64,000 bases of DNA from assembly GCF_009914755.1 (NCBI RefSeq), contig NC_060930.1. The stretch is one strand, 5' to 3'. A program made the translations under genes and the position numbers. This document shows positions 1 to 64,000 of the stretch, one piece after another (position 1 is the first letter of the stretch; every line of letters begins with the position of its first letter). Source of the DNA: the human T2T-CHM13v2.0 reference genome, Homo sapiens. The notes below the pieces were generated by a model. It worked only from the letters and a program-made list of their open reading frames with translations, had not been told where the DNA came from and ran no database searches.

Positions 1-64
1 TGTGTTGATTTGTCTGTTGCTTTTTGGATTCTCCAAGATCCAGGAAATGCTCATGAGCATGATT
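1..64 (-). CDS. PHIP: PHIP coding exon (~exon 21), truncated by window edge, NHAHEHFLDLGESKKQQTNQH...
   Basis: Acceptor ttttttttctag ending at 65; frame continues from the previous exon. Confidence 0.93.
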
Positions 65-156
65 CTAGAAAAAAATAAATTAAATTTATTCACAGATTGT
101 TTAAAGAGCAGGATTTTTAGTTTAAAAGTTAAAATTTTTTAATTAAAAAAATTCAA

Positions 157-285
157 GCTGGGCATGGTGGCGCATGCCTATAGTCCCAGCTACTTGGGAA
201 GATTGCTTGAGCCTAGGAGTTCAAGGCTGCAGGGAGGGATGATTGCACCACTGCACTACAGCCTGGGTGACAAAGTGAGACAATT
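157..285 (+). mobile_element. Old Alu monomer (FRAM / AluJ right arm)
   Basis: gctgggcatggtggcgcatgcctatagtcccagctac...gcaccactgcactacagcctgggtgac. Confidence 0.8.
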
Positions 286-848
286 TATCCTAACATACAA
301 CAACAATAAAAACATTTGTTCATATTTAAGATATCACTTAAATGGATGAGGTTATAGTACCAACTCAAATATTTTAATATTCATCAAGTTAAAGGCTTAT
401 CATGGTTATGCTGATATTTACTTGCTGATTGATTAGTTACAAAAATGCTGTTTTTTTTTTTTCTAATTAATGACAGACATAAGGATTCATGATAAAAGAC
501 TAAACCAAACACTGAACTCTTCTGTATCTACATCAAACCTATAGAAATGATGTAAGAAAAAGGATAATGGGCTATGAGGCATATGTAATAGGCAGAGGCA
601 AATTGGAAACCAAAATGGGGATCATAAAGCTACCCTGCCACTATGAAGATAAGATGCCATGTGGCTGGCTTATTTTTCTTCTGCTGGAATAAATGTGAGA
701 AGTCTTCTGCAGATGAGAATACAACCAATAAACACTAAAAAACTGATAAAGTACAACACAGTGATGAAGACAAACTCAATAAACATTAAAATTTATACCT
801 AAAAAACACAAAAAAACTTAATAAAGCTATCTCAAAAGTGAATACAAA

Positions 849-1157
849 GGCCAGCCATGGTAGCTCATGCCTGTAATCCCAGTACTTTGGGAGGCCAATG
901 TGGGAGAATCCTGCTTTGGGGTCAGGAGTTTAAGACTGGCCAGGGCAATGGCAATACCCTGTCTCTACAAAGTTAAAAAATAAAATTTAAAGTTAGCCAG
1001 GCATGGTGGTATAAACCTATAGTCCCAGCTATTTGGGATGATAAGGCAAGAGGATCACTTGAGGCAGTCCAAGGCTGCAGTCAGCTAGGACTGTCCCAAC
1101 GCACTCTGGCCTGGGTAACACAATGAGACTCTGTCTCCCCACCAACCAAACAAAAAA
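849..1157 (+). mobile_element. AluJ-type SINE, diverged full dimer
   Basis: ggccagccatggtagctcatgcctgtaatcccag, A-rich linker, right arm with aggatcacttgag and aaggctgcag. Confidence 0.88.
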
Positions 1158-2559
1158 GAGAATCACATCCATGAAATAAATGCAGGGTCTTGTCTTAGAA
1201 AAAAACAAAGACTCAATTAGACATCCTTGAAATCGAAAATAACCAATTAAATTTGGGAAAAATAAATGATAGCCAGCTGACCACATAAATAATAACTGGT
1301 TATTCCAGTTTTTGCGACCACAGACGCTAAAAATATGTGAGTGTGCATGCACACACATACATATATGTATACATATACATATCATTCCTTTTATTTCTTA
1401 AAAAGTCCTCAAAGTACTACTGAATTAAGAGATAAGCACATCTTTTAATTTTAATAGATATTAACATATTCCATCCATAAAGGTAGTAGCAAGCAATACA
1501 AACTCTCATCATCATTATATAAGTTTATCTCAGCAAAGGATGCAAAAAAGGTACGCTTTCCACTTACCATGAAAAAGCCAACCAATCAATCAAGCAAAAA
1601 ACAAGATTATTTCAGAAAGAAATTTTCCTTTATTATACTAACAGGAATTCTAGCATTGTGAGGTCCTACTGATCCCAGGGTATGATACACTCAGTAAAGA
1701 AAAAAGGACTACTTGAGTATTTTGAAGAGATGAGTAATAAAACAGAAAAGTGAATTCTAGAGAAGAAGACTGATTTAGGAGTTTTAAAAAACTCAAATGA
1801 AAAAAAGGAAGGAACACGAAGCTGGTGAAGAAGGCTAGTTATTTATTTTTCCTTTGTTTCAATAATTGCTTTAGATAGTGACTTGGACCTAAAAAGAAGT
1901 TTCACATAGGCTTCCTCAATTTCAGACTCTAAGGCTCTGAAGCTTTCAAGCTAAGATGTTTTTCTCCAAAATAAAAGAAAAGAAAAGAAAAAAAGGAAAA
2001 AGCGATATTTGTGATTCCTTCACACTCAGGAAGTACATATCTCTCTCAATTAGGCCATGACCAATTGAAATCTACTGGGTGCAACAGTTTTTCCAGAGTA
2101 GGATGACAGAAAAGCCAATAAGTCAAAACTATTAGGGACAATCTACCTCTCTTAATGGAGAAAATGAGAAATATTATCTATAGCAGCATTAGCTGACTTG
2201 ATTATCTAGAATAATGAATAGATGCAAGACACCACAAAAACACATAGAAAAACATAACAAAATGCTATTTTTAGACTGTACAAAGATGGCACACAAGATT
2301 ATGAAGAGCTAAAGAAAGTTCTTGATGAGGCTTCAGTGTAATTTATTAGAATTTCATGAGTATGTAAGAATTGGCACTTTGGGAAAGGGTATGCTACAAA
2401 GCAGAAATGGAATTAAAAATTTTAAATAGTAAACAATAGATAATCCAGAGATAACCAAGATTTACTATGTTAATTTTTATCATTAACCTGTTTATAATAC
2501 CATGTTAAATTACAAAATGGAGCCTTAAAATGGTCACTATACTTAAGAAGCAAATATTA

Positions 2560-2724
<165 letters not shown>

Positions 2725-3680
2725 TTAATCTAGAATTTTACACATAACTTTCCTCCAAAAGGAATGTTAGGTATCAGGAAAGGAACGCTACTCCTGATGT
2801 TTTATTTTAAGATGGAAGCATGTGATAAAGATTTCTAAGTTTAATTTCATAGGTTGTGGGCTCAGGACATCCGGCATTAAATGACTGAAATAATGGAAAG
2901 ACAAACTCTGTCTACCCCAACTTGATACTACTGGTTCCTGCTATGGTCTCTGGCAAACCAAGTATTAGATTCTGGGAACGTGGTGATTCCTAGGGTAATT
3001 TTTCCAAGAGTGAGAAATTGGATTTTTTTTTTTTTTTTTAGGATAGGGCCTATGCTTTGATAATCTTCTGTTCCATATAGATAGCTGGAATCTCTTTAAA
3101 AATTCAATACAACAGACCCTGAGGTTACACGGAAAGCCCTGAAAGAACTACACTCTTTCCAGAGACAGGGAGGTCAGGTTTCACCGACTGAAAAAACTCA
3201 AACCATCAAGGTGAAACTGAACAACACAAATTGAGGAACACTAATTTTAAACTTTAATACAAAAAATGAACTCATGAGAAGATAATTTTATTTTTTATTT
3301 CAATATCTTACAACTTTAAAGTTTTTGAAATGCAAGGGTATTTGAAATTTAATTCTCCCTTAAGATTTTATAATAAGAAGGTAGTTAATACTAAAACACA
3401 GTGCAACTATATACTGTTGATATTTCTTTACTAGATGATATTAATGTTATCATGTTACTTAACGGCACAATCTCCATTGTGGCTGGCCATAATTCTGAAT
3501 GGAAAATAAAATGAGCAAATTTAAATCTTGTGAAAAGAACAGGCTTGGATTTAATTTTTTTGTTCTTAATTTTTTTTTTTTAAATTAAACTTTTTACTGC
3601 AATAATTATAGATTAACATACAGTTGTAAGAAATAACAGCGATTATTTGTATCCTTTATCCAGTTCCCCCAAATAGTAAC

Positions 3681-3978
3681 TTTTTTTTTTTTTTTTTGAG
3701 ATGGAGTCTCGCTGTCGCCCAGGCTGGAGTGCAGTGGCATGATCTCGGCTCACTGCAGGCTCTGCCCCCCGGGGTTCACACCATTCTCCTGCCTCAGCCT
3801 CCCGAGTAGCTGGGACTACATGCGTCCGCCACCTCGCCCGGCTAATTTTTTGTATTTTTAGTAGAGACGGGGGTCCACTGTGCTAGCCAGGATGGTCTCG
3901 ATCTCCTGACCTCGTGATCCCCCCCACCTCGGCCTCCCAAAGTGCTGGGATTACAGGTGTGAGCCACCGCACCGGCCC
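3681..3978 (-). mobile_element. AluY-type SINE
   Basis: Poly-T then gagatggagtctcgc...ttcacaccattctcc...agccaggatggtctcgatctcctgacctcgtgatc; imperfect TSD aaatagtaac/aaatggtaac. Confidence 0.92.
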
Positions 3979-4159
3979 AAAATGGTAACATTTTGCAAAA
4001 CTTTGTATCCTTTATCTAATTCCCCCAAATGGTAACATTTTGTAAAACATGGTACAACATCAGAAGGAGGATGCTGACATTTATACAATCCACTGATCTT
4101 ACTGAGACTTCCCCAGTTTTACTTCTATTAGTTTCTATTAGTTTGTGTGTGTGTGTACA

Positions 4160-6770
<2,611 letters not shown>

Positions 6771-8026
6771 TATCTTAGCAACCTAAATCTGTTCTCCATT
6801 CCTATACCCTTGTCATTTCAAGAATATTTCATAAATGGAATCATACAGGATGTACTTTGAAATTATTTTTCTCCACTCAGCATAATTCCCTCAAGATTCA
6901 TACCCATTGTATCAATATGCTGTTCCTTTTTATTGCACAGTAGTAGTCCATGGTGTGAATATACCATTGTTTAACCATCTACCCACTAAAATACATCTGG
7001 GTATCTTTCTGGCTTTTGGGTATTACAAATAAAGCTGCTATACATTTATGTTCAGGTTTTTGTGTGAACATGAGTTTTCATTTCTTTAGGATAAATTCCC
7101 AATAGTGCAACTGCTGGGTCATATGACAGGCAGTTCCATGTTTAGGATTTTAGGAAAGTGCAAAACTGTTTCCCAAAATGGCTCTATCATTTTACATTCC
7201 CACTAGCAATGCATGAGTAATTCAGTTTTCTCTACATCCTCTCTAGCATTTGGTGCTGTCACTTATTTTTTATTTTAACCATTCTGAGAAGAATGCAGTG
7301 ATATTTCACTGTGGTTTCAACTTGTATTTCCCTAGTGGTTAATGACATTGATTATCTTTTCATGTGCTTATTTGTCATCTATAGATCCTCTTTGGTAAAT
7401 GTCTGTTCATGTCTTTTGCCCATTCTCCGGTTGGATTCTGTTGTTTACTATTGAGTTATGAGAATTATTTCTATGTTACTTAGCCCCCTGTTGGGTATGT
7501 CATTGGATTCCATTTTAATTAATGGATGAGGCTGACCCATTTCAGAGAGCCTTTTTAAAAGGAAACTTTAGACTACCCACTGGAGAGATTCTTAGGAAGA
7601 TTCCCATAGGATGAGTACAAAGTTTTAGAGACAAAGCTCCAGGAAGCCCAAAGAAAGAATATCTGTTAAAGTTATGGCCACAGTCTTGCTTGACCATAGG
7701 CCAATGAATAGTTAAGCCCAATGATAAAGGAATAAAAGGATGAAGAATATTTGAAGAGAAATAAATCTTCCTCACTCCTCAGGTTCCCTTCCATGTGCAG
7801 GAGCCTCAACCTACAACTAGCAACCTTATCTCCTGACTCATTCCTCTCTAGAGGAGGAGTAAATTAGTCAACTGATATGCTCTGGAAGAAAAACCCAGCT
7901 TAGCACAGCCCAGCCTTATGCCATTGTGTGCAATTATACATTTGGCCCTGCATCTTAAAGAAGCAAACCACATGTCCTGTCCCACAAGGGGAGAAAAACT
8001 GTGGCCCACTGCTATCTGTGTCTGGT

Positions 8027-8088
8027 GAATATTACTTTTTGTTACTGATATGGTTTTTGTGGAATATTACTTTTTGTTACTGATATGG
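8027..8088. repeat. Tandem duplication, period 35 bp
   Basis: gaatattactttttgttactgatatgg present at 8027 and 8062. Confidence 0.9.
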
Positions 8089-9133
8089 GTTTTATTTCAC
8101 GAAATAAAAAGTGATAGTAACAAACAGTGATAGGCTGATTTACTATGTCTTATTCTCCATGTTATTTTTCAATTATTTCAGAATTGGTGTTGAAAAAATG
8201 GGCATTATTTATTTGACCCCTTTCAAACCTTAACATTAGAATTAAAAAGTAAACAAGAATCTAACTAAAAATATGCCATGTGAGTTAATTAATTTATGAC
8301 GGATAACTGGGCATATTTGTCATAAGAAAGTGTAAATGTATACCTTTGGTGTGTATTTAATTCTAAATCCTAACATAAATTCAAAGTATGTCCAATCAAA
8401 AAGCATAATCTATATGAACATTAAGACCAAAATTTTAATTATGTAATTACTATCTTCTGAGTTGAAGAACTAGACAATCTTAAATTCAAATTCACATTTT
8501 GACCTTCATACTTAGAACACACTTCATACACAGAAATCAGCCTTACTTAAGTTCATATAGGCCTCATTCATGAGTATTTCATGACTGAAGATCAAAAGGA
8601 ACTGGATATAAACTTCCCTCATGGCATGGTCTAAGAGAATAGAATTTTATTAAATCAATACTTTTAAAGTCATAAATGTATACTTTTAAATATAAATATT
8701 TTAATATATATAAAATCTTTTTGTATTTTCCAATTTATTTTTTTTTTGCATCTGAATATCATGTGAATGGCTGGCTAAATCCATTAAAAAATTAAATAAT
8801 TACAACAAACTTTATAAAATGTATTTTAAGATATAGTTAAACAGGACAAACCAAGACTGAAATATGCTACTCAATAAAACCTCCTATTTGGTCAATCCAA
8901 ATTTATGATTTTCCTGTTGACCTTAACACGTATCATTCTTATCATTTACATAAATCATTCTAGAAATAAATATATTTTAGAAACTTAATTTTTCTACAGT
9001 CATGAATAGTTTATACTGCCCTTCCAGAAAAATTTCAGAGGAATTACAGAGCTGAAAATAACAGCTGTGAATGCTGTTAACTCCAAAATGAACCCAAGGA
9101 ACTATGGTACATAAAAATTCACAACTTCCCTTA

Positions 9134-9331
<198 letters not shown>

Positions 9332-9951
9332 TTACTATATTAAGTTCTACTTAGAGATATTTCTCCATTAGTTTATAACAGAAAAAAGAGATAAAACACT
9401 ATCTTCCATAAGAAACTTCATATTGTGGCAAAATAATTAAATTACCATATCAGGAACTAAACCACAGGCAAAAGTGGTTTAATGAAAACAAAACATGGTT
9501 ATTCAGTTGATTAGATAAGTCAATGAATCATAACTATAGACTATTAAGCCCCAAGGATACAAAATCATTACTTTAAAAAAATGCTAAGTATTTTTGAGAA
9601 AACTTCATAAGAAGCAAACTAGACAAACCCAAGAGTATTAATGGTTCATAAATTTGTTTTGACTCTTAAAGTTTAATAATATACAACAATAAGGGTGATG
9701 AGATGTTCAAGAATGTGGCTTTGACTATTCTACATGTTTACTATAGAAAATGTGGAAGACATACACATTTAAAAACTCATTATCTCTAACTTGAAATCTC
9801 ATTATGAACCATTTTCTTAGGTCATTAAATATTCTTCAAAACCATGATCATTTTGGCAACCTAATATTTCATTTTACGGATGTACCATAATTTTTTTAAA
9901 CCACTTAACACTGTGGGAGATTTAGGTTGTTTCAAATTTTTAAATATTTCA

Positions 9952-10134
<183 letters not shown>

Positions 10135-10319
10135 TTACGAATATTTTAGCTACTATTCAAACCATTTTACTCACCAACCTCACTTATGAGTTCAGAATTA
10201 AACATAAATGTTGCTTGGGTAAAAGACTTAAATGATCAACTATAAATGATGGGAGTTAAAAAAAAAAAGGAAAGAAAACATCTGTCCATCTTAGTTTATC
10301 AAAAATAACGATGAGGATG

Positions 10320-10465
10320 GTTGCTAACTTTTACTAAGTGTTTATCATGACTCAGATACTCATAATCCGTATGGTAACTCCATTAGGTATGTATAAACAA
10401 CTCCACTTTATAGATGAGAAAACCAAAATAACTGTTCGAAGTCACATATCTAATAAGTGGCAATA
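10320..10465 (-). mobile_element. MIR fragment
   Basis: ccactttatagatgagaaaac...gtcacatatctaataagtggc resembles the MIR core. Confidence 0.6.
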
Positions 10466-10544
10466 GTAAGGTTTTCCACTTAGATCATGGTTTCTTTTAA
10501 AATGACACATCTGATTACCCATTTTCTTAAAAAAAATGTTTACT

Positions 10545-10890
10545 GCCTCATTTATTCAATACATTATTGACTGTCTACTATATGTTAGGAACTACGCCAG
10601 GTACTGAGATCTAGTGGTAAATAAGGGACATGAAGATCCCTACTCTTTAGGGAGCTGACATACTGATGGGGAAAGTAAACAATAACCCAGGAGTTAATAC
10701 AGAGTATGAAAGAGAGGTGTTGAAATAAAGAAGGTGATGGTGGGTCAGAAAAATCAGAGAAGTCCTCTCGGACAAGGTAGCATTTGCGCTGAGATTTAAA
10801 TTAGATAGCCACATAAAGATCTAGATAAGGAACACTTCAGGTAGAACGCAAGAGGTACAAACGCTGTGAAGCAGGGAGAAACTTGTATTT
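10545..10890 (-). mobile_element. L2 3' end fragment
   Basis: tcatttattcaatacattattgactgtctactatatg...ggagctgacatactgatgggga. Confidence 0.65.
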
Positions 10891-13029
10891 TAATCCATCC
10901 AAGTTTTCCAGCATTAATTCTTACTTGTCATAGAGGACCACTTGACTTCTGCCCTTCTAAAAAGTAAACACCTTCATGCACTGAAACTTTTGAACACAAT
11001 ATTCCCACTATAAAGATAAACATGACAATCTCTTAACTTACCATTCCAGCACCAACTAAAATGGCAATTCCATGACATTTCCTCTGTGAAATCTTTCCAA
11101 TTACTTCTGAAAGAATTACCTGCTACCCTCTTTCACTTCCTTAAACAACCCATACATATCTAAGTATTCAGACCAATATAAAACATAAATGAAGTCCAAA
11201 CCCATTAGTTCCTCAAAAGCATGAACTGTCTCACTTACCTTATCTAAATCTAGTACAATGCTAGGCATTAAAAAATATTCACTCTTGCTGAATAAATTTT
11301 TAAAAGGTATATTATAAAATATATGAAAAATATTGCCATGAGTATAAAGAAGGGAGCAATTAGTATCAGCCATACAAGTATATGAGAAGATCTGATCAGC
11401 TCAGAATTTTAGGGTGGGCTTAAATGGTAAGAAAAGAGAGCAAGAATATTCTGAAATGAAGTAGTAGTAAGAAAGGTAAAAGGAAAAAGAAATTACATGT
11501 ATTACATGCATAATTTCATTTATAAAAGAAAACTAAAATTCAATAGGATAAAATAACTTGTTTAAGGTCACCAAAGTAGAAGTAGTAAAAGCAGACAGAA
11601 GTAAAAGTTCAAATGTCTTATACTTCTTTCCTGGTTTGCTGTTGGAAAACCATGTTGCAATACTGATGAATAATCTGATATAGCTCAAGTTTACAACTGA
11701 AAAAAACACATTTAAAGTATGTTGTATGGTGCCAATACAACAAGCTAATTTATTATTATAATAACTCAAATCTATTTTTCCCTAACTCTGAGAGATTTCC
11801 CAGAATAAATTTTATTATCTGGATTTGCAAATAAAAAGCTAAGGTTTTTTTTGAAAAGAATTTTGCTTTTGTTCTGTTTTTGTATTAACCAATTTTAGAC
11901 TCAATAAGTCTAAAATATGACAAAAAAAGATTTTTACTCTGAATTCTGAGAATCAGAACACTGAAAAATTTTGGGACTCATTACAAAGCCAGTATTATTG
12001 CTATGGATTCTCTTATGGATACCAACAACTGGTATCTATTTCATTTTTAAGATTATGCCTATTTTATATGGAAGAAAGAATAATGGACTGAGAATCAGAG
12101 CTGAGGTTAGAGTCCCTGTGATTCTATGACACATTACCATTAAATTTTGAATTCTCTCAACCTGCAGGACTGGAATATCAAAGATACAGGATTAAATATT
12201 GTTTATGAAAGCCCTTTATAAATTGGTAAATGGATTTAAAAAGTAATAATAATAATTAATTAGCACTGATACTTTAATAAATGAGTCTTTTCCTTATTTC
12301 CCTGTGTCTGAAACCCTAAAGTAGCTATCTATTTTGAGGCTTGGGAACAATCTGATTTTGCCAATTCCTCTCCGAGAGACTGAAGACATTTCTCTTAATT
12401 TCAGTCCTATGACCAGAACTTCTCTAATACTGAAACTTATCTAATCTGAGTCTGAGTATCTGTCCATACTTCTCGAATACTACTTATTCTTTGAGTTCAT
12501 GCTGTGTCCACGTACTGAGACACATTAATCTCACAAACTCCAGATAAGTCCACTGGACTGCACTACTCTAGGAGTAGCAGCAGGAATGATTCCTCTAATG
12601 CTTCTTCTCACCCTCCATTCTAAGTGGACGTGTCTAATTCCAAGAGGAGCCCCTTCTATCCAGTATGTCCATCTTTATTGCAACTTCATGCTAAATCCTT
12701 TAAGAAAAATAAGATGCACGTTTGAGGTTGATTTTTTCTGTGCTCCTTACAGAATCTAATTTCATTATTTAAAAGTCACTCAACACAAAAGCTACTTAGA
12801 AGCTTTTGTTGATTGAAGTCTAGAACTTAAAATATTTTCATAAATATTTTTCTAGTCTAAAAATATAGTAGAAGTATTCATAATGACAAAACTGGTTTAA
12901 CCTTCTTTACAGAACCTTTCCTTATTTTTACTTAATACACTAGTGCTGCATTTCTTGTCAAAAGAGGGAAAGCAGTTTGTAGACTTTGACTCCATTTTAA
13001 CTCTCATTTAATTCTTCAACACTCCATTA

Positions 13030-13350
13030 TACTTCACTAAAACAGCTCTCAACACTTTCCATGTCAATCCTCTTATAAACCTTTAAAAGTTGGTAACTTT
13101 TTAAAACATCTTCAATGTGAACAGGCAATCTACAATCTCTCTCACATCATGCTATTATTCCCTTTAGTAACATTCATCACAATTTGAACTATGTATTTGT
13201 TTATTCTAATGAACTGTGTTTATTAATCTACTAACCCATTCCATGAAAGCAAGGATCATGTTTGTTTAATCCACTACTGAATAGCCATGGCTTAGCAGGT
13301 GTCAGAGACAGAAGAGATTATCAATAAATGTTGCTGAGTAAGTAAATTAA
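13030..13350 (+). mobile_element. L2 3' end fragment
   Basis: ccatgaaagcaaggatcatgtttg...tcaataaatgttgctgagtaagtaaat. Confidence 0.55.
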
Positions 13351-13602
13351 TTCACTTGTTTCACACCAAATACAGGAACTACCTTATTGATCCCTAGGGG
13401 TTACAAATGGATAATAAATCAAAATTATTACTGTAAATCGCCCATGTTCCATAATTAACTTGTAATCCTTAAGCATGATCAAAGACCTGTATAAAAGTAT
13501 AAAACATACTTTTACTTCTTATCCACTTAACAACTGCAAACAAAGTTTTACTCAATTAGCAATTTTAACAGTTCGGTGGGAAGAAGAAAATTTGATTGTC
13601 TA

Positions 13603-13890
<288 letters not shown>

Positions 13891-14088
13891 TCATTGTAGA
13901 AAAAAAGTCTACATCATTTCTAATAGAAAGCAAACACCTGAATACGAATAATGGTATTAAGCAACAATTTTTAAAATATTATTTTCCTGAATTAATTGTA
14001 AATAGGTATTTTAATTTTCTACCTTAAGTATTATGATCAGAAAAGTAGCTGCTTTAAATTTTCTCTGAAACAAGTAAGGGATTATACA

Positions 14089-14411
14089 CAGGAGTCCCCT
14101 CTTATTTGCAATTTTGCTTTCCATGGTTTCAGTTACCTGTGGTCAACCTGACTCCAAAAATGCTGTTCCAGAAATAAACAACTCATAAGTTTAACTGTGC
14201 ACTGTTCCAAAATGCATAATGAAATCACGTGCCATCTCACTTGGGACACAAATCATCCCTTTGTCCAGCATATCCACATTGTCTAGATATGCTACCCACC
14301 CATTACTGTATAGGAAAAACACAGTGTGAATAGGGTTTGGTACTTTCCAAGGTTTTAGACATCCATTTGGAGTCATGGAACATATTCCCTGTGGATAAGA
14401 GGAGGCTACTG
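14089..14411 (+). mobile_element. MER44A-like non-autonomous Tigger-family DNA transposon
   Basis: TIR-like ends caggagtcccctcttat / ataagaggaggctactg; internal atcatccctttgtccagc and tataggaaaaacacagtg. Confidence 0.85.
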
Positions 14412-14832
14412 TGTAGAAAAGCTACCACTAAAAATAAGCTATTCAATATTCAATTTTAAATTAAATGGTAACATCAAATCTAGTCATAAATCATTCAACA
14501 GTATTTTTACTTCCACAGAGCTACCATGCTTTATCTTAAATCCTTAGGTATACAGTAAGTATGATTTGTGTAATATTACTATAAAAATCACATAAGATTT
14601 TCTAAGGGTTAATAAGCATTTTCTCTAAATGTTTTGAGATGATATAAAATTATTAATATAAACTCAACCAGGACATAAATTTTATTATATAAAATTTCAC
14701 TGGTTAATTTGCAATTTTTTAAACTAAATTATAAACTACTCAATATTTACTATCATAACCTTTTATACCATTCCACCACAAGTAAGCAATTTAATTCTTT
14801 TAGTCACTAATCTTAAAGTTGGGGTCTTTAAC

Positions 14833-14978
14833 TGCTGAGCAAAGTGGCAGGGCATATGCCTGTAGTGCCACCTGCAGTTATTTAGCAGGCTGAAATGAGA
14901 GGATTGTTTGAGCCCACGAATTCAAAGCCAGTCTAGGCAACATAGTGAGACATTTCACCCCTACTCTGTAAAAAAAAG
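14833..14978 (+). mobile_element. FLAM (free left Alu monomer)
   Basis: tgcctgtagt...gaggattgtttgagccc...ggcaacatagtgagac followed by an A tail. Confidence 0.75.
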
Positions 14979-15399
14979 CCCCCCAAAAACTGGACAGGAT
15001 CTTTAATAAAAAACATTAACTACAATCAGGTAATATAATACATTTTTAAGAGCCACATGAAAGCCACAGATTTGTACCCTAGATAAGTACGTATTATCTA
15101 TATTAAAAAAACATTTTACATAATTTCAGAGTCCCACTATGGATAACATCTTCCATCTCCAGTTTATATACCCCAAGTTAAGAATTCCAATCTAGATTGC
15201 CCCAGGAGGCTAAGAGTTATTTTTTTCCTGAAATATGCAGATTTTCAAATAATAAGCCCTATTAAAGTGAGATTTAACTGCTGTCTTCACCTTCCTTTCC
15301 GAAACTAAGTCTCCAGACTACTTAACACAAGATTCTTCGAATTTTATCCTGAATGTAAAGATGCTGATTCTCACCCACTCCAAAAACATACAACCCCTA

Positions 15400-15609
<210 letters not shown>

Positions 15610-16093
15610 CTACCATTAAAATGAAAAGAATTGGTCACTATTATTACAATAATTTTAAGATAAAAGCATACATCCTAATGAAGTGAAGATTAAGTAAAAC
15701 AAGCATTGTACAGTAATAAAATTTATGAATATTCATGAAAAGTGCCAGATTAATAGCCTTGAAAAATAAAGTATTCTATCCACAGACCAAACACAATTCA
15801 GGAAATAAAAGAATACCAACTCCCCCACCCATAGAATTCTGCTTCATGTTTTAAACTCAGATTTAACACATAATTATGTCTTACACTCCATCTATCTCCG
15901 TTCAATCATGCCCTTTCTGCAAAAGCTGACATGTAGCAACTGTACGGATTTTTTGGTAATTCTTGGAAGTAGTAGCCAGAGATCATTGCTCAAATGACAC
16001 TAGATTTTATTATTTTTGGTAATAAATTCCCTGGTAGTCTGACTCGTCTTTTAAATGGTGAATTTCAAAGGTTAAAGAAAAGGTTTTTTTTAC

Positions 16094-16255
16094 CTGATAA
16101 TTGTTTTCTGTTTTCCAGTTCCATTAATCCAGAACGAATGGGTTTCCTCCCTGCAACCTGTCAATCAAACAGAGGTGGCCAATCACCACTCTGAATTTTT
16201 TGCTCTCAGTGCTTCTTCAGACTATGTTCCAGTTGAAAACTTCTTTAGCAGTGTT
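16094..16255 (-). other. Candidate 162-nt poison (NMD) cassette exon in intron 15
   Basis: Acceptor tttttacctctttcag, donor TATCAG|gtaaaa; in phase 0 reads NTAKEVFNWNIV* with TGA at 16219-16217. Confidence 0.5.
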
Positions 16256-19200
16256 CTGAAAGAGGTAAAAATTCTACCCTATCTAAAGCACATCTAGGGA
16301 CTGAATTTCAGAAACAACTAAAATAGGGAGTTGACTCCCTAACAAATAACAACTAAGGATGATTTTCAACAAATGCTGTTGGATTTCTGGATTAGCAGAA
16401 TCGGAACACACACACATTATCAGGTAAGAAATACCTCCTTTCTGTTCCGGTATCCACTGATCTAGAACAAATTGAGCTTTATTAGTAATATCCCAGGAAA
16501 TGCTTGGAAAAGAGAAAGGTAGTAACTTTCTTTCTTTAGTATTAAAAATGTGGCATAAGGATGGATGTACAGTTCACCAAATGCAGAAGTTAAAATTCAG
16601 AAGAAGAATAACTGATTTCTCAAGGAAGGTTTGCATTTTGGTAAAAAGAGAAAATATTTCTATAAAAGAAAGGACTTTACCTAAGAAGTTAATACAATAC
16701 CACAAATGGGATTGCCTCAAAAAGAAAGCTAGCTTTTTCCTTTGGCTTGCTAAAAAGAAGAAATGTGTGCAACAGTGCTTATTAATGCTCTTTTGGATGG
16801 TTACAATAATAGAAAAGAAAGAATAACTTTTTAAAAAATGTAACCATATTAGATAAAACTAGGAAAATTACCTAATGTTTAATATACACAAAAACTTAGA
16901 AAAGAAAGGAAATGAATCATAAGTGAAACAGGATTATATCTCGAGTGTGAAGAAAGTTGGAGGATGATAAGATAGGAGAAGAAGGTAACTGATTCCAAGT
17001 CTACTTTAAAACAATTCAAAAACAAGAAAGAATATAACTATTTCTCCAGATTACCATAAGGGCACCAGGAGCCATACAGCTAGGCATTTGCCAAAAATGA
17101 AAGACTATAAGTACAAATTCAGGATTCAAGTCTTTATTTTTCAGTGTTTTCCTAGGCAAATAAAAAAAAAAGTTACATGAACTGTTATAAATAAGCAACC
17201 ACATGAACAAAGTACACCTCTAAATAGACTTTTATATCAAAAACTAAAAATTAGGGGATTGAAACTGCCTTAGCCATGTGTTGTTAAATGATTTTTTTTT
17301 AACTCAGTTCACTCAAAATTTCACAGAAGCCAAGAGAGAGAACAAAAAAGCAACTACTTTATAAATCTACTCTAATAAATGTTTCCAGAAGTATAATTAC
17401 AAGTCTAAGATTACAATTTGAAGTAGAGTGGAGACTTGAAAGTAGTCCAATTTAGCAATTTCAAAGGAAATCTGATAAATGTTCCTAAGCATGGTATCCT
17501 TCATGTGTTGTTTAAACAAACATTTTTTCTTTTTGGGGGTGAGGGTTGCGGGGCAAGTAGGACTGATCAACCCTTGACCCTATTATTTATCAATGTTGCC
17601 ACATTTACAGTTAGTAGATCTCTAAAATAATCTTGGGGACAGTTGAAGCTTATAAAGCTCTAAAAGAGCAAAGAAAAAATAGCAATCATATTTAAGATGC
17701 CTGTGTGTCCTATATAACACATTTCATTGTGAATATGGCAAGACAGTATTAATTTTCTTGGTATAAGGCATCTGTTTAACTCCAAAGTGACTTTTATATG
17801 GAGAAAATGAAAGTATATTTCAATCATATCAGAAAAAAGAAAAGGATATTATTTGGATTAACCATTTGTTTACTAAAGGAGGCATTAAAAGAATCTGCTT
17901 TACTCATGAACCAGTTAGAAAAGGTGCCTCTAACTTCATCAATTAAAAGACCAACTCTCTATTTATTAATAGATCCTCAGACAATAAACACCCATATCTA
18001 TAAACTGCAGACTAGGTTTTCCAGACCAGGCTTCCAAACAGTTGATGATATAAAACAGGAAAATATTTTACTTTCTCTATATTAACTAAAAATAGCCTAA
18101 CTGGTTTTAAAATGTATGGTACGATTAAGTAAGCCAATCAAAAGAAAAGAATTTTATCTTTTTAAACAAGGGTCAAAGTATTTATGAGTAAGAATTCTCA
18201 AAGACAAAATTTTAAATGAAGGCACTATTTGAATATTCACATCTACTAGAAAGCAGTAAGGTTTATCTTCAAAAACGAAAAGAAAATACCCTCTCTCACC
18301 AAATGAAAGGTATATAAGCCTATCATAAAATTAAATGCACTGCGTATCAAGAAAATGTGTCAACATAAAATTTAATACTACATATAGCTTATGCTAGCTA
18401 GCACTTACTGCAGTTGTAGTAAAATAATTAGAAATAGAGTGAAACTAATAAGTAATGAGAAATTATCAAAATAAGTGCATTTTAGATGAACTATTCCTCT
18501 AATAAAATCAAGTATGCTTGTTATGCATTCTTTTGGATATATAGAAATAAAGACCACATAAAGCTCATAGACATTAAATATCAATAAGGTTTAGCTGAGA
18601 TAATCTATGAGACAGTATTTACCAGTAACTGTGAAAACTTCAAAAAGAATAAGAGGAGTAAAAAGAAAATAAAAGTATATTCAGCAATTATTGTATTTTG
18701 TTTTATTTTTAAAAGGAGGAGATGGGAGGATCAGATGTGTTAAAATAATGACTCCCTTATTTGAAAATTCTCATACTGACTAAAGAATTCTATAAATACT
18801 ACCAATAAATGAGTAGTATAAACTTGTTAGGCATTTAGAGATTTATACTAAACTTTAAAGAAATTAAATGATACAAAAACTTATGAGCTAAGAGCTCTGA
18901 TGAGGACTCATTAAGGAAAGAATACTAATACCTTTTTTGAGGGAAGGTACTATACACAACTAACATAATTTTCCTGAAGCAGAAAGATGAATGATTAGAC
19001 AGAGGAATGAGGTCGAAGACCCAAGACATCTCTCCATCAGTAATAGGTAAATCACCTAATCTCTGTGGAATGATGGAGATAAATGATCACTAGAATCCAG
19101 TTCTAAAATCCTACCATCTGAGGTTCTGAAAGGTATGTTGAAAAAAACTGGACAAATCTGGAGATGAAGTATATTAAAAGCAGAATGCATACTAAAATTC

Positions 19201-19632
19201 AGGATCTCAATTATATCAATCATGAAGAATATACAGAGAGTGAATATGAGAAGTATATGCTTCTAGAAAACCTTAACACAAAGTAGGAAGGTTAAAAAAT
19301 ATGGGCTATCTTAGGCAGAACCATCCTCTTCTAGAGTTATTTCAATTCTATTAGCAGGGTCAGTATGTCTTGTTCTTTTTTTTTTTTTTTTTTTAAGCAC
19401 ACCGTTCATTAGAAGAAAGCATCTTACCTAGGAAATACTCCAAAATTTTAAATTATGTATGCAACTTTTAAAATACCCTAAAATAATCTTATGAAATGGA
19501 CTCATATACCAAGAATGAAAAGAGGTGATAAATGGAATTTATGCTAAGAATAACCCTTAAGAAGTCCTTCCTTATGTATTAAAAAAACTTTTAGATTAGA
19601 GCTTGCCAACCTAGGGAAAAATATGTAAACTA

Positions 19633-19922
<290 letters not shown>

Positions 19923-20289
19923 TCCAAATTCCAACAGTTCAGGTGTTATCAAATTACTTTAAAATAGTTATTGCATGGCTGTTTTAATCTTGAAAATTCT
20001 TTAACTTATGCCAACATAAAAAAGGAAACTGCTGGACCTGACTTGATAAAAATCAGTAGATCAGATTATTACATAAAATGAAAAAAAAATTATTATATAA
20101 AAGTGATTCTGAAAAATCAGCTCTAGATTTTCATCAAAAGAAAAATATTACCAAAATAAATATCTTCAAATTTAACATCATTTTGTACCCATATTATGAT
20201 TTCTCTGGGGAGAGCAATACTATTGATTAGGCCTTCCTTGAGGCTTATTTTCTTTTGGTCTTTTTGGCATATTAGCATGGTGTGTCTTC

Positions 20290-21378
20290 CTTGACACACC
20301 CTCTAAGGATTGTGACCCCTTTTCCATTCTGCTAAATATATGAGTATTTCCCAAAGTTTACTTCTAAGCCTTCTGCACTTCCTTCTCCTGTCTCCACGAG
20401 AAAGTAAACTATATACTATAAGAAACACTTCAACACTTTCTTCTTTTTACTCCTAGCCCCTCTAAGTAGTCTATCTCCAAGTGCCAGCTGGCCATTTCCA
20501 CATAGGTAGTTCAACGCAATAAACATTATTACAAATGAACTGAATAAAGAAGTCAGTTCTCCCTTATGTCTTTCATATTTCCACTAATAAAACCATTGTT
20601 CTCAAGGTCACCCGGGCTTAACACTCTATAAACCCATTTATTAAATCTTTCCTCCCTGTCATCCTATAGCCCAAATCCTAATATAGTCACAAAACACCAA
20701 GTCATTTATGTATTTTTTTCTTTACAAATTTCCTACCAACTACCCCTATAATATTTCATGACTAATTAAAGTAGTTGTCCTCACACTTATTCAATGTCAT
20801 ACCTGAAATTGTACTACTGGCAACCAAACTATTTTTCTCTTAGCTTCTCGACCATCCTATAAAATAATTTACTAAAGCCCCCACAAGGTTCATAGGTATT
20901 TATGCCTATGAGATCATTTGAAGTCACTGACAGTTCATCTCAATTTGTTTTTCGTCATTATTTCCAAAATCTACTGCAATCAAGCTTCCTAAATATCTAA
21001 ATTTCTATGAACATGTCTTGACACTTAGCTTTTTATAATGTTCCTCTTGTTTATAAAATTCATTCTCTTTCTTACTGACTCGATTCCTATTTATCTTTCA
21101 AGGCATAGTTTCAATTCCTTCTCCTCAACAAAACGTCTCCAATCGTCCACCCTGACAATGATCTCTACATCTTAAGATACAGCAACTGTCTTTTCTCATT
21201 TGTCATGCTACTGTTTGAAATTATTTATCAATATTTATCCCTTAAGGTATATTTTGTATATTTTGTCTCCCCAACTTAACTGTAGGCTGACTAAAAAGAC
21301 CACGTCTTATTCTCCCTTGTGGTCCTCATATTTTGTGCTTAACACAAAAGAAAACACTCAAATATTTGTTAAAATGTT
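20290..21378 (+). mobile_element. Diverged L2 fragments
   Basis: CT-rich L2-like stretches ending tgcttaacacaaaagaaaacactcaaatatttgttaaaatg. Confidence 0.45.
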
Positions 21379-21774
21379 TTCATCTGCATGTTTAAATTCT
21401 GTATAATTTCATATACCTTCTCATATAACTATCAAATCTCAAATACCCTTGTGATAGCAAGTCATGGACTATGTCAAAGAATTACTACATAAAAGTAATT
21501 TACCACATATAATGCAGTGTGAGAAGCTGGAGAGACAAACTCACATTCATGGCAACAGATTAACATGCCTTTTGTACCAAGATATATATATATAAGAGAG
21601 ATATAATCTAAAGAATCTTAAAAGCTGAAAGAAAGTGATAATTACTAAAGTGTATGGTAAGAAGACCGAAAGTACTTCCTTACCCAAAGAAGCTGAAACA
21701 TAGACTGGAAGCATCAGAGAGTCCTTTTAACACAGAGAGTATAAATATAGGACATTATCTTGTTAGATGATGAT

Positions 21775-21870
21775 AGGAAGAAAGAAGGAAGGAAAGAAGG
21801 GAGGAAGGGAGGGAGGGAGAAAGGGAGGGTTGGGTGAGGGAGAAAAGAAAAGAAAGAGAAAGAGAGAGAC
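21775..21870. repeat. Purine-rich (GGAA/GGGA/GA)n low-complexity tract
   Basis: ggaagaaagaaggaaggaaagaagggaggaagggagggaggg...gagagagac. Confidence 0.9.
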
Positions 21871-24769
21871 TCTTCTCCTGATTAATAAGAGATAACACAA
21901 TATGAGCTGTACCTATTTTGAGCTTCTCTTTCTCCCTTTCCTAGATACATACAGCTACAATTATCTAAAACTAAAGTACAGGTCACACTGAGAACATGTT
22001 AACATCAGAAGAAGTATGCATGTACAAAAATTCTGGGTGGTAGATTGGCAGCCTCTGCTCGTTTGGAACGTTGCAAGGAGAAATATATTGTTCTGGATTA
22101 GTGGACACTGGAACTTTTTTTTTTTAAAAAAATCTCTTAAGTAAAAGAAAGGTTAAGAGAACAATTATAAAAATAAGGAAAACTTTAATCAAATAAAAAC
22201 TTATTTGGAATTTACCCATGAAACAACAAAAGTAAAGCAAAAATCAAATTCAGTAAAACTGCTTTCTATTAAGAGACATACTATACTCTTTGATTAAAAT
22301 GAAAACCAGACAGGAGGCAACAAACTACAGCTTTGAGTAATGACAGAAATAGAAAGATATGGAAAGAGAGATAGAGACACAGCTAGGGCTATAGAGAAAA
22401 GAAAGAGTAAGAGAAATAAAGCAAAACCGCCAGAAACATGAGGAAAGCTACTAAAAACATGGGGTCTACAAATTCAACTCCAAGCATCTCTTATTTACTA
22501 TTTAATATTCAAATGGCCTAGTACTAAGAAATGTGAAAAGTCTCTATCTTTTCAAATTAATTTAATATTCATTTAGTTAAACTCGTAGTTAAAACTTAGC
22601 TGTCCGGTGCTAATTTAATGGGGAATAAAAGACCATAAAACAATTTATATTTAGGAACATTTAAGGTTATAATTAACTTCTAAACCTGGCGACCTCTTTC
22701 ACAGAAGGCCCTCAGCTTCAGTCCTGAGAGTTGCACACATTTTCAAGCTATTTCTGGGAATTATTTATCTGCCTTTTAGCATTTAATGGGAGTATAGAGC
22801 CTTTAGAGTTTAGAACAACTCTCATCAAAACAAAGCTATTCTGATGTTTACCTCCTGCCAATGCCAAACAAAAGTGGGCTTACTAAGTTATACCCAACTA
22901 TTATAGTTTGGAATATTCTTAATATACACTACTTGCTTCAGTAAAATATCCAAATATATACTACATTTCCTCTGAATACTCAAGTTATGTAAGGACTGTT
23001 CAGTTGATTCGTAAAGAAATAAAAGTACTGAAGGCCTAGAATGTAGTTTGTTTGTTTTTAAAGAATAAAGTTGTCTCATAATATTTTCTACAAAATTCTC
23101 TTTGGTTTCTTCTCCTGTTCACTTAAAAAAGAAAAACAACAACAACAAAAAGAACCACAAAGGCTTTCCCAATAAGTGCTTTTAAAAGTTTTTAGTTAAA
23201 GATGAGACAACAGAAAGGGTAGGGGGAGTACAAGCTACATATACTGTCTATTCCATTTCATGCCCTATGTTAGCCTCTTTTAAAACATCATCTCACGTGT
23301 CATATACTTCTTATAAGTAACAAAAACAAACCCAGCACCCACTCCCCAACTGCTTTTATCATTGAGATCCTCTATTAGGAGGAAAGTTAGCAGTAAAAAC
23401 AAGAAAAATAAACCCCTCAGTTTCTCTGGAGAATACTACTTGAAAGTTGAGAATCCATTTATAAGATTTCAGAATGAAGTAAATTATTTAAACATAAAAG
23501 AACTAAATAGCTTTATCTCAATTCCCAATCTCAAACTCTTTAATTTGCTGACAAATTTAGATGGTCCCAAAATAAAGCACAAGAAATTTTTAAAAGTATA
23601 AGTCATGGCTTGATACAGAAAAAAATTAGAATACTTATTACAATGATGACTATCAGTGCAATATTAAAATATTAATGTTTTATAATCTTATATTTAAAAA
23701 TTATTAAAATGTAATTACTATGTATCAAACAGGCATTTGAAAGTTCACCTTTTCACTTGAAAGGCTTTTTAACATAACAGGATTTTTGGCTATTTCTAAA
23801 ATTTCAAAAAAAGAATTTACATTTCCATAATTACACAAAAAATGCAGTAAAATGCTGATGAATACAAAATACTAAATTATATGTTACATGATTTCCATTA
23901 TCTTTTGCAAAGGTATAAATTTCCAATGGAAAATTCAATTATTATTCAAAAAGCAGGAGAAATATTAAAGTATTCTTAAAATATACTTGATAAAAACCAG
24001 TATTTAAGAAATTTGTACTAAAACTGTTATTCTAAAGGTATAGTCTACATTCCTTATTTTCTAGCTGTAGGTGGAATGGTGAGTTTACTTATCTGTTTTA
24101 TAAACTTCAGTTTTAACAGTCACATGAAATATTATTTAATCTTAAAAATACTTCACATAACTTTCACCATTTCTAGTCAAAAAAGGAGTATTCCACCAGA
24201 ATTCTTCATCCTCTAATAGACCAAAGCACTATATATGACTAGACCCTTCACATGGTGCTCAAAAAATATTTACTAAACTGAACTTGTGATTACTACTACA
24301 ACTTAACATTAGGGATTAAATTTGTATGCAATCAAGTATCGTGGTATTTTAGTAACTGAAAAACTTATTGATTAGCTACAGAGAGCCAAATAGCTATAAT
24401 TATAGCCAAAACTCAACATTCATGATAGCAAGCAGTGAGAACGCAGGCCCTCCCTCGAATTGTTTCTCTTTATTTTCTTAATAGCAATGCTGGATGCTTT
24501 ATCTTCCATTTGCCCATAAATAAAACAAGCAATGAAAAGAACAAAAGAGTGAAGAGCAAAAAGAATTAGGGCAATTAGATAACTCATAAAAGACAGACAG
24601 GAAAAAAAATCAAGTTAAAGAGTAAGATGTCAAAAGATCCACTCGGATTTATTACCATTATGAAAACATTTCTTCATGGACATATCACTAACTGAGTATT
24701 GTTAAAAGTTAGCTATGCAGTAACATTGACAAAAGCTCAAAAAGCCAACCATGACAAGATTTGAGTACA

Positions 24770-24975
24770 ACCAGAGTCATGGGTTTATGCTCCAAGTGCC
24801 CGCATAATAGCTGTGTGAACTCAGTAAATTGGGGCAAAGCACTTTATCTCTGTAATGTACAGTTTCTCCATTCCTAAGACCAAGAATAATAAAATCTATC
24901 TTGATCATCTTACAAGGTTTTCATGAGACCCAAAGGAGGTAAAATATGTGGGAGCATTTTGGAAACCATTAAACA
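24770..24975 (+). mobile_element. MIR
   Basis: atagctgtgtgaac...ggggcaaagcactttatctctg...cagtttctccatt...aaggttttcatgagac. Confidence 0.6.
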
Positions 24976-26696
24976 TCATACAAAAAATTAAAGGTAGTAT
25001 CTTTATTTTAATGAGATGAAGGGTGGCTCACTTTCTGTTTTTTAGCTTTTTTGGTTTATGTTTTGCTCACTGTCTGCAATTCTATGAATACTATCCAATT
25101 CAACTTATTACATGTATTTGTTTCTTCTGCTCTTTAGAGTTTTCCTATCTCTTATCCATAAAAAGAACCAGAAAAATATCCTCATCTAACACTCTTATTT
25201 AACAATAAACAATTTTTAAGGCAGTAATGTAACCAATCCCTCAGCTAATTTTTAAAAATATACAATATATTATGGCTGACTTCTACTCCTGGTTACATTA
25301 CTAATTTTTAATGGTCTAAGAGCAAATCACTTAACTCTCAAGGTGCTGCAGTTTTTGTTATCTACTGAAAAGGTAGAATATTAGTGTGACCAACTTACCT
25401 GATAAGGGAAAATTCACCTTTATATAACTGAAAAGTTAAAGCGGTATTCAATTATGGGAGAAAAGTTTCCCTCCAAACACTCTACCAATATAATAATGTC
25501 CTTTGGAAATACAAAACTACTAAATGAAGCCACTAGTATATATATAGCTCACATATTATTTTTTTTAAGCTATAAAGACAGATTGAGAAATGACTAATTT
25601 CCTTATTCAACAGATATTCCAAAAAGGAGCAAATCAGAAACACAAGGATAGAAAAGAAGAAAATATTTTTTACTAGCATATTTACAGGTGGCTTTTTAAA
25701 AAAATCTCAATACAATCACAAAGGAAATCCATCCATCACTAACAAGTGCACACCAAATAAACAACACTGTTTTCTAGAAATAGAGGGTTTTACAAACCTT
25801 ATTTCTTACCTAATGTATTCTAAGGCACAGCCTTAAAGATAGCTAAAGCTATTTCCCTCACTAAAAAATCTGCTATTATATCTGCTTACTCACGACATAG
25901 AAATAACTTTACTCTGATTATCAATCAAGCATAGCATCACATTCGTGTAATTTTTTCACAAACCATGTTTCACAACTGTTTTGTGAAATAATTTATTTGG
26001 CAAAATAATTCTGACCACATGTACTAATTGTATTGTTTTATGGTTCATTACTAAAGATTTCTATAATTGGTTTTTTAAAAAAATTTAAACATGCTGAAAT
26101 AGTGGAAACTGTTTTTTCTTTTGTTCTTTGTTGAAAGGTATCTCTAATATACAGAAAGTAGACATTTAAAAAATATGACTACACAAACTGCAGTAGTTGA
26201 GGAGACCTTAATACTTCATACAGTAAATAGAAACACTGCTCGGTAAGTTGTATGTGATATATTAAAACATTGTAATTCAAATACTTGGCCAATTATGTTA
26301 ACATCTAAGAAACAAAATGTGAAGAGAAGAGTATAAACTCAAATATTTAATATACTACCAATTGATTAAAAGCAAGAAATGCTTGATTCTTTGGCCTTAA
26401 TTTTAAAATCAGTGTACTTGAGTAAAATTCTATTATGCTAGAAGACTATTAAACAAGTACAATAATACGAGTATTTATTTATAATTTCTTCACATGGTTT
26501 TCCAAGTATTTTTTCTTCTCTATATTGTATCTTCATACTTGTGAATTTCCAAAGTTTCACTGCTAAAACTGATAAAACTGTATCAGTTATCACAATGTAC
26601 AGGCACTGTAATATGCACAATTAATTTTCTTTTAAATTCAGCATGTCAATAAAAGTGTGGAATAAATCATTCTTTATTGATGGGAATTTAAAGTCA

Positions 26697-26966
<270 letters not shown>

Positions 26967-27322
26967 TCATAGATATTAAAAAAGAAAGAAAAACAAACAT
27001 AATGAAATACCAATATGGCACTATTTCTAGAAATGGAGTTTTAAGAAGTATTAAATTGGCAAAAATCTTCAAATTTGTCATGTATATATAATAATGAAAC
27101 TGAGCTAATATCATTGTCCAGGGCTTGGTGGATGGATCTTTTCATATTAAAAAAACAGCAAATATCTACTATATATTTCCAAGCCAAACCTGTTTAACTG
27201 CACTGTTAAAATTATTCCCAATCACTCACAAAGCCGTTACCCCAGCAAGCAAGAGTTTTTAGCTAACATAAAAGACTTTATTCCTCAATGAGAATGTTTC
27301 ATTCTATAGTCAGCTTCAGTTA

Positions 27323-27574
<252 letters not shown>

Positions 27575-28265
27575 CTATAATTAGTATTTATATTCACTAA
27601 CATAATAACTATCACTTAACAGTAACTGAGAAGTTTGAATCAACATGGAATGATGGTAAAAATCCCTGCACTGAGTCAGGAAATCCAGGATTTCCAGAAT
27701 TCTAGCACTTCTAAGCCATTAGTAAGATGATCTTGCATAAATATCACTGCTATAACTCTATCTAGATCCAGGAATTCTGTGCCATGCTGCTCACTCTCCA
27801 TCTTTTACTGTTGCTGTCATCCCCTGCTGACTGTTCTGCTTTCCCATCCATCTGAGATGACTACACACAAATACAAGTGGAGAAAAATATTAAAACCAAA
27901 ATAACAGCTACAACACGCAGTTTAATTTATCTTGGCTTGAAGAAACCATTGGACATAAAATATTGTCCCTCTGTGATAAACGAAACATAATATGTTCTGG
28001 TTTCTGAAAAAAATATTTAAAGTTAAAACTTTTCTTACAGTACTTTTATCATCTCCTTAAAAAAATTAATGCAATGTCCTGAAATATGCCAATGAATCAT
28101 TTCATAAAAATCAACACTGCTCATCTCCAATTGTACCTCTAGTTATCGCAGAAAAGTAGTAATTTTAACATGATATATAATTTTATAGGCTGAGAGTCAC
28201 CAACCTGCACTATAACATACTTTAAAAAATCAATATATACATAATATTTCAAATTTGACCTCTTA

Positions 28266-28370
<105 letters not shown>

Positions 28371-29068
28371 TTAAAAGGAATCCGATCCCCCAAAGAAAAA
28401 TCATACATGCTTTACCAAAATGCACTTTTCCCAGAGATCTTGTTTAAAAAGACAGCATTCATCTTTATTTATGCAGCATTCTAATAACTTCTGAAACTTT
28501 ATGGGCTTTTTAGAATTTTATATGCAAACATTCCAATTTTCATGGCTAGGTCACAAAATAACATTTTCAAAAGTGATTCAAGGTCACTATGTACTACCCT
28601 AGAAATAAAATCGACATTTTCCAAGGAAAAAACAATGATTTTCTTCTCAATATTAAAGAATCTGACTTATTCTACTCAAGGTATTAGAAGTAGCTTTATT
28701 TCCTTTTATAACAAGAACATGGGAAAATTTATACAATATCATCAATAAACAGGTCTGCCTTAAATATTATACTGTGATACATTTTCAATCTATACCAAAA
28801 GCTTCTCTACATTTTGAAACATATCTGGAATATATAGGGTGATTTAAAAAGCAGTAATTACTAAAAGTGTCCAAGTATACTAACATTATTACAAATAAGA
28901 GAAAGACGTGCCTATGCATGTGAAGGCTATATTCACTTTTAAGTATAACTGGTCAAGATCTTTTAGGTAGGTGATTATTTCCTATACAGCTTCAAATAAA
29001 ATCTGATGACTAAAATTGTCTTTATTTCATAATTTTAAAATTAGAATTAAATTAGACAAATATTTTAC

Positions 29069-29109
29069 CTGTTACTAGTGTTGGAAAACTGGATACTGTC
29101 AACTTTGTC
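29069..29109 (-). CDS. PHIP: PHIP coding exon (~exon 12), 41 bp, DKVDSIQFSNTSN(R); preceded by a 96-bp intron
   Basis: Acceptor tttatatatag, donor AG|gtaaaa; needed to keep the frame between its neighbours. Confidence 0.95.
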
Positions 29110-29184
29110 CTATATATAAACAAATAAACAAAAAAGTGGGTGCTGAATATAAACTCTTGGACTCACATAAATTATACTCATCTA

Positions 29185-29328
<144 letters not shown>

Positions 29329-30811
29329 TTAAGAAGTAAAACATAACTTCAAAATCTCTGAAAATTAGATAATAAAATGTAAGCAAAATTACAGTATATA
29401 CTGAATTAATATTTTACTCCAAAACCATTCACATTTATCCTAAATATATAACACATCTAACTGGAATTTAAGAAAGAAGTTTATGAATATATCTGACTAG
29501 AATGAATTTTTCAATATTTATAGAAGTAAAGCTTTGCTCAAAAAATAATTTCACTAAGTGAATATATAACCATACCATGTTAAAATTATCAGTCACCTTC
29601 ACTAGAAAATATTTCTCTCGCAATTCTGCTGAAATTTTTCTGTTGTCTCATTTCCCATGTGTCAAAATCTTATCAAACTTTTAAGGCCCAACTCCCTCAG
29701 TAACTTTTCTTTACAAACTTTGCAATTAAATGAGGCTGCTCTCTTCAGAACTCCCCTAAGACTTTGTTTTGTAGCATATTCATTCTACCTTGCATTACAG
29801 TTATTTGTATATGCAGTGTACTCAAGAGTAACACTCTTCCACAGTATTGAAAACAATACCTGTATATAATAAAATATTTAAGTACTTTTGCTAAATGATC
29901 TACCCACTAACCCCTTAAAAAAATCAAATTGTCCTTGAAAAAGGAGTAAAAATTCAGAGTATTCTGGATGCATGTATGATGCCTATATTTGTATGACTAC
30001 TACAAGGAATACTGAATCCATGGCAGTGGCACTGAACATCTAGAAGTTAGAAAATGAACATGTTTGGATATTAGTATGGCAAAGACAGACTCACTTCATT
30101 AGTTTGCTATCCCTTATCTCAGGTAATACTCCTATCCACAATTATAAAATGAGCGGAAAAAGTAAAACTGAAAATAAAGGTAGGAGGAACAGGTATTAGA
30201 CACTATTTGGATCTACTCATGTTTCATTTAATTTTCTTATCAATTTACTACAAATAACCAGATTTTTTTTATAACTTGTTTAAAAATACCCTAACATCCA
30301 TTCAAAATGCTGCTGCATAAACACAAATCTGAATTGGAATCTTAGCACTGCTATACAATCACTTTTTAAAGTGCAAATAAGAACAATATGTAGCGAATTA
30401 ACTGATAAAGATGTACAAATATGAATCAAATTTATTTTACTTAACTATAGAATACCTTCAAAATCCATGAAAACATAAACCAGATTTAAAATACCATTCT
30501 TACAATGAAACAACTATTTAAACATTCATTCTTTAACAGGGTCGATTTTGAAACTATTTATTCTCTCCTACTAGAACATTATAGTCTTCTTAAAGAAAAA
30601 CAGTCATGTGATTATATAAACTAAACTCTTGCATAAATGAAATATTTCTAAGTTAGTTTATAATAATTCTCAGTTACTTATTAGCTCTGGCATATGTATA
30701 AGAACATGATTGATAATACAACAGTAAATATTTTCCTAAATATTACACACTCCACTATAAGGCTTCTAAATGAACAACTTTAAGTCGAAAATTAGAATGA
30801 GGGAAACTTAC

Positions 30812-30882
30812 CAGCACTAAAAGAAGAACAGATCATTTGAACTCCAGGCCGAGGGCGCTCTGTAAATTTTGCAGGTCTTGGG
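30812..30882 (-). CDS. PHIP: PHIP coding exon (~exon 10), 71 bp, [23 protein letters not shown](G)
   Basis: Acceptor tattacag, donor G|gtaagt; matches ORF 30792..30974. Confidence 0.96.
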
Positions 30883-31853
30883 CTGTAATACAAAAAATAA
30901 AGAATTAAAAATATCCTAAAGGAACCAGTAGCAGCAGAAATAATCTGTTTCAAAAAATAATCCCAGAAGGACAAAATTAAGAAGCAACAGATGGCTCCCT
31001 TCCTAAAAACAACTTAGAAATCATTATGTGTCATAAATCAGAAGATCTTGTAGAAATTCTAGATATAGATTTTGTAGGAGCTCCTTATTACACAACAATA
31101 CGTACATGGAACAATTCCAAATTCACTGTCACACCAGACATGCAGTTACTAGTTACACTTACTTCTAATCAAATTTAACATGTTCTCAGTTTTTCATATA
31201 GAATAGCAACGTACAAACATATAAGGAACTAAGCTATTCGCAAACATGAATACATTAGCAAAATAGGTGCTGTCTGTGCCTTATGTATACCATCAATAAC
31301 TGAACTTTTTCAGTATTTTACATTAATTAAGCTTTTCCCTTCTTTGACCTACTAATGTGATAAAACATGTCTTTTAAGACCCCAAAAAGTAGGGATATTA
31401 CATTTAACCTAGTGAAAATCTGAAGATACTTTGACTCTTACGTCAACTACAATGAATGCTCATTCAAAATAGCAGTCTACAGAAAACAGGTTACCCACAG
31501 CTGTATTTACATTAATTGCCTAACTGTATTACAGATTACATATTTTATATCAATACTACTGATATTAAATGTTTAATGTTACAGTCAACCAATTAGAGAA
31601 AATGAAGATTTTTATCATGACACCAGCTCTAATACATTTAACAATGTGTATGTGATGTTCCAATATACTGATTATATTTGAAGCCCTACTTACTGTACAT
31701 TTTGGCATAGTTCTTCTACACTATTTGATGAAATGCAAAAATAATTAGAGCTTAAGCCTATATAACTTTCACAATATATAACAAATTTAGAGCAGTTTTA
31801 GTTTTGTGATCATTTACTGGAAAAAAGTATATACATAAAATATTTCTGAGCTA

Positions 31854-31956
31854 TAGGTTGGTGCAAAAATAATTGCGGTTTTGCCTTTTTTTAAAAAAAA
31901 AGCTTTTTACCATTAAAATAATGGCAAAAACTGCAATTATTTTTGCACCAACCTAA
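31854..31956. mobile_element. MADE1 (Hsmar1-derived MITE), palindromic, with extended centre
   Basis: taggttggtgcaaaaataattgcggttttgcc ... ggcaaaaactgcaattatttttgcaccaacctaa followed by TA. Confidence 0.92.
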
Positions 31957-32348
31957 TATATATTCTGAGCAAAGAGAATTATCTTTTTTACTGATACAGA
32001 ATGCAACAAAATGTTAAGAATTTAAAAAATAAGTTTGTAAATAGTTTTACATTAGTATTTACAGCAAATTCTATTAATATTCACAGGCTCTAATGTAACA
32101 GATGAGCAGAACAAATCTCATTTAGAGAGACAGATATTAGAACATTCTTAAAACCTAAACATTTATTCAGAGCAAAATTAACTGTAATTTAAGTAAATTA
32201 ATCTGAATTATGAAGGCAACTAAATGCATTGCTTTCATTACTACCTTATGGATTATAGCTCTAGATTTTTTTTAATTTTTGGTACATCTGCTCACATAAG
32301 TTCCAAGCAACCATTTACCTGAAACTCATTACAAAAATATGCAAATAG

Positions 32349-32582
<234 letters not shown>

Positions 32583-32846
32583 TAAAATTTTATAAGTTAA
32601 ATTACAGCCAAATGACAAAAGCAATGAAATTATATTTTAAAGTATTAAATTAGTGTGACAATGTAAGTAATTATGTGTTTGTTTACTTGTTTAGGTTTAA
32701 AGCAAATCAGTAAGGTTAGTTTAATGGAAAACACACACACATAGATGCTTTGGAACCTGATGGACCATCATTTGAGTCTTTGTCATTGCTAATGTTACTT
32801 ATTTTTAGACACTTCTCTTTACACACTGGTGAATTATTTTGATTAA

Positions 32847-33278
<432 letters not shown>

Positions 33279-33849
33279 TGAAATCCTGTCATTTCTAACA
33301 ACACAGATGGAACTGGAGGTTATTATGCTAAGTGAAATAAGGCAGGCACAGAAAGACAAACATCACATGTTCTCACTTATTTTGGGGATCTAAAAATCAA
33401 AACAGTTGAATTCATGAGATAGTAGAGGATGGCTATTATAGGCTGGGAAAGGTAGTGGGAGGAAGAGGAGGGAGGTGGGGATGGTTAATGAGTACAAAAC
33501 TAATAGAAAGAATGAATAAGGCCTAGTATTTGATAGCACAACAGGGTAACTATAATCAATAGTAGTTATACATTTTTAAATAACTAAAGGAGTGTAATTG
33601 GATAATTTGTAATACAAAGGATAAATGCTTAAAGGGATGGAGACCCCCTTTAACACCATGTGATTATTATGCATTGCATGTCTGTATCAAAAGATCTCAT
33701 GTACCCCATAAATATATACACCTACTACATACCCACAAAAACTAAAATTAAAAAATAAAAAGATTTTATATTTTTAAAGGGAAAAAACAAGTAGCTACCC
33801 ATAATTTGTTTTTAGATGCATTATTTGAGGAAACATTTTTAAAAAGGGC

Positions 33850-34330
33850 CTTGGGCCGAGTTCAGTTTCTAGGTCTATCACTTATCAAGAGTGCGACCTT
33901 AGGCCAAGTTAACATTTCTGTACCTCAGTATCCTCATCTGTAAAACAGGGGTAAAACGGAACCTATTTCAGAGTTGCTGGGAGAATTAAATGAGTGTGAT
34001 ACATGTAAAGTGCTTAGTACAATGTCCAATATGCTCAATAAATATTAGTATTTTTATTAGGTTCAACAAGTTCTAGCCAATCCTTCAATGACTAACTGCC
34101 ACTTAGTTTGGCACAGTGGTTAAAAGGGGTTTCTGACATTATACCTCTAGTAGTATTTAAATCCTGGCTCCAGTACCACCTGCTAACAATGTAACCTGCT
34201 GTGCCCCAGGTTTTTCCCTTATCTGCCCCAGAGATAATAACTGTACCTTTCTCAAAGGGTTGTTATAGGGATTGAGATAACAAATGTGAAATGCTTAGTA
34301 CTAGCTTGGCAGACTAAGCGCCTAATAATC
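33850..34330 (+). mobile_element. Two adjacent MIR copies (~33850-34055 and ~34108-34330)
   Basis: gaccttaggccaagttaac...cctcagtatcctcatctgtaaaa...tgtaaagtgcttag...ctcaataaatatt; second copy ggcacagtggttaa...gggttgttatagggattg. Confidence 0.75.
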
Positions 34331-34794
34331 ACAAATAAAAATTTGTAATCATCATATTATATGCATATTTTAGGATTCCTAGTCTCTTTACACCTAAGTC
34401 TAAATATACTTGGACAGCTTCCTCCTACCCAGAGACCTCTGGAGCTAGCTTATGGTTCACTTAGCCACTTAGACTACCCATTTAAGAAACAGCATCTTTG
34501 CTCGTGAGTTGGTAATACACACATACAAGTGAATTTATAAAGATATTTGAGTTCCCAAAGTTGAATTGATTCATTCAACTAATGCAGATGCAGGATTTCT
34601 AAAGTCATTTCCCCCAGCAGAATATACAAAAGCATTATAGCTAAATACAATTTTTGCCTTTGATTATTAATTAAATCCTATGTGACATAAACAGTATAAA
34701 TCTATATCCTGCCAAATTTTTGGCAGTTTTCAACTATGTGTAAACACATAAAGAAAATAGGTGTTCCAAGGCTTATATCTAAAGAGCAATGGAT

Positions 34795-35122
34795 TGTTCT
34801 TGTTTTTGTGTTTTTAATAAGACAGGATCTTGGCCCTGTCGCAGAGGCTACAGTACAGTGGTGAGATCACAGCTCACTTCAGCCTTTAACTCCTGGGCTC
34901 AAGCAAGCCTCTCACCTCAGACCCCTGAGTAGCTGGGACTATAAGTGTGTACCACCATGTCTGGCGTTTGTTGTTGTTGTTGTTTGTTTGTTTGAATTTC
35001 TGTAGAGACAAGATCTTGCTCTGTTACTTAGGCTGGTCTCAAAGTTCTGAACTCAAGTGATCCTCCTTCCTTGACCTCCCAAAGTCCTGGGATTAGATAA
35101 GAATGAGCCACTGTGCCCAGCC
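34795..35122 (-). mobile_element. AluJ
   Basis: gagatcacagctcacttcagcctttaactcctgggctcaagc (J-type)...gagccactgtgcccagcc. Confidence 0.88.
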
Positions 35123-36245
35123 AGAGTACTCATTCTTATGCCTGAACTCTGAATTTAAAAATTTTAAGGGACAAGAATAGGAAAGAATATAGGAATAGGA
35201 AAGAATATTACTTATAAATACCTAGAAAAAACTTTGAAGTCCAAAAATAAAAAAATTACTAAGTTGTATATAACAACTCTATTGAACATAATGCAAGCTA
35301 TTAAAATACATATAAATATCTATGGTAAAATATTAAGAAAACAAAATTATATATATATTCCTAATTATATCTATATAAAAACATTCATGGAGAAAAAATA
35401 CTGTATTAGGGTAGTGGTTTATATGTGATTCTACATAAAGGTTCTGAAAAAATCATTTATATGGACAAGCTTACTTCTCAAGCATCCAGAAACATGAAAT
35501 GTTATTGTACTTAGCAATAAAATCCTCAAGAAGCACAAATAAGGTGTGAGTTTAATTCTGTAAAACATTTTCTGTTCCTATCCCAATTTGAACATTGCTA
35601 ATCACTTTTTCTTCTCTAAAACAATAAGACAGGAAAAGAGAAAGGTATCCCCATCAGGTCCATGAGGAGGTTAAAAAACAGTAGCAACAATTAACAATTA
35701 ACTATTGCTACTGTCCATATACATCAGTAAAATATTTCAACTTTTATCTATCTACAGAAAGACTTTAAATACGAGGGATGCAACTGAAGTGAAGTCAACT
35801 TGCTTTGTCCAAAGAACCATGTTTTAAATCACAATCTTTTTTCAAATGAAGTAGTTTTGTTACTCGAGCTACCATGGCCCCCAAGCTGCCATAAGAACCA
35901 CTCTACAAGAATGTTCATATACATGAAGTTAAAGAAGCATGTGTTGCATTACAAACAATTATCTAAACACTACTGTTTTTAAAATAACAAAGGCATACAT
36001 ATATTATTTTATTAAATAACTCAACTTGGGTTGCTAATTTATACATAGCAGTCAGAGATAATTACTGATATATACCTTCTAATCTGAATGACTTTCCACC
36101 CCGAGTGGCAGAAATGGCCATTTCAACACTGTGAAATCAACTGAATAATCAATTGAATACACTACTTTCTTGTTCAAAGACTATCCATGGAGCAAATACA
36201 CTATTTCCTCTCCCCACTACATCCACTTAAAAGATATGGTATAGA

Positions 36246-36595
<350 letters not shown>

Positions 36596-37178
36596 CTAGT
36601 CCTGGCCTTGCCAATTTTTAAACATAGTTTTAACTATGGGAAAGTCATTTAACCATTTCAGTGCCCTTAATCCAAAGATAATACTATCCAGCCAACTTGT
36701 TTTGATAAACCGAAGTATTAATATGGGCGACTGCACAAATGCAAAATGTTATTATGGGGAGGGAGGGGAATACATCTATCTACCTTGATGCAGTTTAGTG
36801 AAACTTCAATGATTCTGTCTCCCTACATTTTCCTAGATCTAAAATAAAATCTAAAGTTTATAGATTCAGTAGCATCAATAATTAAAATTATTCTAAAGAA
36901 CAGCATTAGAAATTCTTAAGATTAAGTTCTGAGCATCAAAAGCAGCTATTAAAACTATGCAGCACATAGAAAGGAGTGGTAATAAAACAGGTAAATGCTG
37001 AAGGAAAGAGCTAGGATTAGGATAAAGAGAAAAAAAAATGTGAACATGAGAAACTTTCTTTGAAACATAAAAAAAGGGGAGGAATAAAAATAAAACAGGT
37101 TAGTAAAGAGCCAAAAGAGGATTTCTATTATTTACTCAAGGAGAAAAAGTAAATGTATTCCTATTGTCGACTACTTTA

Positions 37179-37355
<177 letters not shown>

Positions 37356-37612
37356 TCACAGAAAAAAAATCTTTACAAGAGTGACACAGTCAAAATAAAA
37401 TCTACTTTTTGCCATACAAATAGCAACTAACAACAACAGTTAGAAAATGGCAAGAATTTACCAAGGTTATGTTATTTAAAGTCCATATATTTATAAAGAA
37501 AGCAGACATACTCCTGTCTTCATTTTAGTTGGCCTTATATACTGGATTATAAAGGTGATTATAAAAGTAACTTCTTAAAATTTAATAACCAAAAGTGACT
37601 TCATTAAATTTA

Positions 37613-37936
<324 letters not shown>

Positions 37937-38872
37937 TCAAAATCTTAACACTGATAAATCTACCTGTTCTGTCCACTTCTGAACAAGTATATTTTTAAAT
38001 ACCAAAAAGTGTTAAATACTTGTGTTAGCTTACACAAAGCTCTTTATTAAACCACTTAAAAAGAGCACTTGTGTACTCACCAGCAAATAAGAGAAGTGGG
38101 ATAAGATAATTAATATTTACCTTTGGTTCCCTATCTACTATCAAAGTACCCTCAATGTGGATTTCTGTAAAAGAAATTGAACTTCTGAAATAAAAAAAAA
38201 AAATCATAGCTGCAAAACAAATGCAAGCTACAATGGTGACTAATATTATCTATTTTGTTTTGTAATACAAAACTAAAAGTAAGCTTGTTTGGGGCTTTTT
38301 CTCTCAGGAAGCTGTGAGTTTCCTATCACTGATCTTCAGCTAAAAACATGACATTATCTAAAGCCAGTTATCAGAAAAAAATTAATCTCATCTGTATGAA
38401 GTCAATAAAAATACATAATTACTTGTTTACTCTGCCATAGTAGTGTAAGTCCAGAAAGAAATTGTAAAGGATATGGAGTTTCCTATGAATATCTATATTT
38501 ACAAATGAACATTCCCATTTTATATAGCCAAAATAGAGATAGAACATTCAGACTCTATTTTTATTTTTTATTATAATAATTTTAAATATATAAGAAAGTA
38601 GAAAGAATAGTATCGTTAATCCCCATATATCTACTTCCCAGATTCAAAACTTAATATTTTTGCCACATTTTCTAGTCTTTAACACAAGGTTAAAAGAGAA
38701 AACACACACTTTTGCAAAATTACTGAATATTTTACAGGATACAGTTTTACTAAGGGTTCATGTTAGAATGCTTAACGACCTTCCAATCTAATTCTTAAAG
38801 AAACACCTTCATATCTGACATTAGAAAGAACTCAGAGGACCTATGGAGGCATATAATTCAGACAACTTTCTG

Positions 38873-38932
38873 CATCATAGTGACAATAAATATAACATAT
38901 AAATCATCATACTGACAATAAATATAACATAT
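38873..38932. repeat. Tandem duplication, period 32 bp
   Basis: catcata(g/c)tgacaataaatataacatat at 38873 and 38905. Confidence 0.9.
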
Positions 38933-39227
38933 TAATGTTTCCAAACAGAGTATGTTAAATGCTGTATCTTAAATCAGACTCTGCCAATGATACCTAAAAC
39001 ACCCCCCAATTAACGATAAAACCAGTTCCTCTGATTAAGCTTTGGAGTAAAATAAATGGGTTACTAACCACTATAAAGACCAGTAAAACTTAACTTTGGT
39101 CAACTATCCATGTTGTTGTCTAGTATTCTTATCACATACCCTTAACCTCACCTCAGGCTCTTCATCTATAAAATACGGAGGTTAAAATGGATGGCCTTTA
39201 AAGTTCCCTAAACCTTTAAAATTAAGC

Positions 39228-40240
39228 GATTCATGCATTCATTTATCCCTTTGTCTTGTGACTATGTGACAACCACTAAAGATATAAGAATGAGATATAA
39301 AGACACAGTATTCTTGTCCTTGTGAAGCAAGACAGAAGAATGTAAATGTGATAACGTCCTATGTATTATATAGGACATATAAACACTTATATGTCCTAAG
39401 TGTTTAACCACTGTTAATCAGCAGAGATTCAAACAAGGAAACAGTCTACTTTTTCTGAGAGATGCAGAGGTACGGGGTGGAAAGGAACCCAGAAGTGGTG
39501 ATGCTTGAATAGAGTCTCACGCAAGAAGAGGCAATGTAATGTAGCTTAGAGGACAGCCTTCAGGGTCAAATGCATGACTTTGGACATGTTACATACACTT
39601 CTTGTGCCTCAGATTTCTCACCTATGCGTACCTCATAGGATTGTCACAAAACTAAATGAGGGTGAAGAGATGAGACAGTGTCTGACACATGGTTACAGCT
39701 TTATCTTCTAACACTGCTTTTGCTGGTGACAGTATTCATATTCTTATTTTAATAATATCATTATTATTATTTTAAAAAGAGCATTCCATAATGTGACTAT
39801 AAAGTATGGTCAAAAGCATGAAAATGTGAAACAATGTGAGTAGTTCATAGAACTGCAAGCAGCCTGCAAGGTAATTTAGAGTGTGAGGTGAAGGCATAAG
39901 GATGAAAAAGTAAAAAAAATTTGTGAAAGGCCTTTTACGGTTTACTAAGAAAAGTGGTGTGTAATGAGGGTCACTGAAGATATCAAACAGGTGAGTATCA
40001 GGATCATACTTGTGTTTTCTAAAGATCATCCTGGCATCAGTGTGAATTAGGCTAAGACAGAAAGGAGACCAGCTGAAAGTTGTTAAAATAGTATGGTCAG
40101 GAGAGAATAAGTGGTAACACAAATTATTATAGCAAAAAAGAATAATCAAAGACATGGTTATAACAGCTGTTTGGGGAATAAAAGGGATAAGGAGCACATC
40201 ACTGATTATCTGTTGGAAGTGAAGGAAGAGCTGTAGCAGA
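39228..40240 (-). mobile_element. L2 fragments with an embedded MIR piece (~39530-39700)
   Basis: attcatgcattcatttatcc tail; gtaatgagggtcactgaagat...ttctaaagatcatcctggc; MIR-like tgtgcctcagatttctcacctatg...cctcataggattgt. Confidence 0.5.
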
Positions 40241-41240
40241 CTATGACTCCCAGAAAGCTGGTCTATACGCACATCGGAAACACATTAGGGATTTGCTGAG
40301 TAAAAAAAATGCTTTAGGGCATTCATTCAAATTAAGTTCTCTACATTTCACAAATTGAATCAACATATTCACTACATTTGGTTATCTTCCCAAAACTGAA
40401 GCAATTTTGGTTCTCACCTGCATTCAGTACACAAAGAATTTTAAGTACACTACAGTAGGTAGACCATATAACAAAAGTAAAATCATGACATCATGTTATG
40501 CTTCACAATACTGATACAATTCATATCATTCTTATGAATCTTTGAATAAGAGTGTGTTTTACATTCCACTATAAAGATGCTTCACATATTTTTCATGTTA
40601 ACAAATAAAAACACCAGTCTTTTGACCAAAATGTCAGTTTTAATGAAAGGAGCAATGGTAATCTGTGACCTAAAATTAACCTCCAGTGACTTTCACCAAT
40701 TAAAATGTAACAGGAAGTCCTACTATATTCCTACTGGGTTTATCATTTAGTTATCTTACCACTTTAGTATTGCTTGATTAAATTTGCTCTTTTTAGACAA
40801 GTGCTGAAAACAAACAAAAATGCATATGCTTCCCTCTGAGTGCATATTATCTCAATTAACCTTTCTTTTCTTCCATCAAATTGCCAGAGAGAGAAATTTT
40901 TGACCATCCTTTCACAAAAATCTCTCCATTATCCTCTTCCATGACCCACAGAAGTTTGCTGCCCCTACCCCTAATTCTACCCCTCAGGACTCCCGGAAGA
41001 TTTTCCAACAGAATTACAAGCATTCTTAAGCAATTTCTATCTCATATATCATCGCTTGTGATAATTAATTTAACTTTATGGAAATTTGAAACAAAAGATA
41101 ATCTGAGCATAAATTCAATGAAACTCTTTTAAGATGACTATACAATATACAAGTACTCAAAAATAATTGACTAGAAGAACTGCAGAGGAAAAATTAAATG
41201 TATTGGGAAAAAATGTTTAAAGCACTATAAATGTGTTTTA

Positions 41241-41531
41241 TTTTATTATTTATACATTTCCTTATTTACTTTGAGACAGTCTTGCTCTGTTACCCTGGCT
41301 GGAGTACAGTGGCGTGATCATGGCTCACTGTGACCTCCACCTCCCAGGTTCAAGTGGTTCTCATGCCTCAGCCTCCTGAGTAGCTGGGATTACAGATGTG
41401 CACCACTACACCCAGTTAATTTCTGTATCTTTACTAGAGATGGGGTTTCGCCCTGGTGACCAGGCTGGTCTCGAACTCCTGGCCTCAAGTAATCCACCCA
41501 CCTTGGCCTCCCAACGTGCTGGGATTACAGG
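41241..41531 (-). mobile_element. Alu (S/J), slightly 5'-truncated
   Basis: Perfect TSD ctataaatgtgtttta at 41225-41240 and 41532-41547. Confidence 0.92.
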
Positions 41532-42628
41532 CTATAAATGTGTTTTAAATAAATGAGGAAGAATGAATTAAAAATCGATAAATATGATTATTTTAAAAAA
41601 GACCAAAATGTCTAACATAATTTGAACAGATACACTCTCTTTTCCATAAGCCTACCTCTAGTTCCACGAATGTTACTAAGATCAATAAGCCAAAGAGTAA
41701 GATATTATAGTCTTTTGACCAAAGAAAAATAAAATGTTAAAACCAAGTTATGGATATTAAAAATAATGTTACGTAAATGGTGAAAAGGGGCAATGACATA
41801 AGATATACCTCTTCTAAGGTGTATGAAAGAAAAGGAAGTAGGGAGAGATCATGTAACCTCAGCAAAAACAAAACAAAACAAAATCTGAGGATTAAAAGTG
41901 AGAGGGAGAGAACAACAAGCGAATGAACTAAAAAAGTGAAGAAAGTTTGGAAATGCAGTGGAATAAAAGCAGTAAGAAAGGTGGAAAAATTCTGCAAGCA
42001 ACAATTAAAGACCTGCTAAATTTAAATAGCATGATGTTAGAAATACCTCAACTGACATAGTTTTTTCAGCAAAGCTCCAATACTCAAGGGAAAACTAAGT
42101 AGTCATTTCTTTTCAGTAACATCTCAATGTTGCTGGGGATTGCTGCTCGGGCTAGGAATTGGCAAAGTAAGAAAACTTGAAAGTACAAAGTGTAAGTGAA
42201 AATAAGTGATTATGCTGGAAATGTTTTACCTAAGAATGATAATTGAGTTTTAAATGCCTGTTAAGAGTTTGTATTTAACCTGCTGAGGTAGTCACTAGAC
42301 AATTTGTAAGCAGACAAGACATGGTCACTATAGTATTTTAGCCAGATCCTGCTAATGTTTATGTGAGTAATAGATCTGAAGCTACAAGAAGAGGTTTAGG
42401 TTAGAGATAGAGATCTGGGTGTTATCAGTTTATACCATAGTAGTCAAAACAATGATAGCAGATGAGATTACGAAGAGAGACCACTTAGTGTAGATTTTTA
42501 TCTGGAAAACTATGAACAGGTTTTAAGAAATCCATGGGGTGGGTACAAAATTTAAAATCTTTTTTATAATTCATTTTAAAATCAAATTATTGTGCTATTG
42601 TTTAATCACAAAGATAAGAGAGTAGTAA

Positions 42629-42982
<354 letters not shown>

Positions 42983-43663
42983 TAAAATGGTTATAATTAC
43001 TGCGAAAGAGTGCTCATTAATATTATCATTTGTTTATATCAAACTTAGCATAAGCTGGAAAAATCTCAAGCAAATCTGTATAGCCCTTAGCTTATTTAAA
43101 TCCCAAAACAAAATGAGACACCAAATTTACAGGGTTTCTTTTTAAGTCAAGACAATCTTGTCATCAAAGGATGAAGCCAAGGAAGCTAAAAGAGTACATC
43201 TCTATACTTGAAAACACAACAGCATAGATATTATTTATGAGAAAGTGTGTTGAGAAAGGGTGGGAATTAAACAAAATTTACATTTTTCCAATCCTAACAA
43301 TTTGGCTTCAAGTACTCTAAAATTAGCTTAGTCTACTGCCACACCTGAAAAAAACACACATATTATGATAAAGAAATGTGCCTTAAAAACAGTCAACACA
43401 CTTCTGCACTTTAGGATGAAGGAAGAAAACAGCATCAGATATTTACTTTGTAACCACTGTTATTTCTTCTAGTACTTTTACAGTATGGAGGTAATGGTAC
43501 CAATTACTTTTCCTTTCAGCATGCAGCTGGATTTCTTACTATAAGCAATTAGTATTTTTTTCTGTATATCCAAAAAAAGTTCTGATTTTGTAAATCCCTT
43601 TAAAAACTTCAACATTCTTCAAAATAAAAAGTTTCAGAGGCAAGACTCAAATAAAAACAAATA

Positions 43664-45995
43664 TAGTCATACTTCCTAGATACCGCAGGCTCAGTTCCAG
43701 ACCACTGCAATTAAGCAAGTATTCCAACGAAGCAAACCACACAAATTTTTTGGTTTCCAAGTGCATGTAAGAGTTACGTTTACATTATGCTGCAGTGTAT
43801 TAAGTGTGCAATAGTATTATGTCTTTAAAAAATGGGCATACATTAACTTAAAAATACTTTATTGCTAAAAAATGCTAATTATCTGAAACTTCAGCAAGTA
43901 GTAATATTTTTGCTGGTGGAGGGCTTTGCCTTGATGCTGACAGCTGTTGGCTGATCAGGGTGGGGTTGCTGAAGGTTGGGGTAGCTGTGACAACTTCTTA
44001 AAATAAGACAACAATGAAGTCTGCTGCATCCATTGGACTCTTCCTTTCACAAGAGATTTCTCTGCAGCATGGAATGCTATCTGACAGCATTTTACCCACA
44101 GTAGAATTTATTTCAAAATTGGAGTCAGCCCTCTCAAATCAAGCCACTGCTTTACCAACTGAGTTCATGTAATAGTCCACATCCTTTGTTTTCATTTCAA
44201 CAATGTTCACAGCATCTTGACCAAGAGTAAATTCCATCTCAAGAAACTACTTTCTTTGCTCATCCATAAGAAGCAACTCCTCCCCCATTTAAGTTTAATC
44301 ATGAGATTGCAGCAATTCAGTCAGACCTTCAGGCTCCACTACTAATTTTAGTTATCTTGCTATTGCAGTTAACTTCCTCCACTGAAGTCTTGAACCCCTG
44401 AAAGTCATCCACAGGGGATGCAATCAACTTCTTCCAAACTCCTGTTAATGTTGACATTCTGACCTCCTCCCAAGAATCACGAATGTTCTTAATGGCATCT
44501 AGAATGGCGATAATAATCGATTCTCAATTACAGGTGAAACAGGAGGTTTTCGATGTACTTTGCCCAGATCCATCAAATGAATTACTATCCATGACAGCTA
44601 CAGCCATATGAAATGTATTTCTTAAATAAGACTTGAAAATCAGAATTACTCCTTGATCCACAGGCTGCAGAATAAATGTATTGTCAGCAAGCATAAAAAC
44701 AACACTAACCACCTTGTATATTTCCATCAGGGTTCCTGGGTGACCAGGCATCTTGTTAATGAACAGTAATATCTTGAAAGGAATCTTTTTTTTTTTCTGA
44801 GCAGTAGGTATCAACAGTGGGCTTAAAATATTCAGTAAACCACGCTATAAAAAGATATGCTGTCATCCAGACTTTGTAGTTCCCTTTACAGAGCACAAGC
44901 AAAGTAGTTTAGCATAATTCTTATGGTCCTAGAATTTAAAAAATGGTAAATGAACACTGGTTTCAACTTCAAGTCACTAGCTGCATCAGCCCTGAACAAA
45001 AGAGTCAGCCTGCTTTTTGAAGCTTTGAAGCCAGGCATTGACTTCTCTCTAATTATGAAAGTCCTAGATGATGTATTTTTCCAATACACAGCTGTTTCAC
45101 CTGTAATTGAGAATCTATTGCTTAGTGTAGCAACTTTCTTCAATGATCTTAGCTAGGTCTTTTGGATAATTTGCGGCAACTACTTCATTAGCACTTGTTG
45201 CTTCACGTTGCACTTTTATGTTATGGAGATGGCTTTTTTCCTTAAACCTCGTAAGCCAACCTCTGCTAGCTCCAACTTTTCTTATGTAGCTTCCTCATCT
45301 CTCAGCCTTCACAGAATTAAGAGTCAGGGTCTTGCTTTGGATTAGCCTTTGGCTTAAAAGAGTATTGTGGCTAGTTTTGATCTCCTATAGAGACCACTTA
45401 AACTTTCTCTATATCAGCAATGAGCTCTTTAACTTTCTCATCATTTGTGTGCTCACTGGAGTAGCACGTTTAATTTCCTTCAAGAACTTTTGCTTTACAT
45501 TCACAACTTGGCTAACTCTTTTAACATGCATTCCTCACTCGCCTTAATCTTTTCTAACTTTTGAATTAAAGTGAGAGACCTGAGACTCTTCCTCTCACTT
45601 GAACACTAAGAGGCCATTGTAGGGTTATTAATTGGATTAATTTCAATAGGCAGGCCCAAGGAGAGAAAAATGGGGAAGGGCCAGTTGGTGGAGCAATCAG
45701 AACACATGCAACATTCATTAAGTTCGCCATAAGGGTGCAGTTCATGGCACCCTAAAAAGACTTACAATAGGAACATCAGAGATTATAGATCACCATAACA
45801 GTTATAATAATAATGAAAAAGCTTGAAATATTGTGAGAAGTATCGAAATGTGAAAGAGACAAGACTTGAGCATATGTTGTTAGAAAAATGATGCTGACAG
45901 ACTTGCTTTACTCAGGGTTTTCACAAATATACAATTTGTAAAAAATACAGTATTTGCAAAATGCAATAAAGGCACAATGAAACAGGGTACGTCTG
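43664..45995 (-). mobile_element. Tigger1, near full length, decayed
   Basis: Ends tagtcatac...agataccgcaggctcagttccagaccac and gggtacgtctg followed by TA; ORF fragments [16 protein letters not shown] and [14 protein letters not shown]...[20 protein letters not shown]. Confidence 0.95.
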
Positions 45996-46629
45996 TATTA
46001 GCATTTTTCATAAAGCCTAGGCAGTGTCTAGTAACACATTTGACTTTAATGTTCTCATGAAGAAAAGTTCCACAGGTCTTTATGACGTGGCTTTCTACTG
46101 TTAGGCACTTTGGTATTAAAATTATCCTCAAAATCCAGAAAAAAATGGCCTACGTACTGCCATGAAAACTTCAAACAACTTCAGACACAGGGCCATGAAT
46201 CACTTCAATTCGATGCAGAAACCAAACAGCACCTAAAGTCTATGCCCCCAAATTTTAATAATTTAATGAGTTTCCAGAGGTTAAGCTTCAAAAGGCCTAA
46301 TTGAACTATTTATTTATTTAAAGAAAAGCTAAGTTTCAGAACAACTTGATAGAGCTCTTTCTGGTATGGCTTATTTACAGATACTCTGACTACATAAATG
46401 AAATACAGGCCTTTCTATGCAAGGCCAAGAAGTCAATTTAGGCCCAGATGTTGCAAAACTATGAAGTAGACAATTAGAGAGGACAATTCTGTTCAGTAAT
46501 AAAGTAATTTACAGGAAGCAGCATAAATGACAAGGAATGGTTGAATTCTCTAAGTGAAATCATGCCCCAAAGAGTTAAAGAAATCAACGACTAACATTGA
46601 TTAACACTGAATGACTAATATTCTTTGAG

Positions 46630-47096
46630 TGTGCGGGATGGCAACTAAGAAACAACTTGTCCAAACACTGAAACTCCCTCTACTTATGAGATAGAACTGG
46701 CTGAAATCAGTTGGAACCAAGATGGCCAACTGGAGTCTGCACAGAACAAGCTTGCTGACATCATAGCCTGACTATCTACCACATTTCATACTAACTACCC
46801 TAGAATTTGCACATGTGACCCATGAGGTATCATAATGAGTTAACTGTGCATGCCCAGGGACATTCCAGACCTCACCTTTCCTTCCACCAAACACCTACTA
46901 ATCTCAGAATTCACCCCTACTGAACCTGTAATAAAAATACTGCCTTGAAACCAGCATGAGGAGACAGATTTGAGCTTGACCCCTGAGTCTTCTTGGGAGT
47001 TGACTTTCAATATAAAGCTTTTCTTTTCTCAAAAACCCAGTGTCATAGTATTGGCTTCTAGTACACTGGGCAGCAAGCCCCCTCTGCTCAATAACA
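46630..47096 (+). mobile_element. Solo ERV LTR (possibly LTR47-like; family uncertain), antisense to PHIP
   Basis: TG...CA termini, ~470 bp, ccaagatggcc, aataaa, ggagacagatttgagc and caatataaagcttttcttttctc, typical of ERV LTR R/U5. Confidence 0.7.
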
Positions 47097-48199
47097 CAAG
47101 CAGAAAACTGTATACATTGGGAAACAGTTTACTTCTGTTCAGATAACTTGAGAAACCTTAAAATTAAAATATTGACCTATGTACCTAAAAGAGAGGCATA
47201 AATTATACAAAGATTACTACTTTGACATGAAAATAAAAGAAATTATGTGATTTTTTAACTAAAAATATCTTAGAGAATTTGGCATTCCTTGAAAACCTAC
47301 TGTTATCTGGCAGAGTCAACAAGGAGAATTTTAATTTCTCTTGAGGCTACTTTACAGCTTTTGAGTCAGAGATCTCATCTCTTATTGCCATTAGAATAAG
47401 CAGTAGAAATGAATGCCAAAAATGTTGTCTGTATTGTCATATTTACTACAATTTCATTTTCCTATTCAAGCTAAAAAGTAACCTGCTTTTCTAGCAAAAC
47501 TAAAAATTGCGTACAATTTAAATTTGGTTCAATTTTTTTCTAGGTCATTTATTTTCTTTCTTACCAATCTATCAGACCTGTGTTTCATTTCCCTTACAAA
47601 TCAACCTAAACCTCAGGGTCAAACATTTCAACACATGTCTGATTTCATTCTCGACCCTTATTCATCTATACCACCAATGACCAACCCGGTGTCAATCTAA
47701 CCATCACTTGCTCTGATACTGCTACCAGGATGCCAAGAAACATTACGGTAAGGAATATAAGCATACTAATTCCACAACACTACGAATTCATGAATCTCCT
47801 ATTTACTGGGTAGGCTAAGCATTATCAGCAATCATTTTTCCTGTCTCTATTCAATACTCTTCTATTGCCAAGCTTTATCAGTAATTTCTAGAATCCATAA
47901 ACAAGACTCTCGCCAGACAGAACATTTCATATTGAAAAGTAGAAACTGTTAATTGTGGACCAAATAACTACCTTTCTAAAAAGTCCACACTGCTATTGTA
48001 TACATCCCACCTCCTTAAATATCATTACATATCAATAATCTCCTCTCGTATCTTCAAATTTGCTATCTTAGTAGTTTCTTCCTCTCAATCCAGTTTTCCT
48101 ACAATTTACTGTCCTCTAAATGACCATACTCTGCCTCTTTTCCATTATTATCAAACATGCTAAATGCTCACTATTGCTTCTAAACAACCTCCTATGCAC

Positions 48200-48644
48200 T
48201 TAAAATAATTTTGAATTTCAAACGTACAAAAGTTTCAAGAACAGTACAAATGTTTCCCATATCTCCATTACCACCTTTCTTCCCTCCCTCTCTCTCCATA
48301 TAACATACACACATAACTCCATTACCATTAATCTTTTTTCTGAACCATTTAAAAGCAACGCTGGGCCAGGCGCGGTGGCTCACGCCAGTAATCCCAGCAC
48401 TTTGGAGGCCGAGGCGGGTAGATCATGAGGTCAGGAGATCGAGACCATCCTGGCTAACATGGTGAAACCCTGTCTCTACTAAAAATACAAAAAATTAGCC
48501 AGGCGTGGTGGTGGGTGCCTGTAATGCCAGCTACTCGGGAGGCTGAGGCAGAAGAATGGCATGAACCTGGGAGGTGGAGCTTGCAAGTGAGTTGAGATGG
48601 TGCCACTGCACTCCAGCCTAGGTGACAGAGCAAGACTCCGTCTC

Positions 48645-48676
<32 letters not shown>

Positions 48677-49250
48677 CTGCTGACTTGATACCCCATTACC
48701 TCTAAATATCGCAGTGTATATTTTTCTAAAACAAGGATATTTCCCTATGTAAGTTGGGAAATCAATACTGATAACACTACCAATAACAATACTGGTAACA
48801 TCCAAATCTACAGGGCCTATTCAAATTTTGTCAACTGTTTTGTCAACAATGTTCTCTTTTCCTTTTTGGCCCACAAACCCATATACACTATATTTAATTG
48901 ACATGTCTCATCAGGCTCCTTCAATTTGGAATACTTTCTCAGGCTTTCTCTTTCATGTCCTCAGCAGGTTATAAAGAATACAGGCCTTACAATCTGCAGG
49001 ATGACCCAAAACCTAGGTCTGTCAATGTTTCTTCATGACCAGATCCAGGTCATATTATCTTTTACAGTAATCCCACAAACAAGAAGCTGTGTTTTTCTCA
49101 GCGCATCACTTCTGAGAACACAACGTCAACACATCCCAGAGCTAGTGAAGTTAACATGGTTACATTAGTATTTCCAAGGTTTTTCCCCATAAATTTGCAA
49201 TGTTTGCTCTTTAATTGATTAGTATCTTTGGGGGACATATTGCAAGATCT
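48200..49250 (-). mobile_element. Old L1MC-type 3' fragment interrupted by AluY
   Basis: cttttttctgaaccattt...ccccattacctctaaatatcgcagtgtatatttttctaaaacaaggatat...tattcaaattttgtcaactg. Confidence 0.6.
48364..48666 (+). mobile_element. AluY with long pure poly-A tail
   Basis: ggagatcgagaccatcctggctaac...gaatggcatgaacc...ggagcttgc; TSD aaaagcaa(c/g)gctg. Confidence 0.95.
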
Positions 49251-49868
49251 TCAAACTAAGATCTTCTACTGGTCTTTATCTGCTAATTAAAAAATAATAA
49301 TAATAATCAGCCACATGAATACTTTGGAGAAGGGGATCCCAGGCAAAGTCCTAATACAAAGACTTCAAGCCACAAATGGGCTTTCCAAGTCTGAAGTACA
49401 AGAGATCAGTGTAACCGAAGTACAGTAGCAGAGAGGAACTTATCTTACAGATATTTGTATGTATTTCCCCTAACAGATGCTAAGTTTTCTGCAAGAATGG
49501 ACATTAGTCATTTTTATATCTCAAATTGCTTGATTCATTCATCATTTGTGGTATGCCTCCTGTATACATCAGATACTCTGCAAGGCACTACAGATCTAAA
49601 AAATAACAACAAAGGCAAAGACAAAGCTCACAACTTAATAGGAAAACAGACATCTGTCATGGCAATGTAATAGGAAAATACAATGTATTAGAAGCACAAA
49701 GTTAAGCGGCAGTACTCCACATTCAGAATACAGACTATCATATCTTTTAATTGTCAAGTTTTTGAAAGTTTAGTTTATATTAAGTGTATTCAGTTTTTCA
49801 ATTCCCATTCCCTCTTCACTGCACTGCAATTTCATTCCTATCCCCAATGCTAAAACAGAACATTTTTT

Positions 49869-50216
49869 GGTCTTAGTCTGTTGGAGCTGCTATAACAAAA
49901 TACCTTAGACACTTGTTAATTTGTAAACAGAAAGTTATTACTCACAGTTCTGGAGGCTGGGAAGGCCAAGGCCAAAGTGCCAGTAGATGTGGTGTCTGGT
50001 AAAGGCTCTCTTTGTGTGTCAAAGATAGTGCCTTCTAGCTGTATCTTTACATGGCTCCCTTGAGCCTCTTTTGTAAGGGCACTAATCCCATTCACAAGGG
50101 CTCCATTCTTGAGGCCTCATCTCCTAAAGCCCTCACCTCTTAATGCTACCACATTGGGGATTAATTAGGTTTCAACATATTAATTTTGAGGGGACAGAAA
50201 CATTCAGACCATAGCA
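49869..50216 (-). mobile_element. MLT1A-type MaLR solo LTR inserted into an L2
   Basis: gtcttagtctgttggagctgctataacaaaatacc...cacagttctggaggctgggaag...cattcagaccatagca. Confidence 0.88.
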
Positions 50217-51355
50217 GTCATCAATTACCTTGACAAACCCAAAGGATGTTTTTCAGTACTAATCTTACTTTAGGTTTCTGCCTTTCATGAAATTCTCATC
50301 TCCTGGCTTCTAAGACACCACTCTTCTTTTTTTTTCCCTAGCCTCTCAGGCAGCTTCTCTGTCTCAATTATTGACTCTTCTTTTGTCTGCTTTAAAAGCT
50401 GAAGTTTCAGCCTTCTTACATTAGATACATACAAGATAATGTATTCCATTTTCCAAGCTGAATGATTCCTAAACTAAATCTTCTCACCTAAATCTGAGTT
50501 CCCACTGCCTACTGGGCATTTCTACTTGACTTTCCACATAGATATCTCAAAGTCAATACGTTTCACCTTCACAAACTTCTCCCCTTAAATTCCTACCACA
50601 GTAAATGACAGGACTTTCTAAATCACAGAAGTGAAAAAATATGTCATCCTATACTCTTCCATCTCACTCCCTACATACAAATCAGTCTCTCGAGTCTTAC
50701 AAATCCTATTTTTAATCTGTCAATTCCATCCCACTGTGACTGTTTAATCCCTGATTTCTTTTATAGATCACTGCCAGAAACTTTTTGCCAATTTCTCTGT
50801 ATATAGAGTTAGTTTGAATCCATCTTCTACAATAATGCAAAAGGGTTCAATGAAAAGAAAAATTCTCCTCACTCTTCTAACCACATCAATCATTAGCTCT
50901 CCATTGCCTTCAGAAAAGAAACCCACTATTTAGCAGGTCACAAAAGTATCTTGATTTTGTACCACACCAATATCGCTAGTTCTTTATGATGAGCCATATT
51001 TATTCTATGCCATATCCATTAATACACAATTGCATGTTACATTCTCCCAAAGTCTGTAATTGCCTTTCCCTAAGTCTGCAATATCCAATTCGACTCCTAA
51101 ATTTACCAAGCTGTTACTTCTCTAGTAAATTTCCCTTACCATCTCCTACCACAAGGTTGGATTAGGTATCTATCTCCTATGGTATCTCAGTACCTTGTAC
51201 ACCTTCTGTCAAGGTTTTATCACATTATATCAATATTGTTTGTTTACCATCTGTGAACTCTCCAAGAACAAATACTACTTTCAATTCTATATCCCAACTG
51301 CTTAAAACAGTGGCTGGTTCATAAAACTCTGAAGTTCATTAAAGGAATGCATAAA
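50217..51355 (+). mobile_element. L2 fragment (continues from ~49790 across the MLT1A)
   Basis: cctggcttctaagacaccactc...cactgcctactgggcatttctacttg...ctgtgaactctccaagaac. Confidence 0.6.
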
Positions 51356-51819
51356 CTCATTTTCTTTATTATACCATATTAATTAGAATCAGAGAGACAA
51401 TTTATGTTTCTGAAAAGGGGGGAAAACTCTGCTTTTTATATGGCGTTCCATGTACTTTTGAGTGCCTTAGTTGTGAAAATTCATTAACTCTGCTTTTCTC
51501 CGTTAAATGTCACTTAAGGAAATGATTTTAAAACCAAGTAAAAAACATTAAAAGGCTAAAAGAGAATTAGTGAACAAAATCTGACTTGGCAATTATGCTA
51601 TTTCCCTCCTTGGGTTTTTCTCATTAAAATAATTGGGAAAGCACCCATTCTTAAAATACTGTCATACAAAATAATGATACATTTTCCTAATACAGAATTT
51701 CATTATCAATTACAATGATTTCCTTTTTAATTCTTGTATACCATTTATAAATAAGATTTTATTTGGATAAAAAATAAAAGATAAAATTTACTTAAATCTA
51801 TAAGTAGCAGCAGGAAAAA

Positions 51820-52060
51820 CCTAATGACTGCTTTCTATTTTGTTCAGTACTAATTATATGCATTATTTCATGTAATCCCACAAAAATCCTATGTGGTTGG
51901 TACTATTATCATCTACTCCCCTCTCTCTTTAGGTGATGAGAAAACTGGAGATTAAAGAGATGAGGTAATCTGTCAAAGTTTCACTAGTAGAAGTGGTAAA
52001 GCTGTGACTAAAAGCCCTCTGATGTCAAAGCTGATGCTTTTAACCACAGTACTGTATGCC
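51820..52060 (-). mobile_element. MIR
   Basis: gcattatttcatgtaatccc...gatgagaaaactggagattaaagagatgaggtaatctgtcaaag...gcttttaaccac. Confidence 0.75.
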
Positions 52061-52771
52061 TCCAGCTGTGCCTGTTCAGAAAGGACTCAAGAGAATCCCT
52101 TGGAAAAAGCTTTCAAATATATATACACAAATATCTTAGAAATAAATCTGCAAGGTCTTAAAATACCAATTATATAAAAAGGAAATACTGGTTGATCCAT
52201 TACCAAATTGTTACCTCCAAAAATAATAACAGTATGTTCTCTCACAGGAGTGTTTCACTGGTCAATCATGATCTACTATCTTAAAGGCTGATTCTATCTA
52301 TTTTCAAGACTGATTTCCATAGGACTAGTTAGCGTCTAGTCTGTGCCTAGTGAAATGCAAAAAACACTCAGCACCCACTTTATTAACGAGCAATATGAAT
52401 AGTGAACATATGTGTACCCTACCACCACTTGAAGTGAAAATAATAAAAATACAAGAATTTTTCAAAAAAATAGTGCCCTCATATCTTCGTTATTTCTTAT
52501 TGTAAGGTAACATTCTGAAATCTGTAACTCCAAACCACCAGTAAAAAATTACAAATGAGACTGAATTTAGCAAAACAAATTCTATCACATTCTTAAAAAA
52601 TAAACATCTTTAGACTTTTGGTAAGACCATATAAAATAGTACAGTGCTACTTTTCTTCTCTTAATTGATGTGCTTTCAACTAAAGAAATAACCAACAAGC
52701 AGCTTCCTCTTCGCATATTATTCTTGTTCTCTAAATCACATGCCCTTAAAAGAAAGAATCAAATGTCTAGA

Positions 52772-52991
52772 AAAGGATAGCAATTTTTTTCTGTACAGAG
52801 CTGGATAAATATTTTAGGCTTTGCAGGCCATATGTTCTCAGTCAAAACTACTCAACTCTGCTGTTGTAGTGCACAGGCAACCATAGACAATATATAAACA
52901 ACTGAACATGCCTGTGTTTCAATAAAATTGCATTTATAAGAACAAGTGACAAACTGGGTTTGAGACGCAGGCAGCAGCATGCTGAACCCTG
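52772..52991 (+). mobile_element. MER58A (hAT-Charlie MITE)
   Basis: taaatattttaggctttgcaggccata...actactcaactctgctgttgtag...ccatagacaata...ccctg. Confidence 0.88.
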
Positions 52992-54550
52992 GTTCAAAAA
53001 GCTCTTCCAAGTCTGTACCTACCACACTCATGAGATAGCAAAAAGCACACTATTTCACTGCATTCTCCCTAAAAAAATTCCAGGAGATTATATGTCTAAT
53101 TAATATCAAAACATGTAAAATGCTTCATAAAATATGATAAACAAATGCTTACAATCCCTATCATTTTTAAAGAAAGAATTCCTACAAGGTTCTTTACAAT
53201 GGCATAACTTTATACTGACCTACTGGCACAATATAGTGCTCCTTTTTCATTATTTTAATTTATTACTGTTTTTGAAAGAATTCTTTCAAACATTAGAAAA
53301 ATCAAATTTACTTAAGGTTTTTGAGAGGTGAATTTGAATATACCCATATTAAACTTGAATGGCTAAATTAATTTTCGATTACTATTTGAGAGCAAATTAC
53401 TACTGTAGGTATGTCAGGCACTTCAGCAAATATAGAGATGCCTATTTTCCACTCTGAAAATAATACTTGATACAAGAGAAGGTAAAAAGGGAAAATACTG
53501 ATATAAGAAGTGATGTGCAAATGCCTGAGGTAGATTAGAGCCAAGGGAAAAGAAAAGTATAAAAATGCATTCCTACATCCTGCTATTTAGCTGTTTTACA
53601 GATGACTGGGTGTATGGATAGAGGAGAAGTAGTAGGTATAAATAGGTCTCAGTTTACAAGCAAATTTACTAAAAAGAGGAATCTATAATTGTCATAACTA
53701 CGTAAAATTCACAGCTGCTCTCTTCAAAGACAGGAAAATTTCCATTTAACTTCCACTTCAAATTTTCTTATTTCAAAAGAAATTAAAAACCTTGTGAATG
53801 AATGCATACCTTCAGCCCACAGGGTAGTGTTTAATAATAAATATCATCATAATAGTGTAGTATTATGCTTAATGAATGTAGATGTTAAGGCACCTGAAAA
53901 TCAAATATTTCCAAAAGTAATTTTCTCACTTAAAATAAAGCTCAAAAGCTTTGCTTTTCTCTATTCAACAGGTTACAAGAAACAATAACAAATAAACAAA
54001 CCCAAAGAGGCTCTATAAACAAAACATCAGATATTTTGAAGAATGAACTGTTAAGAATAACAGGTAATAAGAGTATTAGATATGCTCAGAATTTTTTAGC
54101 TTTTTTAAAATCACTATTTTAAGGGAAATTTCTCATAGACAAGCAAGTGATTTTCTACAGATAATATAAAAAGGTATATTCAATAATCTCATACAATTAT
54201 AAAAAGGCACATTTAATAATCTCTCAACATACTTAGATGTCCTTAGTTCAAAATTAAAATTATTTTATGCCATTTTGCAAAATGTCAAACTGTGTATTTG
54301 ATATATGTTGAGAACCATACTTATTCATGATGTACAACCATATAATAACTGTGACTGTGCTGCAACATGTCATTTAGAAACTTTCTGAATTTGGATAAAG
54401 TCCAAATTTAACTAAACTCTTCTGTTAGAGTAAGTGAAACCACCTGAATTTCCGGTTTCCTATTAAAAGAAAAAAAAGCAAGGTTTTACTTCAAGTTCAC
54501 CTATAAGCAATATTTCCTCAATTACATATATGAATATAAATAATACTTTA

Positions 54551-54811
<261 letters not shown>

Positions 54812-57724
54812 TCATGTGCAGGTAAAAATAAAGAAGCTTTCTGATATATATGGCTTCTAGTTAAAAGTCTTTAAAGTAATGAATAAAAACATTGTTTCAC
54901 CTGAAATAAGTCAGGCACTATCATTCTCACTTTATAACTTAATTTGTAAGTTAAATGACCTGTCCAAAAATCACAAAGTAAGGCATGAAGCTAGGATTAA
55001 AGCTCAGATTTATTTACTCTCTGGCTAGTGCTCTTTAAAAACCTAAAGCATTTATATGTTATTTCCTTAAAAGCTCTCTATGAAATAGTTTTTCTTACAA
55101 AGGCACTTAAAACTGGAACCCAGTGTACTTTTCATAAATCAGTAACACTTGAACACTCGAAATCTGACATGCAGAATGATATTTAAAAACATCTTTATAA
55201 CAAGTGAAGATAAAGGAATACGTCATTTGCATTATTAAAAAATAATAATTAAACTGGGAATCTTGCCAAACACCTGTATAATGATTCCTTCTCTGGAATC
55301 TATTAGCTCTCCCTTAGTTCTCCCTTTCAACTCATTCATTCTAATCATTATTCAAGATCTGACTGAAGTTTATCTTCTGTCCCAAAGCTTGATACACTGA
55401 CTCCAGCTGAAAATGTCCTCTTCCATCTAAATTACTACTGTACTTATTTTCTATACTGGTAACTTATGGACAAAGAAGGTGCTCAATAAATATATGTTGA
55501 CTGATCTGCAGGCACATTATTAACCTACAGATGATCTTCTAATACAGGCTTTTTTTTTTTTTTCTAACAGTGACTGCCATCTACATTGGGTAATTAGCAC
55601 TAGGGTTTCTCGGTCGAATTTAGCCCTAAAGAAAACTAAATATATATACAAAATACTACTTAGCCAAGGTACAGAGCCCAGTAATTATGCCCTAAAGTTG
55701 ATAAAACATAAATATATTGGTTGTATTATGAAGAATCTCAGTATTGCTTATATTATTCACATCCAATAAATGTTTGGCTCACACTATATTTCCAACCACT
55801 CCACACTCCCGCTGCCCCCACCCCAAACCCCCAAAAAATCTTTGGGCCTGGTGAGGAGATATATAGCCTTTACAGGTTCCTAAGCAGTAATATTTCAAAG
55901 AATAATTACACTATGCTTATATGTTCTTTCATCACAGCAATAATTTTATATTCTGATACAGTATTTCTCTTGCTGTTAGCATGTAAGTTCTATGCAACAA
56001 TCTACCCCAACACTTGGGAATTTCTAAAACAAGGTTTGACAGTTGTCAATTAGCATATTTAGGCTTAAGTTGGTTATATACCAATTTAACAGAGACTCAA
56101 TAAGTTTCAATCATAGCTTAGACCCCAGACACATTTTCTTCACGCCCAGGAATGGCCTGGTAAAAGACATCCTCCAATGCTTTGGCTCCAAACTTATTTA
56201 ATGCAAGAATCACACAAAAACCATAGACATCAATTTTCCTGCCAAATGAGAATTAAAATCATCTTATCCAAACACCAAGGATCACTCACATCTCAGACTC
56301 AGCTGTCTGTTGTAAGAAAATAAGTGATGACATGCCACAAAAACATTGATAGTATTACCAAGATGTACTTTAATTCCCTCTATCCAAAATTTCCAAAATG
56401 TCGAATTTTAGGAAACTAACAGTGTTCAGGTGTGAAAATATCATTGTTGGAAATAATATATCAAGACCCATTTCTCGATGATTAAGCATTAGTATATAGG
56501 TAAGAATTTTTAAGATAAATTTGTTATAAAGACCATCTAAAAATCGGAGATGATAAAGTATTTTATAAGCAAAAACTACTTCTCTTAAAAGAAAATGTTA
56601 CTGCTTCTTAAACACAGGTTTTACTGAATCTTTGACCTAAACTGGGATTAAATCTATTTTCATTTTGGAAGCCAATTGAAAAAAAAGAATAACCTTTTCA
56701 AAGTTACTTTACAGTCAAATTTTCAAGCAACATTTTCCAGAATCACATTAGGTGAAACATATTTATAGCTAAAACTATATTCCACACTACCCTTTGTAAT
56801 GCTTAGCTACCAATTAACTATTGGCTATCTATACTATGACTATATTCTGAAAGAAAAGGTACTTAGCAGAGTCCTGGCTCTCAAACATTGACAAACTTGT
56901 GTTAACAGCACTAAAAAATAAGACATACAGAAAGAACATACGTAGATTCCCAGGTAATAAGGTGGTGGTTCAAACTTTCTAACTATAGGATTTAAAGGAG
57001 AAAATGTAAGTATAGTTCAGTAGTTGTACAACTGAAGAGGTTGAATTTGAGGAAGGCTTGACCATATCAAATAGGTAGATAATTTTTATAAAGATAGAAG
57101 GATGAGCTAGGACTCACATTCGATGAACTCCCATTTTTTTATAATACCATTTGGAAAATGTCTATCTCTCCTATCAGATCTTAAGTACCTTAAAGACAAA
57201 AATTCTCTTATATTTCTCAAACTTGAGTATAGAGCCTTTTAAATTAAAAAAGTATATAAGTAAATCTTCCTTAATAATAAGATATACAAGATGGTTCAAT
57301 TTAATTTATAGTTTTATGGCAGAAGGGCAAATGGCAATTATTCACTTTCTAAAGAAATTAATAAGAGACCAATTAATTTGAGTAAAAAGGAAATGTCTCT
57401 TGGATTATTGGAAGTCCTTAAATTTTATTAAGCTAGAACATCAATTTTTAAAATGAGCATGGTTAAACAGATAAGGGGACACAAAAGGATAAATTCTTTA
57501 TATGACATTATAATTTAACCTTAAATCAAGAAGCATATATGACTTTCATTTAAAAGTACATTTATTTTCATAAGTATAGTGATAGAAACTATTCTTAAAT
57601 AAAGCTTCCCAAAGCAAATCTGTTCTTTTTTCACTTGGCAAATTCTTTTTTATCCTCTAGGATCAGTTCAAATGCAACCTCTTCTAGGAAGATTTCAAAA
57701 GCATCCTAACTGGTTGCACTACAA

Positions 57725-58285
57725 CACTGCTCCTCTGTTCAAAACTGCAATGCTCTTCATTTCATTCAGAATAAACACCAACTTCCTGATACATCAGCCT
57801 AAGACGGCCCTGCAGAAACTTATCTCCCATTATCTCTAACCTTACCTGCTACTTCTCGCCTTGACCTGCTCCAGCCACTCCAATCTCCTGTTCTTCCAAC
57901 ACACCAGGTGTGCTCCAAACTTAGGGTCTTTGCACTGGCTGTTCCCTCTTCATGAAGTCTTTTTCCACATATGGCTAATTCCCTTATACCTTTTCAAGTC
58001 TTTTCTCAGATGTCTGTTACCTTCTGAATAAAGCCTAACCTAACCAGCCCACTGAAAATAGCAACACAGCCCCTGCCATCACCCATAACTTCTGATCCCC
58101 TTTTATTCAGCTTTATATTTGCTCTTCATCTATCACTTATTACCAGACCTATTTAATTATTTATTATATTCATTGCTTATTTCCTGCCTGCTCCTACTAC
58201 AAGATAACAAACTTCACATGGGCAGGATTTTATTTTGTTCTCTGATTAGCCTAAGAGCTGACACAGGTTGGTGAATTAACAAATA
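57725..58285 (+). mobile_element. L2a 3' fragment
   Basis: tgctccagccac...agggtctttgcactggctgttccctct...cttcacatgggcaggatttt. Confidence 0.75.
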
Positions 58286-58316
58286 AATTACATATTAACA
58301 AAAATAATTAGGTTTA

Positions 58317-58652
<336 letters not shown>

Positions 58653-60793
58653 TCACAGATTAAAATATTCAAAATATCTCTAAATAGTGCTTCATTTTAA
58701 CTGCCCTGCTAAATGAATTTAATTGGGAAATAAGGGGAGAACGTATTCACTTAATTTTCTGAATATAGAGGATAAATGAAATAAAAATTCCAGAAATCAC
58801 TGTTATCCATTTGAATAAAGTCTGAAGTAAAAAAGGAGCAAAATACTGAAGCATGTCATTTGCAGCAAATCATTCAGAACAGCCTTTGAAATAAAGTATA
58901 TGTGCTCAAGTCTACAAAGCCAATTAGTAGAGATCAACAAAAGGCCCACAACTTCTTAAACATTAGATGTGACTATGCGCATATTCAGCCCTTGGGTTCT
59001 CATCCATTACTTCTTTAGGTGCTAGGATAATAAGTCAAATTCCCCCATAAGTCACTTCTTACTTCACACCTAGTTATTTTTCGAGAACTGATTTACTTAT
59101 CCAATCATAATACTAATGCATATTCAATTTAGAAAAGAACATAAATGAAAGAAAAACCCATAATTCTATTGTCTATAGCAATCACTTTTAAAATTTCGCA
59201 AAGGTTTACCTCAAAAACAGCATTTTAACAGCTATGTTGTATTCCTTAATGAAATAAGAGGTTTTAAGTCTGACAGACCTGTGTTCAAATTTGTCACTAT
59301 GGAGACTTTAAGCAAGTTACTCGTTCTAAACTTTAATTTCTCCAGTTACATTATTAGAGAAACATTTCCATTTACCACAATATACCTGGCTTTCATATTA
59401 TGCTGTTCTTTGACACCCCACAATTTCACAAATTTTACACCGTCAATTATATTAATATCTTCTACTGCTTTAATATGAAGTTCTCCTACTCAGCCCAACA
59501 GTACAATAAACATCTACTTACATTTTCTTTTACTTTTTTGTAGTTTAGATTTCTCACTTAACTCTTTAATCCATCTACAATTATAATACTCATTATGAGG
59601 TCTCTAAAGATTATTTTTTCTTCCTCAAGTAACTATTTGTTCCAGCCTTTCCATTTACTAAATAATTCTTTTCTATTAAATTTTGATTACATTATTGTAT
59701 ATATGGTTATATATACATATGTATTTTTTTTTTTTCTGTGCTGGGCCACTGACATGACTGACAGTCTATTTATATGCCAATACCAAAATTTTAATCTTAC
59801 AATCAATGATGTTTTAATATTTATTTGGGTATTCCTCTCATAAGTCCACGTAAAAATGTTGTATCTTTATTATTTGTTAATTTTGAAAATAAACAGAAAG
59901 TTACAAAATTTTGTTGGAAATGTAAATTTAACTTTACTACCAAACTGACATCTTTCTATCTAGAACATGGTGCTTTCTTCCTGTTGTTGGGCCCAAATTT
60001 TCAATGCAGATGATTTTTTAAAAAGATAAACATAATAAAGTTACCTCATTTTCTCTCACTACATCATTTGAACCAAGTTCACAAAGAAAGAAAAAGGTAG
60101 CTGCCATAAAAGAGTATCTGTAATAACCTTAGTAAATACATTTTTGAAGGCACTAGAAAAATACATGATAAAAAAAACCCTGCAAATAAGTACTATAGCA
60201 GAAATACCATTACCTCCCTAAAAAAGGTTTAGACTTTTTTCTCCTTTTGCAAAGATCTTTGTAAAATGAACAAGCACACATGATAAAGCTGCAATAAATT
60301 ACCCAAGATCAAAATTAACCATGGTTAAAAAAGATGACTTGGAAAAAAATGAAAATGACTATGAATTAACAAAATACAAAGGTTAGTGTTTTTTGTTATT
60401 ATTGTTTTCTAACTGTTAATAACAATATAATATGCTATATAATACCTACTCCAGTGTAGGAAAGCTGTTCCCTCTTAATCAGAAATGGAGGACCACAAAA
60501 ACAGTGCTTACAACTTCTGCCAACTCATGAAAGCAGAGCCCTGCTGGCAGCCTAATGAAATGCAAGGAAAAGCATGTAGCTGTAGATTCTAAAACCTGGA
60601 GAACCAATTTTTATACAGTAGAAGAATTAAGTGAGGAGGCACAAGAATATGTAACTCGGAAGGTATCTCAGTAAAATTTGGGCCTTTTCTGCTGCAGAAT
60701 TGGGGGTACTCAGACAAGACGCATCAGTATTTTATGAGAAGGTTTTCATTAATTTTACTTAATTCATTTTTTATCCTCTTTTGACTAGTTTTA

Positions 60794-61081
60794 CTTTTTT
60801 TTTTTTTGAGACAGAGTCTCACTCTGTCGTACAGGCTGGAGTATACTGGCACAATCTCTGCAGCCTCCGCCTCCTGGGTTCAAGCGATTCTCATGCCTCA
60901 GCCTCCTGAGTAGCTGGGATTACAGGTGTGCACCACCATGCCTAATTTTTCTTGTATTTTTAGTAGAGACGGGGTTTCACCATGTTGGTCAGGCTGGTCT
61001 CGAACTCCCAGCCTCAAGTGATCTGCCTGCCTTAACTTCCCAAAGTGCTGGGATTACAGGCGTGAGCCACCATGGCTGGTC
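60794..61081 (-). mobile_element. AluSx-like with small internal deletions
   Basis: Perfect TSD ttgactagtttta at 60781-60793 and 61082-61094. Confidence 0.92.
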
Positions 61082-61964
61082 TTGACTAGTTTTATTCTGT
61101 GATTCTAATTAAAGAAAACACTTGGAAGGAAAGCTCCCAGGTTTTCTGTAAATAAAATGCAAAAGTAATTATAATTTATAATTAACAACTACAGAAATGA
61201 TTCCTAAATTAAAATATAAAAGGGAGTAACTTCTAAATAATCAGTAACAGGTTTCATTTTAATCTCCACCATCTGTATTAATAAAGGCTTTGGCTTTCTA
61301 CAAATACGATTAATAACTATCACTGTAAAACAACAGTTTGGAACTCCATGACACTAAAATTGAGTAACTTAAGAGTACATGAAAACAAATTCCAAACTGA
61401 TTTACCCCTCATATGTGCCATCTCCAATTTTAGATGATAATTAGATTTTCCAAGAAAATAATGCTATATTCATGACTAGACATCAGAGAGTAATGTCTAT
61501 AAAAATGACCCTCCAAGTTCATTAGTTCATTACAAGTCCAAATAGTTGTCTATATATGGTGTTGGTGATTTCAGAATTTCTATCAGATAAATGTATTGTG
61601 TGGCATAAAGTATTTAATAAGGCATAAAATTACTTGAAATGTTGCTCATTTTAGAGATCCACAAAAGTGTTTTAATGAAAAGGAAATATGAGGGTAAAAA
61701 AAAATTGCTAATCATAATTTTCTAACAGAAGTTATGTTAAAGCCAGGCATCAAACCCTTGAGAAAATGGCTATAAAGGAAGAGGAAAGCAACCATGGTTT
61801 AGAGTTATGAGAGGTTTTTACTAGGACTTCAAGAATCTGACGATTAAAAAAAAAAAGTCTTATCTGCTGCAATTAATAATGTGGGTATAAATGTCACCAT
61901 ACAATACATAACAAGGAGAGGAAAAAGGCTACAGAACACTCTTACGACGTGTAGCAAATTTAGA

Positions 61965-62210
61965 GAATAACAGCTAGTATTTACTGAGTGTTTTACTACA
62001 TGCCAGGCACTATTCTAAATATTTTACATATATTCTCATTTAATCCTCCCTAATCCTTTGAGGTGGATACTTCCATTATTCCCAATAAGCAGATATTCCT
62101 TACCAGTAAGGAAACCAAAGGATAAAATGTAATTTACTAGAGGTGAAGCCCAGGTTTAAACTCAGGCAGTCTGGTGCCAAAGACTGTACCCTTAACTATT
62201 ATATGCTGCC
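61965..62210 (-). mobile_element. MIR
   Basis: atttactgagtgttttactacatgccaggcactattctaa...ctcatttaatcctc...caggtttaaactcaggcagtctgg. Confidence 0.8.
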
Positions 62211-63659
62211 TATGCAGATCAATATTAGAAAAGAAAGACTGAAAGAAAACATGCCAAAGTATGTACAGCAGTTAAGGAGTGAGACTGATTAATTTTTGAG
62301 CTGTTCTGTTTTCCAAACTTTCTCTATAGAGCATACGTTCATTCTAATTTTTTATAACTCAATCTACCTCAAGGAATTCAAAAAAGCAGTAGGAAAACTC
62401 TAAAATATCTAAAGAGACTAGCTTAAATTCAAAGACTGACAAAAATAAACCTAGAGATAAAGATGCAAGGAATTTAAATTTATTTAATCATAAAAAAGAA
62501 ACACTAATGCCTAAGCATATTACAGTGTATGAATGTATATTATGCTATAGAGAATGACAATTGCGTATTTGAAAATGGACTGAAAAAATGATATGCTATA
62601 AAGAAATAATTCACATCAGTTTTGATTTGAAAGCTGTAAGATAATACTACAAAGCAGGCCATCAACTTTGTTGTAAGATTTGTTTGTGTAATCTTTCCCA
62701 CTGAATTTTTAAACAAAAAGAGAAACATGTCAAAGATAGTTCAGGTTCAATTTTGTTTCGGAGGGAATCATATAAGGAGGAATGTTTAATTCACTATAGA
62801 GCCACAATGGAAAGACCTGTTATTAACACGGGTATCAAGGAAGTAATGACAACCAAATACTCATAATTCGAGGGCCAGAATTAATCTGGGAAATTATTCA
62901 ACACAGGTTGGTTTACTCCTACAGTACCATCTGGTCTCTACATCATACTGTACCAGCAAGTAGCAACCAACCAACATAGAAACAGGACAAATAAATCACT
63001 GTAATAGTAACTATAATGAATGATAGTCCCAATTTCAGTTAAAGTACAAAGAACTGGGTTGCAATATAAAAAGATAATCTTGTAGTCACCTTTTTGTCTA
63101 CAAAAAAAGGAGGGCAGGTATTGGGAATAGAAGAGTAAGGGGAAATAGTCACCTGAGCAACATAGCACCCATGATAGCTTCTCTCTTCGCTTTAATACTA
63201 TAACTAAAATAATCAGTATGCACAGCAGCTACTTTCCAGATTTCTAGATATTCAATTTTGGTGTGTAGTTGCACCTCCTGTTTGAAACATACTATGTTTT
63301 TAAAATTTAGCAGATACCATAAAGATGCATAATGTCTGAAAAGGAAAACCCAAATACTAAACTGAAATAAAATACAGAAAATGATGATTCCAAGAAGTAA
63401 GCAAAAAATTTCATGAACCAACTACATTAAGAGCACTAATAAAAAGGGTAGATATGATAATTATTAGGAATAGTATTTAATCTTCCTCCTATTTTATTTC
63501 CTGGAAACCAGTCTGATGCTAGTTCAAGTAGAAAACACACAATGACATAATGTTTTCAGTTTTAAATATTTTAAAATGTTTACAGTTGTTTTAATAACAA
63601 TTTATTTTTCTTTTAAATAAACATTTTTTAAGTTAGGTGGTTTTTTTTAATGTCAAACA

Positions 63660-64000
63660 TTTTAATCACTCAATTTTGAGTCAACAAACATTTATAGAGC
63701 ACCTATATGAGCCAAATATGGGCTAGAGAATAAGAGGGAAAAAGAAAAGACATGGTACTTACCCTCATGGAGATTGCAGTCTAGCAGGGAAGAAAGACAT
63801 GAAACAAGGACTTACAACAATGTTAAGTGTTATCAAATAGAAGGTATAGGGAAATCTTGAAATATATAGCAAAAGGGTTCTAAACACGTTGGGGCTGAGG
63901 GGTGGATATCTGGGAGTCTGGGAAAACTTCTCTGAAAAACTGACATTTAAACTAAGACCTGAAAAATGAACAGCCACAGAATGCTGATGTGAGCGCAGCA
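63660..64000 (-). mobile_element. L2 3' end (runs off window)
   Basis: tcaacaaacatttatagagcacctatatgagcca...gacatggtacttaccctcatggagattgcagtctag. Confidence 0.75.

What the first reader, a model, noticed from the sequence alone, without database searches (positions are those of the whole stretch)
16090..16475. Competing RNA pairings, including a U1-mimic strand, that could switch the candidate exon
Seen, in pre-mRNA order D (22114), C, B, exon/A. Block B reads UCUUACCUGAUAAU; it contains CUUACCUG like the U1 snRNA 5' end and can pair 12 bp with AUUAUCAG|GUAA, the exon's donor, with a second 10-bp helix (16385-16394 with 16125-16134). Block D can pair either with the exon body (long-range, ~120 bp imperfect duplex with several A-C mismatches) or with block C. 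B and D compete for 16113-16134. Local hairpins also occur at 16324-16341 (tagggagt-tg-actcccta) and 16170-16193. Inference: the pairings DIRS uses to circularise its cDNA may have been retained as a mutually exclusive splicing switch, sensitive to elongation rate or ADAR editing.
Basis: partly seen in the sequence, partly recalled or inferred. Interest (0 to 1): 0.78.

Follow-up and report, generated by a model that had tools for sequence, protein, structure and literature searches.

The report
DIRS retrotransposon relic in PHIP intron
The complementary RNA segments are real, but they are the leftover end and junction repeats of an ancient DIRS-type jumping gene sitting in a PHIP intron, and nothing yet shows that they switch an exon on and off.

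Summary
The four blocks form one architecture on the PHIP-sense (minus) strand. It runs: left inverted terminal repeat D (22114->21970), two exactly abutting internal complementary regions C (16470->16444) and B (16443->16385), right repeat A (16252->16110), and a 34-nt right extension (16109->16076) that holds the candidate donor. This is the terminal layout that defines DIRS1-like retrotransposons, and its sizes match lizard and frog elements. No DIRS coding remnant was found, although the same scan finds a transposase fossil elsewhere in the window. The "U1 mimic" is the antisense of a CAG|GTAAGA donor used by the annotated + strand lncRNA, and its 8-mer occurs at chance frequency. The splicing-switch idea is unsupported. 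There is no PHIP-sense wobble bias. D competes with B for only 25 nt and leaves the donor-masking helix intact. The 162-nt pseudo-exon is in no listed RefSeq PHIP exon. Conservation could not be tested. Verdict: a new member of a known kind, moderate interest.

The parts
16076..22114 (-). Whole putative DIRS1-like relic (6039 bp, same sense as PHIP). It lies inside the 11.2-kb intron between PHIP exons 26805-26939 and 15451-15579. T2T chr6:80182076-80188114.
   Evidence: The ends are set by where the blastn alignments stop: A-end/B at 16076 and D-start/C at 22114. The size fits tetrapod DIRS1-like elements of 5571-6196 bp.
21970..22114 (-).
   Evidence: blastn against A: 112 nt, 75.9% identity, E 2.8e-14, inverted. 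The alignment spans 148 columns.
16444..16470 (-).
   Evidence: 23/27 (85.2%), E 0.005-0.01, abutting the rICR exactly at 16443|16444. Duplex energy -31.5 to -33.7 kcal/mol. It shares D's indel state rather than A's.
16385..16443 (-). 16408-16443 is the complement of the right extension and holds the U1-like TCTTACCTGATAAT (16416-16429). 16385-16407 is a copy of the ITR start.
   Evidence: 61 nt, 75.4% identity, E 4e-6 against 16076-16134, inverted. Duplex energy -48.5 to -50.3 kcal/mol. Present in the MFE and centroid folds.
16110..16252 (-). It contains the local hairpin 16170-16193.
   Evidence: hairpin sequence.
16076..16109 (-). Right extension (rE), 34 nt. It is present on the right terminus only, is complementary only to the rICR, and holds the candidate donor CAG|GTAAAA (exon end 16094).
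   Evidence: Absent from D in the alignments. Pairs with 16408-16443 at -24.8 kcal/mol. Published rE range is 9-75 bp.
16094..16255 (-). Candidate pseudo-exon or poison exon, 162 nt, made of rITR plus part of rE. It has stop codons in all three frames.
   Evidence: The donor matches the consensus at 7/9 and is the same 9-mer as the real exon 29069-29109. U1 duplex energy is -8.4 (real exons -1.6 to -13.0). The acceptor has 12/17 pyrimidines (real exons 9-15). It is not among the PHIP exons listed in the supplied table.
16421..16429 (+). Donor CAG|GTAAGA of exon 1 of lncRNA LOC124901346 (exon 15573-16423). Its antisense is the 'U1 mimic'.
   Evidence: It is the only CAGGTAAG on the + strand of the window and matches the consensus at 8/9. 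The exon end at 16423 comes from the supplied annotation.
16324..16341 (-). Small local hairpin in the 132-nt spacer between the rICR and the rITR.
   Evidence: Sequence; formed in the MFE fold.

Best explanation
The region is the decayed skeleton of one DIRS1-like (tyrosine-recombinase) retrotransposon, about 6.0 kb long, inserted in the sense orientation in a PHIP intron. Its non-coding terminal architecture is still legible. It consists of a left ITR (D), two abutting internal complementary regions (C and B) lying 132 nt upstream of the right ITR (A), and a 34-nt right extension.

In a live element these complementarities let the cDNA ends anneal side by side on the ICR to restore and circularise the element. 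That step is established knowledge for DIRS-1, not something shown at this locus. All the competing pairings in the PHIP pre-mRNA are therefore an inherited consequence of this layout.

By accident, the right ITR plus extension carries a competent acceptor and a CAG|GTAAAA donor, giving a 162-nt pseudo-exon with stops in every frame. The rICR is the complement of the extension, so it necessarily looks like the U1 5' end on the PHIP strand. On the other strand it is a CAG|GTAAGA donor, which the annotated antisense lncRNA uses.

Inferred, not shown: in PHIP pre-mRNA the local B:A helix (250-nt loop) forms co-transcriptionally and buries the pseudo-exon donor. If it has any effect, it helps keep a poison pseudo-exon silent constitutively. 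It is not a regulated two-state switch.
For: Architecture:
- The ITR pair A/D gives E 2.8e-14.
- rICR against rE plus the rITR end gives E 4e-6.
- lICR against the lITR start is 23/27.
- The two ICR halves abut with no gap at 16443|16444, in the order and orientation required for the complement of a circle junction.
- The 10-mer TAATCCAGAA sits at the boundary between the divergent and conserved ITR parts. It is exact in A, B and D and matches 8/10 in C (3 matches against 0.37 expected, 0 of 100 shuffles reach 3).
- C shares D's indel state, and B shares A's, as expected for the 'divergent ITR' part.

Sizes: element 6039 bp, ITR about 143-145, rE 34, ICRs 27 and 59. Published tetrapod elements are AcDIRS1/2 (5938/5997 bp, ITR 166/162, rE 26/28, ICR 40-58/39-60) and XtDIRS2/3 (5571/6196 bp, rE 30/34, ICR 43-61/41-65), from PMC3266345 Table 3. 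ICR function is described in PMC7192593.

Not a dispersed repeat: two genome-wide pattern scans find only A and D plus chance-level hits. The first gave 5 hits, 2 of them A and D, with 2 control hits. The second gave 3 hits, 2 of them A and D, with 0 control hits.

DIRS fossils are known to exist in the human genome.

By-product reading: G.U against A.C on the sense strand is 10 against 14, and duplex energies are equal or better on the antisense strand. Both strands fold equally well.

Pseudo-exon competence and stop codons are shown. The donor is buried in the MFE and centroid folds.
Against: - No GAG, RT, RNase H or tyrosine-recombinase remnant was found in six-frame Pfam scans of the whole intron (0 families at E<=1 in 6 of 6 frames). 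The same method finds a DDE_1 transposase fossil (E 3.1e-10) and a PHIP WD40 exon elsewhere in the window.
- The terminal trinucleotide rule is only half met. The start GTT matches the junction AAC, but the right end does not read as expected.
- Copies that were identical at insertion are still 75-85% alike while the interior shows nothing. That pattern is not expected from uniform neutral decay of an autonomous element. It needs either constraint on the termini or a non-autonomous or replaced interior.
- A role in masking the donor is weakened by the + strand. There the mirror helix (-51.4 kcal/mol, z -4.49) coexists with an annotated, used donor.
- No other copy of this family was found to confirm the consensus layout.
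- No Dfam or RepeatMasker check was possible.
Confidence: 0.65

Rival explanations
1. The DIRS pairings have been kept by selection as a mutually exclusive RNA switch (D:A against D:C plus B:donor) that regulates inclusion of the 162-nt poison exon in PHIP, tuned by elongation rate or ADAR editing.
For: - The pseudo-exon has splice signals within the range of real PHIP exons and stops in all frames.
- The donor is buried by a strong local helix.
- A 148-column imperfect duplex with 8 A.C mismatches is a plausible ADAR substrate.
- The termini and ICRs remain 75-85% alike although no coding remnant survives, which is compatible with constraint.
- An abundant NMD-inducing inclusion event in PHIP, with no coordinates given, is reported in iPSC-derived brain cells (bioRxiv 10.64898/2026.01.19.700316; passages only).
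Against: - There is no sense-strand wobble bias (10 G.U against 14 A.C), and duplexes are no weaker on the antisense strand.
- D and B contest only 16110-16134. The donor-masking half of B (-24.8 kcal/mol, including the 12-bp perfect helix) has no competitor, and D:A would cover the exon body. All states therefore predict repression.
- The exon is not among the PHIP exons listed in the supplied table.
- The published conserved PHIP poison exon is a different one: 69 nt, in intron 37.
- 15 non-transition mismatches and 13 gap columns break D:A.
- No paper links PHIP to long-range RNA structure (0 papers).
Confidence: 0.08
2. The repeats are not DIRS-derived. They arose from local inverted duplications, or belong to another element type with long inverted ends (a foldback or DNA transposon with subterminal repeats). 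On this view the resemblance to the DIRS layout is coincidental.
For: - No DIRS protein remnant was found.
- No other genomic copy was found, and DNA and protein searches of the genome returned only the locus itself or E>3 hits.
- Piednoel et al. 2011 found no DIRS1-like elements in 37 mammals.
- The right-end trinucleotide does not fit the junction rule.
Against: This rival has to explain five features at once:
1. An extension present on one terminus only.
2. Its complement placed between two head-to-head copies of the ITR end.
3. Exact abutment at 16443|16444. The C match alone has E about 0.005-0.01 anywhere in 128 kb, and the chance that it lands within a few nt of B's end in the right orientation is of order 1e-6 (my estimate).
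4. The position just upstream of the right ITR.
5. All sizes within published DIRS1-like ranges.
DNA transposons do not carry an internal complement of their joined ends (general knowledge, not tested here).
Confidence: 0.15
3. The termini and ICRs are constrained, exapted elements, but for a role other than PHIP splicing. Candidates are DNA-level regulatory elements, a dsRNA/ADAR substrate, or parts of the antisense lncRNA LOC124901346, whose first exon contains A and whose donor lies in B.
For: - The decay of termini and interior differs.
- The human DIRS fossils that Frith 2022 lists as pre-amniote are shared with other vertebrate genomes, and that paper describes many old fossils as exapted (passages).
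- The lncRNA donor matches the consensus at 8/9 and is annotated as used (supplied table).
- Duplexes are slightly more stable on the + strand.
Against: - No conservation data are available.
- No RefSeq functional element is listed here; the only enhancer in the table is at 58658-59264.
- The lncRNA is a predicted model.
- No Rfam family matches A, B, C or D at E<=1.
Confidence: 0.1

Closest known systems
Tetrapod DIRS1-like retrotransposons (AcDIRS1/2 of Anolis carolinensis, XtDIRS2/3 of Xenopus tropicalis; Piednoel et al. 2011, PMC3266345, passages and Table 3 read)
   Same: The order lITR - lICR+rICR - rITR - rE is the same. A right extension only is present. The ICRs lie at the 3' end and abut. 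A 10-nt motif is shared by ITRs and ICRs. Sizes agree: 6039 bp against 5571-6196; rE 34 against 26-34; rICR 59 against 58-65; ITR about 145 against 122-166.
   Different: No detectable GAG, RT-RH-MT or YR coding sequence. The lICR is detectable over only 27 nt, against 39-43. The repeats are 75-85% rather than about 100% complementary. The right-end trinucleotide does not fit. It is a single copy in the genome. The host is a mammal, a group in which that survey found none.
Human DIRS/Ngaro protein fossils (Yao & Frith 2021, bioRxiv 10.1101/2021.01.25.428050; Frith 2022, PMC9004415; passages read)
   Same: Relics of YR retrotransposons in the human genome, presumably very old.
   Different: Those are coding-sequence fossils found by DNA-protein alignment. 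Here it is the reverse: the non-coding termini and ICR are legible and no protein fossil was found. PHIP is not named in the text or in the one held supplement. Their full site lists were not available to me.
Dictyostelium DIRS-1 ICR (88 nt = 33 + 55; essential for retrotransposition; Malicki et al. 2020, PMC7192593, passages read)
   Same: A two-part ICR complementary to the outer ends of both terminal repeats, lying upstream of the right repeat with a spacer. Here it is 27 + 59 = 86 nt.
   Different: The function is shown there by deletion in a live element. Here it is a dead relic transcribed as part of a host intron.
Splice-site occlusion by local RNA helices, and competing long-range pairings (MAPT exon 10 donor stem, SMN2 TSL2, Dscam docking/selector sites, inverted-Alu pairs). 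Recalled from general knowledge; no call.
   Same: A helix predicted to bury a 5' splice site, and a distant inverted repeat that can pair across the exon.
   Different: Exon use is not demonstrated. There is no conservation or covariation evidence. No alternative pairing frees the donor. There is no strand-specific signature.
PHIP poison exon 37a (69 nt, intron 37; Kovalak et al. 2021, PMC8091538, passages read)
   Same: A stop-containing cassette exon in the same gene.
   Different: It differs in intron, size and evidence: it is conserved and supported by EJC-RIPiT reads. The present 162-nt exon has no expression evidence.

Membership tests
DIRS1-like retrotransposon (termini as defined by Piednoel et al. 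2011) | Inverted terminal repeats of 66-316 bp bounding an element of about 4-6.2 kb | tested here: met
   A 16110-16252 against D 21970-22114, inverted, E 2.8e-14, 148 alignment columns. The ends are 6039 bp apart.
DIRS1-like retrotransposon (termini as defined by Piednoel et al. 2011) | Two adjacent ICRs near the 3' end: the lICR complementary to the start of the lITR, and the rICR complementary to the end of the rITR plus the extension | tested here: met
   16444-16470 against 22088-22114: 23/27. 16385-16443 against 16076-16134: 61 nt, 75.4%, E 4e-6. They abut at 16443|16444 and lie 132 nt upstream of the rITR.
DIRS1-like retrotransposon (termini as defined by Piednoel et al. 2011) | Right extension (9-75 bp) outside the rITR, complementary only to the rICR | tested here: met
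   16076-16109 (34 nt) is absent from D and matched by 16408-16443.
DIRS1-like retrotransposon (termini as defined by Piednoel et al. 2011) | A motif of at least 10 nt conserved in both ITRs and both ICRs at the boundary of the divergent and conserved ITR parts | tested here: met
   TAATCCAGAA is exact in A, B and D and matches 8/10 in C. There are 3 exact matches in the window against 0.37 expected.
DIRS1-like retrotransposon (termini as defined by Piednoel et al. 2011) | 3-bp circular junction complementary to the terminal trinucleotides | tested here: inconclusive
   The start GTT (22114-22112) is complementary to AAC at the lICR/rICR boundary (16446-16444). The right end does not show the expected trinucleotide. 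Published elements often differ by one base between start and end.
DIRS1-like retrotransposon (termini as defined by Piednoel et al. 2011) | Coding capacity: GAG, RT-RNase H-methyltransferase, tyrosine recombinase | tested here: not met
   Six-frame translation of 15580-26804 with stops read as X gave 0 Pfam families at E<=1 in 6 of 6 frames. The positive control worked. PF00589 in the whole genome gave only one E 4.2 hit, on another chromosome.
Structure-regulated cassette exon (competing RNA pairings) | The exon is spliced into some transcripts | not testable with these tools
   It is not among the PHIP exons listed in the supplied table. Literature searches gave only exon 37a and one event without coordinates. 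bioRxiv supplements are closed.
Structure-regulated cassette exon (competing RNA pairings) | Alternative pairings are mutually exclusive and have opposite effects on the splice site | tested here: not met
   D and B share only 16110-16134 as a target. The donor helix 16408-16443:16076-16109 (-24.8 kcal/mol) is uncontested, and D:A covers the exon body.
Structure-regulated cassette exon (competing RNA pairings) | Evolutionary support: conservation, compensatory changes, sense-strand G.U tolerance | tested here: inconclusive
   Only the strand test was possible: 10 G.U against 14 A.C on the sense strand, and antisense duplexes equal or more stable. No orthologous sequences were available.
U1 snRNA mimic or decoy | A U1-like 5'-end sequence beyond chance, with an independent origin | tested here: not met
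   CTTACCTG occurs 4 times against 2.1 expected, and 19 of 100 shuffles give at least 4. It is the antisense of the + strand donor CAG|GTAAGA and a copy of the complement of the rE. No Rfam hit.

The most novel reading that the evidence does not exclude
The non-coding termini and ICR of a Palaeozoic DIRS1-like element have been held under purifying selection in the PHIP intron while its genes decayed beyond recognition. On this reading the cDNA-circularisation pairings were co-opted as a pre-mRNA structure that governs a 162-nt poison exon of a haploinsufficient neurodevelopmental gene, possibly the abundant but unlocated NMD-inclusion event reported in brain cells.
Probability: 0.08. Interest if true: 0.8.

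Novelty: new member of a known kind. Interest (0 to 1): 0.42.

Why it matters
DIRS1-like elements were reported as undetected in 37 mammals (PMC3266345). Later work found only protein fossils in the human genome.

A human locus in which the full terminal logic of a DIRS1-like element (both ITRs, both ICRs, the right extension) can still be read would be a useful reference relic. It would also show how the built-in complementarities of a transposon seed strong intronic RNA structure and splice sites on both strands: a lncRNA donor on one strand and a poison pseudo-exon on the other.

The termini are well preserved while the interior shows nothing. If that contrast reflects selection, the locus would be a rare case of exapted retrotransposon replication structures. 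PHIP loss of function causes Chung-Jansen syndrome, so a repressible poison exon would also interest those designing antisense therapies. At present only the relic and its pairings are shown.

Tried and rejected
- Rfam at E<=1 over 15000-23000: only Alu-derived and chance hits, none at A, B, C or D.
- Coding origin of A and D. A 73-aa open frame on the + strand (16076-16297) and a 46-aa frame in D align, but 1-nt indels break the frame between the copies. A protein search of the genome gave only the locus itself plus 4 hits at E>3. Rejected.
- Dispersed repeat family. A DNA search with A found only itself. Two degenerate pattern scans found A and D plus 3 and 1 chance-level hits, with controls of 2 and 0. 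The three extra loci of the first scan gave only weak model hits (E 0.019-0.25, one locus). A sequence-only model over the window gave weak hits at 11784-12166 (E 0.06-2.7), judged to be chance.
- The genome could not be searched with an alignment or a model.
- Tyrosine-recombinase family PF00589 in the genome: one hit at E 4.2 on another chromosome.
- ORFs of at least 70 aa inside the element: 7, two of them in the Alu, none suggestive. I ran no further search on them.
- Literature. PHIP with poison, cryptic or pseudo-exon: many apparent hits were the author name 'Phipson'. PMC13042102 concerns exon 6 skipping only. PHIP with long-range RNA structure gave 0 papers. ICR with pre-mRNA and mammal gave 0 papers.
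- A (UG)n/TDP-43 link to a PHIP cryptic exon: no paper found.
Full report
**1. Observation**

PHIP lies on the minus strand, so pre-mRNA order runs from high to low coordinates.
- TCTTACCTGATAAT lies at 16416-16429.
- The donor context ...ATTATCAG|GTAAAA has its exon end at 16094.
- The 10-bp helix 16385-16394/16125-16134 is perfect.
- The small hairpins at 16324-16341 and 16170-16193 read as described.

The repeat finder joins the first two into one inverted repeat of about 55 nt (16081-16134 against 16385-16436) with about 250 nt between the arms. D (22114->21970) is an inverted copy of the exon body.

Duplex energies on the PHIP strand are -125.3 kcal/mol (D:A) and -48.5 to -50.3 (B:A end). 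The 421-nt stretch 16060-16480 folds with the B:A helix in both the MFE and the centroid structure, z = -4.09, and 0 of 100 shuffles are as stable. Among 766 tiles of the window, D is the best partner of A (-109.5; median -52.9, sd 9.1). Among 1933 tiles, B is the best partner of the donor end (-46.4; median -15.2, sd 4.1).

The acceptor AG is at 16257-16256, so the candidate exon is 16094-16255, 162 nt.

**2. What the blocks are**

In-window blastn gives three inverted matches:
- A against D: 112 nt, 75.9%, E 2.8e-14.
- 16076-16134 against 16385-16443: 61 nt, 75.4%, E 4e-6.
- 22088-22114 against 16444-16470: 27 nt, 85.2%, E 0.005-0.01.

Read on the minus strand, the order is: D (ITR, starting GTT) ... 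C (complement of the start of D) + B ... 132-nt spacer ... A (inverted ITR) + 34 nt (16109->16076). B consists of the complement of that 34-nt tail, which only A carries, followed by a copy of the ITR start. C+B is therefore the reverse complement of what results from joining the right end of the element to its left end.

That is the definition of the DIRS1-type internal complementary regions. Piednoel et al. 2011 give the order lITR-lICR-rICR-rITR-rE, with the ICRs at the 3' end. The rICR also covers a right extension, and a motif of at least 10 nt is shared by the ITRs and ICRs (PMC3266345, passages). In Dictyostelium DIRS-1 the ICR is 33 + 55 nt, complementary to both extremities, and essential for retrotransposition (PMC7192593, passages).

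The motif here is TAATCCAGAA. It is exact in A, B and D, with 0.37 matches expected by chance and 0 of 100 shuffles giving 3, and it matches 8/10 in C. The sizes fit the tetrapod rows of their Table 3:

| Element | Length (bp) | ITR (divergent + conserved) | rE | ICRs |
|---|---|---|---|---|
| This locus | 6039 | about 143-145 in total | 34 | 27 and 59 |
| AcDIRS1 | 5938 | 26 + 140 | 26 | 40-58 |
| AcDIRS2 | 5997 | 26 + 136 | 28 | 39-60 |
| XtDIRS2 | 5571 | 20 + 102 | 30 | 43-61 |
| XtDIRS3 | 6196 | 11 + 123 | 34 | 41-65 |

C shares D's extra base and B shares A's shorter form. This is expected for the 'divergent ITR' part, which follows its own ICR.

**3. What does not fit**

Six-frame translation of the whole intron (15580-26804, stops read as X) gives no Pfam family at E<=1 in any of 6 frames. 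The same procedure on 31000-45000 recovers a DDE_1 transposase fossil (E 3.1e-10) and the WD40 exon of PHIP. The method can therefore see decayed transposon proteins in this window.

The right-end trinucleotide does not match the junction rule. No other copy exists in the genome at the sensitivity available:
- A DNA search found only the locus itself.
- Pattern scans found only A and D plus 3 and 1 chance-level hits, with reversed-pattern controls giving 2 and 0.
- The extra loci showed no extended similarity beyond weak hits in one of three.

I therefore file the locus as a relic with DIRS1-like terminal architecture, not as a demonstrated DIRS element.

**4. An inference about age**

ITRs and ICR/termini are near-identical in a live element. 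Here they are 75-85% alike. This means roughly 12% change per copy (21.5% mismatches among the 135 ungapped D:A columns). If neutral, that would date the insertion to roughly early placental times (my estimate from general substitution rates, no call).

An autonomous element of that age should still show reverse transcriptase. The transposase fossil shows that such remnants are detectable. So one of three things holds: the termini decay more slowly than the interior (constraint), the element was non-autonomous, or the interior was replaced. I could not distinguish these, because no vertebrate genomes or conservation tracks are available here.

Published human DIRS relics are protein fossils, and those listed in Frith 2022 Tables 4 and 5 are pre-amniote. 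PHIP is not named in that text or in the one held supplement.

**5. The 'U1 mimic'**

CTTACCTG occurs 4 times in the window against 2.1 expected, and 19 of 100 shuffles give at least 4. One of the four is simply the antisense of the real PHIP donor at 9135.

At 16421-16428 it is the antisense of CAG|GTAAGA, the only CAGGTAAG on the + strand. This is the annotated donor of exon 1 of lncRNA LOC124901346, whose exon ends at 16423. It exists because the rICR must be the complement of the right extension, which happens to contain CAG|GTAAAA. It is a consequence of the repeat layout, not an independent decoy.

**6. The switch hypothesis**

The pseudo-exon is competent on paper:
- The donor matches the consensus at 7/9 and is the same 9-mer as the real exon 29069-29109.
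- Its U1 duplex energy is -8.4, against -1.6 to -13.0 for 14 real exons.
- The acceptor has 12/17 pyrimidines, against 9-15.
- It has stop codons in all three frames.

Four results speak against a selected two-state switch:

(a) Across the three helices the sense strand has 10 G.U and 14 A.C. The duplexes are as stable or more stable on the antisense strand: -131.8 against -125.3, -51.4 against -50.3, and -41.6 against -33.7.

(b) D and B contest only 16110-16134 (-21.6 kcal/mol of B's pairing). The half of B that buries the donor (16408-16443 with 16076-16109, -24.8 kcal/mol, including the perfect 12 bp) has no other complement among the blocks. C can pair only with B's ITR-like half (-18.4). 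D:A covers the exon body, and with B:rE it would form a pseudoknot rather than exclude it. So all states predict repression.

(c) On the + strand the mirror helix (z -4.49) coexists with an annotated, used donor. Such a helix is therefore not an absolute block.

(d) The exon is not among the PHIP exons listed in the supplied table. The published conserved PHIP poison exon is 69 nt and lies in intron 37. That event could be this exon or another.

**7. Most likely mechanism**

*Shown:* the repeat architecture and the predicted helices.

*Established elsewhere:* in DIRS-1 the ICR anneals to the element's ends to complete the cDNA.

*Inferred:* in PHIP pre-mRNA the local B:A hairpin forms as soon as the extension is transcribed and hides the pseudo-exon donor. 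It would contribute constitutively to keeping a poison pseudo-exon out of the mRNA. D:A may form at lower frequency and would be an ADAR-type substrate.

**8. Novelty and score**

In the held library I found no description of this locus, of DIRS terminal or ICR structure in a mammal, or of an ICR acting in a pre-mRNA. Dfam and Repbase could not be consulted.

It is a new member of a known kind. The relic is a good curiosity for transposon biology, and the regulatory reading remains an untested possibility. Interest 0.42.

Noticed in passing
window 44434-44805 (-): A DDE_1 (pogo/Tigger-type) transposase fossil, Pfam PF03184, E 3.1e-10. It was found while running the positive control for the six-frame scan.
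   Followed up: no
window 19673-19934: An Alu nested inside the putative DIRS relic. It gives sub-threshold Rfam hits to mir-1268, mir-3135 and Metazoa_SRP and carries an internal 35-nt tandem duplication at 19798-19867 (family D2).
   Followed up: no
window 16076-16297 (+) and 21983-22123 (-): A 73-aa stop-free frame runs across the right ITR on the + strand, and a 46-aa frame lies in the corresponding register of the left ITR. 1-nt indels between the copies break the frame, and a protein search of the genome found nothing beyond the locus itself. Probably chance.
   Followed up: partly
window 16111-16118/16119 and 16264/16265-16270 (+): The right ITR also looks like an exon on the + strand: a pyrimidine tract plus CAG acceptor before 16119 and a GAG|GTAAAA donor after 16264. 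These are the antisense images of the minus-strand donor and acceptor regions. The annotated lncRNA exon 15573-16423 reads through both.
   Followed up: no
window 16408-16419 (-): A short (UG)n run lies immediately 3' of the U1-like motif in the rICR, on the PHIP-sense strand. UG repeats are the recalled binding motif of TDP-43, a repressor of cryptic exons. No paper linking PHIP cryptic exons to TDP-43 was found.
   Followed up: partly
window 11784-12166 (-): Three weak matches to the sequence-only model of the ITR (E 0.06, 0.13 and 2.7) cluster in the next intron downstream. They were judged to be chance on reading the sequence, but this was not excluded rigorously.
   Followed up: partly
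window 21772-21875: A CT-rich simple repeat lies about 100 nt inside the left ITR. It gives fairly strong non-specific duplex scores with A in the tile scan (-82.3 for tile 21664).
   Followed up: no

What the first reader, a model, noticed from the sequence alone, without database searches (positions are those of the whole stretch)
16094..16255. Candidate poison exon built from the DIRS 3' ITR
Seen: on the PHIP sense strand a good acceptor (tttttacctctttcag) and a donor (TATCAG|gtaaaa) bracket 162 nt, 514 nt upstream of the exon-16 acceptor. The intron is phase 0, so inclusion reads ...YFNM-NTAKEVFNWNIV-stop. The stop lies 123 nt before the exon's own 3' junction and would cut the WD40 propeller. 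Established: such stops trigger nonsense-mediated decay, and PHIP haploinsufficiency causes Chung-Jansen syndrome. Inference: an exapted transposon terminus may act as a dosage rheostat, and could be a target for splice-switching oligos or a site of deep-intronic pathogenic variants. A weaker alternative acceptor AG at 16241-16240 would give a 146-nt frameshifting version.
Basis: partly seen in the sequence, partly recalled or inferred. Interest (0 to 1): 0.8.

Follow-up and report, generated by a model that had tools for sequence, protein, structure and literature searches.

The report
Known PHIP poison exon, wrong boundary

Summary
By a crude splice-site matrix the pair is not special. 16 AG..GT pairs in the window are as good on both sites, and only 2 are annotated exons.

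The donor, however, is real and already known. A published table (PMC13078869) lists a GENCODE v43 cassette exon at hg38 chr6:79004373-79004436, flagged NMD_in. It maps exactly to window 16094-16157. It shifts the frame and gives a TGA three bases into exon 16.

The 63-nt mouse orthologue rises from PSI 0.17 to 0.45 with cycloheximide (PMC11188260). The same table already pairs the exon with Chung-Jansen haploinsufficiency.

The 162-nt form is in none of the tables I could read. Nothing supports a DIRS origin. The exon's 3' part and donor do lie in one arm of a real ~60-nt inverted repeat, whose other arm supplies the donor of an antisense lncRNA model.

Verdict: already known, with wrong boundary and origin.

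The parts
16094..16157 (-). The documented human PHIP poison cassette exon ('exon 15a'), 64 nt. It shifts the frame.
   Evidence: PMC13078869 supplement file 3, sheet 6, row 40 gives hg38 chr6:79004372:79004436:-, In.GENCODE43=1, NMD_in. Starts in that table are 0-based: its 161-nt control exon and the MANE exon list in PMC12096787 agree. This maps to 16094-16157, flanked by AG and GT in the window.
16088..16096 (-). 5' splice site CAG|gtaaaa (GT at 16093-16092).
   Evidence: The same 9-mer is the donor of the constitutive exon 29069-29109. Predicted pairing probability is about 1.0 with 16417-16426.
16158..16177 (-). 3' splice site of the documented exon: cacctctgtttgattgacag, with AG at 16159-16158.
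   Evidence: matrix score 0.96, and 346 of 4243 AG sites score at least as high. This is within the range of the 14 annotated exons (-5.3 to 7.2).
16158..16255 (-). Its acceptor AG is at 16257-16256 and its in-frame TGA at 16219-16217. Use is not documented.
   Evidence: The sequence is. The acceptor scores 5.56. No junction to it is among the 3 unannotated PHIP rows of PMC8091538. Its hg38 positions give 0 hits in the PMC13078869 supplements.
15575..15577 (-). Premature TGA created in exon 16 when the 64-nt exon is included. It lies about 125 nt upstream of the exon 16/17 junction.
   Evidence: first stop at nt 201 of the joined exons, exon 16 ends at nt 328.
16076..16135 (.). Left arm of an imperfect inverted repeat. 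On the PHIP RNA it is the 3' arm and covers the last 42 nt of the 64-nt exon, the donor and 18 nt of intron.
   Evidence: The local-alignment score is 47 against shuffles of 24.8 +/- 4.5, with 1 of 300 shuffles and 3 of 245 window tiles as high.
16385..16443 (.). Right arm of the inverted repeat. On the PHIP RNA it lies about 230 nt upstream of the 16157 acceptor. It carries the mirrored motif TTATCAG|GTAA on the plus strand.
   Evidence: The RNA fold of 16060-16460 (minus strand) has z -3.89, and 0 of 100 shuffles are as stable.
15573..16423 (+). Exon 1 of the predicted antisense lncRNA LOC124901346. Its donor CAG|gtaaga at 16423/16424 sits in the right repeat arm.
   Evidence: The hub's RefSeq table; sequence. 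The donor scores 6.89, and 6 of 2742 plus-strand GT sites score at least as high.
26805..26939 (-). PHIP exon 15 (135 nt), the upstream constitutive exon. It ends in phase 0.
   Evidence: hg38 79015082-79015216.
15451..15579 (-). PHIP exon 16 (129 nt), the downstream constitutive exon.
   Evidence: hg38 79003730-79003858.

Best explanation
The donor at 16094 is the 5' splice site of a known cassette exon in PHIP intron 15 that couples alternative splicing to nonsense-mediated decay (NMD).

In human the exon is 64 nt (window 16094-16157, hg38 chr6:79004373-79004436). When it is spliced between exon 15 and exon 16 the frame shifts by one base. A TGA then appears at 15577-15575, three bases into exon 16 and about 125 nt before the next exon junction. 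The transcript is therefore a predicted NMD substrate, and every inclusion event lowers productive PHIP mRNA.

The 63-nt mouse orthologue is included at roughly 0-50% across tissues and is stabilised when translation, and so NMD, is blocked.

What is shown and what is inferred:
Its use is not shown.
- The frame consequence is shown by the sequence.
- Annotation in human, and inclusion and cycloheximide sensitivity in mouse, rest on published tables.
- NMD of the human isoform and any dosage-setting role are inferred.
For: - **Published human annotation.** PMC13078869 supplement file 3 lists a mouse Phip cassette between the orthologues of the 129-nt and 135-nt exons, flagged NMD_in. It is marked present in GENCODE M25, seen in E14.5 and E18.5 long reads, marked NMD_in in the Yan 2015 column and 1 in the Zhuravskaya 2024 CHX column. 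The lifted human exon is chr6:79004372:79004436:-, with In.GENCODE43=1 and NMD_in under GENCODE v38 and v43.
- **Coordinate mapping.** The table's other PHIP row gives 161 (end minus start) for the 161-nt exon 54563-54723. The MANE exon list gives 79015082-79015216 and 79003730-79003858. So starts in the table are 0-based. The cassette falls on 16094-16157, exactly between an AG and a GT, with the same 514-nt downstream intron.
- **Frame consequence.** 64 nt shifts the frame, with the first stop at nt 201 of the joined exons and the exon 16/17 junction at nt 328.
- **Mouse NMD evidence.** In PMC11188260 supplement file 7, the 63-nt cassette chr9:82798015-82798077 has PSI 0.446 with CHX against 0.170 without on day 0, and 0.342 against 0.164 on day 3. 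It is labelled 'Stimulating' and CHX-validated TRUE, and the gene rises log2 0.575 and 0.485 with CHX.
- **Site strength.** The donor 9-mer is identical to that of constitutive exon 29069-29109. The acceptor score of 0.96 lies inside the range of the 14 annotated exons.
- **Possible human CHX data.** A 2026 preprint (10.64898/2026.01.19.700316) reports a PHIP NMD-inclusion event with PSI 4-29% in DMSO and 33-49% with CHX in human iPSC-derived brain cells. The magnitudes resemble the mouse exon, but the text gives no coordinates.
Against: - RefSeq RS_2025_08 has no such exon in any of its 4 PHIP transcripts (hub table).
- I could not open GENCODE, GTEx or any junction database. The human annotation is known to me only through one hidden sheet of one supplement.
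- In that sheet the GTEx-based human flag for this exon is #N/A.
- I found no human CHX or NMD-knockdown data tied to these coordinates. The preprint's PHIP event may be another exon, such as the 69-nt exon 37a of PMC8091538, and its supplements are closed.
- PHIP is absent from the 8 supplement files of the Lim 2020 TANGO catalogue and is marked 'No' for that catalogue in PMC12096787.
- Yan 2015 (PMC4371929) is not held, so its listing is second-hand.
- By site scores alone the exon is unremarkable: 90 AG..GT pairs in the window match or beat it on both sites.
Confidence: 0.85

Rival explanations
1. The reader's 162-nt exon (acceptor 16255, donor 16094) is itself used at a meaningful level. 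It would be an alternative 3' splice-site form of the poison exon and would poison through its own in-frame TGA.
For: Its acceptor is much stronger by the crude matrix than the documented one: 5.56 against 0.96. 46 of 4243 AG sites score at least as high as 16255, against 346 of 4243 for 16157. It shares the proven donor. The in-frame TGA lies 123 nt before the donor.
Against: The published tables give only the 64-nt human and 63-nt mouse cassette. No junction to 16255 is among the 3 unannotated PHIP junction rows from deep EJC-bound RNA of HEK293 cells, a list that includes junctions with as few as 1-7 raw reads per replicate. Its hg38 positions 79004534 and 79004535 give 0 hits in the PMC13078869 supplements. 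By eye, three AGs lie within 30 nt upstream of the 16255 acceptor and the only perfect yUnAy branch motif is about 11 nt from the site. This suggests weak branch-point architecture, but it was not scored.
Confidence: 0.15
2. Nothing functional is here. The AG..GT pair is one of many unused intronic pseudoexons, and the annotated transcript is splicing noise without regulatory meaning.
For: Pairs of this strength are common. 16 pairs match the 162-nt form and 90 match the 64-nt form, against 14 annotated exons in the window. RefSeq omits the exon. The GTEx flag is #N/A.
Against: A cassette at the lifted-over position is used in mouse at PSI of about 0.16-0.30 in embryonic brain and up to 0.52 in one adult cortex sample. 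It rises strongly with CHX in two time points. Use at the lifted-over position with nearly the same length (63 against 64 nt) in two species argues against noise.
Confidence: 0.07
3. The exon is an exapted terminus of a DIRS retrotransposon.
For: Only that the exon's 3' part lies in one arm of a real inverted repeat.
Against: The arms are about 60 nt and 249 nt apart, not flanking a multi-kilobase element. None of 62 scanned open frames of 45 aa or more in intron 15 matches reverse transcriptase, RNase H or a tyrosine recombinase. 12 of the 62 have only sub-threshold chance matches, best E 0.01. No long-range inverted partner of 16094-16255 exists in 13846-26804. DIRS1-like elements were undetected in 37 mammalian genomes (PMC3266345, passages read).
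Confidence: 0.02

Closest known systems
Mouse Phip 63-nt AS-NMD cassette exon (mm10 chr9:82915962-82916024; mm39 chr9:82798015-82798077), with its human GENCODE counterpart
   Same: Same intron, between the 135-nt and 129-nt exons. The distance to the downstream exon is nearly the same (537 against 514 nt). Both are flagged NMD_in.
   Different: The human exon is 64 nt, so it poisons by frameshift; the mouse exon is 63 nt. I could not see the mouse sequence.
PHIP exon 37a, a 69-nt conserved poison exon in intron 37 (Kovalak et al. 2021, PMC8091538)
   Same: Same gene, same logic (a cassette exon that triggers NMD), and proposed as a dosage control.
   Different: A different intron, outside this window (hg38 chr6:78946538-78946607). 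It is in frame with three stop codons rather than a frameshift.
SCN1A exon 20N and other poison exons targeted by splice-switching oligonucleotides (TANGO approach)
   Same: A naturally included NMD exon in a haploinsufficiency disease gene, so blocking it could raise productive mRNA. The supplement sheet that lists the PHIP exon also gives Chung-Jansen syndrome and ClinGen haploinsufficiency score 3 for the gene. The preprint proposes a PHIP event as a target in its text.
   Different: No oligonucleotide test for PHIP was seen in any passage or table I read. PHIP is not in the Lim 2020 catalogue as held.
Exons whose 5' splice site is masked by a long-range RNA stem (recalled examples: MAPT exon 10 stem-loop, SMN2 exon 7 terminal stem-loop 2; from memory, no call)
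   Same: The donor here is predicted to be fully base-paired. Its mean pairing probability is 0.86, above all 14 constitutive donors of the window, which range from 0.33 to 0.80.
   Different: The evidence here is thermodynamic prediction only. The stem partner lies about 320 nt upstream, not next to the site. No covariation or mutational evidence exists.

Membership tests
AS-NMD poison cassette exon | Both splice sites are used in vivo, so the exon appears in real transcripts. | not testable with these tools
   No junction database is at hand. From print, the 64-nt exon is marked In.GENCODE43=1, and the mouse orthologue is marked present in GENCODE M25 and in E14.5/E18.5 long reads. Nothing comparable exists for the 162-nt form.
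AS-NMD poison cassette exon | Inclusion creates a stop codon more than about 50-55 nt upstream of a later exon junction. | tested here: met
   For the 64-nt form the stop is at nt 201 and the exon 16/17 junction at nt 328. For the 162-nt form the stop is at nt 171 and the exon's own 3' junction at nt 297.
AS-NMD poison cassette exon | The inclusion isoform rises when NMD or translation is blocked. | not testable with these tools
   In mouse, PSI is 0.170 rising to 0.446 and 0.164 rising to 0.342 with CHX (PMC11188260 supplement). In human, a PHIP NMD-inclusion event rises from 4-29% to 33-49%, but its coordinates are not given.
AS-NMD poison cassette exon | Splice sites and exon are conserved across species (expected of regulated, not noisy, poison exons). 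| tested here: inconclusive
   The mouse exon lifts over onto an annotated human cassette of nearly equal length. No mammalian genome is available here to check the GT and AG bases or the exon sequence.
DIRS (tyrosine-recombinase) retrotransposon terminus | Remnants of reverse transcriptase, RNase H or tyrosine recombinase coding sequence lie next to the terminus. | tested here: not met
   62 of the 66 stop-to-stop frames of 45 aa or more in 15580-26804 were scanned against Pfam. The 4 that overlap exons 15 or 16 were left out. There were 0 such domains, and 12 frames had unrelated sub-threshold matches. Frames shorter than 45 aa were not scanned.
DIRS (tyrosine-recombinase) retrotransposon terminus | Inverted terminal repeats flank a multi-kilobase element. 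| tested here: not met
   Only 4 inverted pairs of 28 nt or more lie in 13846-26804. The only one touching the locus has arms 292 nt apart.
DIRS (tyrosine-recombinase) retrotransposon terminus | The family is present in the host lineage. | not tested
   From print, it was undetected in 37 mammalian species (PMC3266345). I did not screen the human genome myself.
Hairpin-like non-autonomous DNA transposon (MITE) | Terminal inverted repeats. | tested here: met
   The arms are 16076-16135 and 16385-16443, with a score of 47 against shuffles of 24.8 +/- 4.5 and 1 of 300 shuffles as high.
Hairpin-like non-autonomous DNA transposon (MITE) | Many related copies in the genome, and target-site duplications. 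| tested here: not met
   A BLAST-level search of the window's own genome with 16000-16500 found 1 place, which is itself. Old diverged copies would escape this search. By eye I saw no matching flanking duplication. No repeat-family library is available here.

The most novel reading that the evidence does not exclude
Inclusion of the poison exon is gated by RNA structure. The exon's last 42 nt and its 5' splice site form the 3' arm of an old ~60-nt inverted repeat. The 5' arm lies about 230 nt upstream of the acceptor. When the stem forms, it hides the donor from U1 and loops out both acceptors, which favours skipping and productive PHIP mRNA. Anything that opens the stem would raise poison-exon use. 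Candidates are helicases, transcription speed, or pairing with or transcription of the antisense lncRNA that uses the mirrored donor in the other arm.
Probability: 0.15. Interest if true: 0.55.

Novelty: already known. Interest (0 to 1): 0.25.

Why it matters
PHIP loss of one copy causes Chung-Jansen syndrome. A naturally included NMD exon is therefore a plausible handle for raising PHIP output with a splice-switching oligonucleotide, and a place where deep-intronic variants could cause disease by increasing inclusion. That idea is sound, but it is already in published resources for this very exon.

This re-reading adds three practical points:
- **Correct exon.** The exon to target or screen is 16094-16157 (hg38 chr6:79004373-79004436), not 16094-16255.
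- **Annotation gap.** RefSeq, on which many diagnostic pipelines rely, does not carry the exon.
- **Predicted stem.** The donor sits in a strong predicted RNA stem with a mirrored antisense donor. This may matter for oligonucleotide design and for interpreting variants in either repeat arm.

Tried and rejected
- **Copies in the own genome.** A search for copies of 16000-16500 found only the locus itself. It gives no repeat-family assignment.
- **Rfam.** A scan of 15400-16700 at E up to 1 gave 2 chance-level matches (mir-725, 19.3 bits against a cut-off of 76; snoZ221, 18.4 against 44). Both were rejected.
- **False 'PHIP' hits.** Word-start searches for 'PHIP' mostly hit the author name Phipson. 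PMC13651330, PMC12023386, PMC13622835 and PMC12077678 held nothing on the gene. PMC13751310 and PMC13542418 had 0 whole-word hits in the main text.
- **Unrelated PHIP variants.** PMC13042102 and PMC12987547 describe other PHIP splice variants (exon 6 skipping, c.4206+3A>G), unrelated to intron 15.
- **Coordinate search.** A full-text search for six coordinate strings of the exon found no relevant paper. Three were hg38 strings. Three were hg19 strings built from a recalled offset. The 1 hit was an unrelated number. Main texts therefore do not discuss the exon by coordinate, and supplements are not indexed by that search.
- **Papers and files I could not read.** Yan 2015 (PMC4371929) is not held. 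The supplements of the 2026 bioRxiv preprint are closed, so I could not tell which PHIP exon it reports. File 13 of the PMC11188260 supplements was not searched.
- **Initial reading abandoned.** I first thought this was an ordinary unused pseudoexon, based on the matrix null. I dropped that after the supplement rows.
- **Not possible here.** No MaxEntScan, SpliceAI, Dfam/RepeatMasker, mammalian alignment or junction database was available.

Full report
**1. What is in the sequence**

- The acceptor tttttacctctttcag|AAC has its first exon base at 16255.
- The donor TATCAG|gtaaaa has its last exon base at 16094.
- The stretch is 162 nt and lies 514 nt upstream of exon 16.

Exon 15 ends ...YFNM with a complete codon. 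The 162 nt then read NTAKEVFNWNIV followed by TGA. All 14 annotated PHIP exons in the window have AG/GT borders, and one constitutive exon (29069-29109) uses the same donor 9-mer, CAG|gtaaaa.

**2. Is the pair more than chance?**

I scored every AG and GT on the minus strand with a simple position-weight matrix. Its frequencies were recalled from memory, so the scores are only approximate.
- The donor is middling: 2.79, with 97 of 3600 GT sites at least as good.
- 16 AG..GT pairs of 50-250 nt equal or beat it on both sites. Of these, 2 are annotated exons, 1 is the candidate and 13 are unannotated.

So the sequence alone does not single this place out, and my first reading was 'ordinary pseudoexon'.

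**3. What the literature holds**

Two reports concern PHIP poison exons without placing one in intron 15:
- A 69-nt conserved poison exon, 37a, in intron 37, outside this window (PMC8091538, passages read). That paper's supplement lists 3 unannotated PHIP junctions, and none is in intron 15.
- A 2026 preprint reports a 'newly identified abundant' PHIP NMD-inclusion event, with PSI 4-29% in DMSO and 33-49% with cycloheximide. Its text gives no coordinates and its supplements are closed.

The decisive rows are in the supplement of PMC13078869 (J Clin Invest 2026; file 3, TableS2a row 2406 and hidden sheet 6 row 40):
- A mouse Phip cassette lies between the orthologues of the 135-nt and 129-nt exons and is flagged NMD_in.
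- It is marked as a UCSC cassette exon, present in GENCODE M25 and seen in E14.5 and E18.5 long reads.
- It is marked NMD_in in the 'Yan et al. 2015' column and 1 in the 'Zhuravskaya et al. 2024 CHX' column.
- Its PSI is about 0.16-0.30 in embryonic brain and between 0 and 0.52 in adult tissues.
- The lifted human exon is chr6:79004372:79004436:-, with In.GENCODE43 = 1 and NMD_in under GENCODE v38 and v43. The GTEx-based flag is #N/A.
- The same row carries 'Chung-Jansen syndrome', pLI 1 and ClinGen haploinsufficiency score 3.

**4. Mapping to the window**

The table's starts are 0-based, on two grounds. Its other PHIP row gives end minus start = 161 for the 161-nt exon 54563-54723. The MANE exon list in PMC12096787 gives 79015082-79015216 and 79003730-79003858 for exons 15 and 16.

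With 79003858 equal to window 15579, the cassette is window 16094-16157, which is 64 nt. It is preceded by AG at 16159-16158 and followed by GT at 16093-16092. The downstream intron is 514 nt, the same as in hg38.

**5. Consequence**

Sixty-four bases shift the frame. The first stop is a TGA at 15577-15575, three bases into exon 16 and about 125 nt before the exon 16/17 junction. By the established 50-55-nt rule this predicts NMD.

Direct evidence exists for the mouse orthologue (63 nt, mm39 chr9:82798015-82798077) in PMC11188260 supplement file 7:

| Time point | PSI with CHX | PSI without CHX | Gene change with CHX (log2) |
|---|---|---|---|
| Day 0 | 0.446 | 0.170 | +0.575 |
| Day 3 | 0.342 | 0.164 | +0.485 |

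The event is labelled 'Stimulating' and CHX-validated TRUE. File 13 of that supplement was not searched.

The similar magnitudes make it likely, but not shown, that the preprint's human event is this exon.

**6. The 162-nt form**

It would also be a poison exon, but I found no trace of it:
- It is not among the unannotated PHIP junctions of the deep EJC-bound RNA libraries, which list junctions with only 1-7 raw reads per replicate.
- Its hg38 positions do not occur in the PMC13078869 supplements.

Its acceptor is nevertheless the stronger one by my matrix, so low-level use as an alternative 3' splice site stays possible. I put this at about 15%.

**7. Origin**

The 'DIRS 3' ITR' claim fails every test I could run:
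- None of 62 open frames of 45 aa or more in intron 15 matches a reverse transcriptase, RNase H or tyrosine recombinase. One search listed 66 frames, and I left out the 4 that overlap the flanking exons.
- No long-range inverted partner exists.
- DIRS1-like elements were undetected in 37 mammals (PMC3266345).

There is, however, a real local inverted repeat, 16076-16135 against 16385-16443. Its alignment score is 47 against 24.8 +/- 4.5 in dinucleotide shuffles, with 1 of 300 shuffles as high. 3 of 245 window tiles score as high, and those 3 are overlapping tiles at one other place.

The region is single-copy at BLAST sensitivity in its own genome. Without a repeat library I cannot name a family.

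**8. A structural hint**

- Folded as RNA, 16060-16460 (minus strand) is more stable than all 100 shuffles, with z -3.89.
- The donor bases 16100-16091 pair with 16417-16426 at a probability of about 1.0.
- The mean pairing over the 9-nt donor is 0.86. That is above all 14 constitutive donors of the window folded in the same-sized context, which range from 0.33 to 0.80.
- The other arm carries the mirrored motif. On the plus strand it is the donor (CAG|gtaaga, score 6.89, with 6 of 2742 GT sites as good) of exon 1 of the predicted antisense lncRNA LOC124901346 (hub table).

Whether the stem forms in cells and limits inclusion is an inference that has not been tested.

**9. Verdict**

- It is wrong in boundary (64 nt with a frameshift, not 162 nt with an internal stop) and wrong in origin (not DIRS).
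- The exon is already annotated and already listed as a splice-switching candidate.

Novelty: already known. What remains open are the predicted donor-masking stem and the possible longer isoform.

Noticed in passing
window 16385-16443 and 15573-16423 (+): The inverted repeat puts the same TTATCAG|GTAA motif on both strands. The minus-strand copy is the poison-exon donor. The plus-strand copy (16423/16424) is the donor of exon 1 of the predicted antisense lncRNA LOC124901346, whose 5' end lies 7 nt inside PHIP exon 16.
   Followed up: partly
window 30883-54562 (-): PMC8091538's supplement lists an unannotated junction, hg38 chr6:79019160-79042842. It joins the donor of exon 54563-54723 to the acceptor of exon 30812-30882. 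This skips exons 37667-37888 and 37243-37343 (323 nt, a frameshift). It was seen in EJC-bound RNA with 3-7 raw reads per replicate.
   Followed up: no
window 54563-54723 (-): The PMC13078869 supplement flags skipping of this 161-nt exon (hg38 79042843-79043003) as NMD_ex. Mouse PSI is about 0.79-1.0.
   Followed up: no
window about 31201-32240: This is by far the strongest inverted repeat of the window, with a local-alignment score of 122 in two overlapping tiles. The window median is 26. It lies beside stretches that the hub lists as masked repeats. I did not examine it.
   Followed up: no
window 19798-19867: Two tandem 35-nt copies, 94% alike, of an Alu-like GGAGGCGGAGGTTGCAGTGAG stretch lie inside the masked repeat 19673-19934. 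The Alu label is recalled, not tested.
   Followed up: no
PHIP gene as a whole (outside the finding): PMC12096787's table marks PHIP 'Yes' for deep splice variants and 'No' for the Lim et al. TANGO catalogue. The positions of those deep-intronic variants were not visible, so I could not check whether any lies near 16060-16460.
   Followed up: no
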